Program-made: the position numbers and the translations under genes
Shown: one piece after another, positions 1-32,000 of the stretch
Layout of the letters: each line of letters opens with the position of its first letter
Position numbering within the stretch: the first letter of the stretch is position 1
From: an uncultured Opitutales bacterium
GTDB lineage: Bacteria; Verrucomicrobiota; Verrucomicrobiia; Opitutales; Intestinicryptomonadaceae
Direction of reading: 5' to 3'
DNA length: 32,000 bases
NCBI GenBank assembly: GCA_934660865.1
Contig: CAKUIA010000006.1
Coordinates: forward strand, 60,001 to 92,000
The notes under the pieces: generated by a model
What the model saw: the letters and a program-made list of their open reading frames with translations, nothing else
What the model was told of the DNA's origin: nothing
Database searches by the model: none

Positions 1-880
1 AAGCGAGCGTAAACTTTATTGGTATTTCGCAATACAAGTCGCTACCCTGCCTTTCAAAGAAGGAATCTTCGGCAACATGTATTACAATGTATAAGTCGCC
101 GCAAGGCCCGCCGTCGGGGCCCGCGTTGCCTGCGCCCGTTTTTCTAAGGCGCGTGCCCGTGCCGACGCCTGCGGGAACTTTAATTTTTTCCTCTACACGC
201 TCGCGCACCAAGCCCGTGCCGCCGCAGTCTTTGCAGGGCTTTTCTATAATCTTGCCCGTGCCGCCGCATTTGGGGCACGTTTGCGTAAAGCGCATAAAGC
301 CGTTAGAAGATGTAACCTGCCCGCGGCCTTTGCATGTCGGGCACGTTTTCTTCTCGGACCCGGGTTCCGCACCCGTGCCGTTGCAGGTTTTGCAGTGCAC
401 CAGCCTGTTGTACTTTACGGTTTTTTCCACGCCGCTAACGGCCTCCTGCAAAGTAATTTCCAAGTCGAAGCGCAAGTCGTCGCCCGCAACGGGCTCGTTA
501 GACGCCCTGCCCGACGAAAACCCGCCGCCGAAAAACTGATCGAATATACCGCCGCCGCCCGAAGATGCGCCGCCGCCGAACATTTCCCTGAACAAATCGA
601 AGGGATCTTGATACGCTCCGCCGCCGTGTGCGCCCGAAAAGCCGCCCATTGCACCCGAAGTGTAGGCTTCGTGGCCCATTCTGTCGTAGGCCGCGCGCTT
701 GTCGTCGTCCGACAACACCTGATAGGCTTCGGAAACCTGTTTAAATTTTTCCTCGGCCTCCTTGTTGCCGGGATTTTTGTCGGGGTGGTATTTTATGGCA
801 AGCTTGCGGTAGGCTTTTTTGATGTCTTGCGCAGTAGCGTCTTTTGCCACGCCCAAAATTTCGTAATAGTCCTGACTCAT
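1..880 (-). CDS. dnaJ: Chaperone DnaJ, N-terminal ~293 codons (C-terminus runs off the left edge)
   Basis: Own translation of the minus frame from ATG (880-878) gives [40 protein letters not shown] (J domain with HPD). This is followed by a Gly/Phe-rich linker and CxxCxGxG zinc-finger repeats ([19 protein letters not shown]). Near the edge it reads [33 protein letters not shown]. The frame stays open to position 2. It is absent from the ORF track only because it has no in-window stop. Confidence 0.95.
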
Positions 881-883
881 ATA

Positions 884-1615
884 TTATTTATTCTCCGCCT
901 TTTTGCATACTACAACCGAGGCTGGCCTTATAAGCCTGTCGTCCAGTCTGTAGCCCAAACGCACAACGTTCACTATTTTGTTGGCCTCGTGCTTTTCGCT
1001 GTCTATGCACGAAACGGCCTCTTCAAACTTCGGGTCGAACTCGTCGCCCTCGTTGGGATTTATTTCAACAACGCCGTGCTTTTCGAAAATCTGTTTTATT
1101 TGTTTTGCAAGCATTTCAAAGCCCTGCGCCCATGTGGGCGACTCCAAATGCTTTCGGATATTGTCCATAGCCAATGCAAGATTGTCTAAAACGGGAATCA
1201 TATCCTCTACAAACGGTATTACCGCCGACTTTGCAAGCAAAGCCATATCCCTTTGCATTCTGCGCCTGTATGTGTCGAACGACGCAACTTCGCGTATGTA
1301 CAAATCCTTGTTTTTTGCGGCCTCGGCCATTGCAAGCTCCAAATTGGCAAGCAATTCGCCCTCGCGCTGTTTGCATTGGCAGTCGGCGCCATCTTTATGC
1401 TCTTTTTCGCCGTGGCGACATTCGTGCCCGTCGTGATGGTGGCCGTGGCAACATTCGCCGCCCTCTTCGTGTTTGCTATGGTTGCCGCAACAGCAATGCT
1501 CGGCTTGGTCGTGCGAAGCGTTTTCCGCGCCGCATTGCGCCGCGTTTTGCGTGTTTTGGTTGTCTTTGTCGAAGCCGTTTGCGACCCCGTTTTTATTGTT
1601 AAATTCTTCCGTCAT
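884..1615 (-). CDS. grpE: Nucleotide exchange factor GrpE with an atypical Cys/His-rich N-terminal extension
   Basis: 243-aa ORF ending 3 nt upstream of the dnaJ start. GrpE-type core: DLYIREVASFDTYRRRMQRD ... GDEFDPKFEEAV ... VVRLGYRLDDRLIRPASVVV. The N-terminus contains HCCCGNHSKHEEGGECCHGHHHDGHECRHGEKEHKDGADCQC. Confidence 0.9.
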   Translation of the reverse strand: MTEEFNNKNGVANGFDKDNQNTQNAAQCGAENASHDQAEHCCCGNHSKHEEGGECCHGHHHDGHECRHGEKEHKDGADCQCKQREGELLANLELAMAEAAKNKDLYIREVASFDTYRRRMQRDMALLAKSAVIPFVEDMIPVLDNLALAMDNIRKHLESPTWAQGFEMLAKQIKQIFEKHGVVEINPNEGDEFDPKFEEAVSCIDSEKHEANKIVNVVRLGYRLDDRLIRPASVVVCKKAENK

Positions 1616-1670
1616 AAGGTGTGGTTATCGTCTAAAATACTCAAATTTAAAGAAAATTTTGTCAATATAT

Positions 1671-3584
1671 TTAATTTTCCAAATATTTTGCCGAAAGGCG
1701 CTGTATGGCAAGCCTGCAAATTTGCGACGACGGCGATATTTGCCTTGCCTGCAAATAGTTCATCAACGCACGCGGATACTCCCGCGCCTTTTCGGCCTTT
1801 TCGGCCGCGGCGACAAATTTTGCAAAGTCGGCAACACTGGGTGCAAGTTGGGCAATTCTGCGCGCCAAAACCGGATCGTTTGCGTCTATTTTCTTTGCGT
1901 TATCAAGAAGCTCCCACGCCAAATATTCGTTGTTTTGCGCCTCAAATTCTTTAGACTGCGCAATAATCATGTCTATTTTTGCGGTGTCGGCAACTATTTG
2001 CCTTAGCTTTTGCGCCCTTTTTGGGTCTTTGGCAAAGGCCATTGCATATTCCAGAGATTCCGCCGAAATGTCTCTGTAGGCTCCGCGCGAATACAGCTCG
2101 TCGAACTTGGGCGCATATTTTGAAATGCCGTCGCCGAGGCCTACAAGCTCTTCGTTAAGGCGCTCTATTGCGGGGTTTAGCGGCCAAATTTTTGCGGCCT
2201 GCGTTAGGTTCTTTTCAACATCGTCTAACTTGCCCGAAATTGCCGCCTGCTTTGCCGCCATAACCGACATGTTGCTTGCCCTTTTTGCGGCCTTTACCTT
2301 TGCAAGCGTTTCGGCGTATGGGAAATCGACAACTGTCTTTCTCATATCGGTTAAAATATTCTCTATTGCGTCAAAATCGTGCGCGTCGGCAAGCTCCTTT
2401 AGCGTAGACATATTTTTGTATATTTTGTGCAAAACCTTTTTCTTTTCGTAGGGGTAGTTTAGCAGTTCGGGCTCGTTCTCGCCCAGGGCAAAAGTTTCCA
2501 TCAGCCTAAGCAATGCTTCGTATTTTTCGCCCGCGTCGAACAGGGTGTCTACCGCCTTTAGCCCCGTTTTAATGTCGGTGCAAGCCTCCTGCGCAATGGC
2601 CTGAAGGGTGTCCGAAGTGGGCTCGAATTTCGAGATTTGGAAAAATTCGTACATCTGCGCTTTGCCCACTTCCATATTTTGAAAAGACCCCTTGTAGGTG
2701 TTTCTGTAAAAGTCGCATGCAATTACGGTGTGCGAAAACCTGCGGGACAGCAGCAAGTGGAGAATTGTCGACTGAAACTGCAAAACCGACTTTGCGCCCA
2801 CGGCAACCGTTTCGGCCTGCGAAGCGGTGTATTTTGCAAGAGCCTCGGCCGTCTTTTGGGTGGCAATCTGCAAATCGGCAGTGCCGTGCAGCGCTATTGT
2901 GCTGGAGGCGTTTGTGTTGCCTTTTTGGCCTTTCCCACTTCGCTTAAACGCCATATGCGACGCCCTGTCTTCGAGATAGTTCGCAAAATTTATCTGTTTT
3001 GCCTCCGCGCTTTTCAGGGCTTTTTTCAGCTCGTTTTCGGTAATAAGCTTCGAGATTCTGTCGTCTCTGGTTCGCCACGCAGTGTTTACCGTGTTGGCAA
3101 TGGCCAAAGACGCGTTGCCGTCGTAATCGTATTCGGCGGCGTCGAAAAGCCTTTTTTGGGCGTAAACTACCGAAGCCGGCGTTATTTCGCTGTTTTTTAC
3201 GGAAAGCGTGGCCGAAATTTCGCATATAATGTCTTTGTAGTCCGACAGGTTTTGCGAGGAAAAATCTACCGCCAAATAGCGCTCGAAACGCGCCTTGAAC
3301 ATGCGCGAGTTGCCCAGCGAAAAGGTTTTGCCCTTCCATTTTAAGGTGCCGTTTTCGAGGTCTATGGAATCGCTTTTAACGTCGAACAGCCTGTCGGCAA
3401 AATTTTCGGAGGTTTTGCTTTCGAAAATATTGTCCTTTGCGCCCACGCCTACATTGCTTGTTGCAGGCTGCGCCGCCTGCTGCGGCTGAGGCGCAACTAC
3501 AACGGATTGCACGGGCTGCTGCGGAACAATCTGCCCCACTGCCAAAAGCGGCAGCAAATATGCCATGTAAAAAACATTCTTCAT
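1671..3584 (-). CDS. Secreted, mostly helical protein of unknown function (637 aa)
   Basis: Long ORF with an N-terminal signal-like segment (MKNVFYMAYLLPLLAVGQ) and then a Gln/Pro/Ala-rich linker. The antisense ORFs are Arg/Cys-rich junk. I recognise no catalytic motif. Confidence 0.8.
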   Translation of the reverse strand: MKNVFYMAYLLPLLAVGQIVPQQPVQSVVVAPQPQQAAQPATSNVGVGAKDNIFESKTSENFADRLFDVKSDSIDLENGTLKWKGKTFSLGNSRMFKARFERYLAVDFSSQNLSDYKDIICEISATLSVKNSEITPASVVYAQKRLFDAAEYDYDGNASLAIANTVNTAWRTRDDRISKLITENELKKALKSAEAKQINFANYLEDRASHMAFKRSGKGQKGNTNASSTIALHGTADLQIATQKTAEALAKYTASQAETVAVGAKSVLQFQSTILHLLLSRRFSHTVIACDFYRNTYKGSFQNMEVGKAQMYEFFQISKFEPTSDTLQAIAQEACTDIKTGLKAVDTLFDAGEKYEALLRLMETFALGENEPELLNYPYEKKKVLHKIYKNMSTLKELADAHDFDAIENILTDMRKTVVDFPYAETLAKVKAAKRASNMSVMAAKQAAISGKLDDVEKNLTQAAKIWPLNPAIERLNEELVGLGDGISKYAPKFDELYSRGAYRDISAESLEYAMAFAKDPKRAQKLRQIVADTAKIDMIIAQSKEFEAQNNEYLAWELLDNAKKIDANDPVLARRIAQLAPSVADFAKFVAAAEKAEKAREYPRALMNYLQARQISPSSQICRLAIQRLSAKYLEN

Positions 3585-3585
3585 A

Positions 3586-4014
3586 TTAAAGCTTTTCTAT
3601 CTTTTCGGTTATCAACGCCCCGTTTTTTTCAACGCGAACCGACAACCTGTATTTTTGGCCGCCGTTTATGTTTTCGGAAATTTTGTTCGGAACAAAAACC
3701 GCCAACACCCCGTTTTTTGTCTTTGCCGAAAGAACGGTTCCCGGATTTTCCTTGTCGTCTATAAGCGCAAGTTGCGAATCTATTTTTGCCTCTATTGCGT
3801 ATTTGTTCGGATAGCACGATTTCGGGTTTTCGGCATACAAGGCGTACGGGAAATCTCCAGCTTGCGCGGACGATTTTTTAACGCATAACACGGTTAGAAC
3901 CGTTAAAACCGCCAACACGGGTATTAGCAGTGCAATGAAAATCTGCGTAGATTTTGAATTCATAATAATGTGGTAAATTTTCCGCATTTTTGCGTTGTTT
4001 GGGCGAATAGTCAA
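3586..4014 (-). CDS. Small membrane-anchored protein, unknown function
   Basis: The ORF stops 1 nt before the start of the 637-aa gene, so it is probably in the same operon. It has a hydrophobic helix [21 protein letters not shown]. The true start may be the internal Met at 3963 (MNSKSTQ...). Confidence 0.65.
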
Positions 4015-4144
4015 ACCAATAAAAATTGGAGCGGCCGATGGAATTATTTGTAAAATCGGCGGATTGCCTTTTGCAAAAGCAAAGCGTGCAAAAAAAGCTT
4101 GATAATATTTGCCACATAGGGCATAACAGGCGGCTATATAACAC

Positions 4145-4232
<88 letters not shown>

Positions 4233-4244
4233 GTTTTTAAGCGT

Positions 4245-4282
4245 AAAAGGCAGATTTGCATTAAGTTGCGAATCTGCCTTTT
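4245..4282 (+). terminator. Hairpin downstream of tRNA-Ser (12-bp perfect stem)
   Basis: AAAAGGCAGATT (4245-4256) pairs with AATCTGCCTTTT (4271-4282) around a 14-nt loop. A- and T-tracts lie on both sides. Confidence 0.55.
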
Positions 4283-4453
4283 CTTATGACACAACACCCC
4301 TGTTTGTAAATGCTTCATCATCAGGGTTCAACTGGTGCGTTTCACGCTCAGATGTGCGACCAAACAACAACCTTGTCTCCGCAAAATCCGTTGAGGACGA
4401 AACTATTAAACTAACAAAATTGGATATTTTTGAGCCTTATTTTAATAATAATC

Positions 4454-4483
4454 TTGACTTAGGAGGCGGTTTGGGGTTATAAT
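4454..4483 (+). promoter_or_regulatory. sigma70-type promoter of the integrase gene (TTGACT-N18-TATAAT)
   Basis: TTGACT lies at 4454-4459 and TATAAT at 4478-4483. The ATG is only 9 nt after the -10, so the transcript would be leaderless or nearly so. Confidence 0.5.
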
Positions 4484-4492
4484 TGAGCCACT

Positions 4493-5650
4493 ATGGCGAA
4501 GATTACAAAGAGATATTGTGGAGGTCGAAAATCTCCGTATCAACTTACTTGGTGTGAACAAGGAAGCCGTCATTCGCGTTTCTTTGAAACGGAGCGCGAT
4601 CGCGACGAATTCCTTCGGGCAAACGACTATTTGGAGAAGTCGTCTTTCCAATCCCTGATGAAATTGGATATGGACACGATTTCCGATATTGCCCGAATCG
4701 AATCTATGCGGGGTAAAATTACATTCCGCGAAATATGGGAATTTTGGGAACGAAACCATACGGCGAAACGCGTTCTTAAATTGTGGGACGCCTGCGACGA
4801 ATACCTGCGGGATATGCAGGCAAACGCAAAGGTAATCCACTCCCATTTCATTCACGTCAGGCGAATTTTGGAAGTGCTTGTCGAATCGTTCGGAGAACGT
4901 CAGGTTGAAGACATAACGCGCGACGAACTTGAAAGCTGGCTAAAAAACCTGCCCTACGCGCCTATTACCGTGAAAAACTACCGTTCGTGCCTTTGCGCCA
5001 CTTGGAGATGGTTTGAAAAACACGAGCTTGTCTCAAAGAACGTTGCAAAACTCATCGACTGCCCGAATATCGAAATGGGTGAAATCGGCATTCTTACTGT
5101 TGAAGAGACCGAAAGGCTCTTGCGGGCGAACGAAAAGATAGACCCCGAAGTTTGCGGGCTTATGGCGTTGGGGCTTTTTGCGGGAATGAGAAGCTCGGCA
5201 ATAGCGAGAGTCGCCTACGACGAAATTACAATGCGGCAAGGCATTTTGACTCCCGCCGAAAAGACCAAGAAAAATAGGCGCAACTACATCGAAAACCTGC
5301 CCGACAACCTCTGGGCTTGGCTCGAACGAACTCCAAAGACAGCCTTCGGTTGGTGTGAACGCAAATGGAAGAAGCGCAAGGAAACGGCATTGAGACGCGC
5401 GGGGCTTTTGATAAACGGCGCACAGTTGAAAGTTCCCGATGAAAACGGCAAATTCCCCAAAAAGAAGATTCCGCCGAAAAACGCGTTTAGACACAGCTTT
5501 GCAAGCTATCACGTCGCTTGGAAGCGCGATTTCCAAGATACGGCGTTGATAATGTCGCACCAAGGCACGGACATTCTATTCAAGCACTATCGCGGAATTG
5601 CCACAAAGGAAAACGCCGAGAGGTATTTTAATATTTACCCCTTGGACTAG
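4493..5650 (+). CDS. int: Tyrosine recombinase / phage integrase
   Basis: 385 aa. The C-terminal catalytic region reads AFRHSFASYHVAWKRDFQDTALIMSHQGTDILFKHYRG (R...HxxR...H/W...Y pattern). It has an SAM-like N-terminal domain. Its position next to a tRNA fits an integrase. Confidence 0.92.
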   Translation: MAKITKRYCGGRKSPYQLTWCEQGSRHSRFFETERDRDEFLRANDYLEKSSFQSLMKLDMDTISDIARIESMRGKITFREIWEFWERNHTAKRVLKLWDACDEYLRDMQANAKVIHSHFIHVRRILEVLVESFGERQVEDITRDELESWLKNLPYAPITVKNYRSCLCATWRWFEKHELVSKNVAKLIDCPNIEMGEIGILTVEETERLLRANEKIDPEVCGLMALGLFAGMRSSAIARVAYDEITMRQGILTPAEKTKKNRRNYIENLPDNLWAWLERTPKTAFGWCERKWKKRKETALRRAGLLINGAQLKVPDENGKFPKKKIPPKNAFRHSFASYHVAWKRDFQDTALIMSHQGTDILFKHYRGIATKENAERYFNIYPLD

Positions 5651-6737
5651 AATTGTAGTCGTCTTCAATGACATCGAGTTCAAAGAGAGGTTTTGCGTAG
5701 GTTATTCTTGTCCCTCTCGCTCGATGTCTTGATTCAACTTCTTGGGTACAAATTTTTCCATCTCGCGATTGGTTGTATTCAATTTCCTGATAAATCCCAA
5801 ACGCATCTTCATCTTTAAATTTTCTAAAAAAATTTCGCAACTCTTTAAGTCTATTTTTTAATGTTGGAGAATATAGCAGTCTATGCTCGTTTTTAGACTT
5901 CGCAAATTTAAATAAAGCTGTCCAAGACTCTTTTGCACACTGTTGTCGAGAATTATAAAATTCAGGAATATCAGAACATTTAAGAGTTAAAGAAAATGGT
6001 GTATTTCTTACGGTAAATCTTATTTTTGAGGCTTCTATAATAGTAATATGCAAGTCGGAAATATCCTTATGCTTCATTGTCTTTTTCAAATCTTCCAAAT
6101 TAAATTCTTGCTTTTGACGAGTTCCTTTAAAATTCAAAAGATATTTTATGTTTCCACCAATCAACCCTTTATTCGACAATGAAAACAGCTCTGTGATATG
6201 GCAATCAATCCCTGTATATTCAAGAAGAAATTTTTTCATGTATTCAGGGAGTGAAGAATGTCTAAATCTAATCAAAAAAGGTCGAACTCCGCCTTTCAAA
6301 AATGGTAATATTGAGATAGGAAGATTAACCTCATTAAAACAGACAAAAATAGCATACTTGTAGTCTAAGAATAGTGTTCCGAGGCAGTATCCATCAGTGT
6401 AGTTATCTAACTTTACCACCGTAGATCCTAATTTCAGCAGTTTTGAAATTTCGCTTATGAATTTTAATTCATCAAATTTCCATAAGCGAACTTCTGCTCT
6501 TTGAAATTCCTTGGGGTCAGAAGTATCTTCGTTAATAAAAAAGACAGAATCACTCTCGATAGAAGTTCTTAGGTAAGCAGAGTTAGCGCACACTACTCTT
6601 TGGGCAAAATCGTCCAAAGAAAATAAATAGTTTTCCTTAATGAAATCAAGGTCTACCCCGAATCTTTCTCTTAAAGAAATTATCGGAGCAACTTTATTAT
6701 CGCTATGCGCTAACCAGTTGCAAATCTTGCTTAGCAT
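5628..6737 (-). CDS. Hypothetical protein (369 aa), AT-rich cargo gene 2 of 2
   Basis: Long ORF in a low-GC segment (18 G+C in line 6001-6060). It overlaps the upstream cargo gene by 35 nt. Its 3' end overlaps the integrase 3' end by 23 nt, convergently. I recognise no Walker, nuclease or other motif. Confidence 0.7.
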   Translation of the reverse strand: MLSKICNWLAHSDNKVAPIISLRERFGVDLDFIKENYLFSLDDFAQRVVCANSAYLRTSIESDSVFFINEDTSDPKEFQRAEVRLWKFDELKFISEISKLLKLGSTVVKLDNYTDGYCLGTLFLDYKYAIFVCFNEVNLPISILPFLKGGVRPFLIRFRHSSLPEYMKKFLLEYTGIDCHITELFSLSNKGLIGGNIKYLLNFKGTRQKQEFNLEDLKKTMKHKDISDLHITIIEASKIRFTVRNTPFSLTLKCSDIPEFYNSRQQCAKESWTALFKFAKSKNEHRLLYSPTLKNRLKELRNFFRKFKDEDAFGIYQEIEYNQSRDGKICTQEVESRHRARGTRITYAKPLFELDVIEDDYNSSPRGKY

Positions 6738-7899
6738 TCGCTTCTTTCTTTGAAGATTTTAAACTGTCAACACAAATACCGTTAATCACCAAAACCCTTT
6801 CTATGATGGCATGGTCGCAATATGGTGGATATATTGCCTTTTTTTCACTAGAAATGGTAATTGTTTTTTCTTTGTCTTCACCTGAAAAAAGTATTCGAAA
6901 CTTCAAATATTCCACATCAAAACATCCTACCGATTCGCTTCGAGTGCGCATATAATTCAAAGCGTCTTTTTGAGATGTAAATGTTATCGTATCGTTTGTG
7001 TATATATCAGTTTTTACCCGAATCTCTGTGAGTCTAAAGTCTTTGATATAATCTCTAAATTCTCCAAGTTGAAGTGAAAATATCGGGGATAACACGACGT
7101 TAAGAGAAAATTTATTACTTAAAATAAAAACTTTATCATCACCGAAAAATGCGTATCCAAAAATGGACTTATATTTATTCTCTAAACGTATCGTTGGCTC
7201 ACTTAAATAAATTCCAATTTCACCCGTTTTCTTGTCAAAGGATAAAATATCCTCTATTTCTGAACGTATTATTACGATTGTTGATTCGTTCCCCTCAATT
7301 ACAGGCTCTCGTCTCAATGTCGAACCGTGCAAAATATGAAAATACAAAGTTCCTTTTATATCATGCTGAAATACATCGACCTTTTTCCCTTTGTTGTTAT
7401 TTTCAAGCCATATTTCAAGTTGATGCTCAAGATTTGTTATTTTTTCTTGAGGCAATGCGCACAAGTTTTCTTTCATAAATTTCGGCTTGTAAAATGTAAA
7501 TGCGTGTTGCGTACGAACCTTTACTTCCGAGTGTAATCGCATAGCCAATGGTTTATTTACACACCAGATTTTTGCAGCCAAAACTCCTTCGTCTCCCAAT
7601 TCCGCTTCTCCGATTTTTGAGAGTTCTCCAAAAATCCTATCGTGCATTCTCCCCTTTATGAGTGAATTTATGTAAAAGAACGCATCCAAAATATCTTGCG
7701 GGACACTTGAGGTATTATCTCGAATCCACTTAGCAACAGAATTACAATTGAAATATTTCTGCTCATCTTCTTCCCATAAACCAAGATTCATAAGCTCAAT
7801 CTTTATCGGATTAAGAATGGTTTTCAAATATTTTGTGGGAATGCGTTTCAGCGATGTTGTTGTAAGAAATTGATTAAATGCGCTCATAAAGCCTTTCAT
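6703..7899 (-). CDS. Hypothetical protein (398 aa), AT-rich cargo gene 1 of 2
   Basis: Long ORF with the same low-GC composition and strand as 5628-6737. It has a helical N-terminus and then a beta-rich region. No recognisable domain. Confidence 0.75.
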   Translation of the reverse strand: MKGFMSAFNQFLTTTSLKRIPTKYLKTILNPIKIELMNLGLWEEDEQKYFNCNSVAKWIRDNTSSVPQDILDAFFYINSLIKGRMHDRIFGELSKIGEAELGDEGVLAAKIWCVNKPLAMRLHSEVKVRTQHAFTFYKPKFMKENLCALPQEKITNLEHQLEIWLENNNKGKKVDVFQHDIKGTLYFHILHGSTLRREPVIEGNESTIVIIRSEIEDILSFDKKTGEIGIYLSEPTIRLENKYKSIFGYAFFGDDKVFILSNKFSLNVVLSPIFSLQLGEFRDYIKDFRLTEIRVKTDIYTNDTITFTSQKDALNYMRTRSESVGCFDVEYLKFRILFSGEDKEKTITISSEKKAIYPPYCDHAIIERVLVINGICVDSLKSSKKEANAKQDLQLVSA

Positions 7900-8218
7900 T
7901 GTAAAGTTGTTAGTTCAATACGGTAACATTACGCAAAATTGAAATTACCATATCAAACATTGTAAAAAACCGTCAGTGATTCTCATATTGGAGATAATTG
8001 AGATTTATGTAAATCCAAATATTCGAATAAATGCAAGTATTCCAACAACCTATAATTCAGCGTGTTAAAAATCTAAATGCGGATAAATGAAAACTGAAAG
8101 ATAACTATCCTAGGTCTAGGTGCGACACGGGTTCAACAAAAAAACAAAGAACTCGGCGTTTCACCCAAAATACCAATCACCGCGTCGCTTCGGGGAAACG
8201 CATCGGACACGAAAAGCA

Positions 8219-8683
8219 ATGGAAACCATACGCGACTCTGCGGAATTGACGAATCGGGTTTTGCGCCTTGAAGAGGTAATCAGGGCGCAAAACGACCTGA
8301 TAGTCGATTTGACGGAGCGCATAGGAGAAACATTCGCGAAACAGGCTTTTTCGGTCAGGGATTTGACGAAGCGTTGGCAATGCTCGGAAACGTGCGTTAG
8401 GCGCATAGTTGAATCGCACAAGCTGAAACTGCTCAGAGGCCCTAACGGGCTTCCGCGTTCGCCCATTGCCGTGGTTCGTAGTTCGGTTCTCGACTACGAA
8501 AACGGAAACACGCTTCTTAAATTCCATAAAAGGAGAACGAAGCCCGCGCCCTCTTGGGCGGAAAATCCGTTTTTATCGACTCCGAAACTCCGTCCCGCAG
8601 TGTCCGACAGACGAGTTCGCAGATTGGGAGACCCTATATGCGAATCAGCTCAGGAAAAATCACCCGCCCACAAAAAGGCGTAA
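8219..8683 (+). CDS. HTH DNA-binding protein (excisionase/MerR-like), first gene of the rightward early operon
   Basis: The ORF track starts at GTG 8120; I prefer ATG 8219 (METIRDS...). Candidate HTH: FSVRDLTKRWQCSETCVRRIVESHKL. The C-terminal ~45 nt overlaps the next gene and looks low-complexity. Confidence 0.55.
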   Translation: METIRDSAELTNRVLRLEEVIRAQNDLIVDLTERIGETFAKQAFSVRDLTKRWQCSETCVRRIVESHKLKLLRGPNGLPRSPIAVVRSSVLDYENGNTLLKFHKRRTKPAPSWAENPFLSTPKLRPAVSDRRVRRLGDPICESAQEKSPAHKKA

Positions 8684-9642
8684 TTTACGGTTGCGAAGGT
8701 GTAGGCAAAAGCACATTCGCCTCAAAATTTCCGAATCCTGTTTTTATGGATTTGGAGGGAGGAACGGCTCAGCTGGACGTTAAGCGAGCCGAAGTTTCCT
8801 CTTGGGAGGAAATATTAACAACAATAGACGAACTCGCAAAAGCCCCTCAGGGCTTTGAAACGTTCGTGATGGACACCGCCGATTGGGCGGAACGTATGTG
8901 TTCGGCGTATTTGTGCAAGAAATACAAGAAAACGGGCATCGAAGATTTCGGATACGGCAAGGGCTACGCGTATCTTGCGGAGGAATTCGCCGCAATGCTT
9001 TCAAAGCTAACCGAACTTCAAAACAGCGGAATGCACGTTCTTGTCTTGGCGCATTCTACAATCCGCAAGCTCGAACTTCCCGAAGAAAACGGCACATACG
9101 ACCACTACGAATTGAAGTGCTCGAAAACCGTATCTCCCCTCGTCAAGGAATGGGCGGACGGACTTCTCTTTGCGAACTACCGCACATTCATTCAGGCGAA
9201 CGCAAACGGCAAAGGCAAGGCTGTCGGCGGGAAAGAGCGCGTTCTCTATACCGAACATACGGCGTTTTGCGACGCGAAAAACCGTTGGGGATTATCGGGC
9301 GTTCTTCCGCTTTCGTTTGAAAGCGTTGCAAATGTATTCGGTTCAAAAGTTCCCAAAACTTCAAAAGTATCAAACGAGGACGAATCGCAAACTTGGGGCA
9401 ATGTCGAAATCACCGACCCCAAAAAAGCGGACATCGCGCTGATTGAAACTGCGATGGAATTTTCCTCGGTGTCGCCCGACGAATTGAATGCGTATCTGCG
9501 CGGAGACAATCCAAGGGGCAAAAAGTTCGTCGCCGAAAACGAAACATACAAAGACCTCGACAGCGCAATTCTTGCGAAGATGGCGGAGGAAAAGAACTGG
9601 GATAAAGTCGAAGCCTACATTTCGGCAAGGAGGGGCAAATAA
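8638..9642 (+). CDS. AAA_24 / Sak4-like RecA-fold ATPase (phage recombination/replication)
   Basis: Walker A in VIYGCEGVGKSTFASKFPNPVFMDLEGG, and Walker B-like HVLVLAHS. ATG 8638 is preceded by GGGAGA at a 6-nt spacing. The TTG at 8554 in the ORF track is less likely to be the start. Confidence 0.8.
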   Translation: MRISSGKITRPQKGVIYGCEGVGKSTFASKFPNPVFMDLEGGTAQLDVKRAEVSSWEEILTTIDELAKAPQGFETFVMDTADWAERMCSAYLCKKYKKTGIEDFGYGKGYAYLAEEFAAMLSKLTELQNSGMHVLVLAHSTIRKLELPEENGTYDHYELKCSKTVSPLVKEWADGLLFANYRTFIQANANGKGKAVGGKERVLYTEHTAFCDAKNRWGLSGVLPLSFESVANVFGSKVPKTSKVSNEDESQTWGNVEITDPKKADIALIETAMEFSSVSPDELNAYLRGDNPRGKKFVAENETYKDLDSAILAKMAEEKNWDKVEAYISARRGK

Positions 9643-10079
9643 TGAATACTTCCGACCGCTTTGATTGGAATTCCGAAACCTCGCAGGAGGCAAAGGAATT
9701 TGTGCTTCTTCCCGAAAATACGGTAGTCGACTTTACTGTTGTGGGCTTTGAGCGCGCCACGACCGCCAAGGGCGACAATATGGCAAAGCTCACCCTGAAA
9801 TGCCGCGCAGCAGACGGACAGGAAGCCACGCTTCGCGAAAACTTGGTGCTTTTGCGCCGTTGCGAATGGCGCATCAACCAGTTTTTTACCTGCGTCGGGC
9901 TTCGCAAACACGGCGAACGTTCCGTTCCCAAGTGGAATTTGGTAAACGGCAGTTCGGGCAAAGCTCGGCTTGGCGTTGAAAGCTGGGAAGGCAAAGACGG
10001 CAAGACCTACGAAGGCAACATCATCAAGGACTATCTCGAACCCGAAGATAAGCCCGCAGACGATGAGGACATTTTCTAA
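9642..10079 (+). CDS. DUF669-like protein (usual partner of AAA_24 in phages)
   Basis: 145 aa. Its start overlaps the previous stop (TAATG). Size, position and pattern (FVLLPENTVVDFTVVGFE...TAKGDNMAKLTLKC) fit DUF669 as I remember it. Confidence 0.65.
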   Translation: MNTSDRFDWNSETSQEAKEFVLLPENTVVDFTVVGFERATTAKGDNMAKLTLKCRAADGQEATLRENLVLLRRCEWRINQFFTCVGLRKHGERSVPKWNLVNGSSGKARLGVESWEGKDGKTYEGNIIKDYLEPEDKPADDEDIF

Positions 10080-10091
10080 GGAAGGCGCGTT

Positions 10092-10724
10092 ATGGAAATC
10101 GTATTCAATATCGAAACGGCGGGACTTCCCAAAGACGAAATCCTCCATCTTATGCCCGAATTTTCAGCTCCGAGTAATTACAAGGACGCGGAAAAAATAC
10201 AGACATACAAGGCGAAAAAGCAGGAGGAATGGTTCTTGGACGCTGCGGGTTCGGCTTTGTCAGGAAAGGTTCTTGCAATAGCACTGCAAGAGCCTTGCAA
10301 AGACGTTGCATTCTTTGCCGACAATACGGACGAAACGCAGGTTCTTCAAAAGTTTTGGGACTTCTACCGAAACCACTGCGACTGCCGTTTTGTCGGCTTC
10401 GGGTGCAATTCGTTCGACATTCCGTTTCTCGTGAGGCGTTCGTGGTTAAATCGCGTCGTAGTGCCCAATATATTCCGCGGAAGATTCCTGAACGGAAATT
10501 TCGTAGACCTTTTGCAGGTTTGGGGTTGCGGAACGTCGGAACGCGCAACTCTTGCTAATTTGGCAAAATTCTTCGGACTAAAATACGAAGCTGTCCAGAC
10601 TCCGTTCGAGGCTTTGTGGAGTATTAGCCGACAAGCCGCGTTGGACGCGATGAGACGCGATATTTTGGCAATCCGCCGCGTAGGCGAAATTATGGGCGTT
10701 GTAGCCGAGGAGGATTTCCAATGA
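10092..10724 (+). CDS. RNase H-fold 3'-5' exonuclease-like protein (PolB-exonuclease-related family)
   Basis: SD AAGGAAGG lies upstream. The N-terminus IVFNIETAGLP corresponds to the Exo I motif, but reads N-I-E instead of D-x-E. Later motif: CNSFDIPFL. Confidence 0.65.
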   Translation: MEIVFNIETAGLPKDEILHLMPEFSAPSNYKDAEKIQTYKAKKQEEWFLDAAGSALSGKVLAIALQEPCKDVAFFADNTDETQVLQKFWDFYRNHCDCRFVGFGCNSFDIPFLVRRSWLNRVVVPNIFRGRFLNGNFVDLLQVWGCGTSERATLANLAKFFGLKYEAVQTPFEALWSISRQAALDAMRRDILAIRRVGEIMGVVAEEDFQ

Positions 10725-11191
10725 AAGTTGTCGCAGGAATAGACTCGGGCGTAAACGGCGGAATTTGTGTGTTGTATCCCGACAAGGCGGCTTATACCGC
10801 CCCTGTCGGCAACATAACGGAACTTCGCGACATTTTGTCGGCGGCGAAAAAATACGCCGACGGGAAAGCCTACATTCTCGAATGTTTTGTCGAGGAAGTA
10901 ACGGGCTACATCGGCGGGAAACCGCAGCCTGCAAGCCGTTCGTTTGTCTTGGGCAAGTCATACGGTTCTATTTTGGGACTACTTGTCGGAATGGAAATTC
11001 CGTTCCGCACGGTGCGCCCGCAAAAGTGGCAACTGGGGATTTCGGGCATACGCGCCGTCGAATATACAGCAAGAAAACGCAGGTTGAAGGAAATCGCAAC
11101 CCAACGCTATCCGCACTTGAAACCTACGCTTAAAACGGCGGACGCAATTCTCATAGCCGACTACGGAAGGAGCGTCTGTCATGGAGCTTAG
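10721..11191 (+). CDS. RuvC-like Holliday junction resolvase
   Basis: ATGA overlap with the upstream gene. N-terminal VVAGIDSGVNGGICVL and C-terminal TADAILIADYG resemble RuvC/phage resolvase catalytic motifs. Confidence 0.7.
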   Translation: MKVVAGIDSGVNGGICVLYPDKAAYTAPVGNITELRDILSAAKKYADGKAYILECFVEEVTGYIGGKPQPASRSFVLGKSYGSILGLLVGMEIPFRTVRPQKWQLGISGIRAVEYTARKRRLKEIATQRYPHLKPTLKTADAILIADYGRSVCHGA

Positions 11192-12716
11192 ACCCTACCA
11201 ACAAAAGGCGGTAGACGCTGTTTTCAATTCGTGGCGCGAGTTTTCCAAAACGCTGCTTGTTTTGCCGACGGGCACGGGTAAAACCGTCGTTTTCTCGAAA
11301 GTAGCAGAACGCGCGCTAAACGAGGGCGACGGGAAAATTCTTGTGCTCGCCCACCGCGAGGAATTGCTCACACAGGCGCGGGATAAAATCTACGCCGCGA
11401 CAAATCTTCCCTGCGCGTTTGAGAAAGCGGGCGAATCGTCGCTTGATTCGCTTGCGCCCATTACCTGCGCCTCGGTTCAAACGCTGATGCGCAAACCGCG
11501 CCTTAGCAGATTTTCTCCGCGACACTACGATACGATAATAGTGGACGAAGCCCACCACGCACTGAGCGATTCATATCAAAATATCTTGGGGTATTTTTCG
11601 TCCGCCCGCGTTCTGGGAGTTACGGCGACGCCCGATCGCGGAGACAAGCGCAACCTCGGAGCGTATTTTCAGGACATCGCCTTTGAATACTCGATAAGGG
11701 ACGCAATAAAGGAAAATTATCTCTCGAAGATTCTTGTAAAGACAGTTCCGCTTAAAATCTCGCTCGACGGCGTAAAGACTACGGCGGGCGACTTTTCAGC
11801 CGACGACTTGGGTTCTGCGATAGACCCGTATTTGGAGGAAATCGCAAAGCACATTCCCAAAGACCGCAAGACGTTGATATTTTTGCCACTTATTGCGACG
11901 TCTAAGCGTATGGCTCAGATTCTGCAATCTCTCGGGCACAAAGCCGAACATATCGACGGAACTTCGCCCGACAGGCGCGAAATTCTCGAACGTCTGCACA
12001 AGGGCGAATGCCGCGTTTTGTGCAATTCGATGCTGTTAACCGAAGGCTTCGACGAACCGAGCATAGACTGCATTGTCTGTCTGCGCCCGACAAAAATACG
12101 CTCTCTTTACGCCCAGATTGTCGGGCGCGGAACGCGCATTTGCGAAGGCAAAGACAACCTTCTTATCCTCGATTTTCTTTGGCAGACGACGCAACACGAC
12201 CTCTGCCACGCCTCTCATCTGATTGCCGAGAAGCGGGAAATCGCCGACAAGATGACCGAAATTGCCAACTTCGGCGGAACTTTCGACTTGGAAGAGCTTG
12301 AAGCCGACGCGAAAGACTCCGCGCGGCAGGAGCGCGAAGCGAGCCTTGTTTCGGCAATCAACGCCAACGTCAACAAAAAGTCGCGTCTAATCGACCCCAT
12401 CGAATACGCGCTTTCGATTCACGACGACGCGTTGGAGGATTATTCGCCGACCTTTGCTTGGGAGCGCGAAAAGCCGACCCAAAAGCAAATAGCCGTGCTT
12501 TCAAAGATGAAGTTCGACCCGAAAACAATCACGTCGCGCGGATACGCCGCAATGCTTCTAAACAAAATCATAGCCCGACGCGCGGCAAAACTTGCAACGC
12601 CAAGCCAGATAAAAACGCTCGAAAAATACGGCTATAACAACGTTCAGGAATATTCTTTCGAACAGGCTTCGAAGTGCATTTCGCAAATAGCAAACAACGG
12701 TTGGAGGCGCATATAA
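11181..12716 (+). CDS. Superfamily-2 DEAH-box helicase
   Basis: Motifs: Walker A LVLPTGTGKT, IIVDEAHHAL, GVTATPDR, and motif VI QIVGRGTR. SD GGAAGGAG lies upstream. Confidence 0.9.
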   Translation: MELRPYQQKAVDAVFNSWREFSKTLLVLPTGTGKTVVFSKVAERALNEGDGKILVLAHREELLTQARDKIYAATNLPCAFEKAGESSLDSLAPITCASVQTLMRKPRLSRFSPRHYDTIIVDEAHHALSDSYQNILGYFSSARVLGVTATPDRGDKRNLGAYFQDIAFEYSIRDAIKENYLSKILVKTVPLKISLDGVKTTAGDFSADDLGSAIDPYLEEIAKHIPKDRKTLIFLPLIATSKRMAQILQSLGHKAEHIDGTSPDRREILERLHKGECRVLCNSMLLTEGFDEPSIDCIVCLRPTKIRSLYAQIVGRGTRICEGKDNLLILDFLWQTTQHDLCHASHLIAEKREIADKMTEIANFGGTFDLEELEADAKDSARQEREASLVSAINANVNKKSRLIDPIEYALSIHDDALEDYSPTFAWEREKPTQKQIAVLSKMKFDPKTITSRGYAAMLLNKIIARRAAKLATPSQIKTLEKYGYNNVQEYSFEQASKCISQIANNGWRRI

Positions 12717-14707
12717 TGGACGACATAAAACGAATATTGGATTCGCTTTCTCAGTCGCGCGTAGACGACTACAAAACGTGGCTCGAAGTCGGAATGGCTT
12801 TGCACGCCTCGGGCGAAAGTTGCGCCCTTTGGGAAAATTGGAGCAGGAAATCTGCGAAATTCCGCGAGGGAGAATGCCAAAAACGTTGGACGACTTTCGG
12901 GAATTATGCGGGTGCGCCAATCACCATTGCAAGTGTCGCAAAAATGGCCATCGACGACGGCTACAAACCCTCCGAGGGCTTCGGTTGGGACGACCCTATC
13001 GGACACTCGCAAACGCGGAAATCCCCGAATGCGGAGCTTAAAGAATACTTGTCGGCTCTTTTCAAATCGGGCGATATTGTAAACTTTGTCGTAAGTTCCT
13101 TCGAAAAGGACGGCAAGTTTCTGCCCTGCGGCAAGGGCGTAAACAAGCCGTTTGACGAGCTTATAAAAGCCTGCGACACTTACGACGACTTGGGCTTTAT
13201 CCTCGGCGATTGGAATACCAAGGCGGGAGCTTGGGCGCGCATAAACCCGATGTCGGGCGAAGGGTGCAAAAATTCCGATGTGGCGGAATTTCGCCACTGT
13301 CTGATTGAGTCCGACACTTTGCCCAAAAGCGAACAGCTGAGGAAAATAAGGGAACTTAACCTGCCGTGTTCGGCTATTGTCGATTCGGGAGGAAAGAGCG
13401 TCCACGCCATTGTCAAAATCGACGCGGGAAAAGACGAAAAGCTCTACCGCGAGCGGGTTGGCGAACTCCACGCGTTTCTCGAAAAGCACGGCTTTCCCGT
13501 CGATACTGCTTGCAAGAATCCGAGCCGACTTTCGCGGATTGCCGCCGTAACAAGAAACGGCAACCGGCAAAGGCTGATTGCGACAAACGTCGGCGCAAAG
13601 TCGTTCGCCGATTGGCAAAAGGCGTTGAACGTTCCCAAATACACGATTGTTCCAGCCGGCGAGTTGCGCGCTATTGACCCGAACGATATGTCGGACAACA
13701 TTCTCGGAAATCGCTTTCTTTGCAGGAACGGCTCGTGGCTGATTGTCGCGCAGTCGGGCATCGGCAAGTCTGTTATGGCAATGCAAATGGCGTTGCATTT
13801 TGCGGTAGGCAAAAGCGTCTTCGGCATTCCCGTTCAAAAGCCCTCAAAGGTTTTGTTCATTCAGGCGGAGAATAATTCGATAGACTTGTCGAGGCCGTTC
13901 CATTCGGTCATCAAAAAGGCGGATTTTTCGCCCTATGAAAACTCCCTAATCGACAAAAATCTGAACTTCATTTCGGAGGAAAGTTCGAGCGGCGACAAGT
14001 TCTTGGATTTGTTCGACGACGCCTGTGGGCGTTTGCGCCCCGACATTGTGTTTATCGACCCACTGCTTTCATATATCGGCGGAGACATCAGCAGGCAGGA
14101 GGTTTGTTCGGAATTTTTGCGAAACAAGCTAAATCCCCTGATATGCAAATACTCGGTCGGCGTCGTTATTATCCACCACACGGGAAAGCCGCCCAAAGAC
14201 GTTAAAGCCACTGGCAAGGGCTCGAGCCTGTCGTATCTTGGCATCGGTTCTTCCGAGCTTACCAACTGGGCGCGCGCGGTCTCGGTAATTCAGGAAAACC
14301 GCGAAGACGAAAGTGTATACGAATTCGTCCACACAAAGCGCGGGCTGTTGTCGGGCACAAAGACAACGACCTTTCTAAGGCACGCAACCGACGGCGTTTT
14401 CTGGGAGGAATGCCAAGCTCCCGCAAAAACCGTAAAGACGCAGAAAGGCGATTCCCGCCGTCCGTCGAAATACGATTTTATGAAATTGGAGACTCTTGCG
14501 CCTACGAGTAAGGAGGAATTGTTGGATTTCATCGCCCGCGAGCTGGCCAGCCACGCAATGCCCTGCGACTCGGCGAACGTCGCCAAGGTGGTGAATCTGG
14601 CAAAACGCGCAATGATAGTTTTCGACGAATCTACCAACAAATGGCAAGGCAGGCTTTATATTCCTGCAAATACAAATGATACAACTTTGAAAGGAGACAT
14701 ACAATGA
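12716..14707 (+). CDS. Primase-helicase: PriCT-2-like N-terminus, AEP-like primase core, RepA/DnaB-like (AAA_25) ATPase
   Basis: The preferred start, ATG 12716, overlaps the helicase stop (TAATG). Motifs: VDDYKTWLEVGMALH (PriCT-2-like), CLIESD ... DSGGKSVHAIV (AEP-like), Walker A AQSGIGKS, and Walker B DIVFIDPLLSY. Confidence 0.85.
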   Translation: MDDIKRILDSLSQSRVDDYKTWLEVGMALHASGESCALWENWSRKSAKFREGECQKRWTTFGNYAGAPITIASVAKMAIDDGYKPSEGFGWDDPIGHSQTRKSPNAELKEYLSALFKSGDIVNFVVSSFEKDGKFLPCGKGVNKPFDELIKACDTYDDLGFILGDWNTKAGAWARINPMSGEGCKNSDVAEFRHCLIESDTLPKSEQLRKIRELNLPCSAIVDSGGKSVHAIVKIDAGKDEKLYRERVGELHAFLEKHGFPVDTACKNPSRLSRIAAVTRNGNRQRLIATNVGAKSFADWQKALNVPKYTIVPAGELRAIDPNDMSDNILGNRFLCRNGSWLIVAQSGIGKSVMAMQMALHFAVGKSVFGIPVQKPSKVLFIQAENNSIDLSRPFHSVIKKADFSPYENSLIDKNLNFISEESSSGDKFLDLFDDACGRLRPDIVFIDPLLSYIGGDISRQEVCSEFLRNKLNPLICKYSVGVVIIHHTGKPPKDVKATGKGSSLSYLGIGSSELTNWARAVSVIQENREDESVYEFVHTKRGLLSGTKTTTFLRHATDGVFWEECQAPAKTVKTQKGDSRRPSKYDFMKLETLAPTSKEELLDFIARELASHAMPCDSANVAKVVNLAKRAMIVFDESTNKWQGRLYIPANTNDTTLKGDIQ

Positions 14708-14733
14708 TTACAATTTTCTCGGAATATCCCGAC

Positions 14734-14945
14734 GGTGAACGCGGTGAATTTAACAAAAAACCGTTCACCTTCACTGGTGAATGTGAATCTGTGAATCGCG
14801 GTTATTCACTTTCACCAACCCGCCACCCTGACAGTGAACTGGTGAAAGTGAACGTTATATATATCTTTAGATATATACGTTCTCGTTCACCATTCACCAG
14901 AGGTGGCGGGCGCGACTCGGAGTCATTTTCACCCCGCCGTTCACA
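14734..14945. repeat. Iteron array (16 GTGAA/TTCAC cores) around an AT-rich imperfect palindrome; candidate phage replication origin
   Basis: GTGAA starts at 14735, 14744, 14778, 14784, 14792, 14835, 14843 and 14849. TTCAC starts at 14765, 14770, 14805, 14811, 14886, 14893, 14928 and 14940. The AT-rich centre GAACGTTATATATATCTTTAGATATATACGTTC lies at ~14851-14883. It is flanked by the inverted pair CCCGCCACC (14819-14827) / GGTGGCGGG (14902-14910). Confidence 0.6.
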
Positions 14946-14966
14946 CTACCCGAAAGGAGGCGCGCG

Positions 14967-15488
14967 ATGAGCCGCTACGAAGAGCAATATCGCGCGTGGG
15001 TTGACAGCCTTTCGGACAAGCAACGCGCCAAGCTTAAAGCCAAGGGTTTGGACAAACCGCTCGACGACTTCAAACTGAACACGCCCGACTCGGACATAGT
15101 CTTTGCCAAAATGGGCGAAGAGTTCGACTACGACCAATTCGACGAGCGCGAAGCCTATGCCGAAATTGAAACTCTCGTCGAAGAGCGGGCGAAAGCCTAC
15201 GGGGCGCAGTTGCTTTCGTGGGTGTTTGCCAGACTACAAGCCCACAAGACTGCGCGAAGTGCCAGTATCGACCGCGACGCGCTTGTATTTGCGCTTGGTA
15301 TGGCGAGCCTCGAAGGCAGAACCGAAACCGCCATCGCCGCGCAATACGGCATTACGAAAGCGGCGTTTTCGGTTCGCGTAAAATCGTGGCAAAAGCTTTT
15401 GGGATTGTCGCCGTCGTCGTTTATGCGTAGCGAGAAAGCGTGTCGGGCATACCGCAATGCGCGGCTGAAAAATTTGACACGCCGCTAA
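14967..15488 (+). CDS. HTH protein resembling sigma-70 region 4 (putative phage transcription regulator)
   Basis: SD AAAGGAGG lies 6 nt upstream. Candidate HTH: GRTETAIAAQYGITKAAFSVRVKSWQKLLGL. Confidence 0.6.
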   Translation: MSRYEEQYRAWVDSLSDKQRAKLKAKGLDKPLDDFKLNTPDSDIVFAKMGEEFDYDQFDEREAYAEIETLVEERAKAYGAQLLSWVFARLQAHKTARSASIDRDALVFALGMASLEGRTETAIAAQYGITKAAFSVRVKSWQKLLGLSPSSFMRSEKACRAYRNARLKNLTRR

Positions 15489-15495
15489 TGGTATG
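15468..15495 (+). repeat. Junction motif copy: AAAAATTTGACA-N13-ATG (DUF3102 gene)
   Basis: TTGACA at 15474-15479, ATG at 15493. No SD. Confidence 0.4.
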
Positions 15496-16089
15496 CAGAC
15501 GCAACTTTCAATCGCTTCAAAAATCAACGAACTTTATACGCAAGCCGAGCAGTTCTCGAAACAGGCAAAGGATACAGCCTCGCAGGCAATATCCCTTGCC
15601 GTCGAGTGCGGCAGGCTTTTGAACGACCAAAAGAAAGCCGTCGGACACGGCGCGTGGCTTGGTTGGCTTAAAGAAAATTGCCCGAATATTTCCGAGAGAA
15701 CCGCGCAAAAGTATATGCGCCTTTCCCGCAAGGTCTGCGAGCTTGAAGACTCTTCAAAAACGAATACGGATTCGGATTTGCCGACTACATCTTCCGAAAA
15801 CGTTTCAAAGCTCCTCGACGGTTCGCCCAAGACTTTAACGCAAGCCTACATTGCGGCGGGGGTAATTCCAGAGCCGAAAAAGAATGAAGTAAACGCGGGT
15901 GTATCCGAGGCTACAATCACGTTTACGCGACATATCGACGCCCTTGTTCTTTGGTATAAAAAGCGCACCGAACACGACCCGATTGAAAATTGGCAGCCGA
16001 ATGTTCGCGGGCTTCTGATAAACGAACTCCGTCCGTGGGTGGAAATCTACAACGAACTTCTCGACCTACAAAACGGTGTTGACGAATAA
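15493..16089 (+). CDS. DUF3102-like protein
   Basis: The motif ECGRLLNDQKKAVGHGAWLGWLKENCPNISERTAQKYMRLS matches the DUF3102 pattern as I recall it (HG-W..WL ... S-RTAQ-YM). No SD; preceded by the TTGACA-N13 junction motif. Confidence 0.65.
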   Translation: MQTQLSIASKINELYTQAEQFSKQAKDTASQAISLAVECGRLLNDQKKAVGHGAWLGWLKENCPNISERTAQKYMRLSRKVCELEDSSKTNTDSDLPTTSSENVSKLLDGSPKTLTQAYIAAGVIPEPKKNEVNAGVSEATITFTRHIDALVLWYKKRTEHDPIENWQPNVRGLLINELRPWVEIYNELLDLQNGVDE

Positions 16090-16095
16090 TGCTTT

Positions 16096-16166
16096 TGCAG
16101 GGTGGTCTAACGGTAGGACATCGGGCTCATAACCCGAGGATTGGCGGTTCGATTCCGCCCCCTGCA
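16096..16166 (+). tRNA. Phage-encoded tRNA-Met (anticodon CAT) with initiator-like anticodon stem; no encoded CCA
   Basis: Hand-folded. Acceptor TGCAGGG/CCCTGCA (U1:A72). D-arm GTCT-AACGGTA-GGAC. Anticodon arm TCGGG-CTCATAA-CCCGA, with three consecutive G:C pairs as in tRNA-fMet. T-arm GGCGG-TTCGATT-CCGCC. Confidence 0.9.
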
Positions 16167-16170
16167 TTTT

Positions 16171-16608
16171 CTATTCTTCAATATATTTTCTTTTTCTTAA
16201 TTCATTAAATTCTAACTCAGTCCATGGTTTAACATAGAGCGATTTAATGTAGTTTGAATTTGTGTTACTTTCGAGATTATCAATAGCTTTAATAGAAATA
16301 TTCCACCCAATCGCAATATTTGCAGTGAGTGGAATCAATTTACCAGAGGCTAATTCCAGCGAAAAACGACCGATTTTAATTTTAGCTCCTTTTAATAATT
16401 TTTTAGAAAAGGTTGGGTCTATTTTGTTTAAAATATCAGAAATATCTGTTCCATCGAAATTTTTTTTGCTAGGGACTAAAAGTAGAATTTCTGCGATTTC
16501 TTCCCCTGGATTGTCTTCTTCAATCTTTTTTAGAATCTGTAACAAGTCGGTATAATTACCAGTACCAAAAGAACCATCACCTTTAAAAACAAATTTATTT
16601 ATAATCAT
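16171..16608 (-). CDS. Hypothetical protein (145 aa), AT-rich antisense insert (moron)
   Basis: ORF with SD AAAGGAA and its own strong promoter. It has low GC, lies opposite to the phage operons, and sits directly after the phage tRNA. No recognisable domain. Confidence 0.65.
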   Translation of the reverse strand: MIINKFVFKGDGSFGTGNYTDLLQILKKIEEDNPGEEIAEILLLVPSKKNFDGTDISDILNKIDPTFSKKLLKGAKIKIGRFSLELASGKLIPLTANIAIGWNISIKAIDNLESNTNSNYIKSLYVKPWTELEFNELRKRKYIEE

Positions 16609-16632
16609 ATAGTATTCCTTTCAATGTTTACA

Positions 16633-16662
16633 ATTGTAAAAAAGAAATCTATTATTTGTCAA
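16633..16662 (-). promoter_or_regulatory. sigma70-type promoter TTGACA-N18-TACAAT for 16171-16608, with a 14-bp perfect palindrome over the -10
   Basis: The minus strand reads TTGACA (16662-16657), an 18-nt spacer, then TACAAT (16638-16633). The palindrome TTTACAATTGTAAA (16627-16640) overlaps the -10 and could be an operator. Confidence 0.55.
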
Positions 16663-16719
16663 TAACATATAGCAGGGACGTTCGGCAGACCGCTTTCTTC
16701 TTACGACAGGTATTTTTTG

Positions 16720-16833
16720 AATTTCCCACTTTTTTTGAAATGGCAGGCTCGCAAGTGCCGTAAAATCGGTGTTTGCGGGCTTTTTTTATTGCGGGAAATC
16801 GGTGGGAAATCGGCAAAATATTTCCCACTTTTG
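16720..16833. repeat. Short repeats upstream of terS (candidate cosB/terS-binding sites)
   Basis: AATTTCCCACTTTT occurs at 16720-16733, and ATTTCCCACTTTT at 16820-16832. Tandem GGGAAATCGG occurs at 16793-16802 and 16804-16813. A related AAAATCGGTG lies at 16762-16771. GTGGGAAA is the reverse complement of TTTCCCAC. Confidence 0.4.
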
Positions 16834-16853
16834 ACAGTTTTCTTTCCTATATG
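16829..16853 (+). repeat. Junction motif copy: TTTTGACA-N14-ATG (terS)
   Basis: TTGACA at 16831-16836, ATG at 16851. No SD. Confidence 0.4.
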
Positions 16854-17465
16854 GACGAAAACATTAAAAACAGGATTCTTGAAGCCAATCTTCAAAATAT
16901 CGCAAAGAAAGTTGCCGCAGGGAAAACTCTCACAAGTTCGGAACGCGCGCTTATCGAAGTGCAAAACGGAGAATCCGAAATTAGCAAAACGTACGCCGAA
17001 TCCATCGTTGAACTTGCGGAGATTCTCGGCGTTTCGCGTAGAACTATCGGTAATTGGCGCAAAATCAAGGGCTCGCCCAAACCTACCGCGAACGGCAAAC
17101 ACAACATTTCCAAATGGCGGCAGTTCATCAAGAAGAACGGATTGAAAGAAGCTGATACCCCAGAAGACGAGGTTTTAAAGTCTCGCAAACTGCTTGCGGA
17201 AGTAAAACAGGCGGAAATAAAGCTGAAAGTGATGGAAGGCACTTATGTGCCGATTGAGAAAGTCCGCGAGGTTTGGACAATGCACATCGGGCAAATCAGG
17301 AACATTCTCGAGAGCCGATTTTTAAACGAACTTCCGCCGATACTTACCACACTCGACGCAATCCAGATTCGCGAGAAAATGCAGGAAGTTTTGGACGAGA
17401 CGTATTCCGCGCTTTCCGTCGCGGCAGAATCAATCAAAGAGCCTGTCGATATTGAAGAATCTTAA
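16851..17465 (+). CDS. Terminase small subunit, lambda Nu1-like architecture (N-terminal HTH plus coiled coil)
   Basis: I prefer ATG 16851 (MDENIKNR...). HTH: IVELAEILGVSRRTIGNWRKIKGSP. Then KWRQFIKKNGL, and a helical segment SRKLLAEVKQAEIKLKVMEGTYVPIEKV...ILESRFLNELPPIL that parallels Nu1 as I recall it. The call rests on motifs and architecture only. Confidence 0.55.
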   Translation: MDENIKNRILEANLQNIAKKVAAGKTLTSSERALIEVQNGESEISKTYAESIVELAEILGVSRRTIGNWRKIKGSPKPTANGKHNISKWRQFIKKNGLKEADTPEDEVLKSRKLLAEVKQAEIKLKVMEGTYVPIEKVREVWTMHIGQIRNILESRFLNELPPILTTLDAIQIREKMQEVLDETYSALSVAAESIKEPVDIEES

Positions 17466-17737
17466 TAGTCTTCTGGAAACAACATTGTAGTTGAGCTTCT
17501 GTCGGCTTCGGTGATTATCCAAATTTTCGTTTTGTCGGGAAGCTCGTATTGGCTTAGAAGCCGACGAGCATTTTTCAATGATTCGTAGTTTTCTTTCTTA
17601 TCCTCCTCGCATATCGAACCCCAATCGCAATTCGCGTGGCGCAATAGATATGGAAGCAGTAAAAACCTCTTTTCTTTGCAATAGTTGAAAAGCGTAGTTG
17701 TCGCAACAATCTGACCGAGTTCAAACTTTTGGTTCAT
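17462..17737 (-). CDS. Small conserved plasmid/phage protein (CDWG ... WIITEADRSSTT ... PEDY family, name not recalled)
   Basis: 91 aa. The motifs LRHANCDWGSICEEDKKENYESL and KIWIITEADRSSTTMLFPEDY match a family I remember from plasmids and ICEs near anti-restriction genes. It has its own consensus promoter. Confidence 0.7.
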   Translation of the reverse strand: MNQKFELGQIVATTTLFNYCKEKRFLLLPYLLRHANCDWGSICEEDKKENYESLKNARRLLSQYELPDKTKIWIITEADRSSTTMLFPEDY

Positions 17738-17777
17738 CGTATCTTACCTTTCCCTTCTGTTGGTTGTTTATCTTGTT

Positions 17778-17806
17778 ATTATACCATATTTTATGACAAT
17801 TCGCAA
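17778..17806 (-). promoter_or_regulatory. Leftward sigma70 promoter TTGCGA-N17-TATAAT
   Basis: The minus strand reads G-TTGCGA-ATTGTCATAAAATATGG-TATAAT. It drives 17462-17737 (SD GGGAAAGG). Confidence 0.6.
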
Positions 17807-17850
17807 CGGTTTTATTTGGCGTTTTTACGATAAAAAACCGAAGAAAAATG

Positions 17851-17879
17851 TTGCGAATATTATCCAACTATGTTATTAT
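17851..17879 (+). promoter_or_regulatory. Rightward sigma70 promoter TTGCGA-N17-TATTAT
   Basis: TTGCGA lies at 17851-17856 and TATTAT at 17874-17879. It is followed by SD AAAGGTAGG and ATG 17916. It shares the 9-mer GTTGCGAAT with the leftward promoter. Confidence 0.55.
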
Positions 17880-17915
17880 TAGCAACATAGACTAACAGGA
17901 ATAAAGGTAGGATAT

Positions 17916-18536
17916 ATGAATCAATACGATACAATGACAATCACCGAAGAACAGGCAAAACGCTACGAATTCCCCGCAAAGGCTGTCGGATATTGGGCGA
18001 TAATCGAAGAGACGGAAGAACAAATGGTTCTACATCGACTCACGAAAAGCGGGCAATTAGGAAGCGACAGACCGAACAATATCCTGAAAGTAAAAAAGCT
18101 CGATATTTCCGAAATATTCAAATCCGAGAAGTCCCAAGATGAAAAAGTATTAACCGCAAAGGCAAGCGACGGAAAAGAAGTTGTAATTGTTCGCAGTAGG
18201 ACTGTCGATATTTCCGACAACGCCGAAGAGCCGAAAATAGAAAACTCTCCCGAAGAAAACGTTAAGATTGACGAACCCTCCTCCGACAATAATTGGAGGA
18301 GTCTTAACATCGGAACAAGGAAATCCCGATGGATAGCGCAACTAATCGAGAAGATGAAATCAGAACCGTTCACTGGGCAATTCATTGAGAAAATCGGCGA
18401 GAGAAAATTTGTAGAACAGGTTTTGAAAGATACTGATTCCGAACGGGAATTCGGGAAAGCGTATAGCTCGATAGAAACGGCTATGAAAGTGTGGAATTCG
18501 AGAATCAGAAAGAATGTTGAATATGCCGTCAGATAG
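17916..18536 (+). CDS. Hypothetical acidic protein (206 aa)
   Basis: Good SD and promoter. The sequence is E/K-rich and protein-like. The antisense 217-aa ORF is Ser/Phe-rich junk. Confidence 0.7.
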   Translation: MNQYDTMTITEEQAKRYEFPAKAVGYWAIIEETEEQMVLHRLTKSGQLGSDRPNNILKVKKLDISEIFKSEKSQDEKVLTAKASDGKEVVIVRSRTVDISDNAEEPKIENSPEENVKIDEPSSDNNWRSLNIGTRKSRWIAQLIEKMKSEPFTGQFIEKIGERKFVEQVLKDTDSEREFGKAYSSIETAMKVWNSRIRKNVEYAVR

Positions 18537-18882
18537 ATTTTTCCACATTCTTTGCACCGACGGCGAGAAAGTCCGCTATGAGGGGCGATTCCAATGCTCG
18601 AGCCGAAATGTTGCATACCGACTCTTGCGCGAAAAAGTCGGCAAAAAGAACCTCTACGGACTCAAATACACCATCACTGAATTCCCAATAGAAGTTCTTC
18701 GTGAAATTATAGATTCAATTCTGAATAAAAGACCTCTGCCCGAGGGAGATATTTTAAAGCACAAGACGGTTCAAAGCCCACCGAAACAGCCTCCACAAGT
18801 CTACGCAAATGTTAAAGATATGCGGTATAATCCACACAAGCCGACTCGCTCGACGGTAAAAAGGCGATTGGGGGATTTATGA
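18514..18882 (+). CDS. Hypothetical protein (122 aa)
   Basis: Overlaps the upstream gene by 23 nt. Its stop overlaps the next start (ATGA). No recognised domain. Confidence 0.6.
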   Translation: MLNMPSDRFFHILCTDGEKVRYEGRFQCSSRNVAYRLLREKVGKKNLYGLKYTITEFPIEVLREIIDSILNKRPLPEGDILKHKTVQSPPKQPPQVYANVKDMRYNPHKPTRSTVKRRLGDL

Positions 18883-19295
18883 AATACCTTCTCGACCTAA
18901 ACCAGACGCTTGTCGACCGCGAGAAAGACGCGCCGAGAATACGACCGTTTGAGCGTCAAATAGAACGCGAGACATACCGCCAGTGGCTCGTTGAAATCTT
19001 GCGGGATAGCTATGTAATCCTGATAACGGCGCGCCCCGTAAAATACAAACAAATGACGCTCGAACGGATTTTGGCTCTCACAAATTGGCAGCCTCGGGAA
19101 GCATATTTCGCGGAAATAAAAACGCTCCCGCACCTAAAAAAAGAATATCTCTTGCGCAAATACATACTTCCAAGATTTAAGCCCGACGAACTTTTCGGAA
19201 TAGAAAGCAACCCCAAAACCCGCACGATATATTCAAATTACGGAATTGCGTCCGCTCCCGCCATCGACGAAAACGGCGTTAAAATATCGCTTTAA
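18879..19295 (+). CDS. Conserved hypothetical protein, paralog A (weak HAD-like motifs)
   Basis: 138 aa. The sequence MKYLLDLNQTLV ... RQIERETYRQWLVEILRDSYVILITARPVKYK ... FGIESNPKTR is, by eye, more than half identical to 21449-21883. DLNQT resembles HAD motif I (DxDxT), with Asn at the second acidic position. Confidence 0.7.
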   Translation: MKYLLDLNQTLVDREKDAPRIRPFERQIERETYRQWLVEILRDSYVILITARPVKYKQMTLERILALTNWQPREAYFAEIKTLPHLKKEYLLRKYILPRFKPDELFGIESNPKTRTIYSNYGIASAPAIDENGVKISL

Positions 19296-19321
19296 TTTTG
19301 ACACTTCCGCCGTTATATATG
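19294..19321 (+). repeat. Junction motif copy: AATTTTGACA-N15-ATG (ParB-like gene)
   Basis: TAATTTTGACACTTCCGCCGTTATATATGG. Near-identical to the copy at 22712-22741. Confidence 0.45.
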
Positions 19322-19957
19322 GCAGAAGACAAAGCACGCATTTTGGCGGACGGAATTGAAGTTTGGTGCGCCTACGACAAACTCGTAAAGGTTGACGAAC
19401 TTATTCCCCACCCGAAAAATCCCAACACCCACCCGCAAAACCAGATAAAGATTCTGGCGCAGAATATCCGCTACCACGGTTGGCGGCACCCGATTGTGGT
19501 TTCAAAACTTTCTGGCTACATTGTGGCTGGACACGGCAGACTCGAAGCCGCGAAAGAATTGGGCGTTTCAATCGTCCCCGTAGAATTTCAAAAATTTTCT
19601 TCCGAAGACAACGAACTTGCCGTTCTTGTCGGCGACAACCGCTTGGCGGAGCTTTCGAGCATAGACCTAAACGGGCTTCAAGACATCGTAGACGGTTTCA
19701 AGGAGACGAGCTTCGATACAATCTTGGCAGGTTTTGAACCAGCCGATTTGGACGCTCTGCTTGACGAAAAAACTCCCGATTTTGAAGACGAAGCCGAAAG
19801 GGAGCTTACCCAATCGGAAGTTACAATTCAGGCTGGGAACTATCGATTCCGCATAAGTCAGGAAGATTTCGGTGTATGGATTGACAAATTAAAGCAGGAA
19901 GTCGGCTTCGACAAGGAATCGGTAATTGCCGAACTTCGCAGGAGGCTTTCCATATGA
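19319..19957 (+). CDS. ParB-like N-terminal (ParB/Srx-fold) domain protein
   Basis: I prefer ATG 19319 over the TTG 19298 in the track. ParB-like core: ELIPHPKNPNTHPQNQIKILAQNIRYHGWRHPIVVSKLSGYIVAGHGRLEAAKELG. No SD; preceded by the junction motif. Confidence 0.8.
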   Translation: MAEDKARILADGIEVWCAYDKLVKVDELIPHPKNPNTHPQNQIKILAQNIRYHGWRHPIVVSKLSGYIVAGHGRLEAAKELGVSIVPVEFQKFSSEDNELAVLVGDNRLAELSSIDLNGLQDIVDGFKETSFDTILAGFEPADLDALLDEKTPDFEDEAERELTQSEVTIQAGNYRFRISQEDFGVWIDKLKQEVGFDKESVIAELRRRLSI

Positions 19958-21465
19958 TAAAAATTGAGCCTCTTTCGGCGGTAAACCCGTCGACCTACAA
20001 CCCGCGAACCGCCGACCCGAAGCGGCTTGATTTGATTGAGCTTTCGCTTCGCAAATTGGGATTCATTGCGCCGATATATGCCGACGCAAACGGCGAAATT
20101 CTTTCGGGGCACCAACGCCATTTTGTGGCAACGCGAATGGGCGTAAAAAACGTTCCAGTTTTCAGGATTCCGCCGATGGAATTGGAGAAGCGCAAGGCGT
20201 TGAACATTGTCTTTAACCGCGCCACTAACGACGGCGACATTTGCCAGACACCAGAAAAGGCTAAGCGCATTCTGGAAAGTCTAAATCTCTCGGAACTCGC
20301 CGAAAATATTCAAGACAAGGAGTTGGAGAGCAGAGACTTTTTCAGATGCGCCTACCCTGCGAAGGTGTCGGTTGCAAAACTTTGCAGGATAAATTCGGGA
20401 CGATGGATTCAATACGCAAAGAGCATTGCCAGAACACTTCGCAAGGCTGGAATTGTTATGCCGATTGTCTGCACGCCAGACGGCAAAGTTATAAACGGAA
20501 TCGGAAGACTCGAAATGCTTGCCGAACTCAAAGTAGATACTTGCGATGTGGTCTACATTTCCGAAGACGAGGCGAAATTTGCCGACGCTATGATGAACCT
20601 GCTTACGATGGAGTTCGACATTCACACGCGCTACGCCGATTTGCTCCGCTATAATTCGTTCCGACGCGCCCGCAGAGTTCGCGAAGAATTGGGACACGGC
20701 TTTGTGTTCGCCGTTCACGGGAATAAGCCCTGCCACAGTTTCGATATTTTCGATAAGTCGCAACAGGCGAAATGGCGCAAGGAGCACGGAAATTCAATTC
20801 TCGACTTCGGCGCGGGACACCTTACGGAGACGAACATTTTGAAGTCTGCGGGCTTTGATTGTGTTCCGTTTGAGCCGTATCACATAAGCGTTTCCGAAAT
20901 CGACAAGGAAAAGTCGCTTGAGATTTCGAGGGAATTTCTAAACGCCGTCGCAAATGGCAAGGAATTTACAAGCATATTCATTTCAAGCGTGTTAAACTCA
21001 GTTCCTTTCGCAAGGGATAGAGAACACATAGTTTGCATTTGCGCCGCGTTGTGTCGTCCGTTTACAAAACTCTACGCCTGCGCTTCGTCGACGGCAGAAA
21101 CCGGTTATAGGCAGGTAAACGGCAAGGCATTTCATAATGAATCGAATGCGGGCAATATAGCGTTTCGCCTTGAATACGAATCGGGAGTTCGCATTGGCGA
21201 CTTTCAGGACAAGCCGAAAGTCCAGAAATACCACACAAAAAAGGAATTCTACGAACTCTTTTCGCCGTTTTTTAGAAACATTCAGATTTCGGAAATGACG
21301 GGCAACGTAAACGCCAAATGCGAAAACGTCAGACGCATTCCGTGGGAACGCCTCGAAGAAGCGTTGAGATTTGAATTCAATCTGCCTTATCCCGACGGCT
21401 CTCGTATGGGATTGGTAGACGAGGCAATTTCGGCATTCAAACACCGCTATGAAATACTTGGTTGA
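19954..21465 (+). CDS. Fusion protein: two ParB-like domains plus a C-terminal class-I SAM-dependent methyltransferase domain
   Basis: First ParB-like domain: NPRTADPKRLDLIELSLRKLGFIAPIYADANGEILSGHQRHFVA. Second, degenerate copy: MPIVCTPDGKVINGIGRLEMLAELK. Methyltransferase motif I ILDFGAGHLTE, then FEPY and IFISSVLNSVP. No (D/N/S)PP(Y/F) amino-methyltransferase motif is seen. Confidence 0.8.
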   Translation: MIKIEPLSAVNPSTYNPRTADPKRLDLIELSLRKLGFIAPIYADANGEILSGHQRHFVATRMGVKNVPVFRIPPMELEKRKALNIVFNRATNDGDICQTPEKAKRILESLNLSELAENIQDKELESRDFFRCAYPAKVSVAKLCRINSGRWIQYAKSIARTLRKAGIVMPIVCTPDGKVINGIGRLEMLAELKVDTCDVVYISEDEAKFADAMMNLLTMEFDIHTRYADLLRYNSFRRARRVREELGHGFVFAVHGNKPCHSFDIFDKSQQAKWRKEHGNSILDFGAGHLTETNILKSAGFDCVPFEPYHISVSEIDKEKSLEISREFLNAVANGKEFTSIFISSVLNSVPFARDREHIVCICAALCRPFTKLYACASSTAETGYRQVNGKAFHNESNAGNIAFRLEYESGVRIGDFQDKPKVQKYHTKKEFYELFSPFFRNIQISEMTGNVNAKCENVRRIPWERLEEALRFEFNLPYPDGSRMGLVDEAISAFKHRYEILG

Positions 21466-21883
21466 TTTAAACTATACGCTTGTTGGAAATTCCCCGAGAT
21501 GGGGAGAACCGCGCATTACGCCGTTTTCAAGGCAGATTGAGCGGGAGACATACCGCCAGTGGCTTGTGGATTTCTTGCGGGATAAATACGCAATCCTCAT
21601 TACTGCGCGACCTGCCAAATACAAAGAACAAACGCTTGCGAGGATTTTCTCTCAGACAAATTGGCACCCGCAGGAAACATATTTTGCGGAGATTTCCGCT
21701 ACTCCACCCGAAATCAAAGAAGACCTATTGTTGCGGTATATCTTCCCGAAACACGGCAAAAATGGCGCGGATTTCTTCGGCATTGAAAGCAATCCGAAAA
21801 CGCGGGCAATGTATGGAAAACATGATATAGAATCGCTATGTTTTGCCGATTTTAAGAAACAAACCGTTGACAAATTCGGATAA
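21449..21883 (+). CDS. Conserved hypothetical protein, paralog B of 18879-19295
   Basis: 144 aa: MKYLVDLNYTLV ... RQIERETYRQWLVDFLRDKYAILITARPAKYK ... FGIESNPKTR. It shares a 20-nt identical DNA stretch (GAGACATACCGCCAGTGGCT) with paralog A. Confidence 0.7.
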   Translation: MKYLVDLNYTLVGNSPRWGEPRITPFSRQIERETYRQWLVDFLRDKYAILITARPAKYKEQTLARIFSQTNWHPQETYFAEISATPPEIKEDLLLRYIFPKHGKNGADFFGIESNPKTRAMYGKHDIESLCFADFKKQTVDKFG

Positions 21884-21895
21884 AAGGAAGAGATT

Positions 21896-22066
21896 ATGGG
21901 CATGACAATGATAGCAACACAGACAGAAGAAGAAATCCAACGTCAAGTGCGCGTTATCAGAGATGCCGCGCGGATTATTCGCCGTAGTCGGAGTAAGACC
22001 GACGCTTTTTTAAGGGCTATCGACCCAGATCTTGATAAACGTAAGAAGGCGAAGAAAAGTAAATAA
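21896..22066 (+). CDS. Small basic protein (56 aa), hypothetical
   Basis: Own translation: MGMTMIATQTEEEIQRQVRVIRDAARIIRRSRSKTDAFLRAIDPDLDKRKKAKKSK. SD AAAAGGAAGAG lies upstream. The stop abuts the next ATG (TAAATG). It is below the ORF-track size cutoff. Confidence 0.45.
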   Translation: MGMTMIATQTEEEIQRQVRVIRDAARIIRRSRSKTDAFLRAIDPDLDKRKKAKKSK

Positions 22067-22714
22067 ATGAATTCTTCGCTCATACTTACTGGCTATCACG
22101 GTTGCGATATAACTACGGCATATGACGTTGTTCTGGACGGACGTTTGAATCCGAGTCGAAACACATACGACTGGCTTGGGAATGGCGTTTATTTTTGGGA
22201 AGACGATATTGAAAGAGCCTATGACTGGGCAAAATACGTTTCGGCGAATCCCAAACTTTTTCACAACAAAATAGAACATCCTTGTGTTGTCGGCGCGGTA
22301 ATCGAGTTGAAAAACCATCTTGATTTGACTATTTCAAGCGCAAGGCAGGTCGTAAGAGAAGCATACAACAACATTTCGGAAATCTACGCCGAAAAGGGTT
22401 TGGAATTGCCCAAAAATCGCAAATCGTCAAAAGGCGATGACTATTTGAAGATTCGCGAACTCGACTGCTTGGTTATAAATTCGATAAACGAGTTTAGAAA
22501 AGCCAAGAAAGAACCGCTTATTGATGTCGTTCGAGCTCCGTTTTTGGAGGGTGAACCTCTATACGCAGGGGCTTCTTTTATGAACGAGACTCATATCCAA
22601 ATTTGCGTAAAAGATCTCTCCGCAATTAGGGGATATTTTATTCCGCCGCAATTCAAGAGTATGTTTAAGAACGCAAAAATTCCGAATTGGGATAAGGTTC
22701 TCGGGGAATATTAA
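22067..22714 (+). CDS. DUF3990-like protein (unknown function)
   Basis: 215 aa. The ordered motifs GYHGC, DWLGNGVYFWEDDIERAYDWAK, IDVVRAPFLEGEP and ETHIQICV resemble the DUF3990 pattern I recall (YHGS ... DFGxGFY ... A..WA ... D-h-V-x-G-P ... QI). Confidence 0.55.
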   Translation: MNSSLILTGYHGCDITTAYDVVLDGRLNPSRNTYDWLGNGVYFWEDDIERAYDWAKYVSANPKLFHNKIEHPCVVGAVIELKNHLDLTISSARQVVREAYNNISEIYAEKGLELPKNRKSSKGDDYLKIRELDCLVINSINEFRKAKKEPLIDVVRAPFLEGEPLYAGASFMNETHIQICVKDLSAIRGYFIPPQFKSMFKNAKIPNWDKVLGEY

Positions 22715-22740
22715 ATTTTGACATTCCGCCGTCTTGTATG
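22713..22740 (+). repeat. Junction motif copy: AAATTTTGACA-N14-ATG (CmoA-like gene)
   Basis: TAAATTTTGACATTCCGCCGTCTTGTATGG. TTGACA at 22718-22723, ATG at 22738. Confidence 0.45.
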
Positions 22741-23433
22741 GAATTGCATACGGACGACAGGATTATTTCGCGACAGAGCAACTGGGTGTTCGACGAACAC
22801 GTCGCGCCCGAATTCGACAAGCACGTCAGAAAGAGCGTGCCCAATTACGTTCACGTTCAGGATTTGGCGGAGACATTTTCCGACTGGTTCACATACCCCA
22901 ATTCGACTGTAATCGACTTCGGGGCTTCCACAGGCGAAACCCTGCGCAGGATAAAACGCCGCCATTCGAAAACGATCCACCTCATAGGCTACGACAATTC
23001 GCAGGCGATGATAAATCAGGCGAAAACAAAAGGCGTAGACATCATTTTTGCCGACCTCGAAAAGCCGTTTGTTCTGCCCAATTTTTCCTACGCAGTTTCG
23101 CTTTACACATTGCAATTCCTGCGCCCAGACGCGCGGAACGCGCTGTTAAAGCGCATATTCCACAGCCTTGAAAATTGCGGCGGAATGTTTGTCGTCGAAA
23201 AAGTTCTCGGCTCAACATCGCAAATGCAGGACATTTTGCAACAGCTCTATTGGGAAATGAAGGCAAAGAACGGCTTTTCGTCAGAACAAATCATCAACAA
23301 GGCGAAAGCCCTGCGCGGGTGTATGTATCCCAAAACCGTAGCCGACAACGAAGCGGAATTCCGCGCAATCGGGTTCAATTCGGAAATAGTTTTCAAAGAA
23401 TCGCAGTTCTGCGGTTGGCTGCTTACGAAATGA
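22738..23433 (+). CDS. CmoA-family SAM-dependent enzyme (carboxy-SAM synthase-like)
   Basis: 231 aa with end-to-end similarity to E. coli CmoA as I remember it. Matching segments: NWVFDEHVAPEFDKHVRKSVPNY, VIDFGASTGE, GYDNSQAMINQAK, YTLQFLRPDARNALLKRIF, GGMFVVEKV, KAKNGFSSEQII, and the final FKESQFCGWLL. Its stop overlaps the terL start (ATGA). Confidence 0.75.
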   Translation: MELHTDDRIISRQSNWVFDEHVAPEFDKHVRKSVPNYVHVQDLAETFSDWFTYPNSTVIDFGASTGETLRRIKRRHSKTIHLIGYDNSQAMINQAKTKGVDIIFADLEKPFVLPNFSYAVSLYTLQFLRPDARNALLKRIFHSLENCGGMFVVEKVLGSTSQMQDILQQLYWEMKAKNGFSSEQIINKAKALRGCMYPKTVADNEAEFRAIGFNSEIVFKESQFCGWLLTK

Positions 23434-25211
23434 AGCTTCTTCGGGATATTCTCAAAGACGCTTGGACGCCCGCCGACCGCCGAGAGCCTTGGCGTTGGTG
23501 CGAAGACCATATAAAAAGCATTCCGTATTCGCCGCTTCCAGGACCGTTCAGAAGCGAAAACTCGCCGTGGATTCGCGAAGTTATGGAGGCAATCGTTGAC
23601 CCGAAAATCCGCCTTGTCTCGATTATCGCCGCCGTCCAAAGCTCGAAGACTACAAGTCCCGAGCTTACGCTTTGCTACATAATAGCCAACCTCCCAGGAC
23701 CTTGCCTTTGGCTCGACCAGACGGACGAAGACGCAAAAGACGAGTCGGAAAGCCGCCTGCAAAAGCTTTTTGAGAGCTGCGAGCCGGTAAAAAAGCTATT
23801 TCCAAAGAACAAAAATAAACAGCGCAACTGCACAATCCACTTTTCAAACGGAATGACGCTTTGGCTGCTGGGAGCGTATAACAAGACCAATCTCCAACGC
23901 CGTTCAATCCGCTGGCTTTTCGGAGACGAAACTTGGCGATGGCCAGTCGGACATATGGCGGAAGCGGAGGCAAGAACTACGGCTTTCGGGTGGCTCGGCA
24001 AATGCGTGTTTATGAGTCAAGGCGGAGAGGAGAACGACGACACCCACCGCAAATTTGAAACAACCGATATGCGCGAATGGCACTACAAGTGTCCCAAATG
24101 CGGCAAATACATTCCCTACAAGTGGGAAAACATCGAGTGGGACGACGACTGCAAAGACGAAAACGGCGAATACGACTTTTCAAAAATCAACCATTCAACA
24201 GCCTTGAAATGTCCCGAATGCGGGGAGTATTTTGAGGATTCCGACAGAATGAGGCGCATTCTCAACAAGGACGGAAAGTTTATCGCGCTCAATCCGAATG
24301 CTTCAAAAGAAAACGTGGGCTTCCATTGGAATGCGCTCGCTTCGATGAGTTGGGGCAAGCTTGCCGAGCTTTACCTTCGCGCGAAAATTGCCGCAAGAAA
24401 GGGCGACAGCTCTTTGCTGCAACAATTCTACCAGAAACGCCTTGCTCTTGCTTGGAGGGAATTTGCCGAAGACTACCGCCTTGAAATCGCCTCTGGCAGC
24501 TATAATTCGGGGGACGTTTGGGATGAGGAAGCGGGCTTCAACAAGCTCGGTGAAATCATCGCCCCGCCTTTTGCCGAAAACGAGGTTATCGCGCCGCTTC
24601 GCATAATGTCGGTTGATGTTCAGATGAACTGCTTTTACTTGGTTGTCCGCGCTTGGAGCATTAACGGTTCGAGTCGTCTTCTATGGCACGAAAAGGTACT
24701 GACGTGGGAAGACATCGAGGAAATCCAAAAGCGTTTTAAAATTTTGGACAACCTTGTATTTGTCGACGCGGGGTATAATTCGTTTGAAGTCTACAAGCAT
24801 TGCGGGGAGCGGAATTGGATTGCGCTTATGGGCGACAACAGGGCGAACTTCTTTCACAGACTTCCGAACGGCAAGACGGTTTTGCGCTTTTACTCTCCCG
24901 TAAAGCACATATTTATTTCGCGCTACGTTAAGTGCCGTATGCACTTTTGGAGCAACCTCAACGTAAAAGACACTTTGGCGAGAATCAGGCGAAACCAGAA
25001 TCCTGCCGACGGCGCAACTTGGGAAGTGCCGACGGATATTTCCGAAGACTACTTAAAGCAAATGGAGTCCGAACACCGCATTAAAAAGGGCAACTCGTGG
25101 ATATGGGAGCAAATCGGCAACCGCCCCAACCACTACCTCGACTGCGAAGCTATGAACTGCGCAGGAGCGTTGATGTTGAAGATTGTGGGGAACAATGGTT
25201 TATATAGTTAA
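23430..25211 (+). CDS. terL: Terminase large subunit, lambda GpA family
   Basis: Start ATG 23430 (MKLLRDILKDAW...). The upstream ORF extension overlaps the CmoA-like gene and is rejected. GpA-type features: REPWRWCEDHIKSIPYSPLPGPFRSENSPWIREVMEAI, an ATPase segment AAVQSSKTT, and a zinc-ribbon YKCPKCGKY ... LKCPECGEYF. Confidence 0.9.
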   Translation: MKLLRDILKDAWTPADRREPWRWCEDHIKSIPYSPLPGPFRSENSPWIREVMEAIVDPKIRLVSIIAAVQSSKTTSPELTLCYIIANLPGPCLWLDQTDEDAKDESESRLQKLFESCEPVKKLFPKNKNKQRNCTIHFSNGMTLWLLGAYNKTNLQRRSIRWLFGDETWRWPVGHMAEAEARTTAFGWLGKCVFMSQGGEENDDTHRKFETTDMREWHYKCPKCGKYIPYKWENIEWDDDCKDENGEYDFSKINHSTALKCPECGEYFEDSDRMRRILNKDGKFIALNPNASKENVGFHWNALASMSWGKLAELYLRAKIAARKGDSSLLQQFYQKRLALAWREFAEDYRLEIASGSYNSGDVWDEEAGFNKLGEIIAPPFAENEVIAPLRIMSVDVQMNCFYLVVRAWSINGSSRLLWHEKVLTWEDIEEIQKRFKILDNLVFVDAGYNSFEVYKHCGERNWIALMGDNRANFFHRLPNGKTVLRFYSPVKHIFISRYVKCRMHFWSNLNVKDTLARIRRNQNPADGATWEVPTDISEDYLKQMESEHRIKKGNSWIWEQIGNRPNHYLDCEAMNCAGALMLKIVGNNGLYS

Positions 25212-26437
25212 ATAATTTCTCCTCGAAAATAATCTTTTATTATTTTTATATATTTATTTGGGATTCCTAGCCTTTCTCTAAACAAATTTTTCACAGGTAC
25301 AGGATTTGGATTTAATATGATTATATTTGGATATTTAGTCTTTTTGCAAAAAGCCTTTTTTAATAAATCAATTGCTCTTATATCAGTGATGGGGAAAGAG
25401 TATCCAATTACATATATTGATTCTGCTTTACTTAAATCAGATTCAGCATATTCCCATAAATTTTTAAATAATTTGCCCCAAAAATTATAACTTTTATTTT
25501 TGACTGGAGGGATAATCAGTGGAGTACTTGGCATTCCATCACTAGGATAATTACTTTCAGGAATCCAAGGAAATTTCGGTCTTACCCTGATAATAAGCCG
25601 ATCTTTAGGTGCTGTTTTTCCTTTGTCTGATAAAATATTTGGGGGATAATATCCCATAGAAAAAGGAGCATATCCTTCCATATATCTACCCGCGTACGCA
25701 GGATAAGGTTTAGTTGCGTATTCATATATCCAAACTGAATCATTTGGAGATTCTTGTATTAGTTTAAAATCTTTTGCTTCTTGATCATAGTACATAGGAG
25801 AAGTGAGCCAATTTGTTGAGCCATGTAACTTTATTAATTTTGGGGATTGTTTGAAGCTGTTTTGAGGCAACAGCCATTTATCTCGATATATACCACAAGG
25901 CGAAAAACCATATCCAAAGTCTGTTTCCCAATCAGTATCTTCTTGTAAGGCTCGATCCAATAAAGTATCCCAATTAAATGTTATTATAGTATCATCTGTA
26001 TTTATTTTTTTTAAAAATAATCTATGTGCTTTTGATGTTGGTCCATTTTGAATTTCATTTATAATCGATGAAAAAAAATAAACCAATTGTTGATAAGTTT
26101 TTGTCAATATAAGCAACTCGCTGGAAATATGTTCGCAATTTTGATCCTTTTCAATTAAGGTAAGCATTTTATATTCAATCGCAGAGTGAATTTTCTCAAT
26201 ATCTAAATCTCCTTTAAAAACTGATTCGATAGGAACATTTCTGGTCTTATGTAAATAATTCACGATGTCACCGATTATAACCCAAGGGTTTTGTGATATA
26301 TTTAATTTTTCAAAGGTAGAAAAAACCTCTGTTGCCAATGGCATTTTTTGACCAGATAAGGATTCACCATAAGACTTAGATGCTCCAGCTCCCAATATAT
26401 ATACATTCATTTCATTATTTAAGTTCAATGGATACAT
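25208..26437 (-). CDS. SIR2-like (SIR2_2 / ThsA-type NADase fold) protein, standalone, AT-rich insert
   Basis: Ordered signature: VYILGAGASKSYG; IITFNWDTLLDRAL; LIKLHGSTNW; IYVIGYSFPITDIRAIDLL. The start is ambiguous (ATG at 26485, 26437 or 26410). There are 20 G+C in line 25261-25320. Confidence 0.8.
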   Translation of the reverse strand: MYPLNLNNEMNVYILGAGASKSYGESLSGQKMPLATEVFSTFEKLNISQNPWVIIGDIVNYLHKTRNVPIESVFKGDLDIEKIHSAIEYKMLTLIEKDQNCEHISSELLILTKTYQQLVYFFSSIINEIQNGPTSKAHRLFLKKINTDDTIITFNWDTLLDRALQEDTDWETDFGYGFSPCGIYRDKWLLPQNSFKQSPKLIKLHGSTNWLTSPMYYDQEAKDFKLIQESPNDSVWIYEYATKPYPAYAGRYMEGYAPFSMGYYPPNILSDKGKTAPKDRLIIRVRPKFPWIPESNYPSDGMPSTPLIIPPVKNKSYNFWGKLFKNLWEYAESDLSKAESIYVIGYSFPITDIRAIDLLKKAFCKKTKYPNIIILNPNPVPVKNLFRERLGIPNKYIKIIKDYFRGEII

Positions 26438-26451
26438 GTAAATTACTCGAA

Positions 26452-26480
26452 TTTTTTTGACAAGTTTTATTCTTATCATG
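26452..26480 (+). repeat. Junction motif copy: TTTTTTTGACA-N15-ATG (gpW-like gene)
   Basis: TTGACA at 26457-26462, ATG at 26478. No SD. Confidence 0.4.
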
Positions 26481-26735
26481 TCCAATTACATTTACACACG
26501 CGGGTATACTGTGGCGGAGCTTGAGGCTTTGCTTGTTCGGGTAAAAGCCGAGCGCGAAAAGTATCTTCAATCGGCTTCCGATAGCGGAAGCTCGTATTCA
26601 CGCATCGCGCTTTCGGAAATCGAGAAGAAGTTCAACGGCATAATGGACGCGTTGGAGCTTCTCGCGCCCGAAAAATACCCCAAAACAAACCGCCGAATTT
26701 CCCTTAGCGGCGTAGTAGGAGGAGTTATCCAATGA
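26478..26735 (+). CDS. gpW-like head-tail joining protein (by position and size)
   Basis: 85 aa from ATG 26478. It lies between terL and portal, as lambda W does. Its stop overlaps the portal start (ATGA). No SD; the junction motif lies upstream. Confidence 0.5.
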   Translation: MSNYIYTRGYTVAELEALLVRVKAEREKYLQSASDSGSSYSRIALSEIEKKFNGIMDALELLAPEKYPKTNRRISLSGVVGGVIQ

Positions 26736-28147
26736 CGCTACGGAGGAAAATCGCCAATATGTTCTACGGAATCGGGCACGCGTTCGAGTCTGCAAAGGTT
26801 TCGCTTTCGCGCGGCAACCCAAACACGCTGAACCCTACGGACGCGAGCGCGGAACTGCCCTCATGCACAAGAAGCGAACTTGTCCGCAAAGCCAGATACC
26901 TCGAAAAGAATTCGGGGCACATTCGTGGAATTCTGCGCGATTTGAAAGTCTACGGAATCGGCAAGGGAATCTACCCTAACGCGAAATCCGACAACCACGC
27001 TTGGAATAAGCAGGCGGAGGATTTCTTCTTCAAATGGAGCAGACATTGCGACATCACAAACCGCTTTTCTTGGCGCGAATGCCAGTCGATGATTCTGCGC
27101 GCGCTTATCGTCGACGGCGAAATCTTCGTAATAAAAACATTCGACAGCTTCGGCGTTCCCAAAATCCAGCTAATAGAAAGCCACCGCCTAATGTCGCCAA
27201 GCGACTCTGATAGCGGGCGCATTGTTGACGGAATGGAGTTCGACAAATTCGGGAGGGTTAAAAATTACTACTTCGTTGTAGGCGATGATTCGCAAACCAC
27301 CAAAGTTCCCGCAAACGCAGTTTTGCATATCTTCGATCCTGAACGCGTTTCGCAGGCGCGGGCTTACCCGCAAATTCAACATTCGATAAACGACGTAATC
27401 GACAGAAAGGAAATTCTCGCTCTCGAAAAAAAGAAAGTGAAGGCGATTTCCGACATCGTCCATATCCTGAAAGGCGGTCAGGGAATGACGCTTGACGGAG
27501 ACTATAAAGTTGACGTAGGCAACCGCCCAGAGGGCACGTCTACGGCAACACTAAACCGAATATTGGGTGGCAAAAATATCCGAATCGACCCCGACGAAAG
27601 CATAGACGTTCACGAAAGCAATACTCCGTCTCCCACATTTTCGGGCTTTTTGACGGAACTTGACCGTTCTGGAAGTCTCGGCGTTCTCCCCTACGAATTT
27701 GTCATAGACCCGTCGAAAATCGGCGGAGCTTCGGTGCGTCTCATTGCCTCGAAAACACAACGATACATCGACGACATCGCGCAAATCATAGACGAACGCT
27801 TCAACGATGCCGTATGGTTCTTCGTTATCGGCTGGGCAATCGACAGCGGAACTTTACCCGCCCAAAATTGGTGGTGGTATTGCTCTTGGACTCACCCGCG
27901 CAAACTCACCGTCGACGCGGGACGAGAGGAACAGCAAAACCGCGCAAATGTCGAAATGGGCTTGAAGACGCTCGAAGAAAGCTTCGCCGAATGCGGGCAG
28001 GATTTCGAGGACGAAATGCGCACGCGCGCCGACAACGCCCGCTTCATTATGCGCTTGGCTGGAATCCCCGACAGCGAGCCGATTCCGCTTTATATGCTCT
28101 ACAAGGTAAACGGCACACAGGTAATCGAAAAATCCGATGACAAATAA
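26732..28147 (+). CDS. Portal protein, lambda (gpB) family
   Basis: 471 aa. The N-terminal region SELVRKARYLEKNSGHIRGILRDLKVYGIGKGIYP is typical of Phage_portal_2 as I recall it. It sits between terL/W and the S49 protease. Confidence 0.85.
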   Translation: MTLRRKIANMFYGIGHAFESAKVSLSRGNPNTLNPTDASAELPSCTRSELVRKARYLEKNSGHIRGILRDLKVYGIGKGIYPNAKSDNHAWNKQAEDFFFKWSRHCDITNRFSWRECQSMILRALIVDGEIFVIKTFDSFGVPKIQLIESHRLMSPSDSDSGRIVDGMEFDKFGRVKNYYFVVGDDSQTTKVPANAVLHIFDPERVSQARAYPQIQHSINDVIDRKEILALEKKKVKAISDIVHILKGGQGMTLDGDYKVDVGNRPEGTSTATLNRILGGKNIRIDPDESIDVHESNTPSPTFSGFLTELDRSGSLGVLPYEFVIDPSKIGGASVRLIASKTQRYIDDIAQIIDERFNDAVWFFVIGWAIDSGTLPAQNWWWYCSWTHPRKLTVDAGREEQQNRANVEMGLKTLEESFAECGQDFEDEMRTRADNARFIMRLAGIPDSEPIPLYMLYKVNGTQVIEKSDDK

Positions 28148-28961
28148 CATTTTTCTAAACGGCATTTGCAGACCGTGGAATATCCACGCTGGAACGTTTC
28201 TTGCGCTTTCGCTTAGAACACTTGCGGAGGCTTCGGGCGGAAATTCACTCGAAACTTGGCGGGAGAAATTCTCGCAATTCGTCCCGCAACGAAGCCCGCT
28301 TTCAATAGACGAAAACGGAATTGCGCATATTTCAATTCACGGAACGCTTTTCAACAAGGAAGCCCCGTATTTTGTGGCGGGCTACGGCGGAACCGACTAC
28401 GCGGAAATTCTGCGCGACATCGAAACCGTTTCCGAAAAAGCGAAAGCGATTTTCCTGAAAATAGATTCTGGCGGCGGGCACGCCTGCGGGAACGACAAAG
28501 TGGCAAAAGCCGTTTCGCAGTGCGCAAAGCCCGTATTCGCCTACACCGACGGAATGTGCTGCTCGGCGGCATACGCGATAGCTTCGGGCGCGTCCTACAT
28601 CTGCGCTTCGGCAGATTCAACCGTTGGCAGTATCGGAACAATTCTTCCGCTAATGGATGTTTCGGGGCTTTGGCAGTCGCTCGGGATAAAGCCCGACTAC
28701 ATCACAAACCGCGAGGGAACGCTCAAAACGGCGGGCTATCCGCCGAGCCAGAACGAAGCCGAACGCGCCGCCCTGCAAGCCGAAACGCAGGAGTATTTCG
28801 AGCTTTTCAAATCGCACGTTTTGGCAAACAGGCAAATTGCAAATGATGATATGCGCGGACAGGCGTTTGTGGGCGCTGATGCGTTAAAGCACGGACTTGT
28901 AGACGAAATCTGCGACGAAAAAACCGCCTACAATAAACTCAAAATTTTGACAACTTGCTAA
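28137..28961 (+). CDS. Head maturation protease, S49 (SppA/ClpP-fold, lambda gpC-like)
   Basis: IFLKIDSGGGHACG ... AYTDGMCCSAAYAIASGASYICASADSTVGSIGTI contains the S49 serine motif. It overlaps the portal end by 11 nt. Confidence 0.88.
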   Translation: MTNNIFLNGICRPWNIHAGTFLALSLRTLAEASGGNSLETWREKFSQFVPQRSPLSIDENGIAHISIHGTLFNKEAPYFVAGYGGTDYAEILRDIETVSEKAKAIFLKIDSGGGHACGNDKVAKAVSQCAKPVFAYTDGMCCSAAYAIASGASYICASADSTVGSIGTILPLMDVSGLWQSLGIKPDYITNREGTLKTAGYPPSQNEAERAALQAETQEYFELFKSHVLANRQIANDDMRGQAFVGADALKHGLVDEICDEKTAYNKLKILTTC

Positions 28962-28969
28962 GAAGTATG
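28941..28969 (+). repeat. Junction motif copy: AAAATTTTGACA-N14-ATG (scaffold gene)
   Basis: TTGACA at 28947-28952, ATG at 28967. It lies inside the 3' end of the protease gene. Confidence 0.4.
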
Positions 28970-29371
28970 GACGAATCTAAACAAAAAACACTTGCCGATG
29001 CCATCGCGAAAATCGAGACGCTTTCGGCGGAAAATACGAATCTTGCTTCGGATTTGGAAGCGGCAAAGGCGCGCATCTGCGAACTCGAAAACGAATTGTC
29101 CGCCGAAAAGTCGGCGCATAATTCGGCAAACGAAAAACTCTCCGCGCTCGAAGCAAAGCACCGAGACATCGACAAAGAGGTTTCGGCAAAAGTCGCAAAA
29201 GTTGCGGCTCAAAGCGGAGTTTCACCGATTGTCGACGTTTCCAACAGTAGCAACAATGAAAGCCTTGAAGAGCTTGCAAAGCGCATTGACGCCGCCCACG
29301 GAATCGAAAAGGCGAAGCTCATCGAGAAAAACTACGACCGCATTATGTCGGCAATGAAAGGAGCGTGCTAA
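28967..29371 (+). CDS. Scaffolding protein (coiled-coil)
   Basis: ATG 28967. The sequence is helical and heptad-like (LADAIAKIETLSAENTNLASDLEAAKARICELENELSAEKS). It lies between the protease and the capsid gene. Confidence 0.6.
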   Translation: MDESKQKTLADAIAKIETLSAENTNLASDLEAAKARICELENELSAEKSAHNSANEKLSALEAKHRDIDKEVSAKVAKVAAQSGVSPIVDVSNSSNNESLEELAKRIDAAHGIEKAKLIEKNYDRIMSAMKGAC

Positions 29372-30265
29372 GTGAACACTATTCCCGTAGCGTTAAGGCG
29401 TTCGCTGATTTTGAAGTCGGCGATGGAGGAATTCAAGCACAAGCTCATTCCGCTTGGGCTGTTTTCAACGGTTCTTCGCAACGTTCCGCTCGAAGGCAAC
29501 AACGAAATCGACATTCCGTATATCCCGCTTGCTACGAGCGCGAGCAAGGATTTTGACGGAACGTATAAGTTCGACAAGGGCGATATGCAGTCGCGCAAAA
29601 TCACGGTGGACAGGCGCAAATACCAGTCGCTTACCTACACTTCCGAAGAAAAGGCGCGCCAGCCGTATTTCGACCCGATTACATTGGGCAGGCTCAAGGG
29701 CGCGAAGCTTGCCGAAGACGTATTGCTCGACATTTTGTCGGTAATCACCAAGGCGAATTTCGGAGAGGCGATTCTTATAAGAAACGCGACGGACTTCGAC
29801 ACGGACGACATCATCGACCTTGAAACGAAGATTGACGAGCTTGAATGGCCCGATTCTCCGCGCGGAATACTTTTGAAATCGTCGTATATGGCGAACGTAA
29901 AAAAGGACATCAAAACTTCTGGCGGGCTTGCAAACTTCGGTTTTTCCGCGTTGGGCGAGCTGCCGAACCTTTTGGGATTTAGCTTTTCCAAGTTTAACAG
30001 GCTTCCGCACAACAACGAAAAGTTGCAGGGCTTTGTTGTGTATCCGTCGGCGATAATGGTTGCCCTTGCGCCGATTCAGCCCACCGCAAACGTTATGAAG
30101 CAACTTTCGACATACACGACCTACACCGACCAGCAAACTGGGCTTACACTTGAATACCGCGCTTGGGGCGACGCCGACACGGACGCTTCAAAGGAAATCA
30201 TTGAGTGCAACTACGGTTTCGGCGTTGGCGAAAGCAAAGCATTAAAGCGCATAGTTTCGGAATAA
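29372..30265 (+). CDS. Major capsid protein (by position and size)
   Basis: GTG start 8 nt after SD AAAGGAG. 297 aa, immediately after the scaffold. The family was not identified by eye. Confidence 0.7.
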   Translation: MNTIPVALRRSLILKSAMEEFKHKLIPLGLFSTVLRNVPLEGNNEIDIPYIPLATSASKDFDGTYKFDKGDMQSRKITVDRRKYQSLTYTSEEKARQPYFDPITLGRLKGAKLAEDVLLDILSVITKANFGEAILIRNATDFDTDDIIDLETKIDELEWPDSPRGILLKSSYMANVKKDIKTSGGLANFGFSALGELPNLLGFSFSKFNRLPHNNEKLQGFVVYPSAIMVALAPIQPTANVMKQLSTYTTYTDQQTGLTLEYRAWGDADTDASKEIIECNYGFGVGESKALKRIVSE

Positions 30266-30483
30266 TGAACTCGTTTATAACTGTGGCATATAAGGCAAAC
30301 GGAACATCGGAAATTTTGGCAACGCCCGATGTTTCCTATGCCAAACAGCGCGAAATTTTCAAAACCCTGAAAGGCGGCTATACCGAAGTCGAGGTTTGGA
30401 GCCGTTCTATGGGCAAGATTAAGCAACGCAAAGTTTCAAAAGAATCAAAAGTTTCCAAAACTTCAAAAACATCAAAGGAGTAG
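30265..30483 (+). CDS. Small head-associated protein with Lys/Ser repeat tail
   Basis: ATG 30265 overlaps the capsid stop (TAATG). 72 aa ending KVSKESKVSKTSKTSKE. Confidence 0.5.
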   Translation: MNSFITVAYKANGTSEILATPDVSYAKQREIFKTLKGGYTEVEVWSRSMGKIKQRKVSKESKVSKTSKTSKE

Positions 30484-30486
30484 AAG

Positions 30487-30792
30487 ATGAGAGAAAACGA
30501 CATTTTAAGAATCAGACCCGAACACACTCACGCTGGCGGTTTGCAAATTTGCGACGACGGCGCGGACGGAACAGTTCAAAAACTGGGCTTTTTCGGCGCG
30601 ACGCCTACCGTTCAGCGCAAAGGCGCGGCTCAAGCAAATGTTGCGACTGCTGAAATTGCGAATGCGGCGGGCGAAGCTCCGACAGCGGCTGAATACAATG
30701 CGGCTGTTACGCAGATTAACGCCCTTACCGTGCTTGTAAACGAACTGCGAGACGCCCTCGTCGAAAAAGGCCTGATAAAAGGTTCGGCATAG
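30487..30792 (+). CDS. Phage structural/hypothetical protein (LGFFGATP motif)
   Basis: SD AAAGGAG lies upstream. 101 aa with the motif KLGFFGATPTVQRKG, which I recall from capsid-proximal phage proteins. Followed by a terminator. Confidence 0.6.
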   Translation: MRENDILRIRPEHTHAGGLQICDDGADGTVQKLGFFGATPTVQRKGAAQANVATAEIANAAGEAPTAAEYNAAVTQINALTVLVNELRDALVEKGLIKGSA

Positions 30793-30815
30793 AATTTTGA
30801 ATACGATTCCATTCG

Positions 30816-30846
30816 GAGAGCTTTCGCAAGGAAACTCTCTTTTTTA
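30816..30846 (+). terminator. Rho-independent terminator ending the head operon
   Basis: GAGAGCTTTC-GCAAG-GAAACTCTC (one bulged C) followed by TTTTTTAT. Confidence 0.6.
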
Positions 30847-30861
30847 TACGATTTTCATTTG

Positions 30862-31320
30862 CTATGATACTCGAAAGTTTTTCGCAGAAGTTGGTGTAAT
30901 CTGAAATATAATCCCATCGTGCCTAATCAAATACAGCACATTTAGGGAGTCATTTGTTATTAGAATATCGTCCGATGATGGATACCAAATATACTTAAAA
31001 TAGTCGCAGAAATCCGCATAATTAAAAATATCCATAGGGCATTCATAACCCCATATAACGATTATATTATCGGATTGGTCAGATAGTAGATTCAAAGACT
31101 TGATAGAAAAGTCTTCTGATGTTGCGTCCGTATTTTCAATATATTTTCCAGCTTCCTGAACTTTGTTAAAATCAGATATATCTAAATTATAACGCAACGA
31201 CAGTTTTCTTGTAATCGATTCGCTTTCCTTTTTTGATAATGTATTGAATGAAGGAAATTTCGATTGTGTTTCATTTTCAAATATTGAAATTTTGAATGAG
31301 TCCACTCTTCTTATCCCCAA
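30862..31320 (-). CDS. Hypothetical protein (~147-152 aa), AT-rich, third gene after the PIN toxin
   Basis: There is no ATG start. Candidates are TTG 31320 or GTG 31305; the GTG is preceded by GGGGA at 8 nt. C-terminal motif: FCDYFKYIWYPSSDDILITNDSLNVLYLIRHDG. It lies 12 nt downstream of the PIN gene stop. Confidence 0.5.
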   Translation of the reverse strand: MGIRRVDSFKISIFENETQSKFPSFNTLSKKESESITRKLSLRYNLDISDFNKVQEAGKYIENTDATSEDFSIKSLNLLSDQSDNIIVIWGYECPMDIFNYADFCDYFKYIWYPSSDDILITNDSLNVLYLIRHDGIIFQITPTSAKNFRVS

Positions 31321-31332
31321 TTTCGTTTGCCT

Positions 31333-31734
31333 TTACAAAAACTCCAACGCTTCGGCGGGAGAAAGAACCGTTATGCCGAGCTTTTTCATAAGCGGTTTGG
31401 GATAGTGTTTTGCATTTCCCGTAACGATTATTTTATCCTGCGTTGCAAGTGCCGCTTCTATGAAAATTTTGTCGTCAATATCGGGAAGTTCTTCGGAAAT
31501 ATGCACGGGTTCTATCGGGTCAGTTCCCATTAAATCCACAAGAAATATGTTTACGCATTCCTCGGTGAGGTGAAATCGCGGGCGGGACAAAACTTCGAGA
31601 TATTCGCAGATTATTCGGTTGTCGTAAACCGCTGTAAAATTTTCGCCCATTTTCGACATCAGCAAATGCGGCGAACCGTTTGTGCTCAAAAACGCCGAAA
31701 CAACGACATTTGTATCAATTACAAAAGTCTTCAT
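31333..31734 (-). CDS. PIN-domain toxin (VapC-like, PIN_3 type)
   Basis: The N-terminus MKTFVIDTNVVVSAFL holds the first acidic PIN residue. Later motifs: DIDDKIFIEAAL and IIVTGNAKHY. It overlaps the upstream antitoxin by 4 nt. Confidence 0.85.
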   Translation of the reverse strand: MKTFVIDTNVVVSAFLSTNGSPHLLMSKMGENFTAVYDNRIICEYLEVLSRPRFHLTEECVNIFLVDLMGTDPIEPVHISEELPDIDDKIFIEAALATQDKIIVTGNAKHYPKPLMKKLGITVLSPAEALEFL

Positions 31735-32000
31735 TTTCTGTTCTTGCGTTCTTTTCTCGCTGCGGCGATTTCGGCGTCAATTTCCTCCATCGTCATATTG
31801 GAAGTTCCGTTCTTTACCGCGCGCATTTGGCTACGCAAGAGCATTTGCTTGAATTTCATATGAACGACAGCGCGGATATCGGGCAACAGAGTATCCTCCG
31901 TTGTCGATATTAGAATGGAACGCGGCTTGCCGTCCTTTGTGATGACTACGAACCCGCTTTTGTCGACTTCCTTCATAACCTTGCCCGAATTTGTGGCAAG
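31731..32000 (-). CDS. Phd/YefM-type antitoxin (N-terminus probably beyond the right edge)
   Basis: FVVITKDGKPRSILIS is the Phd/YefM core. The frame stays open upstream of Met 31976 to the window edge (LATNSGKV-M...). Confidence 0.7.
   Translation of the reverse strand, partial: LATNSGKVMKEVDKSGFVVITKDGKPRSILISTTEDTLLPDIRAVVHMKFKQMLLRSQMRAVKNGTSNMTMEEIDAEIAAARKERKNRK

Follow-up and report, generated by a model that had tools for sequence, protein, structure and literature searches.

A variable two-gene unit in the immunity-region position of an Opitutales prophage as a candidate lysogeny-control module

A prophage in the window, the 32,000-nucleotide stretch of Opitutales DNA analyzed here, carries two overlapping genes, A and B, that separate its integrase gene from its early replication operon. 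We consider it possible, with a probability of roughly 45%, that the pair serves this prophage as a non-canonical, variable module for lysogeny control (an immunity region). It would be a self-contained bicistronic unit, with 232 bp of regulatory DNA belonging to it, placed where CI and Cro are found in canonical temperate phages. A and B would be expressed in the lysogen and act jointly as a complex that binds nucleic acid, acts on the divergent promoter region, and takes part in setting or sensing the lysis-lysogeny state and the specificity of immunity. In phages of the window type, where no canonical repressor was found, A/B would be the repressor system itself, and in other family members it would be the partner of a LexA/CI-type repressor. 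The module would be an inherited core part of a widespread temperate-element family, would diverge very rapidly and would pass between related phages as a complete unit.

The pair occupies the usual lysogeny-switch position in hundreds of related temperate phages, and neither family is represented by a Pfam, NCBIfam, PHROGs or PADLOC model despite at least 305 A clusters. If A/B is a lysogeny switch, many seemingly repressor-less gut and environmental prophages gain a candidate repressor and the A/B type would predict immunity groups. A Rex-like exclusion system would instead be an unusual instance of a defense module that is fixed in a phage lineage. Either reading concerns a defined, testable unit (B, A and the 232 bp) with natural allele swaps and cultured hosts that carry the pair, and whether it serves regulation or protection merits testing. 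A broader joint claim is put forward tentatively, at less than even odds: A/B may be an undescribed, widespread two-protein temperate-phage system, either a switch that replaces CI/Cro or a lineage-fixed, Rex-like exclusion system found across phyla, that has no relation to known protein families and diversifies by swaps of the whole cassette.

Coding status and composition of the gene pair

The element is a genuine Opitutales prophage. Genes for primase, small and large terminase, portal, protease and major head protein were detected, and the similarity of a related metagenome-assembled genome without the prophage to the window ends at about position 4408. A tRNA-Ser (4145..4232) adjoins and precedes the integrase. 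The open reading frame at 4493..5650 (+) had been called an integrase, and its match to PHROG 1 (E 5.8e-17) identifies it as a divergent tyrosine integrase with no Pfam match at E ≤ 0.01. It is convergent with B and is 73-91% identical across sister phages. The first early gene (8120..8683, +) encodes 187 amino acids from a conserved GTG and is called as 139 amino acids in relatives; its alignment with them has a conserved start and in-frame indels. A helix-turn-helix-like segment was seen in this protein by eye. The early operon continues with AAA_24, exonuclease, DEAD helicase and primase genes. Elsewhere in the prophage, other AT-rich islands on the minus strand contain a SIR2-like and a PIN_3 open reading frame.

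The original prediction described two minus-strand frames, 6703..7899 (398 amino acids) and 5628..6737 (369 amino acids), that overlap each other by 35 nt, with a 23-nt overlap between the second and the 3′ end of the integrase frame at 4493..5650 (+). The frames and both overlaps were confirmed from the coordinates. Only the start of A was revised. The ATG at 7899 is not kept among relatives and is ACG in the L005 lineage, and for this reason it was replaced by the ATG at 7887, which is conserved and preceded by a ribosome-binding site, GAAAGG. Gene A is assigned to 6703..7887 (−) and its 394-residue product begins with MSAFNQ, as do its homologs. Gene B (5628..6737, −) encodes a fast-evolving partner of 369 residues.

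The count of 18 G+C in positions 6001-6060 is exact, and the foreign composition attributed to the cassette is supported by a GC content of about 34% compared to about 47% in the rest of the prophage (33.7% for 5651-8119 versus 47.4% for 8120-32000). GC3 is 0.29-0.32 in A and B versus 0.55-0.62 in backbone genes. A cassette of such strongly atypical composition might be degenerate, non-functional foreign DNA in which long reading frames are incidental, and the B gene is N-terminally truncated in L010 while the bulk of the cassette is deleted in L015/L016. Conservation and selection together effectively rule this explanation out. When the cassette was shuffled 300 times, the longest stop-free run averaged 86 codons and never exceeded 223, far below the 394 and 369 observed, and the overlapping two-gene layout is retained in hundreds of homologs. 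The dN/dS values measured against L001 are 0.09 for A and 0.23 for B. The open reading frames are not due to chance, and A and B are confirmed as real genes under purifying selection.

Exchange of the pair together with its regulatory DNA

Comparison of the window with the sister phages L184, L186 and L187 by blastn revealed sharp breaks in similarity at 5640 and 8118, which delimit an exchange unit at 5641..8118 that contains B, A and regulatory DNA. The breakpoints coincide exactly with the integrase stop codon and the start of the first early gene, indicating that the regulatory DNA is swapped along with A/B. Backbone proteins are 55-91% identical between the window and its sister phages; A is 22-25% identical and B is 25% identical or undetectable. 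The slot, the breakpoints and this difference in divergence correspond to the position and exchange pattern of an immunity region. The breaks also support the original description of an integrase-proximal slot that holds a horizontally exchanged unit, and whole-module exchange between related phages would explain the foreign, AT-rich composition found here.

All four sister-phage loci with enough flanking sequence (L183, L184, L186 and L187) hold a very diverged A/B pair in the slot, and the L005 lineage also carries a homologous pair there. L194 belongs to the same lineage as L184. L015/L016 were considered as a case of alternative cargo in the slot and rejected because they represent the remains of a prophage that has lost a large internal segment by deletion. 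The pair had been proposed as orphan accessory defense cargo. The operon, the foreign composition, the slot and the exchange all stand, but the slot content is homologous in the four sister phages, the pair is linked to one backbone in 33 of 37 well-flanked clusters, and no known defense family matches. Patchy presence and unrelated genes in the slot of close phages, the pattern of a moron, were not found among these relatives. By these comparisons the pair behaves as a core gene and not as a moron.

The regulatory DNA (7888..8119, 232 bp, 30% GC) lies between A and the first early gene and presumably carries divergent promoters. It is specific to the A/B type: it aligns with L005, which has the same A type, but no alignment is obtained with the sister phages L184, L186 or L187. 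Each A type has its own set of short repeats in this DNA, and no repeat is common to all types. A candidate operator, CATTTATCCGCA, is present as an exact copy at 8078..8089 (−) that is invariant in six of six phages of the same type, and a degenerate second copy, CATTTATTCGAA, is at 8022..8033 (−). L005 has two copies of the motif, at 8645 and 8734. The motif is only a lead because it was derived from the same region, and it is not enriched genome-wide; both properties were counted against lysogeny control. The first early gene also argues against this reading: it does not co-vary with the A type, its product remaining at about 63% identity both in phages with A at 78% identity and in those with A at 25%.

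Distribution and genomic neighborhood of the A/B family

The A family has at least 305 representatives (clusters at 50% identity) at E ≤ 1e-3. A B homolog was detected by iterative HMM searching in 175 of 179 A-bearing loci, and it is on the strand of A and at the A 3′ end in every locus checked. The modal overlap across the family is 35 nt, the median B length is 369 residues, the diverged pairs of L017 and L022 have the same overlapping layout, and two A-B fusion proteins (P0062 and P0125) were found. These loci bear out the proposed two-gene operon with its conserved overlap and establish that the pair co-occurs in other genomes. The idea that A and B are paralogs was ruled out by hhalign. 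The full family alignment is too diverse for pattern scanning.

The A sequences come from predicted prophages (IMG/VR contigs) and from isolate genomes, which annotate both families solely as "hypothetical protein." The hosts belong to the Verrucomicrobiota, Alphaproteobacteria and Planctomycetota, and cultured carriers of the pair include Oceanicella actignis, Chelatococcus composti, Sphingobium wenxiniae and Rubripirellula obstinata. Searches with blastn and tblastn retrieved no homolog from 72,556 plasmids or 50,697 deposited phages, no close homolog was found in scans of GTDB representative genomes or IMG/VR, and a literature search found no description of the pair. The elements are temperate and carry an integrase or serine recombinase together with AAA_24, DEAD helicase and primase genes. 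The homolog neighborhoods, whose examination had been suggested as a way to detect enrichment near defense islands, show this one temperate-element backbone, with its hallmark genes accompanying the pair in 33 of the 37 well-flanked clusters.

The A/B unit is found in either orientation on one backbone, which indicates that it brings a promoter with it. Most family members have the pair not divergent from but co-directional with the downstream early genes (a sigma-like gene, AAA_24 and helicase), an arrangement that was counted against lysogeny control. The usual family companions (sigma-like, u119, u139 and LexA-like genes) are absent from the window lineage.

An alternative reading is an early lytic function tied to the replication and recombination module, with A/B expressed first after infection or induction as, for example, an origin-binding initiator and partner like lambda O/P, as a host-takeover system or as an anti-defense system. 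AAA_24, DEAD helicase and primase are the sole consistent companions of A/B across phyla, and in much of the family the pair heads a co-directional run into the replication genes. Replication initiators are typically encoded by two overlapping genes that are mosaic among related phages and may contain an AT-rich origin, which also fits the cassette. Several observations make this function improbable. The cassette contains no iterons or repeat arrays, only two-copy chance repeats being present in 5500-8200, and in the window, as in three of four sister-phage loci, the pair is oriented away from the replication genes, neither of which is expected of an O/P-type initiator. The gap from B to the next gene is an ordinary intergenic 50-290 nt, and the same replication module runs without A/B in the relative L189. 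Where a LexA-like repressor gene precedes A by 19-58 nt, co-expression in the lysogen would be expected, and this would be harmful for an initiator.

The same two neighborhoods point to a lysogeny-control region. L189, a more distant relative without A/B, has a canonical CI/Cro pair in the slot: besides an integrase, a CI-like gene of the XRE type and a divergent Cro-like gene precede its AAA_24, helicase and primase genes. In 7-8 of 62 clusters the gene directly upstream of A, separated from it by 19-58 nt and on its strand, encodes a LexA/CI-type S24 repressor, and A/B cannot be the sole repressor where this gene is present. Other loci have an ImmA-like protein (L035) or a winged-helix-like protein upstream of A. 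No CI/LexA-type open reading frame was detected in the window with three probe sequences, and the window lineage has no LexA-like gene near A.

Domain searches and comparison with known systems

The observation that neither protein has a recognizable motif holds. Single-sequence searches with the window A and B proteins gave no match in Pfam, NCBIfam, PHROG or PADLOC, and searches of PDB sequences with single sequences and family profiles gave insignificant matches only, including one to a designed repeat protein. A match between the A N-terminal domain and MarR (E 0.27) was not significant and was rejected. The structure models were built from alignments of 5-6 close homologs and are too poor for fold testing, with a pLDDT of 60 for A and 39 for B. 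The A model has an N-terminal helical domain at approximately residues 11-125 (numbered from the 7899 start) followed by a beta-rich C-terminal part, and Foldseek with this low-confidence model found no match, including none to RexA/RdgC.

Family members were also searched. Pfam had no match among 53 A-family members, and among 51 B-family members it had weak winged-helix matches in four (Rrf2, Trans_reg_C and HTH_Crp_2), which were counted for lysogeny control. Probing the B family with PhoB, OmpR and IscR found nothing, and hhalign detected no match between the A or B family and local alignments of the LexA-like, sigma-like, u139 and u119 proteins. A CI/LexA-type signature, either a helix-turn-helix or winged helix with S24 or a small XRE HTH_3 protein, is not found in A or B; the lambda CI, LexA and 434 probes match the separate gene that adjoins A and not A/B. 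Two further points were counted against lysogeny control: no DNA-binding domain is demonstrable in the window A or B, and both proteins are far larger than ordinary repressors.

The lambdoid immunity region consists of cI, cro and their operators, and it is replaced as a block in heteroimmune swaps such as imm434 and imm21. A/B resembles it in lying between integration and replication genes, in its divergent orientation relative to the early operon of the window prophage, in its block exchange with regulatory DNA and far greater divergence than the backbone, and in the true CI/Cro pair that occupies its slot in L189. The differences are that A and B are about 390 and 370 residues with no detectable HTH_3 or S24 domain, that no Cro partner is swapped here and the first early gene stays conserved, and that many A/B pairs are co-directional with the early genes. 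Repressor and anti-repressor protease modules of the ImmR/ImmA type adjoin integrases in ICEBs1 and phi105, and A/B shares with them two overlapping genes next to an integrase, divergence from the rest of the element and a regulator-partner logic. Unlike ImmR/ImmA, A and B gave no match to HTH_3 or to the COG2856 (HEXXH) peptidase domain, and in L035 the ImmA-like gene is separate and upstream of A. An integrase-proximal, AT-rich unit antisense to the lytic genes also resembles prophage morons and integrase-side defense hotspots. Defense hotspots normally hold varied, unrelated systems, whereas each sister phage has homologous genes in the A/B slot.

The main rival to lysogeny control, and the explanation closest to the original proposal, is a Rex-like superinfection-exclusion or anti-phage pair that would be expressed in the lysogen, sense an incoming phage and block or abort its infection, with the extreme divergence reflecting an arms race. 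We regard it as rather unlikely. Its attraction is the hypervariability and exchange of the whole unit, and the window pair is antisense to the lytic genes and AT-rich like the SIR2-like and PIN_3 islands. No positive evidence for a defense role emerged. PADLOC (PADLOC-DB 2.0.0) was empty for the window A/B and for 51 B-family members, and 53 A-family members gave two isolated weak matches, each to a single member (PDC-M01B at 2e-4 and LmuC at 0.015). The PDC-M01B lead was rejected because it concerns one member and the name occurs only in surveys of Firmicutes. The presence of one family in the slot of every sister phage, on one backbone across phyla, also argues against exclusion, as does the lack of homologs in the plasmid and deposited-phage collections. 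B has no convincing transmembrane helix (maximum 19-residue Kyte-Doolittle score of 1.66, in a segment that contains N and E) and is apparently soluble, unlike the membrane protein RexB. The family profiles retrieved no RexA/RdgC chain from the PDB, the fold search with the poor A model gave no such match, and no PDB chain resembles A or B in sequence. Among lambdoid phages rexAB occurs sporadically, whereas A/B spans the whole element family.

The likeness to lambda RexA/RexB lies in the organization: A/B is a two-gene, immunity-region unit that is 3′ of the CI/LexA-type repressor gene in the 7-8 of 62 clusters, and the order of LexA-like repressor, A and B follows the logic of cI-rexA-rexB (PMC11077077). 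Mycobacteriophage RexA homologs are 337-372 residues long, a size near that of A and B (PMC11077077). RexA is reported to bind DNA without sequence specificity and to be able to tip the lysis-lysogeny switch toward lysis (PMC11077077), so that one module could serve in both exclusion and lysogeny control.

The A/B pair within the prophage

The element is a real prophage, as confirmed by its genes for primase, terminases, portal, protease and major head protein. Its integrase (4493-5650, plus strand) is positioned right after a tRNA-Ser gene and is divergent, being recognised only by PHROG integrase profiles (PHROG 1, E = 5.8e-17) with no Pfam match at E ≤ 0.01. Similarity to a related Opitutales MAG ends at about position 4408, which places the prophage end there. 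Gene A was first read as a 398-residue minus-strand ORF (6703..7899) and gene B is a 369-residue minus-strand ORF (5628..6737). The coordinates of the original prediction were reproduced: A and B overlap by 35 nt, and the 3' end of B overlaps the convergent ORF at 4493..5650 by 23 nt. The length of A was revised. An alignment of six related phages identifies ATG 7887, behind a GAAAGG ribosome-binding site, as the conserved start, so A has 394 residues rather than 398. The foreign, AT-rich composition was borne out, with exactly 18 G+C at 6001-6060 and 33.7% GC in the cassette versus 47.4% in the remaining prophage; GC3 is 0.29-0.32 in A/B versus 0.55-0.62 in neighbouring genes. The longest stop-free run in the shuffled cassette averaged 86 codons and reached a maximum of 223, so the lengths of A and B are not due to chance. 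Comparison with a 96-98% identical relative gave dN/dS values of 0.09 (A) and 0.23 (B), which point to purifying selection on both genes.

Loci related to the pair (80 metagenome and 80 IMG/VR) were fetched via a nine-sequence A subgroup, and genes were called by a simple ORF rule that makes start codons and small neighbouring ORFs approximate. Of the 165 loci that extend far enough past A, 144 have a same-strand ORF starting at the stop codon of A; this ORF has a median of 369 residues, and its commonest overlap with A is 35 nt, the same as in the window. An HMM seeded with the window's B and iterated to convergence on A-bearing loci gave 179 matches, 137 of which were ORFs already flagged immediately 3' of A; the listed exceptions were same-strand ORFs overlapping the 3' end of A. 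Co-occurrence of the pair in other genomes, on which the original prediction depended, was found in 175 of 179 A-bearing loci. Profile drift is possible in principle, and is argued against by the single match per locus, on the strand of A and at its 3' end wherever checked. Independently of the HMM, pairwise BLAST (E = 2e-10) matched B from the window with the gene that follows an A homolog of 25% identity. The overlap is retained in a diverged pair from an AT-rich contig, where A is 46% and B 40% identical, and two representatives are A-B fusions. Across these loci the A/B pairing is strictly conserved.

A widespread family exchanged as a unit

As single proteins, A and B had no match in Pfam, PADLOC, PHROGs, NCBIfam or any PDB sequence, in agreement with the earlier failure to recognise a motif in either. 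A word-indexed search returned five close clusters per protein, all within the same prophage backbone. Exhaustive HMMER searching with A and B concatenated gave 305 A representatives at E ≤ 1e-3, of which 85 reached E ≤ 1e-10; most are 380-410 residues long and align almost end to end, at 20-28% identity. Single-sequence searching with B found close relatives only. The pair thus appears to have no known family, yet is no orphan. Among 53 diverse A-family and 51 B-family members, Pfam and NCBIfam were blank except for a few weak, isolated matches, and PADLOC gave no meaningful match. Four of the 51 B-family members had weak matches, all to winged-helix families, and probing with wHTH sequences neither localised nor confirmed such a domain. 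A search for A-B homology indicated that the two are not paralogs. Isolate genomes with the pair (Oceanicella, Chelatococcus, Sphingobium, Humitalea, Magnetofaba and Rubripirellula) name both proteins "hypothetical protein", and neither 72,556 plasmids nor 50,697 deposited phage genomes contained a homolog. In the main clade, which is largely alphaproteobacterial, B proteins contain a Cys-rich motif, PCP..G.GCP..VV.H...AVC...P..C (B-family alignment A6; e.g. L138 9169-10272), that looks like a zinc-binding site and is absent from the window's B.

Sister phages were found in IMG/VR via the window's AAA_24 and integrase genes. Their backbone proteins are 55-91% identical to the window's, and in every one an A/B pair fills this slot, with 22-25% identity to the window's A and at most 25% to its B. 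In three of them (L184, L186 and L187), nucleotide similarity ends at the integrase stop codon (~5640) and returns at ~8118-8131, the start of the first early ORF. L005, a locus with the window's A type, aligns continuously through the cassette with a backbone ~71% identical at the nucleotide level. The positions of the breaks define an exchange unit of B, A and 232 bp of regulatory DNA (7888..8119). Each A type has regulatory DNA with short repeats of its own, and comparison across types found no repeat motif common to all. The unit occurs in both orientations on the same backbone, being co-directional with the early operon in the L184/L194 lineage; by this comparison it must carry its own promoter. 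The window's integrase family also adjoins A/B in L184/L194 and in a further locus, L022. A 298-residue Endonuclease_NS-domain gene is inserted between integrase and A in the L184/L194 lineage (L184 1572-2468, L194 6826-7722). Just past the integrase in the sister lineage of L005 (12442-15800), L006 and L007 are two MethyltransfD12 genes and a 471-residue gene, possibly an island of restriction-modification type on the side of the attachment site.

A proposed place in lysogeny control

The recurrent neighbours of A/B, several identified by eye from sequence, are a large serine recombinase with DUF2924-like and ParB/KorB-like companions, a sigma-70-like protein, AAA_24, DEAD helicase, primase-helicase and a PD-(D/E)XK nuclease. 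Of the 37 A clusters whose flanks extend for at least 3 kb in each direction, 33 have at least one of these hallmark genes. A and B form a tight bicistron, set off from the genes around it by ordinary intergenic gaps. One element (L020 796-8203) adjoins a 1401-residue Eco57I/N6_Mtase-like protein and a 1070-residue SNF2 helicase; its order of A, B, the companion gene u119 and sigma is intact despite this defence-type neighbourhood.

In 7-8 of 62 A clusters, the gene directly preceding A, on its strand and separated from it by 19-58 nt, encodes a LexA/CI-type S24 repressor (E against LexA as low as 1e-38). Other loci have an ImmA-like peptidase or a wHTH-like protein in this position. A search of the window with three probe sequences gave no CI/LexA-type ORF. 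L189, a more distant relative (AAA_24 46%, helicase 50% identical to the window's), is without A/B, and its slot contains the integrase, an XRE CI-like gene and a divergent Cro-like gene, followed by AAA_24, helicase and primase. This evidence places A/B in the lysogeny-control (immunity) region of a widespread temperate-element family, as a core module that evolves fast and is swapped as a cassette. An early replication or host-takeover role is improbable: there are no iterons, the window's pair faces away from the replication genes, A/B elsewhere is apparently co-expressed with repressors, as predicted from gene layout, and the same replication module runs in L189 without the pair.

We infer the function of A/B solely from position, linkage and evolutionary pattern. 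The most likely reading, with a probability of roughly 0.45, is a non-canonical lysogeny-control pair that would act on its own 232-bp regulatory DNA to control lysogeny. Its main rival, a Rex-like exclusion system, is somewhat less likely; the order of repressor, A and B in loci with an upstream repressor mirrors lambda cI-rexA-rexB, but B, unlike RexB, is not a membrane protein, and a link to RexA was found neither by sequence nor by fold, using poor structure models built on shallow alignments. RexA is itself a DNA-binding protein that can push the switch in the lytic direction (PMC11077077), so the lysogeny-control and Rex-like readings may overlap.

Other AT-rich islands

A better candidate than A/B for true defence-type moron cargo, judged by sequence, is a 425-residue minus-strand ORF (25208-26485) with a weak SIR2_2 match (E = 1e-3, below the gathering threshold). 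It lies in the window's most AT-rich island (29-36% GC), with the large terminase gene (23175-25211) on one side and the portal gene (26732-28147) on the other. A minus-strand PIN_3 domain ORF (31333-31734, E = 1.7e-15) and an adjoining 152-residue minus-strand ORF (30862-31320) occupy an AT-rich patch in a layout resembling a toxin-antitoxin pair. This region is kept at 93% identity in a deleted prophage remnant (L015). The remnant, represented by L015 and L016, has lost everything between window positions ~6004 and ~29648 and now bears SLFN_AlbA_2/HATPase_c_4, Fic and ADP-ribosylglycohydrolase genes. It also encodes a chimeric 204-residue ORF, P0010 (L015 10001-10615, L016 5924-6538), in which the final ~125 residues of B, at 95% identity to the window's, follow an unrelated N-terminus. 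This N-terminus contains GIKTGCNEAFII, a stretch reminiscent of the C-terminal part of type IIG restriction-modification or BREX methyltransferases. The early region ends with a phage-borne tRNA-Met (16096-16167, plus strand); after it comes an AT-rich stretch (37% GC, within 16001-17000) containing a 145-residue minus-strand ORF (16171-16608) with no family match. Upstream of the packaging genes, a 503-residue plus-strand protein with a ParB-like N-terminal domain (19954-21465) matches phrog_5475 (function not assigned) at E = 3.5e-102.

Follow-up and report, generated by a model that had tools for sequence, protein, structure and literature searches.

CmoA, the carboxy-SAM (Cx-SAM) synthase, serves tRNA in bacteria, and in the E. 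coli enzyme the arginine that pairs with the Cx-SAM carboxylate is R199 (PMC3663124). The tRNA carboxymethyltransferase CmoB selects Cx-SAM through the basic residues K91 and R315 (PMC4482062), which with Y200 make up its carboxylate triad. Phage CmoA was tied to DNA modification only in 2025, through a cytosine-C5 enzyme: it makes Cx-SAM for DNA carboxymethylation by CmoX, which selects Cx-SAM through R350 and is unrelated to the enzyme described below (PMC12783734). In Synechococcus phage S-B43 the products of the CmoA-CmoX-CmoY system are 5-carboxymethylcytosine and its glycine amide; E. coli CmoA can supply CmoX, and contigs with CmoX often carry a ParBc protein (PMC12783734). The same authors raised depletion of SAM by CmoA as a possibility, and their search found no CmoA-linked candidates for a non-C5 (N6-A or N4-C) carboxymethyltransferase (PMC12783734), which is the gap addressed here.

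Proteins of the ParB fold are a second element of the locus studied here. ParB-CTPase folds bind ATP, CTP or GTP and form substrate-binding modules in SerK and Srx, and ParB fusions to SAM-dependent methyltransferases bound ATP (PMC12704722). A phage thymine dioxygenase (5mYOX176) needs its ParB (ParB176) for action on dsDNA (PMC13229309). The combination of ParB with Methyltransf_23 is a phage-enriched architecture that has been catalogued without a function (PMC12704722), and the view taken in the initial annotation of this DNA, that phage ParB-methylase fusions carry N6/N4 methylases, was therefore too narrow.

We analysed a window of 32,000 nucleotides from a gut Opitutales bacterium, in which a cassette that is part of a prophage lies directly ahead of the DNA-packaging genes. 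At its centre is a fusion of two ParB domains with a divergent class-I methyltransferase-like domain. On sequence grounds this fusion is at present the leading candidate for a phage DNA carboxymethylating enzyme of a second kind, one that does not act on C5 of cytosine. That the fusion is a ParB-assisted, Cx-SAM-dependent carboxymethyltransferase acting on phage DNA, a reading in which both target and chemistry are predicted, has in our estimate about an even chance of being correct.

Gene order and linkage of the cassette

The features of the cassette and its surroundings are collected in Table 1. The genes for the stand-alone partner ParB1 and for the fusion are both on the + strand, and the translational coupling reported for them is present as a 4-base overlap (ATGA) of the ParB1 stop and the fusion start at 19954-19957, with AGGAGG at 19941-19946 on its 5' side. 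A second ATGA, at 23430, joins the stop of the CmoA-like gene to the start of the large terminase subunit (TerL) gene, the cassette genes being translationally chained into the packaging operon. The small terminase gene lies upstream of the cassette in the window and between the CmoA-like gene and TerL in most relatives.

Table 1. Features of the cassette and neighbouring packaging genes, in window coordinates
Feature	Position	Strand	Basis
Small terminase subunit-like gene (HTH)	16773..17465	+	PHROG 57 (small terminase), E 9.8e-16
HAD-like small protein, copy a, 138 aa	18879..19295	+	PHROG 32036, E 6e-31
ParB1, stand-alone ParB/Srx-fold partner	19319..19957	+	Pfam ParB_N; PHROG 498 and 620
Fusion gene	19954..21465	+	
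Fusion ParB domain 1, residues 1-100	19954..20253	+	Family profile vs Noc/ParB structures, E 6e-6; Foldseek Noc/ParB matches; invariant columns
Fusion ParB domain 2, residues 128-218, degenerate duplicate	20335..20607	+	hhalign vs domain 1; model
Arg-rich segment before Rossmann core, residues 219-270	20608..20763	+	Conservation; model pLDDT 61-79, lower confidence
Class-I methyltransferase-like domain, residues 271-503	20764..21465	+	AlphaFold2; Foldseek PDB; Pfam Methyltransf_23; conservation
Codon of R356, proposed ligand of the extra Cx-SAM carboxylate	21019..21021	+	Residue pattern vs CmoA-less relatives
HAD-like small protein, copy b, 144 aa; overlaps fusion gene end by 17 bases	21449..21883	+	PHROG 32036, E 5.5e-37
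CmoA-like protein, 231 aa, predicted carboxy-SAM synthase	22738..23433	+	phmmer vs E. coli CmoA structure 4gek, E 9e-26; TIGR00740
Large terminase subunit (TerL), gpA type	23430..25211	+	Pfam GpA_ATPase 1.9e-39, GpA_nuclease 2.3e-20

Linkage was assessed in 98 related loci whose downstream flank spans 4 kb or more. ParB1 is present in every one of them (98/98), a CmoA-like gene in 96 and a HAD-like gene in 94. CmoA is kept in all 15 clusters at 70% identity and in all 11 at 60%, only four of which have the gpA-type terminase, and the linkage spans three CmoA clades and several terminase types. Two loci are without CmoA, one a truncated prophage and the other, L145, a clean loss of CmoA with the rest of the cassette intact. 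Isolated phages show the linkage as well, namely Gordonia Evaa, Aeromonas HJ05 and Pseudomonas SM1/PaMx31. In verrucomicrobial phages with a fusion 63-68% identical to that of the window, the CmoA-like proteins are either 58-66% or about 30% identical, a sequence pattern indicating that CmoA was replaced there and not lost. The initial annotation had named the fusion as candidate transferase for an unusual DNA modification by virtue of the CmoA-like gene. The linkage (96/98 loci, 15/15 clusters) upholds that pairing, while the DNA substrate and the carboxymethyl group stay at the level of prediction.

The window ORFs that were scanned yielded no C5-methylase domain, nor a kinase, dNMP-modifying enzyme or polymerase as needed for a pre-replicative route. 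Across the 98 related loci a C5-methylase match occurs in only four, three with an ordinary GYPCQ and not the SPPC of CmoX and the fourth a 125-residue fragment, and no CmoY-type ligase was detected.

Judged by its sequence, the CmoA-like gene encodes a credible carboxy-SAM synthase. It scores 132.6 bits on TIGR00740 (model positions 9-233 of 239), below the equivalog cut-off of 193.3; the verified CmoA of phage S-B43, identical to that of S-B05, scores lower at 115.6, so this cut-off excludes known active phage members. The cofactor-contact residues Y39, D62, G64, S66, D89, D117, F137 and E164 are all present, and the alignment as a whole conserves Y39, D62, G64, S66, D/E89, D117, F137, E/D164, K165 and K198. 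At the columns of the carboxylate-binding arginine the window protein has A199/R203, its Arg standing at the same column as in the biochemically verified S-B43 CmoA, which has E199/R203 (PMC12783734). N132 is absent, as it is in CmoX-associated phage CmoAs. For 23 cassette CmoA-like proteins and those of phages SM1 and HJ05 the product is less certain, because they have no Arg at column 199 or 203.

The two HAD-like copies are 54% identical to each other. Motif I reads DLNQT in copy a (D-L-N-x-T), that is DxNxT and not DxDxT, the second Asp being replaced by Asn, and T52, K90 and E113-S-N115 are conserved in the alignment; HAD phosphatases have both aspartates in motif I, DxDx(T/V), with S/T in motif II, K in motif III and an acidic motif IV. 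Pfam HAD matches only one of 14 members, at 0.013, a sequence comparison with solved structures gave no match, and the homologue of copy a in Gordonia phage Evaa is annotated as 'phosphatase'. The HAD-like protein belongs to the same branch as the proposed module and has no place in the chemistry proposed for it.

ParB1 and the fusion protein

The assignment of the first gene to the ParB/Srx fold agrees with Pfam ParB_N (PF02195), which it matches with 30.8 bits against a cut-off of 26.3, and the stretch quoted from it, GHGRLEAAKELG, begins at residue 78 of the 219-aa form. The length of 219 aa holds if translation starts at TTG 19298, but from the start at ATG 19319 that the initial annotation itself gave the protein has 212 aa. 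ParB1 shares 30% identity with the first ParB domain of the fusion (E 4e-6) and weakly matches SerK. The fusion is not a chance ORF, since it is a full-length member of PHROG 5475 (E 3.5e-102) and has 1040 homologues among the candidates scored. It is 503 aa long as described, and every motif quoted for it was located: SGHQRHFVA at residue 51, NGIGRLEMLAELK at 181, ILDFGAGHL at 282, FEPY at 306 and IFISSVLNSVP at 341.

ParB domain 1 keeps all three nucleotide-binding boxes (N16-P17-R18, G52-H53-Q54-R55 and N84..F87-N88-R89), whose residues are invariant or nearly so in the family, and NTP binding is predicted from this pattern of sequence only. Its match to PF02195 amounts to only 20 bits in the window protein, and 24 of 31 family members match. 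The degenerate second copy noticed earlier is genuine. Profile-profile alignment of residues 1-100 with 128-218 (hhalign) gives a probability of 98.2% and an E-value of 4e-14 over 81 columns, and in the AlphaFold2 model the order of strands and helices is the same as in domain 1; of the nucleotide-binding boxes only the box II residues G182 and R185 are retained. PADLOC MTase_II, a type II DNA methyltransferase model, aligns through its ParB portion with the N-terminus of the fusion and nowhere else in it, and PHROG 498 likewise matches only there.

The AlphaFold2 model (pLDDT 83 for the full-length fusion, pLDDT 85.7 and pTM 0.87 for the C-terminal part) confirms the C-terminal Rossmann methyltransferase fold. 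A likeness to small-molecule class-I enzymes had also been proposed, and the best PDB matches found by Foldseek are indeed all small-molecule class-I methyltransferases (E 2e-5 to 5e-4), the matches being modest at TM-scores of 0.4-0.59 and 8-17% identity. Among the top fold matches there is neither a DNA nor an RNA methyltransferase, and the fusion has no evident target-recognition domain. The further suggestion of a CmoB-type enzyme found no support: none of the Pfam or NCBIfam models of CmoB type matches the protein, and the 50 best-matching folds include no CmoB structure. Methyltransf_23 (PF13489) scores 16.5 bits against a cut-off of 27 in the window protein, over residues 276-351 only, and matches 16 of 31 family members at E up to 0.01 (best 5.8e-7). 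The motifs of the domain are motif I, L283-D-F-G-A-G288, with the acidic E307, then S345-V-L-N-S-V-P-F352 and D355-R356 after strand 4, and further K422, Q424, K425 and E474-F-x-L-P478. By eye, the S-V-L-N-S-V-P-F segment lines up with what we take to be the 'vlhh' segment of the Methyltransf_11/23-type consensus.

Two established kinds of DNA methyltransferase were considered and rejected. An N6/N4 amino-methyltransferase is ruled out, as no catalytic tetrapeptide follows strand 4, where S-V-L-N-S-V-P-F stands, and the fusion has no Pfam match to the N6-adenine/N4-cytosine families (PF01555, PF02384, MT-A70); the claimed absence of a (D/N/S)PP(Y/F) motif extends to the whole fusion, in which the regular expression [DNS]PP[YFWH] matches nowhere. 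A C5-cytosine methyltransferase or CmoX is ruled out by the lack of a PF00145 match, of an SPPC/PC loop and of an essential Cys. The sole conserved Cys, C132, sits in the stretch that separates the two ParB domains, and 12 of 98 members have Val in its place; the one 'ENV', at residue 457, lies outside any C5-methylase motif context.

In a family with a mean identity of 30%, D284, G286, G288 and E307 are conserved at 93-100%. Conservation is 91-100% for the glycine loop, the acidic residue that binds ribose and the motif following strand 4. These invariant cofactor-binding motifs argue for an enzyme and against a mere recognition factor. They thereby bear on the idea that the ParB1/fusion pair is mainly a terminase-associated factor for recognising or handling DNA, for example by marking or loading at the packaging site, with a non-catalytic methyltransferase-like domain. 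Such a role would suit the position of the pair directly upstream of TerS/TerL of unrelated terminase families (gpA, Terminase_3, Terminase_6N), even without CmoA, and its translational coupling into the packaging operon. We nevertheless consider it highly improbable, as the window has a TerS-like gene apart from the pair and one was detected in 65 of 98 related loci, a protein without catalytic activity would hardly account for so strict a linkage to a cofactor synthase, and conservation of the cofactor site to this degree is what is expected of a working enzyme.

Cofactor, acceptor and proposed mechanism

A sister subfamily of the fusion, in Bacteroidota phages, keeps ParB1, the fusion and the position beside the terminase, and no CmoA-like or HAD-like gene was found in its loci (80 near-identical and four diverse). 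Its members carry a precomputed PF13489 label and, together with a Brochothrix phage protein, share SVLNSV, Q424 and E474-F-x-L-P with the main family, from which the subfamily differs at P351, F352, D355, R356 and K422, conserved positions beside the cofactor site. Residue 356 is R in 97 of 98 CmoA-linked members and E in 94 or Q in 13 of 108 sister proteins, a charge reversal just after motif IV; the Brochothrix protein has Q at this position and works without a CmoA gene nearby. Brochothrix, as a Gram-positive host, is expected to be without CmoA. The arginines R232, R237 and R238 ahead of the Rossmann core are conserved at 98%, 86% and 82% in the main family, whereas the sister proteins have E/K, I and Q at these positions. 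On this residue pattern the sister subfamily is a natural control for the proposed Cx-SAM selectivity of the CmoA-linked family, the argument for R356 resting on two CmoA-less lineages only and on a position in sequence with no modelled complex behind it.

The motifs shared with these CmoA-less relatives could also mean that the fusion, like the sisters in all probability, simply methylates DNA with SAM, as a methyltransferase of an unusual class, with the CmoA-like protein serving some other end, such as removal of SAM to counter host defences that depend on it, or tRNA modification. Locus L145, which has kept the remaining cassette without CmoA, would fit, as would the possibility of SAM depletion already raised (PMC12783734). 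This strikes us as improbable given the retention of CmoA in 96 of 98 loci and in three clades, by replacement and not loss, and given the subfamily-specific basic residues that adjoin the cofactor site. In the characterised loci of cyanophage S-B05/S-B43, Staphylococcus phage F1 and Streptomyces phage TurkishDelight, moreover, CmoA adjoins a transferase using its product, and a host CmoA could cover L145, as E. coli CmoA does for CmoX.

Under the preferred reading, Cx-SAM-dependent carboxymethylation of phage DNA, a temperate phage would modify its DNA with a module of the late operon that varies the CmoA-CmoX scheme. The CmoA-like enzyme would, by homology, turn SAM and prephenate into Cx-SAM. 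The C-terminal transferase domain of the fusion would then bind Cx-SAM, as gene linkage and the subfamily-specific residues suggest, holding the extra carboxylate with R356 and possibly also with an Arg-rich lid (R232, R237, R238), and would move the carboxymethyl group onto a heteroatom of a phage DNA base. Selection of Cx-SAM by a basic residue has precedents in CmoB and CmoX. Cytosine C5 would not serve as the target, since the fusion lacks the Cys-dependent machinery. By analogy, the first ParB domain, its degenerate copy and the coupled ParB1 may together bring the enzyme onto dsDNA or activate it there, shortly before or during packaging.

Cx-SAM could also be used on an acceptor other than DNA, namely a nucleotide held by the ParB/Srx domain, a packaging-machinery protein, or host tRNA or rRNA, in which last case the fusion would be functionally analogous to CmoB. 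The close fold matches, all small-molecule methyltransferases, point this way, as do the weak SerK match of ParB1, the nucleotide-binding and substrate-module roles of ParB-CTPase folds (PMC12704722), the tRNA role of bacterial CmoA (PMC3663124) and the co-inherited HAD-like protein, which would suit nucleotide or phospho-substrate chemistry. We think a non-DNA acceptor unlikely on the whole, since characterised phage ParB fusions or neighbours accompany DNA-modifying enzymes, a type II DNA methyltransferase model matches the N-terminus of the fusion through its ParB portion, the genes are chained into the packaging operon, and the window ORFs scanned include no enzymes of a pre-replicative route.

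The fusion family occurs in prophages of Verrucomicrobiota, Alphaproteobacteria, Cyanobacteria and Vibrio and in cultured Pseudomonas, Gordonia and Aeromonas phages. A bolder proposal, which we advance tentatively and on balance doubt, is that the ParB-ParB-transferase family forms a second, evolutionarily independent and widespread class of natural DNA carboxymethyltransferases. Drawing on Cx-SAM made by the phage, these would place carboxymethyl on a ring or exocyclic heteroatom (e.g. N6 of adenine, N4 of cytosine, N7/O6 of guanine), giving a base not yet described in nature, with the help of a ParB nucleotide switch around packaging. If true, the natural DNA bases would gain a new member, the phage-enriched ParB and Methyltransf_23 architecture (PMC12704722) would acquire a function, and the recurrence of ParB-fold proteins beside DNA-modifying enzymes would become easier to understand; a possible use is as a new enzyme for putting carboxyl handles on DNA. 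The family is a concrete candidate with a testable selectivity residue, R356, and a CmoA-less sister subfamily as natural negative control, and its presence in cultured phages (the Pseudomonas SM1/PaMx31 group, Gordonia Evaa, Aeromonas HJ05) opens the question to experiment.

Comparison with known systems

The S-B43 system resembles the present one in that a phage CmoA homologue adjoins a methyltransferase-fold enzyme, in the x199/R203 configuration of CmoA and in the frequency of ParB-domain neighbours. In the window, by contrast, the transferase is unrelated to C5-cytosine methyltransferases, has no DNA_methylase Pfam match and is fused to two ParB domains; the amide ligase is missing and a HAD-like gene is added. 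In Streptomyces phage TurkishDelight two ParB-like genes stand beside CmoX-type, CmoY-type and CmoA-like genes. CmoB, the tRNA ho5U34 carboxymethyltransferase of the Methyltransf_9 family, is likewise a class-I Rossmann enzyme that acts downstream of CmoA and uses Cx-SAM via basic residues, and it is the functional model for our proposal (PMC4482062). Unlike the fusion it has no ParB domains and acts on tRNA, and the two share no sequence or family match, CmoB lying outside the top 50 fold matches.

The sister fusions, such as gp52 of Bacteroides phage BS-TP3, have the same layout, an overlapping ParB1 gene followed by a fusion of ~470-500 aa directly upstream of TerS/TerL, and the same N-P-R, G-H-Q-R, D-F-G-x-G, E307, S-V-L-N-S-V, Q424 and E-F-x-L-P. 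They differ from the window protein in a second ParB domain without G182 and R185, in E/Q for R356, D/N-S for P351-F352 and Y/F for K422, and are only about 24% identical to it, over the methyltransferase part alone. The ParB-fused N6/N4 DNA methyltransferases (PF02195 with PF01555) share an N-terminal ParB/Srx domain of the same subtype and a phage or prophage origin, often beside packaging genes, but carry an amino-methyltransferase with (D/N/S)PP(Y/F) where the window fusion is Methyltransf_23-like and without the motif. The 5mYOX176/ParB176 pair differs in being an Fe/2OG dioxygenase with an unfused ParB and no CmoA; like the present locus it encodes a stand-alone ParB with a post-replicative DNA-modifying enzyme, and it is the model for the role proposed for ParB1.

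The cassette and its ParB domains

The window is a prophage in which host GrpE at the left is followed by a replication module, a TerS-like gene, the cassette, a gpA-type TerL, a lambda-type portal and a protease. The cassette itself runs HAD-like a, ParB1 (gene 1, a ParB/Srx protein), the ParB-ParB-transferase fusion (gene 2), HAD-like b, an apparent moron, the CmoA-like gene and TerL, and a 98% near-identical locus occurs in an Opitutales MAG from Hadza gut samples. ParB1 and the fusion have an ATGA in common (19954-19957), with AGGAGG eight bases upstream; more ATGA overlaps lie at 18879 and 23430, and a terminator search inside the cassette returned none that was convincing. Both open reading frames were confirmed on the forward strand where the initial annotation had placed them, and the peptide motifs that it quoted were all recovered in place. 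Its length of 219 aa for gene 1 holds from the TTG start, but is 212 aa from the ATG that it had itself chosen.

Coordinates of features in the window and, where a locus is named, in loci compared with it
Feature	Location	Strand	Basis or remark
Host GrpE	884-1615		window left
Two large ORFs, 369 and 398 aa	5628-7899	-	GC 34%; near presumed prophage left end
Terminator-like hairpin	16745-16782	+	16 pairs then T run; 37% GC stretch
TerS-like	16773-17465
HAD-like a	18879-19295	+	paralogue of HAD-like b
Gene 1, ParB1	ATG 19319 (or TTG 19298) to 19957	+	ORF; Pfam ParB_N above threshold
Gene 2, fusion, 503 aa	19954-21465	+	ORF; full-length PHROG 5475 member, E 3.5e-102
HAD-like b	21449-21883	+	paralogue of HAD-like a
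215-aa protein	22067-22714	+	PHROG 14664
CmoA-like	22738-23433
SIR2-like	25208-26485	-	36% GC block; PADLOC SIR2 1.9e-10
CmoA-like of L004	L004 5019-5711
Bacteroides phage BS-TP3 gp52	L088 5260-6681		CmoA-less fusion
Streptomyces phage TurkishDelight cluster	L007 1671-6699		genome end

PHROG 5475 is a family without assigned function. A profile built from 54 members of the fusion family hit Noc and ParB structures in their N-terminal domains (E 6e-6), and in the AlphaFold2 model of the fusion (pLDDT 83) two modules with identical strand and helix order precede a Rossmann domain. Comparing the profiles of residues 1-100 and 128-218 gave 98.2% probability (E 4e-14), so what had been described as a degenerate ParB copy is a genuine internal duplication. 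The first domain retains all three ParB nucleotide-binding boxes, of which G182 and R185 are the sole residues kept in the second. Matches of ~2093 nt for 500 residues in many loci suggested a ~590-bp insertion (intein or intron) in the fusion genes, which was rejected because the search had joined the adjacent ParB1 match to that of the fusion. In PADLOC the ParB pair belongs to no known defence system; its one link there is the likeness of its ParB domains to a type II methylase model.

The 215-aa protein encoded between HAD-like b and the CmoA-like gene has a weak PADLOC match to PD-T4-9_A (E 4.5e-6); since the gene was seen only in the window prophage and in L090, a relative with 98% identity, it would appear to be a defence-type moron within the cassette. 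The SIR2-like gene separates TerL from the portal gene and is probably a defence moron carried by the prophage, and the 369-aa and 398-aa ORFs gave neither a Pfam nor a PADLOC match. The hairpin is strong and runs across the TTG from which the TerS-like ORF was called; the true start of TerS may lie further downstream. In the window and its closest relatives TerS precedes the cassette; in the 63-68% relatives (loci L013-L087 compared) it lies between the CmoA-like gene and TerL. Either the cassette or TerS has therefore shifted within the packaging operon.

Linkage of the fusion to CmoA-like genes

We scanned the ORFs of 80 loci from IMG/VR and 80 from species-representative genomes with profiles, and counted linkage in the 98 loci that extend 4 kb or more downstream. 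Patterns for the wider genome search came from a narrower alignment (A6), the 98-sequence alignment A5 being too diverse. ParB1 was present in 98/98 loci, a CmoA-like gene, the predicted carboxy-SAM (Cx-SAM) synthase, in 96, a HAD-like gene in 94 and a gpA-type TerL in 86. The two loci without CmoA are a truncated prophage and an otherwise syntenic phage that has lost it. When the fusion proteins were clustered, CmoA was present in 15/15 clusters at 70% identity and 11/11 at 60%, and the gpA terminase in just 4/11 at 60%. That ParB1 and the fusion form a non-catalytic packaging factor strikes us as very improbable.

Hosts of these loci include Verrucomicrobiota, Alphaproteobacteria, Cyanobacteria, Vibrio, Planctomycetota and Chloroflexota, among others, and in isolated phages of three unrelated hosts ParB1, the fusion and the CmoA-like gene are mutually adjacent. 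Fusion identity to the window is 42% in Gordonia phage Evaa, where the annotated terminase lies directly 3' of the cassette, 33% in Aeromonas phage HJ05 and 34% in the Pseudomonas SM1/PaMx31 group. The CmoA-likes form three clades. Verrucomicrobial phages with fusions 63-68% identical to that of the window carry CmoA-likes that are either 58-66% or ~30% identical; the pattern is thus one of CmoA replacement and not of loss. C5-methylases matched in only 4/98 loci, three with an ordinary GYPCQ motif and not the SPPC of CmoX, the C5-cytosine carboxymethyltransferase of the Synechococcus phage S-B43 system, and the fourth a short fragment. The scanned window ORFs contained no C5-methyltransferase domain, and the 98 loci no ligase of the type of CmoY, the amide ligase of that system.

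We compared the CmoA-like genes of the window, L004 and the cassette loci. [quoted passage not shown] The cofactor contacts given for E. coli CmoA (PMC3663124) are conserved in the window protein. Its carboxylate-pairing Arg is in column 203, not 199, as in the S-B43 enzyme, and the majority of cassette CmoA-likes share R199/E203 with E. coli. Across the CmoA family this Arg occupies either E. coli column 199, paired with E203, or column 203, where position 199 is then A, E or Q; in an alphaproteobacterial/Vibrio clade and in phages SM1 and HJ05 neither column holds Arg.

From homology, linkage and residue patterns we infer the cofactor, substrate and product, and as the most likely reading, held with about as much doubt as confidence, we suggest that the fusion would carboxymethylate phage DNA late in infection, using Cx-SAM and assisted by ParB. 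An ordinary SAM-dependent DNA methylase, with CmoA serving elsewhere, seems to us improbable beside a linkage found in every cluster.

The transferase domain and a candidate carboxylate ligand

Modelled alone (AlphaFold2), the C-terminal domain gave pLDDT 85.7 and pTM 0.87. The top PDB hits are without exception small-molecule class-I methyltransferases, such as 2p8j, 3sm3, PsmD, PH0226, XrdM, GSMT and ToxA, with E 2e-5 to 5e-4, TM-scores 0.4-0.57 and identities 8-17%. The domain had been proposed to be of a small-molecule or CmoB-type class; the former agrees with these folds, but CmoB is absent from the top 50 PDB matches, among which there is also no DNA methyltransferase. The amino-methyltransferase motif is missing as reported, [DNS]PP[YFWH] having no match anywhere in the 503 residues, and the post-strand-4 segment, S-V-L-N-S-V-P-F..D-R, is by inspection what we take to be the 'vlhh' segment of Methyltransf_11/23-type enzymes and not an NPPY loop.

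Methyltransf_23 is the only Pfam methyltransferase family touched by the window fusion (16.5 bits, threshold 27), and matches 16/31 fusion-family members. The domain family is narrow: of 1.84 billion cluster representatives, only 359 matched at E ≤ 1e-3. Among the 150 matches listed, most are ~500 aa and carry the domain in their C-terminal half, the shorter ones being fragment-like. The cofactor-binding features D284, G286, G288 and E307 are 93-100% conserved at a family mean identity of 30%. C132, the single conserved cysteine, was rejected as a C5-type nucleophile because it is Val in 12/98 members. Against the CmoA family, hhalign aligned the domain collinearly but at only 5.8% probability, and the alignment was not used as evidence.

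A fusion using Cx-SAM on a non-DNA acceptor would also fit the small-molecule-like fold, the ParB domains as nucleotide binders and the presence of a HAD-like gene in the cassette; we regard this as possible, if rather doubtful. The two HAD-like genes flank the ParB pair and are 54% identical to each other. Since their motif I is DxNxT, not DxDxT, their products may not be classical phosphatases. A relaxed Pfam scan of the family gave one weak HAD match, and its profile against PDB sequences gave noise only.

A sister subfamily of fusions, exemplified by BS-TP3 gp52, occurs in Bacteroidota phages. Its fusions have the same architecture, are again preceded by an overlapping ParB1 gene and lie directly upstream of TerS/TerL; where assignable, the terminases are of other families (Terminase_3, Terminase_6N). 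From 165 IMG/VR stretches encoding a relative, 80 at least 99% identical were kept; CmoA-like and HAD-like genes are absent from these 80 near-identical loci and from four diverse metagenomic ones, the HAD-like family being bound to the CmoA-linked branch. The sister fusion (proteins P0271-P0390) abounds in human-gut metagenomes, with 2157 member sequences in cluster P0271 by itself.

Common to both subfamilies are N-P-R, G-H-Q-R, D-F-G-x-G, E307, S-V-L-N-S-V, Q424 and E-F-x-L-P. P351, F352, D355, R356 and K422 of the CmoA-linked subfamily are D/N, S, A/D, E/Q and Y/F in the sister, and R232, R237 and R238 are E/K, I and Q. A Brochothrix phage relative, of a type that our IMG/VR search did not find, is also without CmoA and has Q at position 356. 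CmoB picks Cx-SAM via basic residues K91 and R315, which hold the extra carboxylate (PMC4482062), and CmoX does so via R350 (PMC12783734). Because of these precedents and the E/Q of CmoA-less relatives, R356, directly after motif IV, is our specific candidate for the Cx-SAM carboxylate ligand, the sequence contrast coming from two CmoA-less lineages.

Relation to known carboxymethylation systems

Phage CmoA, CmoX and CmoY are established, with frequent ParBc neighbours of unassigned role, and the same study found no CmoA-associated adenine-N6 or cytosine-N4 carboxymethyltransferase candidates (PMC12783734). ParB-CTPase with Methyltransf_23 has been catalogued, by architecture alone, as a phage-enriched fusion, and ParB folds can bind ATP, CTP or GTP (PMC12704722); a phage-encoded ParB-like protein has been shown to switch on thymine dioxygenase activity towards dsDNA (PMC13229309). 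Our literature search found no paper tying the ParB-ParB-transferase fusion to CmoA, and natural N- or O-carboxymethyl bases in phages did not appear in it, only chemical lesions. The titles and abstracts searched for modified or restriction-resistant DNA in Samunavirus/PaMx31 phages held nothing relevant.

Streptomyces phage TurkishDelight has two ParB-like genes with a CmoX-type SPPC C5-methylase, a glutamine-amidotransferase-domain protein and a CmoA-like gene in one cluster, apparently an actinophage counterpart of the CmoA-CmoX-CmoY system accompanied by ParB proteins. ParB1 resembles the ParB-like proteins of the CmoX-bearing Streptomyces phage in a generic way only (E 0.04-0.06), and we therefore assert no specific orthology between them. 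If the fusion is a Cx-SAM-dependent DNA carboxymethyltransferase, it would be a variant of the CmoA-CmoX system with a different target atom, since its transferase is unrelated to CmoX.

Follow-up and report, generated by a model that had tools for sequence, protein, structure and literature searches.

A prophage gene for a predicted carboxy-SAM synthase is linked to a candidate transferase carrying two ParB-like domains

For a long time, carboxy-SAM (Cx-SAM) was assumed to serve only in modifying the wobble position of tRNA and in making a handful of natural products. The presence of a CmoA-like gene directly upstream of the large terminase gene of a prophage raises the questions of whether this gene encodes a functional Cx-SAM synthase and of which enzyme would use the product. 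The window (the whole stretch of DNA that was analysed, 32,000 nucleotides) extends from host grpE across the replication and early regions of the prophage as far as its head genes, the tail and lysis end lying outside. The features considered were as follows.

16773-17465, plus strand: small terminase (terS) homologue (phrog_57, E = 9.8e-16), 5.3 kb upstream of the CmoA-like gene
18879-19295, plus strand: second HAD-like copy, 138 aa, upstream of the ParB gene and 57% identical to the 144-aa copy
19319-19957, plus strand: stand-alone ParB_N-domain protein, 212 aa, first gene of the conserved cassette (Pfam ParB_N, 3e-7; phrog_498 and phrog_620)
19954-21465, plus strand: P503, 503 aa, two ParB_N-like domains and a C-terminal class-I SAM-methyltransferase fold (Pfam, phrog_5475, AlphaFold2, Foldseek)
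21449-21883, plus strand: HAD-like protein, 144 aa, between P503 and the CmoA-like gene (phrog_32036, E = 5.5e-37; profile and motifs)
22067-22714, plus strand: variable-slot accessory gene, 215 aa, outside the conserved cassette (phrog_14664; weak PADLOC match to PD-T4-9_A, E = 4.5e-6)
22716-22740, plus strand: upstream element TTTTGACA-N14-ATG before the CmoA-like gene, with a second copy at 19296-19321 before the ParB gene
22738-23433, plus strand: CmoA-like gene, 231 aa, for a putative Cx-SAM synthase belonging to the phage CmoA family (TIGR00740, 4GEK, phrog_4752, residues)
23430-25211, plus strand: large terminase (terL), gpA type (Pfam GpA_ATPase, 1.9e-39; GpA_nuclease, 2.3e-20)

A first-pass annotation, made from the sequence alone, had described the 231-aa product as matching CmoA along its whole length, and reading of the sequence confirmed the ORF and every motif string listed for it. 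The comparison with CmoA and generic methyltransferase profiles that it had proposed came out on the side of CmoA, with an E value of 1.8e-38 for TIGR00740 (132.6 bits; residues 10 to 225 against model positions 9 to 233 of 239) and of 1e-8 for the runner-up family, BioC. Whole-length matches were also obtained with the structures of Escherichia coli CmoA (4GEK; E = 9.3e-26, residues 10 to 220 covered) and Haemophilus influenzae YecO (1IM8; E = 8e-22); the three best PDB matches were all CmoA/YecO entries, and those that followed had E values of about 1e-4. The N-terminal and lid helices of the CmoA fold lay inside the full-length match to TIGR00740 and 4GEK. The phage profile phrog_4752, which is labelled as a "tRNA methyltransferase" and consists of phage CmoA homologues, was likewise matched over its full length (E = 1.8e-58; residues 9 to 231 against profile positions 6 to 238 of 241). 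On sequence comparison, the matches to solved CmoA structures settle the fold of this protein as that of CmoA, and the TIGR00740, PDB, and phrog_4752 scores identify it as CmoA-like rather than as a generic methyltransferase. Identity was about 31% to E. coli CmoA and about 24% to SpCmoA of Synechococcus phage S-B43, which makes Cx-SAM in vitro (PMC12783734). The score of 132.6 bits was below the NCBIfam equivalog cut-off for TIGR00740 (193.3 bits), but phage enzymes are not told apart by this cut-off, because the validated SpCmoA scores just 115.6 bits; the CmoA proteins of Staphylococcus phages encoded next to CmoX score 155 to 166 bits. The closest match in the GenBank phage collection, MT835562.1 ("Bacteriophage sp.", 38% identity), was rejected as a phage comparator because of its bacterial-type surroundings: its CmoA-like gene is surrounded by genes for PEMT-like methyltransferases, dehydrogenases, and ABC exporters, in what looks like a bacterial biosynthetic cluster. 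PADLOC gave a weak match of the CmoA-like protein to mad2, a methyltransferase-like defence component.

The cofactor contacts in CmoA (TIGR00740/PRK15451) have been listed by Byrne et al. (PMC3663124), and E. coli residues Y39, D62, G64, S66, D89, N90, D117, F137, and E164 correspond to Y37, D60, G62, S64, D86, N87, D106, F127, and E154 of the CmoA-like protein. The sole listed contact that differed was E. coli N132, which is replaced by L122, and SpCmoA likewise has Leu at this position. Prephenate docking residues were reportedly described by Kim et al. in Nature in 2013. E. coli Arg199, which forms a salt bridge to the Cx-SAM carboxylate, aligned with Ala189, as the first-pass annotation had noted in pairing E. 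coli SQKRSMLENV with INKAKALRGC. The Arg is indeed missing from the aligned position; as a caveat against the CmoA assignment, however, this observation fails, because the validated SpCmoA has the same arrangement. In the prophage protein, R193 aligned with E. coli position 203 (E203), one helical turn past 199, and this K-x-x-x-L-R placement of the Arg and an S-L-x-TLQF motif are common to SpCmoA and the CmoA-like protein (the S-B05 protein used in the alignments is 100% identical to SpCmoA). Among 113 aligned relatives, R199 was accompanied by E203 in 68, R203 occurred without R199 in 41, neither Arg was present in 4, and none had both; SpCmoA, whose Cx-SAM synthesis is proven, belongs to the R203 group. 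The swap of R199/E203 for x199/R203 argues that an active-site Arg is under selection. Judged from these alignments, the carboxylate-binding Arg is relocated (R193 for E. coli R199) and not lost, and the prophage gene very likely encodes a carboxy-SAM synthase.

The genomic setting was compared with the earlier description of the gene as lying between terS and terL and being coupled to the latter. The overlap of its TGA with the terL ATG (ATGA at 23430-23433) was confirmed, and the terL start was the same in an independent gene call of a 97%-identical contig; the overlap was seen in some close relatives only. The terS part of the description holds loosely, since the terS homologue lies at 16773-17465 and the gene adjoining the CmoA-like gene is an accessory one. 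The latter (22067-22714) was rejected as a terS candidate because it matches phrog_14664 and a terS homologue is found elsewhere, and in L001, the relative with 97% identity, a RelB/PemK pair occupies its slot. The terS homologue, which is related to the gene between the CmoA-like gene and terL in a sister clade, starts at the beginning of the late block holding the cassette (16773), and a terminator-like site with a 16-bp stem (16745-16782) is located just upstream of it. The junction element reported before the ParB-like and CmoA-like genes was recovered in two copies; the pattern TTTTGACA-N0-1-TTCCGCCGT occurs at 19296 and 22716 alone in the window, with 0 occurrences expected by chance. 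This element is one case of a wider start-of-gene motif and has been conserved ahead of the CmoA-like genes of the two clades. Assignment of its TTGACA as a -35 box was rejected because it is too close to the ATG, and a scan of 16.5 to 23.6 kb for sigma-70 promoters and terminators found sites no more numerous than in shuffled sequence.

For P503, the proposed architecture of two ParB-like domains and a class-I methyltransferase fold was borne out by an AlphaFold2 model (mean pLDDT, 84) and by Foldseek. Pfam matches to ParB_N and Methyltransf_23 were both weak, while phrog_5475, a family of unknown function, matched over the full length (E = 3.5e-102). Foldseek searches with the model returned Noc/ParB and the small-molecule methyltransferases XrdM, GSMT, and ToxA; a BFVD search of viral folds returned matches to the ParB domains alone and no full-length counterpart. 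No DNA-methyltransferase motif such as DPPY or PCQ was recognisable in P503, and its catalytic domain matched no amino- or C5-DNA-methyltransferase family in Pfam or Foldseek. Since enzymes with the closest folds have small-molecule substrates, P503 could act on a nucleotide, a metabolite, or a protein instead of DNA. Invariant residues of P503 include H289, N348, D355, and R356. The small-molecule class-I methyltransferases COMT and CNMT accept Cx-SAM (PMC7496830), and the resemblance of the C-terminal domain to enzymes of this type makes carboxymethyl transfer by P503 chemically plausible. Phage DNA methyltransferases are often fused to ParB domains (phrog_498; PMC12783734), so the setting fits a DNA modification module. 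The P503 family has about 199 clusters at 50% identity (E ≤ 1e-30) and relatives encoded on 286 IMG/VR stretches.

Examination of related loci detected a conserved gene order of ParB, P503, HAD-like protein, and, last, the CmoA-like protein. In all 74 distinct loci where 2 kb or more of sequence followed P503, a CmoA-like ORF was present downstream of it (median gap, 436 nt; flanks of 6 to 10 kb were fetched), although these loci represent mostly a small number of related phage clades and the counts are not independent events. The ParB gene was kept upstream of P503 in related loci, and an HAD-like gene was found in 72 of the 74. The same order was observed in Vibrio, in a cyanobacterial integrative element, in a distant prophage locus (L034), and with a 32%-identical P503 relative. 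Across lineages the CmoA partners are 25 to 34% identical to each other, whereas the P503 proteins are 53 to 67% identical to that of the window, which indicates that the partnership has been kept despite divergence or replacement of the CmoA partner. No CmoA-like gene was found within 6 kb of two distant P503 homologues, and no P503 gene within 5 to 8 kb upstream of two CmoA-like loci. The Vibrio-type and L034-type cassettes contain a small methyltransferase without Arg at 199 or 203 and without TLQF, and hence the chemistry of the cassette may not always involve Cx-SAM. An Amidoligase_2 gene was located upstream in 20 of 39 sister-clade loci. Two such prophages, one with a disrupted 503-aa gene, are carried by a cultured host, Puniceicoccaceae bacterium Marseille-Q1082. 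Gene linkage of this kind suggests that P503 is a candidate transferase for the CmoA product, which it may use in place of SAM.

The start of the ParB gene was assigned to ATG 19319, as in the gene call of L001, versus TTG 19298 in the ORF list. The HAD-like protein has the invariant motifs DLNxT, T52, K90, and ESN, and hhalign aligned it with 73% probability to a protein having a precomputed HAD_PNKP Pfam match. Its profile had no match among PDB sequences, Pfam yielded one weak NIF match in 1 of 10 members, and an AlphaFold2 model was unusable (pLDDT, 45; the alignment was restricted to close homologues). The duplication of the HAD-like gene is also seen in a 173-nt direct repeat, D1, and an N6_Mtase-like half-protein takes the place of the second copy in the sister clade.

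The known partners of CmoA were also sought. Searches of the window for CmoX (tblastn and an HMM from four CmoX or C5-like proteins) gave no match at a threshold as loose as E ≤ 10, no scanned window ORF matched Pfam DNA_methylase, and neither a CmoY nor an Amidoligase_2 homologue was detected there. No CmoB-type match was present among the window ORFs scanned against Pfam, and the claim that P503 is the only other class-I transferase nearby was upheld, as the scanned ORFs contained no methyltransferase besides these two.

The first-pass annotation had proposed that the phage generates a SAM analogue and installs a non-methyl group on its DNA, and this is the best-supported reading, with synteny in 74 of 74 loci backing the link to P503. 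The CmoA-like gene would act as the cofactor supplier of a late-expressed ParB/P503/HAD-like/CmoA cassette, its product making Cx-SAM and phenylpyruvate from SAM and the prephenate of the host, and R193 holding the carboxylate. P503, tethered to DNA through its ParB domains, would then carboxymethylate the phage DNA just ahead of its packaging by terS/terL, and the outcome would be an anti-restriction mark differing from the 5-carboxymethylcytosine made by CmoX. Homology, residue conservation, and gene linkage are the observations from which we infer Cx-SAM synthesis, its use by P503, the DNA acceptor, and the chemistry. In our judgement the complete model, with a functional synthase feeding P503 and carboxymethylation of phage DNA before packaging, has about an even chance of being correct. 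The tie of CmoA to an uncharacterised protein instead of a cytosine enzyme suggests a second, undescribed system. More tentatively, and with doubt outweighing confidence, P503 (phrog_5475) may be the founder of another class of natural nucleic-acid carboxymethyltransferases that depend on Cx-SAM, one without evolutionary relation to the first and acting off cytosine C5. It would make a new DNA modification from a portable four-gene cassette that Verrucomicrobiota, cyanobacteria, and Vibrio carry in prophages and integrative elements. The Amidoligase_2 enzyme might elaborate the mark further in some clades.

Other explanations of the locus differ in where they break this chain. Phage SAM lyases drain SAM and blunt SAM-dependent host defences. 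Cx-SAM might similarly be made for a purpose other than P503, either draining SAM against such defences or feeding a host CmoB-type tRNA carboxymethyltransferase (cmo5U34). The ancestral role of CmoA is tRNA cmo5U synthesis with CmoB (PMC12783734, PMC10491745), Yang et al. suggested that phage CmoA might deplete SAM as a side role (PMC12783734), and the two CmoA-like loci without a nearby P503 would fit either use. Retargeting of host tRNA modification, which the first-pass annotation had also entertained, received no backing from the window (no CmoB-like gene was observed there), and linkage to the ParB-domain protein in 74 of 74 loci, persisting at 25 to 34% partner identity, is hard to explain if the products are unrelated; we consider this explanation unlikely. 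The protein could instead be a conventional methyltransferase that uses SAM, shares the fold of CmoA, and makes no Cx-SAM, in which case the cassette would carry out plain methylation or unrelated chemistry. The score under the TIGR00740 cut-off, the changes at Arg199 and Asn132, the loss of both Arg positions and TLQF in the Vibrio-type and L034-type partners, and the weak mad2 match are consistent with such an enzyme. Since SpCmoA has both substitutions and a lower TIGR00740 score, the match spans the whole closed-lid architecture of CmoA, and the R199/E203 exchange argues for selection on the Arg, this explanation appears quite improbable.

The published system might also be present, with a CmoX-type C5 carboxymethyltransferase located elsewhere in the prophage, beyond the 32-kb window, and P503 being an unrelated ParB-methyltransferase. 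The tail and lysis end would leave room for such a gene, ParB-domain proteins occur on many CmoX contigs (Yang et al., PMC12783734), and a prophage of Ruficoccus sp. ZRK36 has a C5-like gene inserted between ParB and P503. However, that is the lone C5-methyltransferase-like ORF among the 74 P503 loci (6- to 10-kb flanks), cmoA adjoins cmoX or sits within one gene of it in characterised and annotated phages, and no C5-like gene was found in the window from host grpE to the head genes. These findings make a distant CmoX very improbable.

If P503 does use Cx-SAM, the cassette would reveal a natural way of modifying nucleic acids and of countering restriction that is new, and would offer a new carboxymethyltransferase scaffold for DNA labelling. 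The hypothesis of carboxymethyl transfer by P503 is directly testable because Marseille-Q1082, with its two prophages and the disrupted 503-aa gene in one of them, is a cultured host.

Compared with the bacterial CmoA/CmoB tRNA cmo5U34 pathway (4GEK/4IWN; 1IM8), the window protein has full-length homology and the same cofactor-contacting residues but differs in the replacement of Arg199 by Ala, the Arg at the E203 position, and the replacement of Asn132 by Leu, and its gene lies in a phage late operon near terminase genes, not beside cmoB. The TglE/TglF (3-thiaglutamate) and MccS (microcin C) pathways (PMC10491745) combine a Cx-SAM synthase of the CmoA family with a carboxymethyltransferase of their own that does not act on tRNA, as is proposed for the window; their partners are CmoB-like and act on peptides or nucleotide antibiotics, whereas that of the window is fused to ParB domains and encoded in a phage module close to the packaging genes. 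Phage ParB-domain DNA methyltransferases (phrog_498 type; PADLOC MTase_II) share with P503 an N-terminal ParB_N domain, a SAM-binding Rossmann domain, and a location near terminase genes, but P503 has two ParB_N domains, no match to amino- or C5-DNA methyltransferases, and a constant CmoA-like companion (74 of 74 loci).

The nearest relative is the CmoA-CmoX-CmoY system of Synechococcus phage S-B43, through which Cx-SAM was shown in 2025 to drive phage DNA hypermodification via a C5-methyltransferase homologue (Yang et al., Nat Commun, December 2025; PMC12783734); the earlier statement that no natural phage system had been described is thus out of date. In that system, CmoX (SPPC motif, R350) and CmoY, an asparagine-synthetase-like, ATP-dependent amide ligase, yield 5-carboxymethylcytosine and its glycine amide (PMC12783734). 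The sequence sets of Yang et al. comprise 5,615 CmoX and 4,257 CmoA proteins. Both systems have a phage CmoA homologue with the same Arg placement, ParB-domain proteins nearby, and the presumed purpose of supplying Cx-SAM for phage DNA modification. The window differs in having neither CmoX nor a CmoY/asparagine-synthetase-like ligase; its linked candidate combines a small-molecule-type class-I fold with two ParB_N domains, and an HAD-like member is conserved. Here, the same cofactor synthase occurs in a different, widespread cassette without a C5-methyltransferase homologue. The use of phage CmoA for DNA modification was already known from the work of Yang et al., and the difference here is the partner.

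The open reading frame at 22738-23433 (+) encoded 231 amino acids, as the first-pass annotation had it, and all of the motifs quoted there were found. Searches of Pfam with this protein returned only the generic families Methyltransf_25, Methyltransf_12 and Methyltransf_11, with no CmoA-specific match. The NCBIfam model TIGR00740 was matched over essentially its whole length (E = 1.8e-38), the next family being BioC at 1e-8. The best three matches among solved structures were E. coli CmoA 4GEK (9.3e-26), 4IWN and H. influenzae YecO 1IM8, and the CmoA and YecO entries were followed by unrelated structures at about 1e-4. A match to phrog_4752, a phage 'tRNA methyltransferase' family, was detected in PHROGs (1.8e-58). 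The NCBIfam, solved-structure and PHROG matches agreed in indicating the CmoA family rather than a generic methyltransferase. The check proposed earlier, placement with generic methyltransferases, did not refute the assignment, and a TIGR00740 score of 132.6 bits, below the curated equivalog cut-off of 193.3, remains a reservation. SpCmoA, the CmoA of Synechococcus phage S-B43 that is active in vitro (PMC12783734), scored 115.6 bits with this model, below the window protein.

The absence of an arginine singled out in E. coli CmoA had been raised as a mark against CmoA function. Cofactor contacts have been mapped in the E. coli enzyme, with emphasis on a salt bridge between Arg199 and the carboxylate of carboxy-S-adenosylmethionine (Cx-SAM) (Byrne et al., PMC3663124). 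In the window protein, the adenosine, ribose and methionine contacts were all kept (Y37, D60, G62, S64, D86, N87, D106, F127 and E154), and alignment placed Ala189 at E. coli Arg199 and Leu122 at Asn132. At the aligned helix, one group of phage proteins agreed with E. coli and H. influenzae in having K-R-x-x-L-E. The other form, K-x-x-x-L-R, was shared by the window protein and its relatives, by Staphylococcus phage CmoAs that adjoin C5-methyltransferases, and by a Synechococcus phage S-B05 protein 100% identical to SpCmoA. Across 113 aligned sequences the two patterns were close to exclusive, with R199 and E203 in 68, R203 without R199 in 41 and neither arginine in 4. A one-turn shift of the arginine with a swap of the glutamate would be expected if a charge facing the pocket is conserved. 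The non-arginine residue is real but does not count against CmoA, since SpCmoA has the same helix. As SpCmoA also shares the leucine at the Asn132 position and has the lower TIGR00740 score, the 231-aa protein was treated as a probable Cx-SAM synthase. Overall, the analysis confirms the original observation and supports the enzyme assignment.

The prophage in the window belongs to a Verrucomicrobiota host from the gut. At its left end the window carries grpE of the host, which shows that it begins in the chromosome and then enters the prophage. Replication genes followed (AAA_24, exonuclease, helicase and PriCT-2 primase), and past these came the cassette block, the large-terminase gene terL, the portal gene and an S49 protease. 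Four large ORFs at 1.7-7.9 kb had no Pfam or PADLOC match. The features concerned were as follows.

884-1615, -, host grpE gene, left window end
18879-19295, +, HAD-like gene, first copy
19319-19957, +, ParB_N protein
19954-21465, +, 503-aa protein (phrog_5475, no assigned function)
21449-21883, +, HAD-like gene, second copy
22067-22714, +, accessory gene, 215 aa, in a variable slot directly upstream of the CmoA-like gene (phrog_14664; weak PD-T4-9_A match)
ATG within 23430-23433, +, large terminase, gpA type (GpA_ATPase 1.9e-39, GpA_nuclease 2.3e-20)
25208-26485, -, SIR2-like gene, 425 aa (Pfam SIR2_2 weak; PADLOC SIR2 2e-10)

The genome sequences most closely related came from Puniceicoccaceae bacterium Marseille-Q1082, which carries two such prophages (93-94% identity), and from Opitutales MAGs, one of which, from a Hadza gut, was 97% identical. 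The TGA of the CmoA-like gene did overlap the ATG of the gpA-type large terminase (ATGA at 23430-23433), and the same terL start was present in an independent gene call on a 97%-identical metagenomic contig (L001). This overlap was found in only some close relatives and so is not a conserved feature. The small-terminase gene terS (phrog_57) was located at 16773-17465 and not, as first described, directly upstream of the CmoA-like gene. That gene ends the conserved block, the second HAD-like gene being followed by the variable slot and then the CmoA-like gene; in L001 the slot held a RelB/PemK toxin-antitoxin pair instead of the 215-aa gene. A 97%-identical copy of the 215-aa gene occurred in an Opitutia MAG (L116, 7253-7897), beside a CmoA-like gene directly adjoining host genes. 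The SIR2-like gene, between terL and the portal gene on the opposite strand, looks like a prophage-carried defence gene, and a different 114-aa gene occupied its position in a 97%-identical relative. A PIN_3-domain gene lay amid the head genes at 31333-31734, on the opposite strand (-).

The 28-bp element reported ahead of the CmoA-like and ParB genes was real but proved to be one case of a wider motif, TTTTGACA-N13-15-ATG(G), which preceded five real gene starts in the window (+): the terS-like, ParB and CmoA-like genes, an 85-aa gene before the portal and a 134-aa gene after the protease.

16831-16853, 19298-19321, 22718-22740, 26457-26480 and 28947-28969, +, motif copies

In both clades, all CmoA-like genes examined had the motif upstream (L001, L002, L009-L017 and L021-L031). 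The ParB and CmoA-like genes, the two checked, had no evident Shine-Dalgarno sequence, and neighbours such as the 503-aa gene did have one (AGGAGG). An ATG followed TTGACA by 8-18 nt at six of nine plus-strand sites, and this hexamer is too near the ATG for a sigma-70 -35 box role.

The description of 19954-21465 as ParB-like domains joined to a class-I methyltransferase fold was borne out by Foldseek analysis of an AlphaFold2 model (mean pLDDT, 84). The N-terminal half resembled Noc/ParB CTPase domains, and the C-terminal half resembled small-molecule class-I methyltransferases (XrdM, glycine-sarcosine N-methyltransferase, ToxA and DhpI). Invariant features were DFGAGH at motif I, residue E307 and an SVLNSxPF segment. 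The gene was split into two overlapping ORFs by an apparent frameshift in one Marseille-Q1082 prophage (L115, 7973-9497) and was intact in the other (L117); this strain is cultured. A distant 891-aa homologue with a LAGLIDADG_3 match (L129, 6001-8676) suggests an intein or homing-endonuclease insertion. The two HAD-like genes were paralogous (57% identity, with a 173-nt DNA repeat at 76%). Their product had an invariant DLNxT...T...K...ESN pattern and matched a protein with a HAD_PNKP Pfam hit at an hhalign probability of 73%, which hints at possible action on phosphorylated nucleic-acid ends or nucleotides. At the position of the first HAD-like gene, the sister clade has an N6_Mtase-like protein of 276 aa, from which the catalytic NPPY half appears to be missing.

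Linkage was examined in loci gathered from the 503-aa gene, from the CmoA-like gene and from individual distant homologues and annotated with custom profiles. The 503-aa search gave 76 distinct full-length loci, 74 of which extended downstream by 2 kb or more. A CmoA-like ORF was downstream in all 74 (median gap, 436 nt) and a HAD-like gene was present in 72; these counts overstate the number of independent events, since many loci come from related phages. From the CmoA-like side, 22 loci had 4 kb or more of upstream sequence, and about 20 of these contained the 503-aa gene; the exceptions were L116 (a prophage edge or remnant) and L121 (a rearranged genome). The same order was detected in a Vibrio prophage, there without the HAD-like gene, in L034, another distant prophage locus, in a cyanobacterial integrative element without terminase, and beside a 503-aa homologue of only 32% identity, whose CmoA has an SpCmoA-like K-E-K-D-L-R helix. 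Two 503-aa homologues at 30-35% identity had no CmoA-like neighbour. The CmoA partners formed three lineages mutually only 25-34% identical, whereas their 503-aa neighbours were 53-67% identical to the window protein, so that the pairing was kept despite strong divergence or replacement of the partner. This is the pattern that would be expected of a cofactor supplier and its user. Among GenBank phage-collection entries, the best match (38% identity) was MT835562.1 (L003, 'Bacteriophage sp.', unverified), which was rejected as a phage comparator; at 10974-21541 its CmoA-like gene was surrounded by PEMT-like methyltransferases, saccharopine-dehydrogenase-like proteins and ABC exporters, two of each, and this region looks more like a bacterial Cx-SAM-using biosynthetic cluster than a phage.

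In the mechanism that we propose, the 231-aa enzyme would convert SAM and prephenate to Cx-SAM, a step well supported by sequence comparison, and the 503-aa protein, judging from linkage and fold, would use it. cxSAM can serve generic class-I methyltransferases as cofactor, and introducing one arginine makes them more selective for it (PMC7496830). The acceptor may be phage DNA, which would escape restriction by being modified ahead of packaging, as the ParB domains, the late-operon position beside terS and terL and the analogy with CmoX suggest. Production of Cx-SAM for host tRNA, or for depletion of SAM, would leave the enzyme assignment intact and is unlikely. A plain methyltransferase making no Cx-SAM is a little less likely again. 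The most serious caution, that the cassette chemistry may not always involve Cx-SAM, comes from the Vibrio-type and L034-type partners, in which the TLQF motif and the arginine at either position are missing.

Modification of phage DNA with Cx-SAM, for which no natural phage system was described according to the first-pass annotation, was reported in December 2025, and that statement is out of date. CmoA of S-B43 feeds Cx-SAM to CmoX, a C5-cytosine-methyltransferase homologue, making 5-carboxymethylcytosine, to which glycine is then ligated by CmoY; there are thousands of such clusters, with ParB-domain proteins on many of those contigs (Yang et al., PMC12783734). Unlike that system, the window has neither CmoX nor CmoY. 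Pfam DNA_methylase matched no sizeable window ORF, tblastn with CmoX or C5-like queries found no match in the window, and a C5 profile built from four sequences gave none there either, with the threshold relaxed to E ≤ 10. That CmoX is instead encoded beyond the window is very improbable; cmoA is beside or at most one gene from cmoX in annotated S-B05/S-B43, Staphylococcus phage vB-SscS-F1 and an SPbeta-like phage. A C5-methyltransferase-like gene was detected in only one of the 74 loci, the prophage of Ruficoccus sp. ZRK36 (L002, CP080649.1).

L002 6846-7898, C5-methyltransferase-like gene, between ParB and the 503-aa gene
L002 2262-3086, -, Amidoligase_2 (PF12224) gene, also in about 20 IMG/VR loci, e.g., L075 and L084

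The C5-like protein had FAGIGG, an unusual 'SCPCPPFS' motif IV and a Cys-rich insert, and a UDG-family gene was nearby. Of 39 sister-clade loci, 20 had an Amidoligase_2 gene on the opposite strand, at a distance of 3-5 kb upstream of the cassette, and the window clade lacked it; by analogy it could amidate a carboxymethyl group as CmoY does, and is a lead only. The literature searched contained no description of a cassette that lacks CmoX and ties a CmoA to a ParB-fused methyltransferase fold of non-C5 type, and the general concept of phage Cx-SAM DNA modification is already published.

Follow-up and report, generated by a model that had tools for sequence, protein, structure and literature searches.

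An antisense SIR2-family gene in a phage cargo hotspot is a candidate single-gene NAD+-cleaving anti-phage defence

The window analysed here, i.e. the whole stretch of 32,000 nucleotides, contains a stand-alone SIR2-family gene between the large terminase gene terL and the next head gene (Table 1). As had been described beforehand, the gene lies antisense to its neighbours and its stop overlaps that of terL (TAA at 25209-25211 for terL and at 25210-25208 for the minus-strand gene), the two frames having 4 nt in common. The preliminary description had assigned to the gene the minus-strand frame 25208..26485, which begins with TTG at 26485 and encodes 425 aa. This frame is indeed intact, and a stop-free run of 425 codons has a chance of approximately 1e-16 given the base composition; the start, however, had to be revised. 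In the homolog alignment 21 of 23 sequences begin exactly at the ATG at 26410 (MNVYILGAGAS) and the other two start one residue earlier, and by this alignment the ATG at 26410 is therefore almost certainly the true start, giving a protein of 400 aa. An alternative upstream ATG at 26437 (409 aa) is the version chosen by gene callers. Recounting confirmed the AT-richness noted previously (20 G+C in 25261-25320 versus 29 in 24001-24060). GC content determined in 500-nt windows was 0.29-0.36 over the SIR2 gene and approximately 0.48-0.53 on both sides, corresponding to 0.309 for the gene versus 0.488 for its flanks. The sole promoter-like site upstream of the gene did not score above chance. The exact protein (P0001) occurs on three contigs.

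Table 1. Features of the SIR2 locus and of the encoded protein (window positions; residues numbered as in P0001).
Feature	Position	Strand	Remarks
terL, large terminase, lambda gpA type	23397..25211	+	Left hotspot border; Pfam GpA_ATPase 1.9e-39, GpA_nuclease 2.3e-20
AT-rich inserted cassette, approximate extent	25193..26452		Junction comparison with empty-site sisters L095, L096, L098
Stand-alone SIR2-family gene	25208..26410	-	400 aa from ATG at 26410; stop 25208-25210
VIGYSFPITD, second Rossmann half-motif (GYS...D), SIR2_2-typical	25382..25411	-	G345, Y346, S347, F348, P349, T351, D352 invariant
Family Tyr/Pro-rich loop PYPAYAGRYMEGYAPFSMGYYPPNIL	25631..25708	-	P244, Y245, G250, R251, Y256, G262, Y263, Y264, P265, N267 invariant
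KLHGSTNW, predicted catalytic His	25808..25831	-	Aligns with KLHGSINW of PsSIR2; K, L, H, G, S, N, W invariant
TFNWDTLLDRAL, predicted catalytic Asn and Asp	25946..25981	-	Aligns with TTNYD of PsSIR2 (8w9l); invariant in alignment
Rossmann NAD-binding loop VYILGAGASKSYG	26366..26404	-	G16, A17, G18, A19, S20, K21 invariant, 24 homologs
85-aa gene at gpW position	26478..26735	+	Right hotspot border; directly before portal gene
Portal protein	26732..28147	+	Phage_portal_2 in precomputed Pfam list

The borders of the insertion were defined by comparison with sister phages. For terL, relatives in IMG/VR are 87-95% identical, and the 85-aa gene at the gpW position, for which a Pfam search returned zero matches, is kept at 67-96% identity in sister phages. 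Four sisters (L095-L098; terL 90-91% identical) carry an empty site, with a gap of 24-28 nt between terL and the next gene; likeness to the empty-site sisters ends in the last approximately six terL codons and restarts at TTTGACA before the ATG of the next gene. The site is filled in L092, L094, L099 and L100, where the gap measures 410-1,211 nt at 27-34% GC and holds one antisense gene apiece, encoding either a ThsB-like TIR (L099; PADLOC 6.4e-58), an Mrr-type nuclease (Pfam Mrr_cat 9e-9), a trypsin-like protease (weak match) or a Zn-ribbon protein. The junction thus presents four empty sites and five alternative cargos including the SIR2 gene, all of them antisense and AT-rich. Given that it is empty in some sisters and differently filled in others, the junction of terL and the gpW-position gene is a variable cargo hotspot, and the SIR2 gene is inserted, as previously claimed. 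A fixed phage junction with mutually exclusive AT-rich defence-type cargo is also found in the P2/P4 hotspots, for which SIR2 cargo of an uncharacterised kind was reported (PMC9122126). Unlike these, the junction described here extends from terL to the gpW-position gene in a lambda-gpA-type terminase lineage with a Verrucomicrobia-like host, and its cargo consists of single antisense genes.

All four motifs and the Tyr/Pro-rich stretch attributed to the protein were found in the stated order. Across the family the motifs read GAGASK, TFNWD (Asn/Asp), KLHGS (His) and GYSFPxTD without exception, and the PADLOC SIR2 models align through the VIGYSFPITD region. TFNWD and KLHGS align with N163, D165 and H212 of PsSIR2, residues for which a catalytic role is stated (bioRxiv 10.1101/2023.11.13.566805). 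The Tyr/Pro-rich stretch had been described as an insertion; it is present, but the homolog alignment revealed a family-wide hallmark rather than a peculiarity of the window protein. Its pattern PY..AGRY..GY..S.GYYPPN represents the strongest family conservation outside the catalytic motifs, and a variant (R.GY..F.Y..PPN) is kept in the distant relatives P0272, P0281 and P0293. In the structural model of the 409-aa version the loop falls within an extended stretch (residues ~241-304) that is mostly non-helical, lacks regular secondary structure and has a pLDDT of mostly 83-94. We propose that this loop may act as a sensor, as a lid or in oligomer contacts.

The family comprises more than 1,100 clusters of approximately 400 aa (396-437 aa) across many phyla. 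The window protein missed the gathering threshold of Pfam PF13289 (19.7 versus 24.5 bits), and many homologs have a precomputed PF13289 match whose strength, where given, is 'faint', which places the family as a clade at the fringe of this Pfam model. An AlphaFold model (pLDDT 89, pTM 0.90) presents the whole 400 aa as one SIR2 domain. Significant Foldseek matches in the PDB, among them every one with E <= 1e-3, were SIR2 proteins throughout. The best was PsSIR2 of SIR2-HerA (1.8e-7), followed by PfSir2A, DSR2 and ThsA, and PADLOC SIR2 models scored up to 1.9e-10. By predicted fold and motifs the protein belongs to the SIR2_2/'SIRim' superfamily, and both the SIR2 fold and the position of the catalytic Asn and His agree with the earlier assignment. 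The label 'ThsA-like' was abandoned, as PADLOC, PDB sequence and Foldseek searches all identified the SIR2 subunit of SIR2-HerA as the nearest characterised relative. The protein has only three Cys residues, with no CxxC pairs and none conserved. A canonical sirtuin deacylase (CobB/Sir2) was ruled against by the absence of the Zn-binding Cys4 module.

SIR2-HerA (GAO_19/Nezha; PsSIR2 of Paenibacillus, PDB 8w9l and 8wld) occupied the top seven Foldseek rows, and contributed the best PADLOC models (named 'SIR2'); by sequence or profile, no PDB protein other than PsSIR2 was matched. Both proteins (381 and 400 aa, respectively) consist of a single SIR2 domain with a helical small domain, and their catalytic-type Asn/Asp/His are equally placed. 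However, they share only approximately 15% identity, the window protein adds a family-specific Tyr/Pro-rich/beta insert of approximately 90 residues, and HerA is missing from the window as well as from the families listed for the neighbours of 59 representative homolog loci. Moreover, PsSIR2 docks on HerA by a helix in its N-terminal region (bioRxiv 10.1101/2023.11.13.566805). The window protein begins at the first beta-strand of the Rossmann fold, and by comparison of profile extents the HerA-type SIR2 models of PADLOC run approximately 24-43 positions further N-terminal, into the part where this helix is located, so that the window protein appears to lack the docking extension. In DSR1 and DSR2, one gene encodes a SIR2 NADase defence that recognises a phage protein without an intermediary. 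The model of the window protein, for which an NADase role is likewise predicted, was matched by their SIR2 domain (Foldseek 6e-5 to 1e-3), but DSR proteins measure approximately 1,000 aa and bind the tail tube through MID and C-terminal sensor domains; at 400 aa, all of it one SIR2 domain, the window protein is too short for a DSR, as had been noted. ThsA of type I Thoeris has the SIR2_2-type fold in common (Foldseek 2.6e-3 to 1.6e-2) together with the motif order recognised beforehand; the sensor fused to SIR2 in ThsA proteins, SLOG in type I and Macro in type II, is absent from the window protein, and a ThsB-like gene was seen solely as the alternative cargo of sister phage L099. Three further systems were considered and rejected: SPARSA (SIR2-APAZ with short pAgo; weak PADLOC Aga_SIR2 match of 2.3e-5 over the catalytic segment only, no Piwi in the window), Avs5/SIR2-STAND (fused STAND NTPase and repeat sensor absent from the protein) and the SIR2-type LmuA of Lamassu (ABC-3C; C-terminal ABC-3C domain absent).

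The vertebrate proteins FAM118A/B are likewise stand-alone SIR2_2 proteins of approximately 350 aa without Zn module or fused sensor, and their activity is governed by self-assembly (PMC12700824); they differ in being eukaryotic and in acting as a paralog pair, and FAM118 structures were absent from the top 50 Foldseek matches. A single-gene abortive infection protein of similar motif order is the Lactococcus protein AbiH (Pfam PF14253, ~310-350 aa): an AbiH-family neighbour at locus L038 displays GNGFD, TFNYT, HIHG and GFSFSxxD in parallel order. AbiH, putatively a SIR2-clan member, would then set an example of an Abi protein that is SIR2-like and acts alone; the relationship is a putative one, hhalign giving a probability of 1.3% against the L038 neighbour.

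Partner genes were searched for in the window and around homologs. The window contains zero HerA, pAgo, TIR, STAND, SLOG or LmuA-type modules; HerA/DUF87 and Piwi genes were not found, and tblastn with the ThsB-like protein of L099 gave no match. The neighbourhood sample comprised 59 representative loci with 110 nearest neighbours, and 67 non-redundant locus groups. No neighbour family occurred in more than five of the 67 groups, and the recurring ones were generic or syntenic; HerA and Piwi were absent from the 25 largest families listed for the 110 nearest neighbours. These results bear out the description of the gene as an orphan. LmuB models matched four of the 110 neighbours. For L009 and L074 the match was confirmed, with LmuB lying immediately upstream of the homolog in the former and 10 nt upstream in L074/L077; the Lamassu operon of L074 has its own LmuA (PDB 9nxx, 2.5e-12). 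In the window protein, Pfam and PADLOC detected no domain besides SIR2, and the model adds no STAND NTPase, repeat sensor, SLOG or Macro domain.

Homologs were found in mobile and defence-associated settings, repeatedly at moron sites of prophages. At L090 an antisense homolog lies in a 4.4-kb AT-rich island in the terL-portal interval of an unrelated phage of approximately 63% GC, and at L091 the homolog adjoins terL. In an Enterobacter prophage the gene is located between the icd attachment site and a lambda-type integrase, in a second Enterobacter context in a two-integrase island, and in a Vibrio prophage between the integrase and the cI/YdaS/YdaT region. One homolog adjoins Hachiman, one is placed after a complete Lamassu operon and one adjoins an Avs2-like gene, while other nearest neighbours include AbiH, SoFic, QatC, DndF, RM genes and transposases. 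The SIR2_2/SIRim clade was reported to be 12-fold enriched near defence systems (bioRxiv 10.1101/2024.09.18.613514). Homolog genes were lower in GC than their flanks at 43 of 50 loci (median -6.5 points; Wilcoxon p = 1.6e-10). In four divergent groups of Terriglobia polA is followed directly by the gene, whose GC content is 8 to 9.5 points below that of the flanks, and in seven Algoriphagus species the gene shows at least 85% identity and its surroundings are conserved. Copies that are stably inherited by vertical descent are uncommon among defence genes, and these copies count against a defence reading. The family was found in 0 of 50,697 records of isolated phages and on only four IMG/VR contigs, compared to 80 genome loci. 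This scarcity in viruses and the chance-level score of the promoter-like site also weigh against the defence reading.

Taken together, genomic context favours a candidate role in NAD+-depleting abortive infection or superinfection exclusion, and we consider it rather probable that the SIR2 gene is a one-gene NAD+-cleaving anti-phage defence carried as exchangeable cargo of a temperate phage. NADase activity, auto-inhibition, trigger, role of the loop and protection are what we infer for this system. In the lysogen, transcription would start at a promoter belonging to the gene itself and run opposite to the late operon. A constitutively present NADase without recognisable sensor domain or antitoxin needs to be controlled, which counts against this reading, and the control is assumed here; by analogy with PsSIR2 and ThsA, the resting protein may be kept inactive by its helical small domain blocking the NAD+ pocket. 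Upon infection by a second phage, the SIR2 protein itself would detect a phage-derived cue, possibly via the conserved Tyr/Pro-rich loop and the beta-rich insert, and activation would probably be accompanied by an altered oligomeric state. The activated enzyme would then hydrolyse NAD+ and halt the infected cell, by abortive infection or superinfection exclusion.

It appears unlikely that the protein is instead the effector half of a split system, with the gene for its sensor or activator located at another site of the host genome or in a different prophage; such a partner could be a TIR or other enzyme making a signal, a HerA-like ATPase or the SMC machinery of Lamassu. In favour of this reading, each of the small SIR2 effectors that are well studied depends on a partner (SIR2-HerA, SPARSA, Thoeris), human FAM118B processes NAD appreciably only together with its paralog FAM118A (PMC12700824), a sister phage has a seemingly orphan ThsB-like TIR in the identical hotspot, and LmuB precedes the homolog at the loci described above. 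Cooperating defence components are normally tightly linked, however, and at least 55 of the 59 representative loci have no linked partner, while the L074 operon is already equipped with an effector. In addition, the N-terminal HerA-docking extension appears to be missing, as judged by profile extents, and the modelled chain is a single SIR2 domain to which no ligand-binding domain of the SLOG, Macro, CARF or SAVED-like type is added. We likewise give little credence to a non-immune NAD+-dependent modifier or regulator (deacylase, ADP-ribosyltransferase or slow NAD processor) that would act in physiology or in lysogenic conversion. The stable chromosomal copies, with polA-SIR2 synteny in Terriglobia, fit such an enzyme, deacylases and ADP-ribosyltransferases (SirTM) exist in the SIR2 superfamily, and the Tyr/Pro loop might just as well bind a substrate; yet the Zn module of deacylase sirtuins is absent, the best structural and profile matches are immune-type SIR2s, homolog contexts are mostly prophage ends, hotspots and defence islands, and the gene is compositionally foreign at most loci, those of Terriglobia included.

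That the protein serves the phage against its host, either as a counter-defence destroying NAD-derived immune signals or by NAD+ takeover in lytic growth, is very improbable. The gene is phage-borne and located beside packaging genes, and phage enzymes acting on NAD metabolism are known from the arms race of defence and counter-defence, but being antisense to the late operon it is therefore not co-expressed with lytic genes; furthermore, the family is overwhelmingly chromosomal and the alternative cargo at the junction (ThsB-like TIR, Mrr nuclease) is typical defence hardware. Least credible of all is a decaying or inert passenger with no current function. Its foreign AT-rich DNA, the lack of a promoter above chance and the occurrence of the exact protein on just three contigs would suit this explanation, which is opposed by a 400-codon frame unbroken in DNA of 31% GC, by the retention of all family-invariant residues and by a model that is confident along its full length.

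The gene belongs to a SIR2 family that is widespread and uncharacterised. More tentatively than for the defence role itself, we suggest that this family may represent a minimal autonomous SIR2 immune protein, one domain of approximately 400 aa both sensing and killing, with the Tyr/Pro loop and the beta insert, in this proposal absent from every solved SIR2, as built-in phage sensor or assembly switch. If this suggestion holds, the junction of terL and the gpW-position gene would constitute a previously undescribed hotspot swapping orphan effectors of one domain each (SIR2, ThsB-like TIR, Mrr nuclease, protease), and effector domains believed to be partner-dependent could act alone.

The minus-strand open reading frame at 25208-26485, reported in the preliminary description as a SIR2-like gene behind terL, is real: it encodes 425 aa from a TTG, and the chance of an open frame this long at the local base composition is ~1e-16. 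All five motifs quoted for its product (GAGAS of the Rossmann loop, TFNWD, KLHGS, GYSFPxTD and the Tyr/Pro-rich stretch) were recovered, as was the 4-nt overlap of the two reading frames at their stop codons (terL TAA, 25209-25211; SIR2 TAA on the minus strand, 25210-25208). Its AT-richness, first noted from G+C counts of 20 and 29 in two 60-nt stretches (25261-25320 and, in terL, 24001-24060) that we reproduced, extends across the gene, with GC at 0.29-0.36 compared to ~0.48-0.53 on both sides (500-nt windows). The true start is almost certainly ATG 26410, predicting a protein of 400 aa, because in the homolog alignment 21 of 23 sequences have this Met as their first residue, with x-V-x-LLGAGAS behind it; the remaining two start one residue earlier. 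Gene callers placed the start at ATG 26437 (409 aa, P0001). Scanning for promoters and terminators around the gene gave counts at chance level, the promoter-like TTTACA-17-AATAAT at 26442-26414 included.

Sequence-level similarity of the product to characterised SIR2 proteins is marginal. Pfam SIR2_2 scored 19.7 bits against a cut-off of 24.5, the best PADLOC 'SIR2' model reached 1.9e-10, and NCBIfam and PHROGs yielded no match. Among PDB sequences the sole match was PsSIR2, the SIR2 subunit of Paenibacillus SIR2-HerA, at E = 0.13 for the single protein and 1.2e-3 for the family profile. This alignment covers the catalytic segment and places TFNWD opposite TTNYD and KLHGS opposite KLHGS; the catalytic residues of PsSIR2 are N163, D165 and H212 (bioRxiv 10.1101/2023.11.13.566805). 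A confident AlphaFold model based on 24 homologs (pLDDT 89, pTM 0.90) was compared with the PDB by Foldseek, and all matches with E <= 1e-3 were SIR2 proteins: PsSIR2 and the SIR2-HerA complex (1.8e-7 to 4e-6), then PfSir2A and DSR2, with ThsA of Thoeris matching more weakly (2.6e-3 to 1.6e-2) and TM-scores being modest. The proposed SIR2 fold was thus confirmed, both by the structural matches of the model and by the alignment of Asn, Asp and His with the PsSIR2 catalytic residues. The model is a single domain built around a Rossmann core, with a small domain of helices (residues ~35-142) and, past the catalytic His, a beta-rich region. A Zn-ribbon is absent, none of the three Cys being conserved. 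The Tyr/Pro-rich motif, previously described as an insertion, is present in a long, conserved, mostly irregular segment (~241-304), but it is a hallmark of the family that distant relatives keep in modified form.

Host DNA makes up the left end of the window; a 637-aa protein encoded in this flank is 36-44% identical to its nearest named relatives, which come from Opitutales MAGs (Verrucomicrobiota). Given this host flank and the succession of tRNA-Ser, integrase, replication, terminase and portal genes (see table), the element is a temperate phage in its integrated state, whose packaging/head operon has no minus-strand gene other than the SIR2 gene. Several further genes of the prophage were recorded. 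A ParB-methyltransferase similar to that of the window stands immediately before the SIR2 homolog of another locus, L091. The N-terminus of the 215-aa protein (YHGCD...GNGVYFWED) presumably recalls ADP-ribosyltransferase/DUF3990-like motifs, and a homolog 42% identical lies ~280 nt upstream of terL, on the opposite strand, in locus L132. The minus-strand genes at 30862-31976 form a further antisense moron cluster.

Features of the prophage and cargos at the terL/gpW junction of sister phages
Feature	Position	Strand	Remarks
tRNA-Ser	4145-4232		after the host DNA at the left end
Integrase	4493-5650		near tRNA-Ser
Second AT-rich island	5628-7899	minus	GC 0.32-0.36; beside integrase and tRNA-Ser; two genes, 398 aa (6703-7899) and 369 aa (5628-6737), which overlap
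Replication genes			after the integrase: AAA_24, exonuclease, ResIII helicase, PriCT_2/AAA_25 primase
tRNA-Met, phage-borne	16096-16167		immediately followed by an antisense AT-rich (GC 0.37) 145-aa ORF (16096-16608 in all); no Pfam or PADLOC match to the ORF
ParB-methyltransferases, then lambda-gpA-type large terminase			downstream of the replication genes
Two consecutive ParB_N genes	19298-21465		the second also encodes a fused DNA methyltransferase (PADLOC MTase_II 6.6e-19)
215-aa protein	22067-22714	plus	weak PADLOC match to PD-T4-9_A (4.5e-6)
Methyltransferase	22738-23433		directly precedes terL
85-aa gene, portal, S49 protease			after the SIR2 gene, in that order
152-aa orphan ORF	30862-31320	minus	AT-rich; after the head genes; without matches
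PIN_3 toxin	31333-31734	minus	after the 152-aa ORF
81-aa antitoxin-like gene	31731-31976	minus	overlaps the toxin gene
Cargo of L092		antisense to terL	114-aa Zn-ribbon/coiled-coil protein
Cargo of L094		antisense to terL	359-aa trypsin-like protease; weak matches only
Cargo of L099	6802-7647	minus	281-aa ThsB-like TIR; PADLOC ThsB 6.4e-58
Cargo of L100		antisense to terL	303-aa Mrr_cat nuclease; Pfam 9e-9

To compare the insertion site between related phages, terL was used as a query against IMG/VR. Of the 80 loci obtained, nine carry a terL 87-95% identical, and the junction between terL and the 85-aa gene in gpW position is covered in eight of these. Four sister phages (L095, L096, L097 and L098) have an empty junction with 24-28 nt between the terL stop and the next ATG. 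The corresponding gap measures 410 nt in L092, 1,211 nt in L094, 822 nt in L099 and 929 nt in L100, has a GC content of 27-34% and holds one gene apiece on the strand opposite to terL, while the SIR2 gene is absent from all eight. Aligned with the empty sites, the window loses similarity in the last ~6 terL codons and regains it at TTTGACA just before the next gene; the SIR2 cassette therefore covers roughly 25193-26452. The junction, previously undescribed, matches the pattern of prophage defence hotspots as known from P2 and P4, whose reported cargo likewise includes uncharacterised SIR2-domain proteins (PMC9122126).

Two observations were made at the site itself. The empty sites of L095, L096 and L098 carry, right after TTTGACA, a 7-bp inverted repeat (ATTCGCC...GGCGAAT) that covers the gpW-position gene's start codon and may act as a hairpin in regulation or as a landmark for recombination; the repeat is lost from the window (26453-26480), where the cassette abuts the same TTTGACA motif. 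In L099 an apparently orphan ThsB-like TIR is the sole hotspot cargo, a lone ThsB being as unexpected as a lone SIR2; searching 11.8 kb of L099 by tblastn with the SIR2 protein of the window as query revealed no homolog.

The SIR2 protein belongs to a large family found in a dozen phyla. A word-indexed search returned 1,185 homolog clusters (90% identity level, E <= 1e-3), the best 120 being nearly all 396-437 aa long with 42-53% identity, and at E <= 1e-30 an exhaustive profile search returned 118 representatives clustered at the 50% level, with a far wider cloud of 9,270 SIR2_2-like clusters at E <= 1e-3. No member was found by protein search in 50,697 records of isolated phages, nor did the DNA of the terL-portal region match these records. 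A plasmid search gave one full-length match (Rhizobium), and the DNA of an Enterobacter homolog had no match in complete E. coli genomes. Among rare relatives, P0259 (689 aa), P0281 (537 aa) and P0293 (595 aa) combine a full SIR2 module with N- or C-terminal extensions of 140-290 aa, which could be sensor domains of sister clades.

Gene neighbourhoods were evaluated for 80 genome and 4 viral loci by clustering flanking ORFs within 5 kb by BLASTP, with the loci sorted into 67 groups that share less than 85% SIR2 identity with one another. Not one family of neighbours reached more than five of the 67; those that recurred were ABC ATPases, SDR dehydrogenases, integrases and, in Terriglobia alone, DNA polymerase I. 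HerA, Piwi, TIR and STAND were not among the recurrent families listed when the nearest neighbours (110) of 59 representative loci were scanned. These neighbours included numerous defence or mobile-element genes: LmuB (4), AbiH (2), SoFic (2), PDC-S04 (2), QatC, DndF, type II MTase/REase, PD-Lambda-5_B, HSDR_N and DDE transposases, along with the arm domain of a lambda-type integrase. LmuB lies immediately upstream of the SIR2 homolog in L009 and in the L074/L077 group. L074 holds a complete Lamassu system composed of LmuA (PDB 9nxx, 2.5e-12), a 167-aa gene and LmuB, with the SIR2 gene 10 nt past this operon and restriction-modification and transposition genes flanking the whole. From the neighbour scans and from a Lamassu system with its own LmuA we conclude that the family is genuinely stand-alone and frequently found in the company of defence systems. 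The orphan status claimed for the window gene holds for its relatives, with no constant partner across the 67 groups.

Individual candidates for a hidden partner were rejected. The second AT-rich island of the prophage never accompanies other SIR2-family loci. Its two proteins matched nothing in Pfam or PADLOC, have 5 homolog clusters among 5.8 billion proteins, confined to the same phage group, and the AlphaFold model for the island (pLDDT 56) was too poor for use; the gene pair is arranged alike in the sister phages L173-L175, with the 369-aa gene frameshifted in L172, and is a candidate two-gene moron or defence module. The window contains no homolog of a 369-aa gene that lies upstream of an Enterobacter family member. 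This gene is also absent from the other enterobacterial, Providencia and Vibrio loci examined; its length, equal to that of the window ORF, is a coincidence. The notion that same-strand upstream genes of 600-700 aa are all HerA or LmuB did not hold either, as LmuB occurs only in L009 and L074/L077 and the rest are unrelated. Apart from the partner question, a possible relationship of the SIR2 protein itself to AbiH found no support in an hhalign comparison with an AbiH-family neighbour (probability 1.3%), in which only the order of motifs is parallel.

Homologs were also found in other prophages and islands. In L090, an unrelated lambda-like phage of ~63% GC, terL and portal are separated by an island of 4.4 kb and 30-40% GC (7700-12200), which carries a SIR2 homolog 34% identical and antisense to the head genes, beside a convergent 674-aa gene without a match among PDB sequences; a site of this type appears to have been adopted there independently. 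The homolog of L091 lies between ParB-methyltransferase and terminase genes. That of Enterobacter hormaechei (P0014) is flanked by icd on one side and a lambdoid prophage's lambda-type integrase/excisionase on the other, and that of Vibrio alginolyticus (P0052) lies in a prophage, with an integrase to one side and the cI/YdaS/YdaT region to the other. Another Enterobacter homolog (P0048) marks the end of an island with two integrases and a DUF927 primase, and one from Providencia (P0101) is located beside Hachiman (HamA + helicase) and gtr genes. The GC content of the SIR2-family gene is lower than that of its flanks in 43 of 50 non-redundant loci (median -6.5 points; Wilcoxon p = 1.6e-10). 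Prophage or island location and low GC are signatures of a horizontally mobile accessory gene, and the SIR2_2/'SIRim' subfamily as a whole is 12-fold enriched near defence systems (bioRxiv 10.1101/2024.09.18.613514).

With the fold, catalytic residues, autonomy, hotspot and contexts observed for the SIR2 protein, the best-supported reading of the gene is a candidate autonomous NADase of the prophage, acting in abortive infection or superinfection exclusion, its function being read from context. A split system with an unlinked partner elsewhere is considered unlikely. As for HerA in particular, independence fits with the absence of a HerA gene and the apparent absence of the N-terminal extension of HerA-type SIR2 profiles, in which the HerA-docking helix resides (bioRxiv 10.1101/2023.11.13.566805). 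Of similarly low probability is a non-immune NAD-dependent modifier, for which the stable copies of the gene would speak: in Terriglobia/Acidobacteriaceae (L013, L020, L039, L043, L068 and L078, forming four groups with SIR2 identity below 85%) polA lies directly upstream on the same strand, the two genes overlapping by as much as 22 nt or standing as far as 155 nt apart, and in seven Algoriphagus species the gene is conserved together with its flanks. Such stability is atypical for fast-turnover defence genes and counts against the main reading, as do the marginal sequence similarity and modest TM-scores, the absence of the family from the isolated phages searched and the chance-level promoter counts; the Terriglobia gene nevertheless lies 8-9.5 GC points under its flanks. 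A phage counter-defence enzyme is improbable, and an inert passenger is the least probable of all.

For the autonomous NADase, activity would be restrained by auto-inhibition, with the small domain over the NAD+ pocket, and released on activation, by analogy with PsSIR2 and ThsA. Activation could be linked to a phage component that the protein recognises directly and to an altered state of assembly, as for DSR2, ThsA, Avs5 and FAM118B, and the family-specific loop or the beta insert might hypothetically be the sensor or switch.

SIR2 NADases are among the commonest anti-phage effectors. To our knowledge, every characterised one is tied to a partner or to a large sensor region, namely HerA, pAgo, a TIR signal, STAND or the DSR C-terminus. 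The SIR2 protein has the defining architecture of none of SIR2-HerA, Thoeris, DSR, SPARSA, Avs5 and Lamassu-SIR2: it is closest in appearance to the SIR2 subunit of SIR2-HerA and most alike in proposed working mode, a single-gene SIR2 defence, to DSR. In the literature on small SIR2 systems we found no validated stand-alone one of ~400 aa. The gene represents a partner-less, uncharacterised clade of immune-type SIR2 proteins, carried as cargo of a new hotspot, and is a good defence candidate of unusual minimal architecture; SIR2 effectors and prophage hotspots, however, are themes already well established. Such a clade would be new in two respects, as it is widespread and as it recurs in defence islands and at the moron sites of prophages. 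Should the gene not be protective, it would be merely another uncharacterised SIR2-like moron. Should it protect alone, it would be a very compact single-gene addition to the defence catalogue and would show how a bare SIR2 domain stays silent and then switches on. Further candidates from a poorly studied host phylum can readily be drawn from the terL/gpW hotspot, where at least five antisense cargos alternate.
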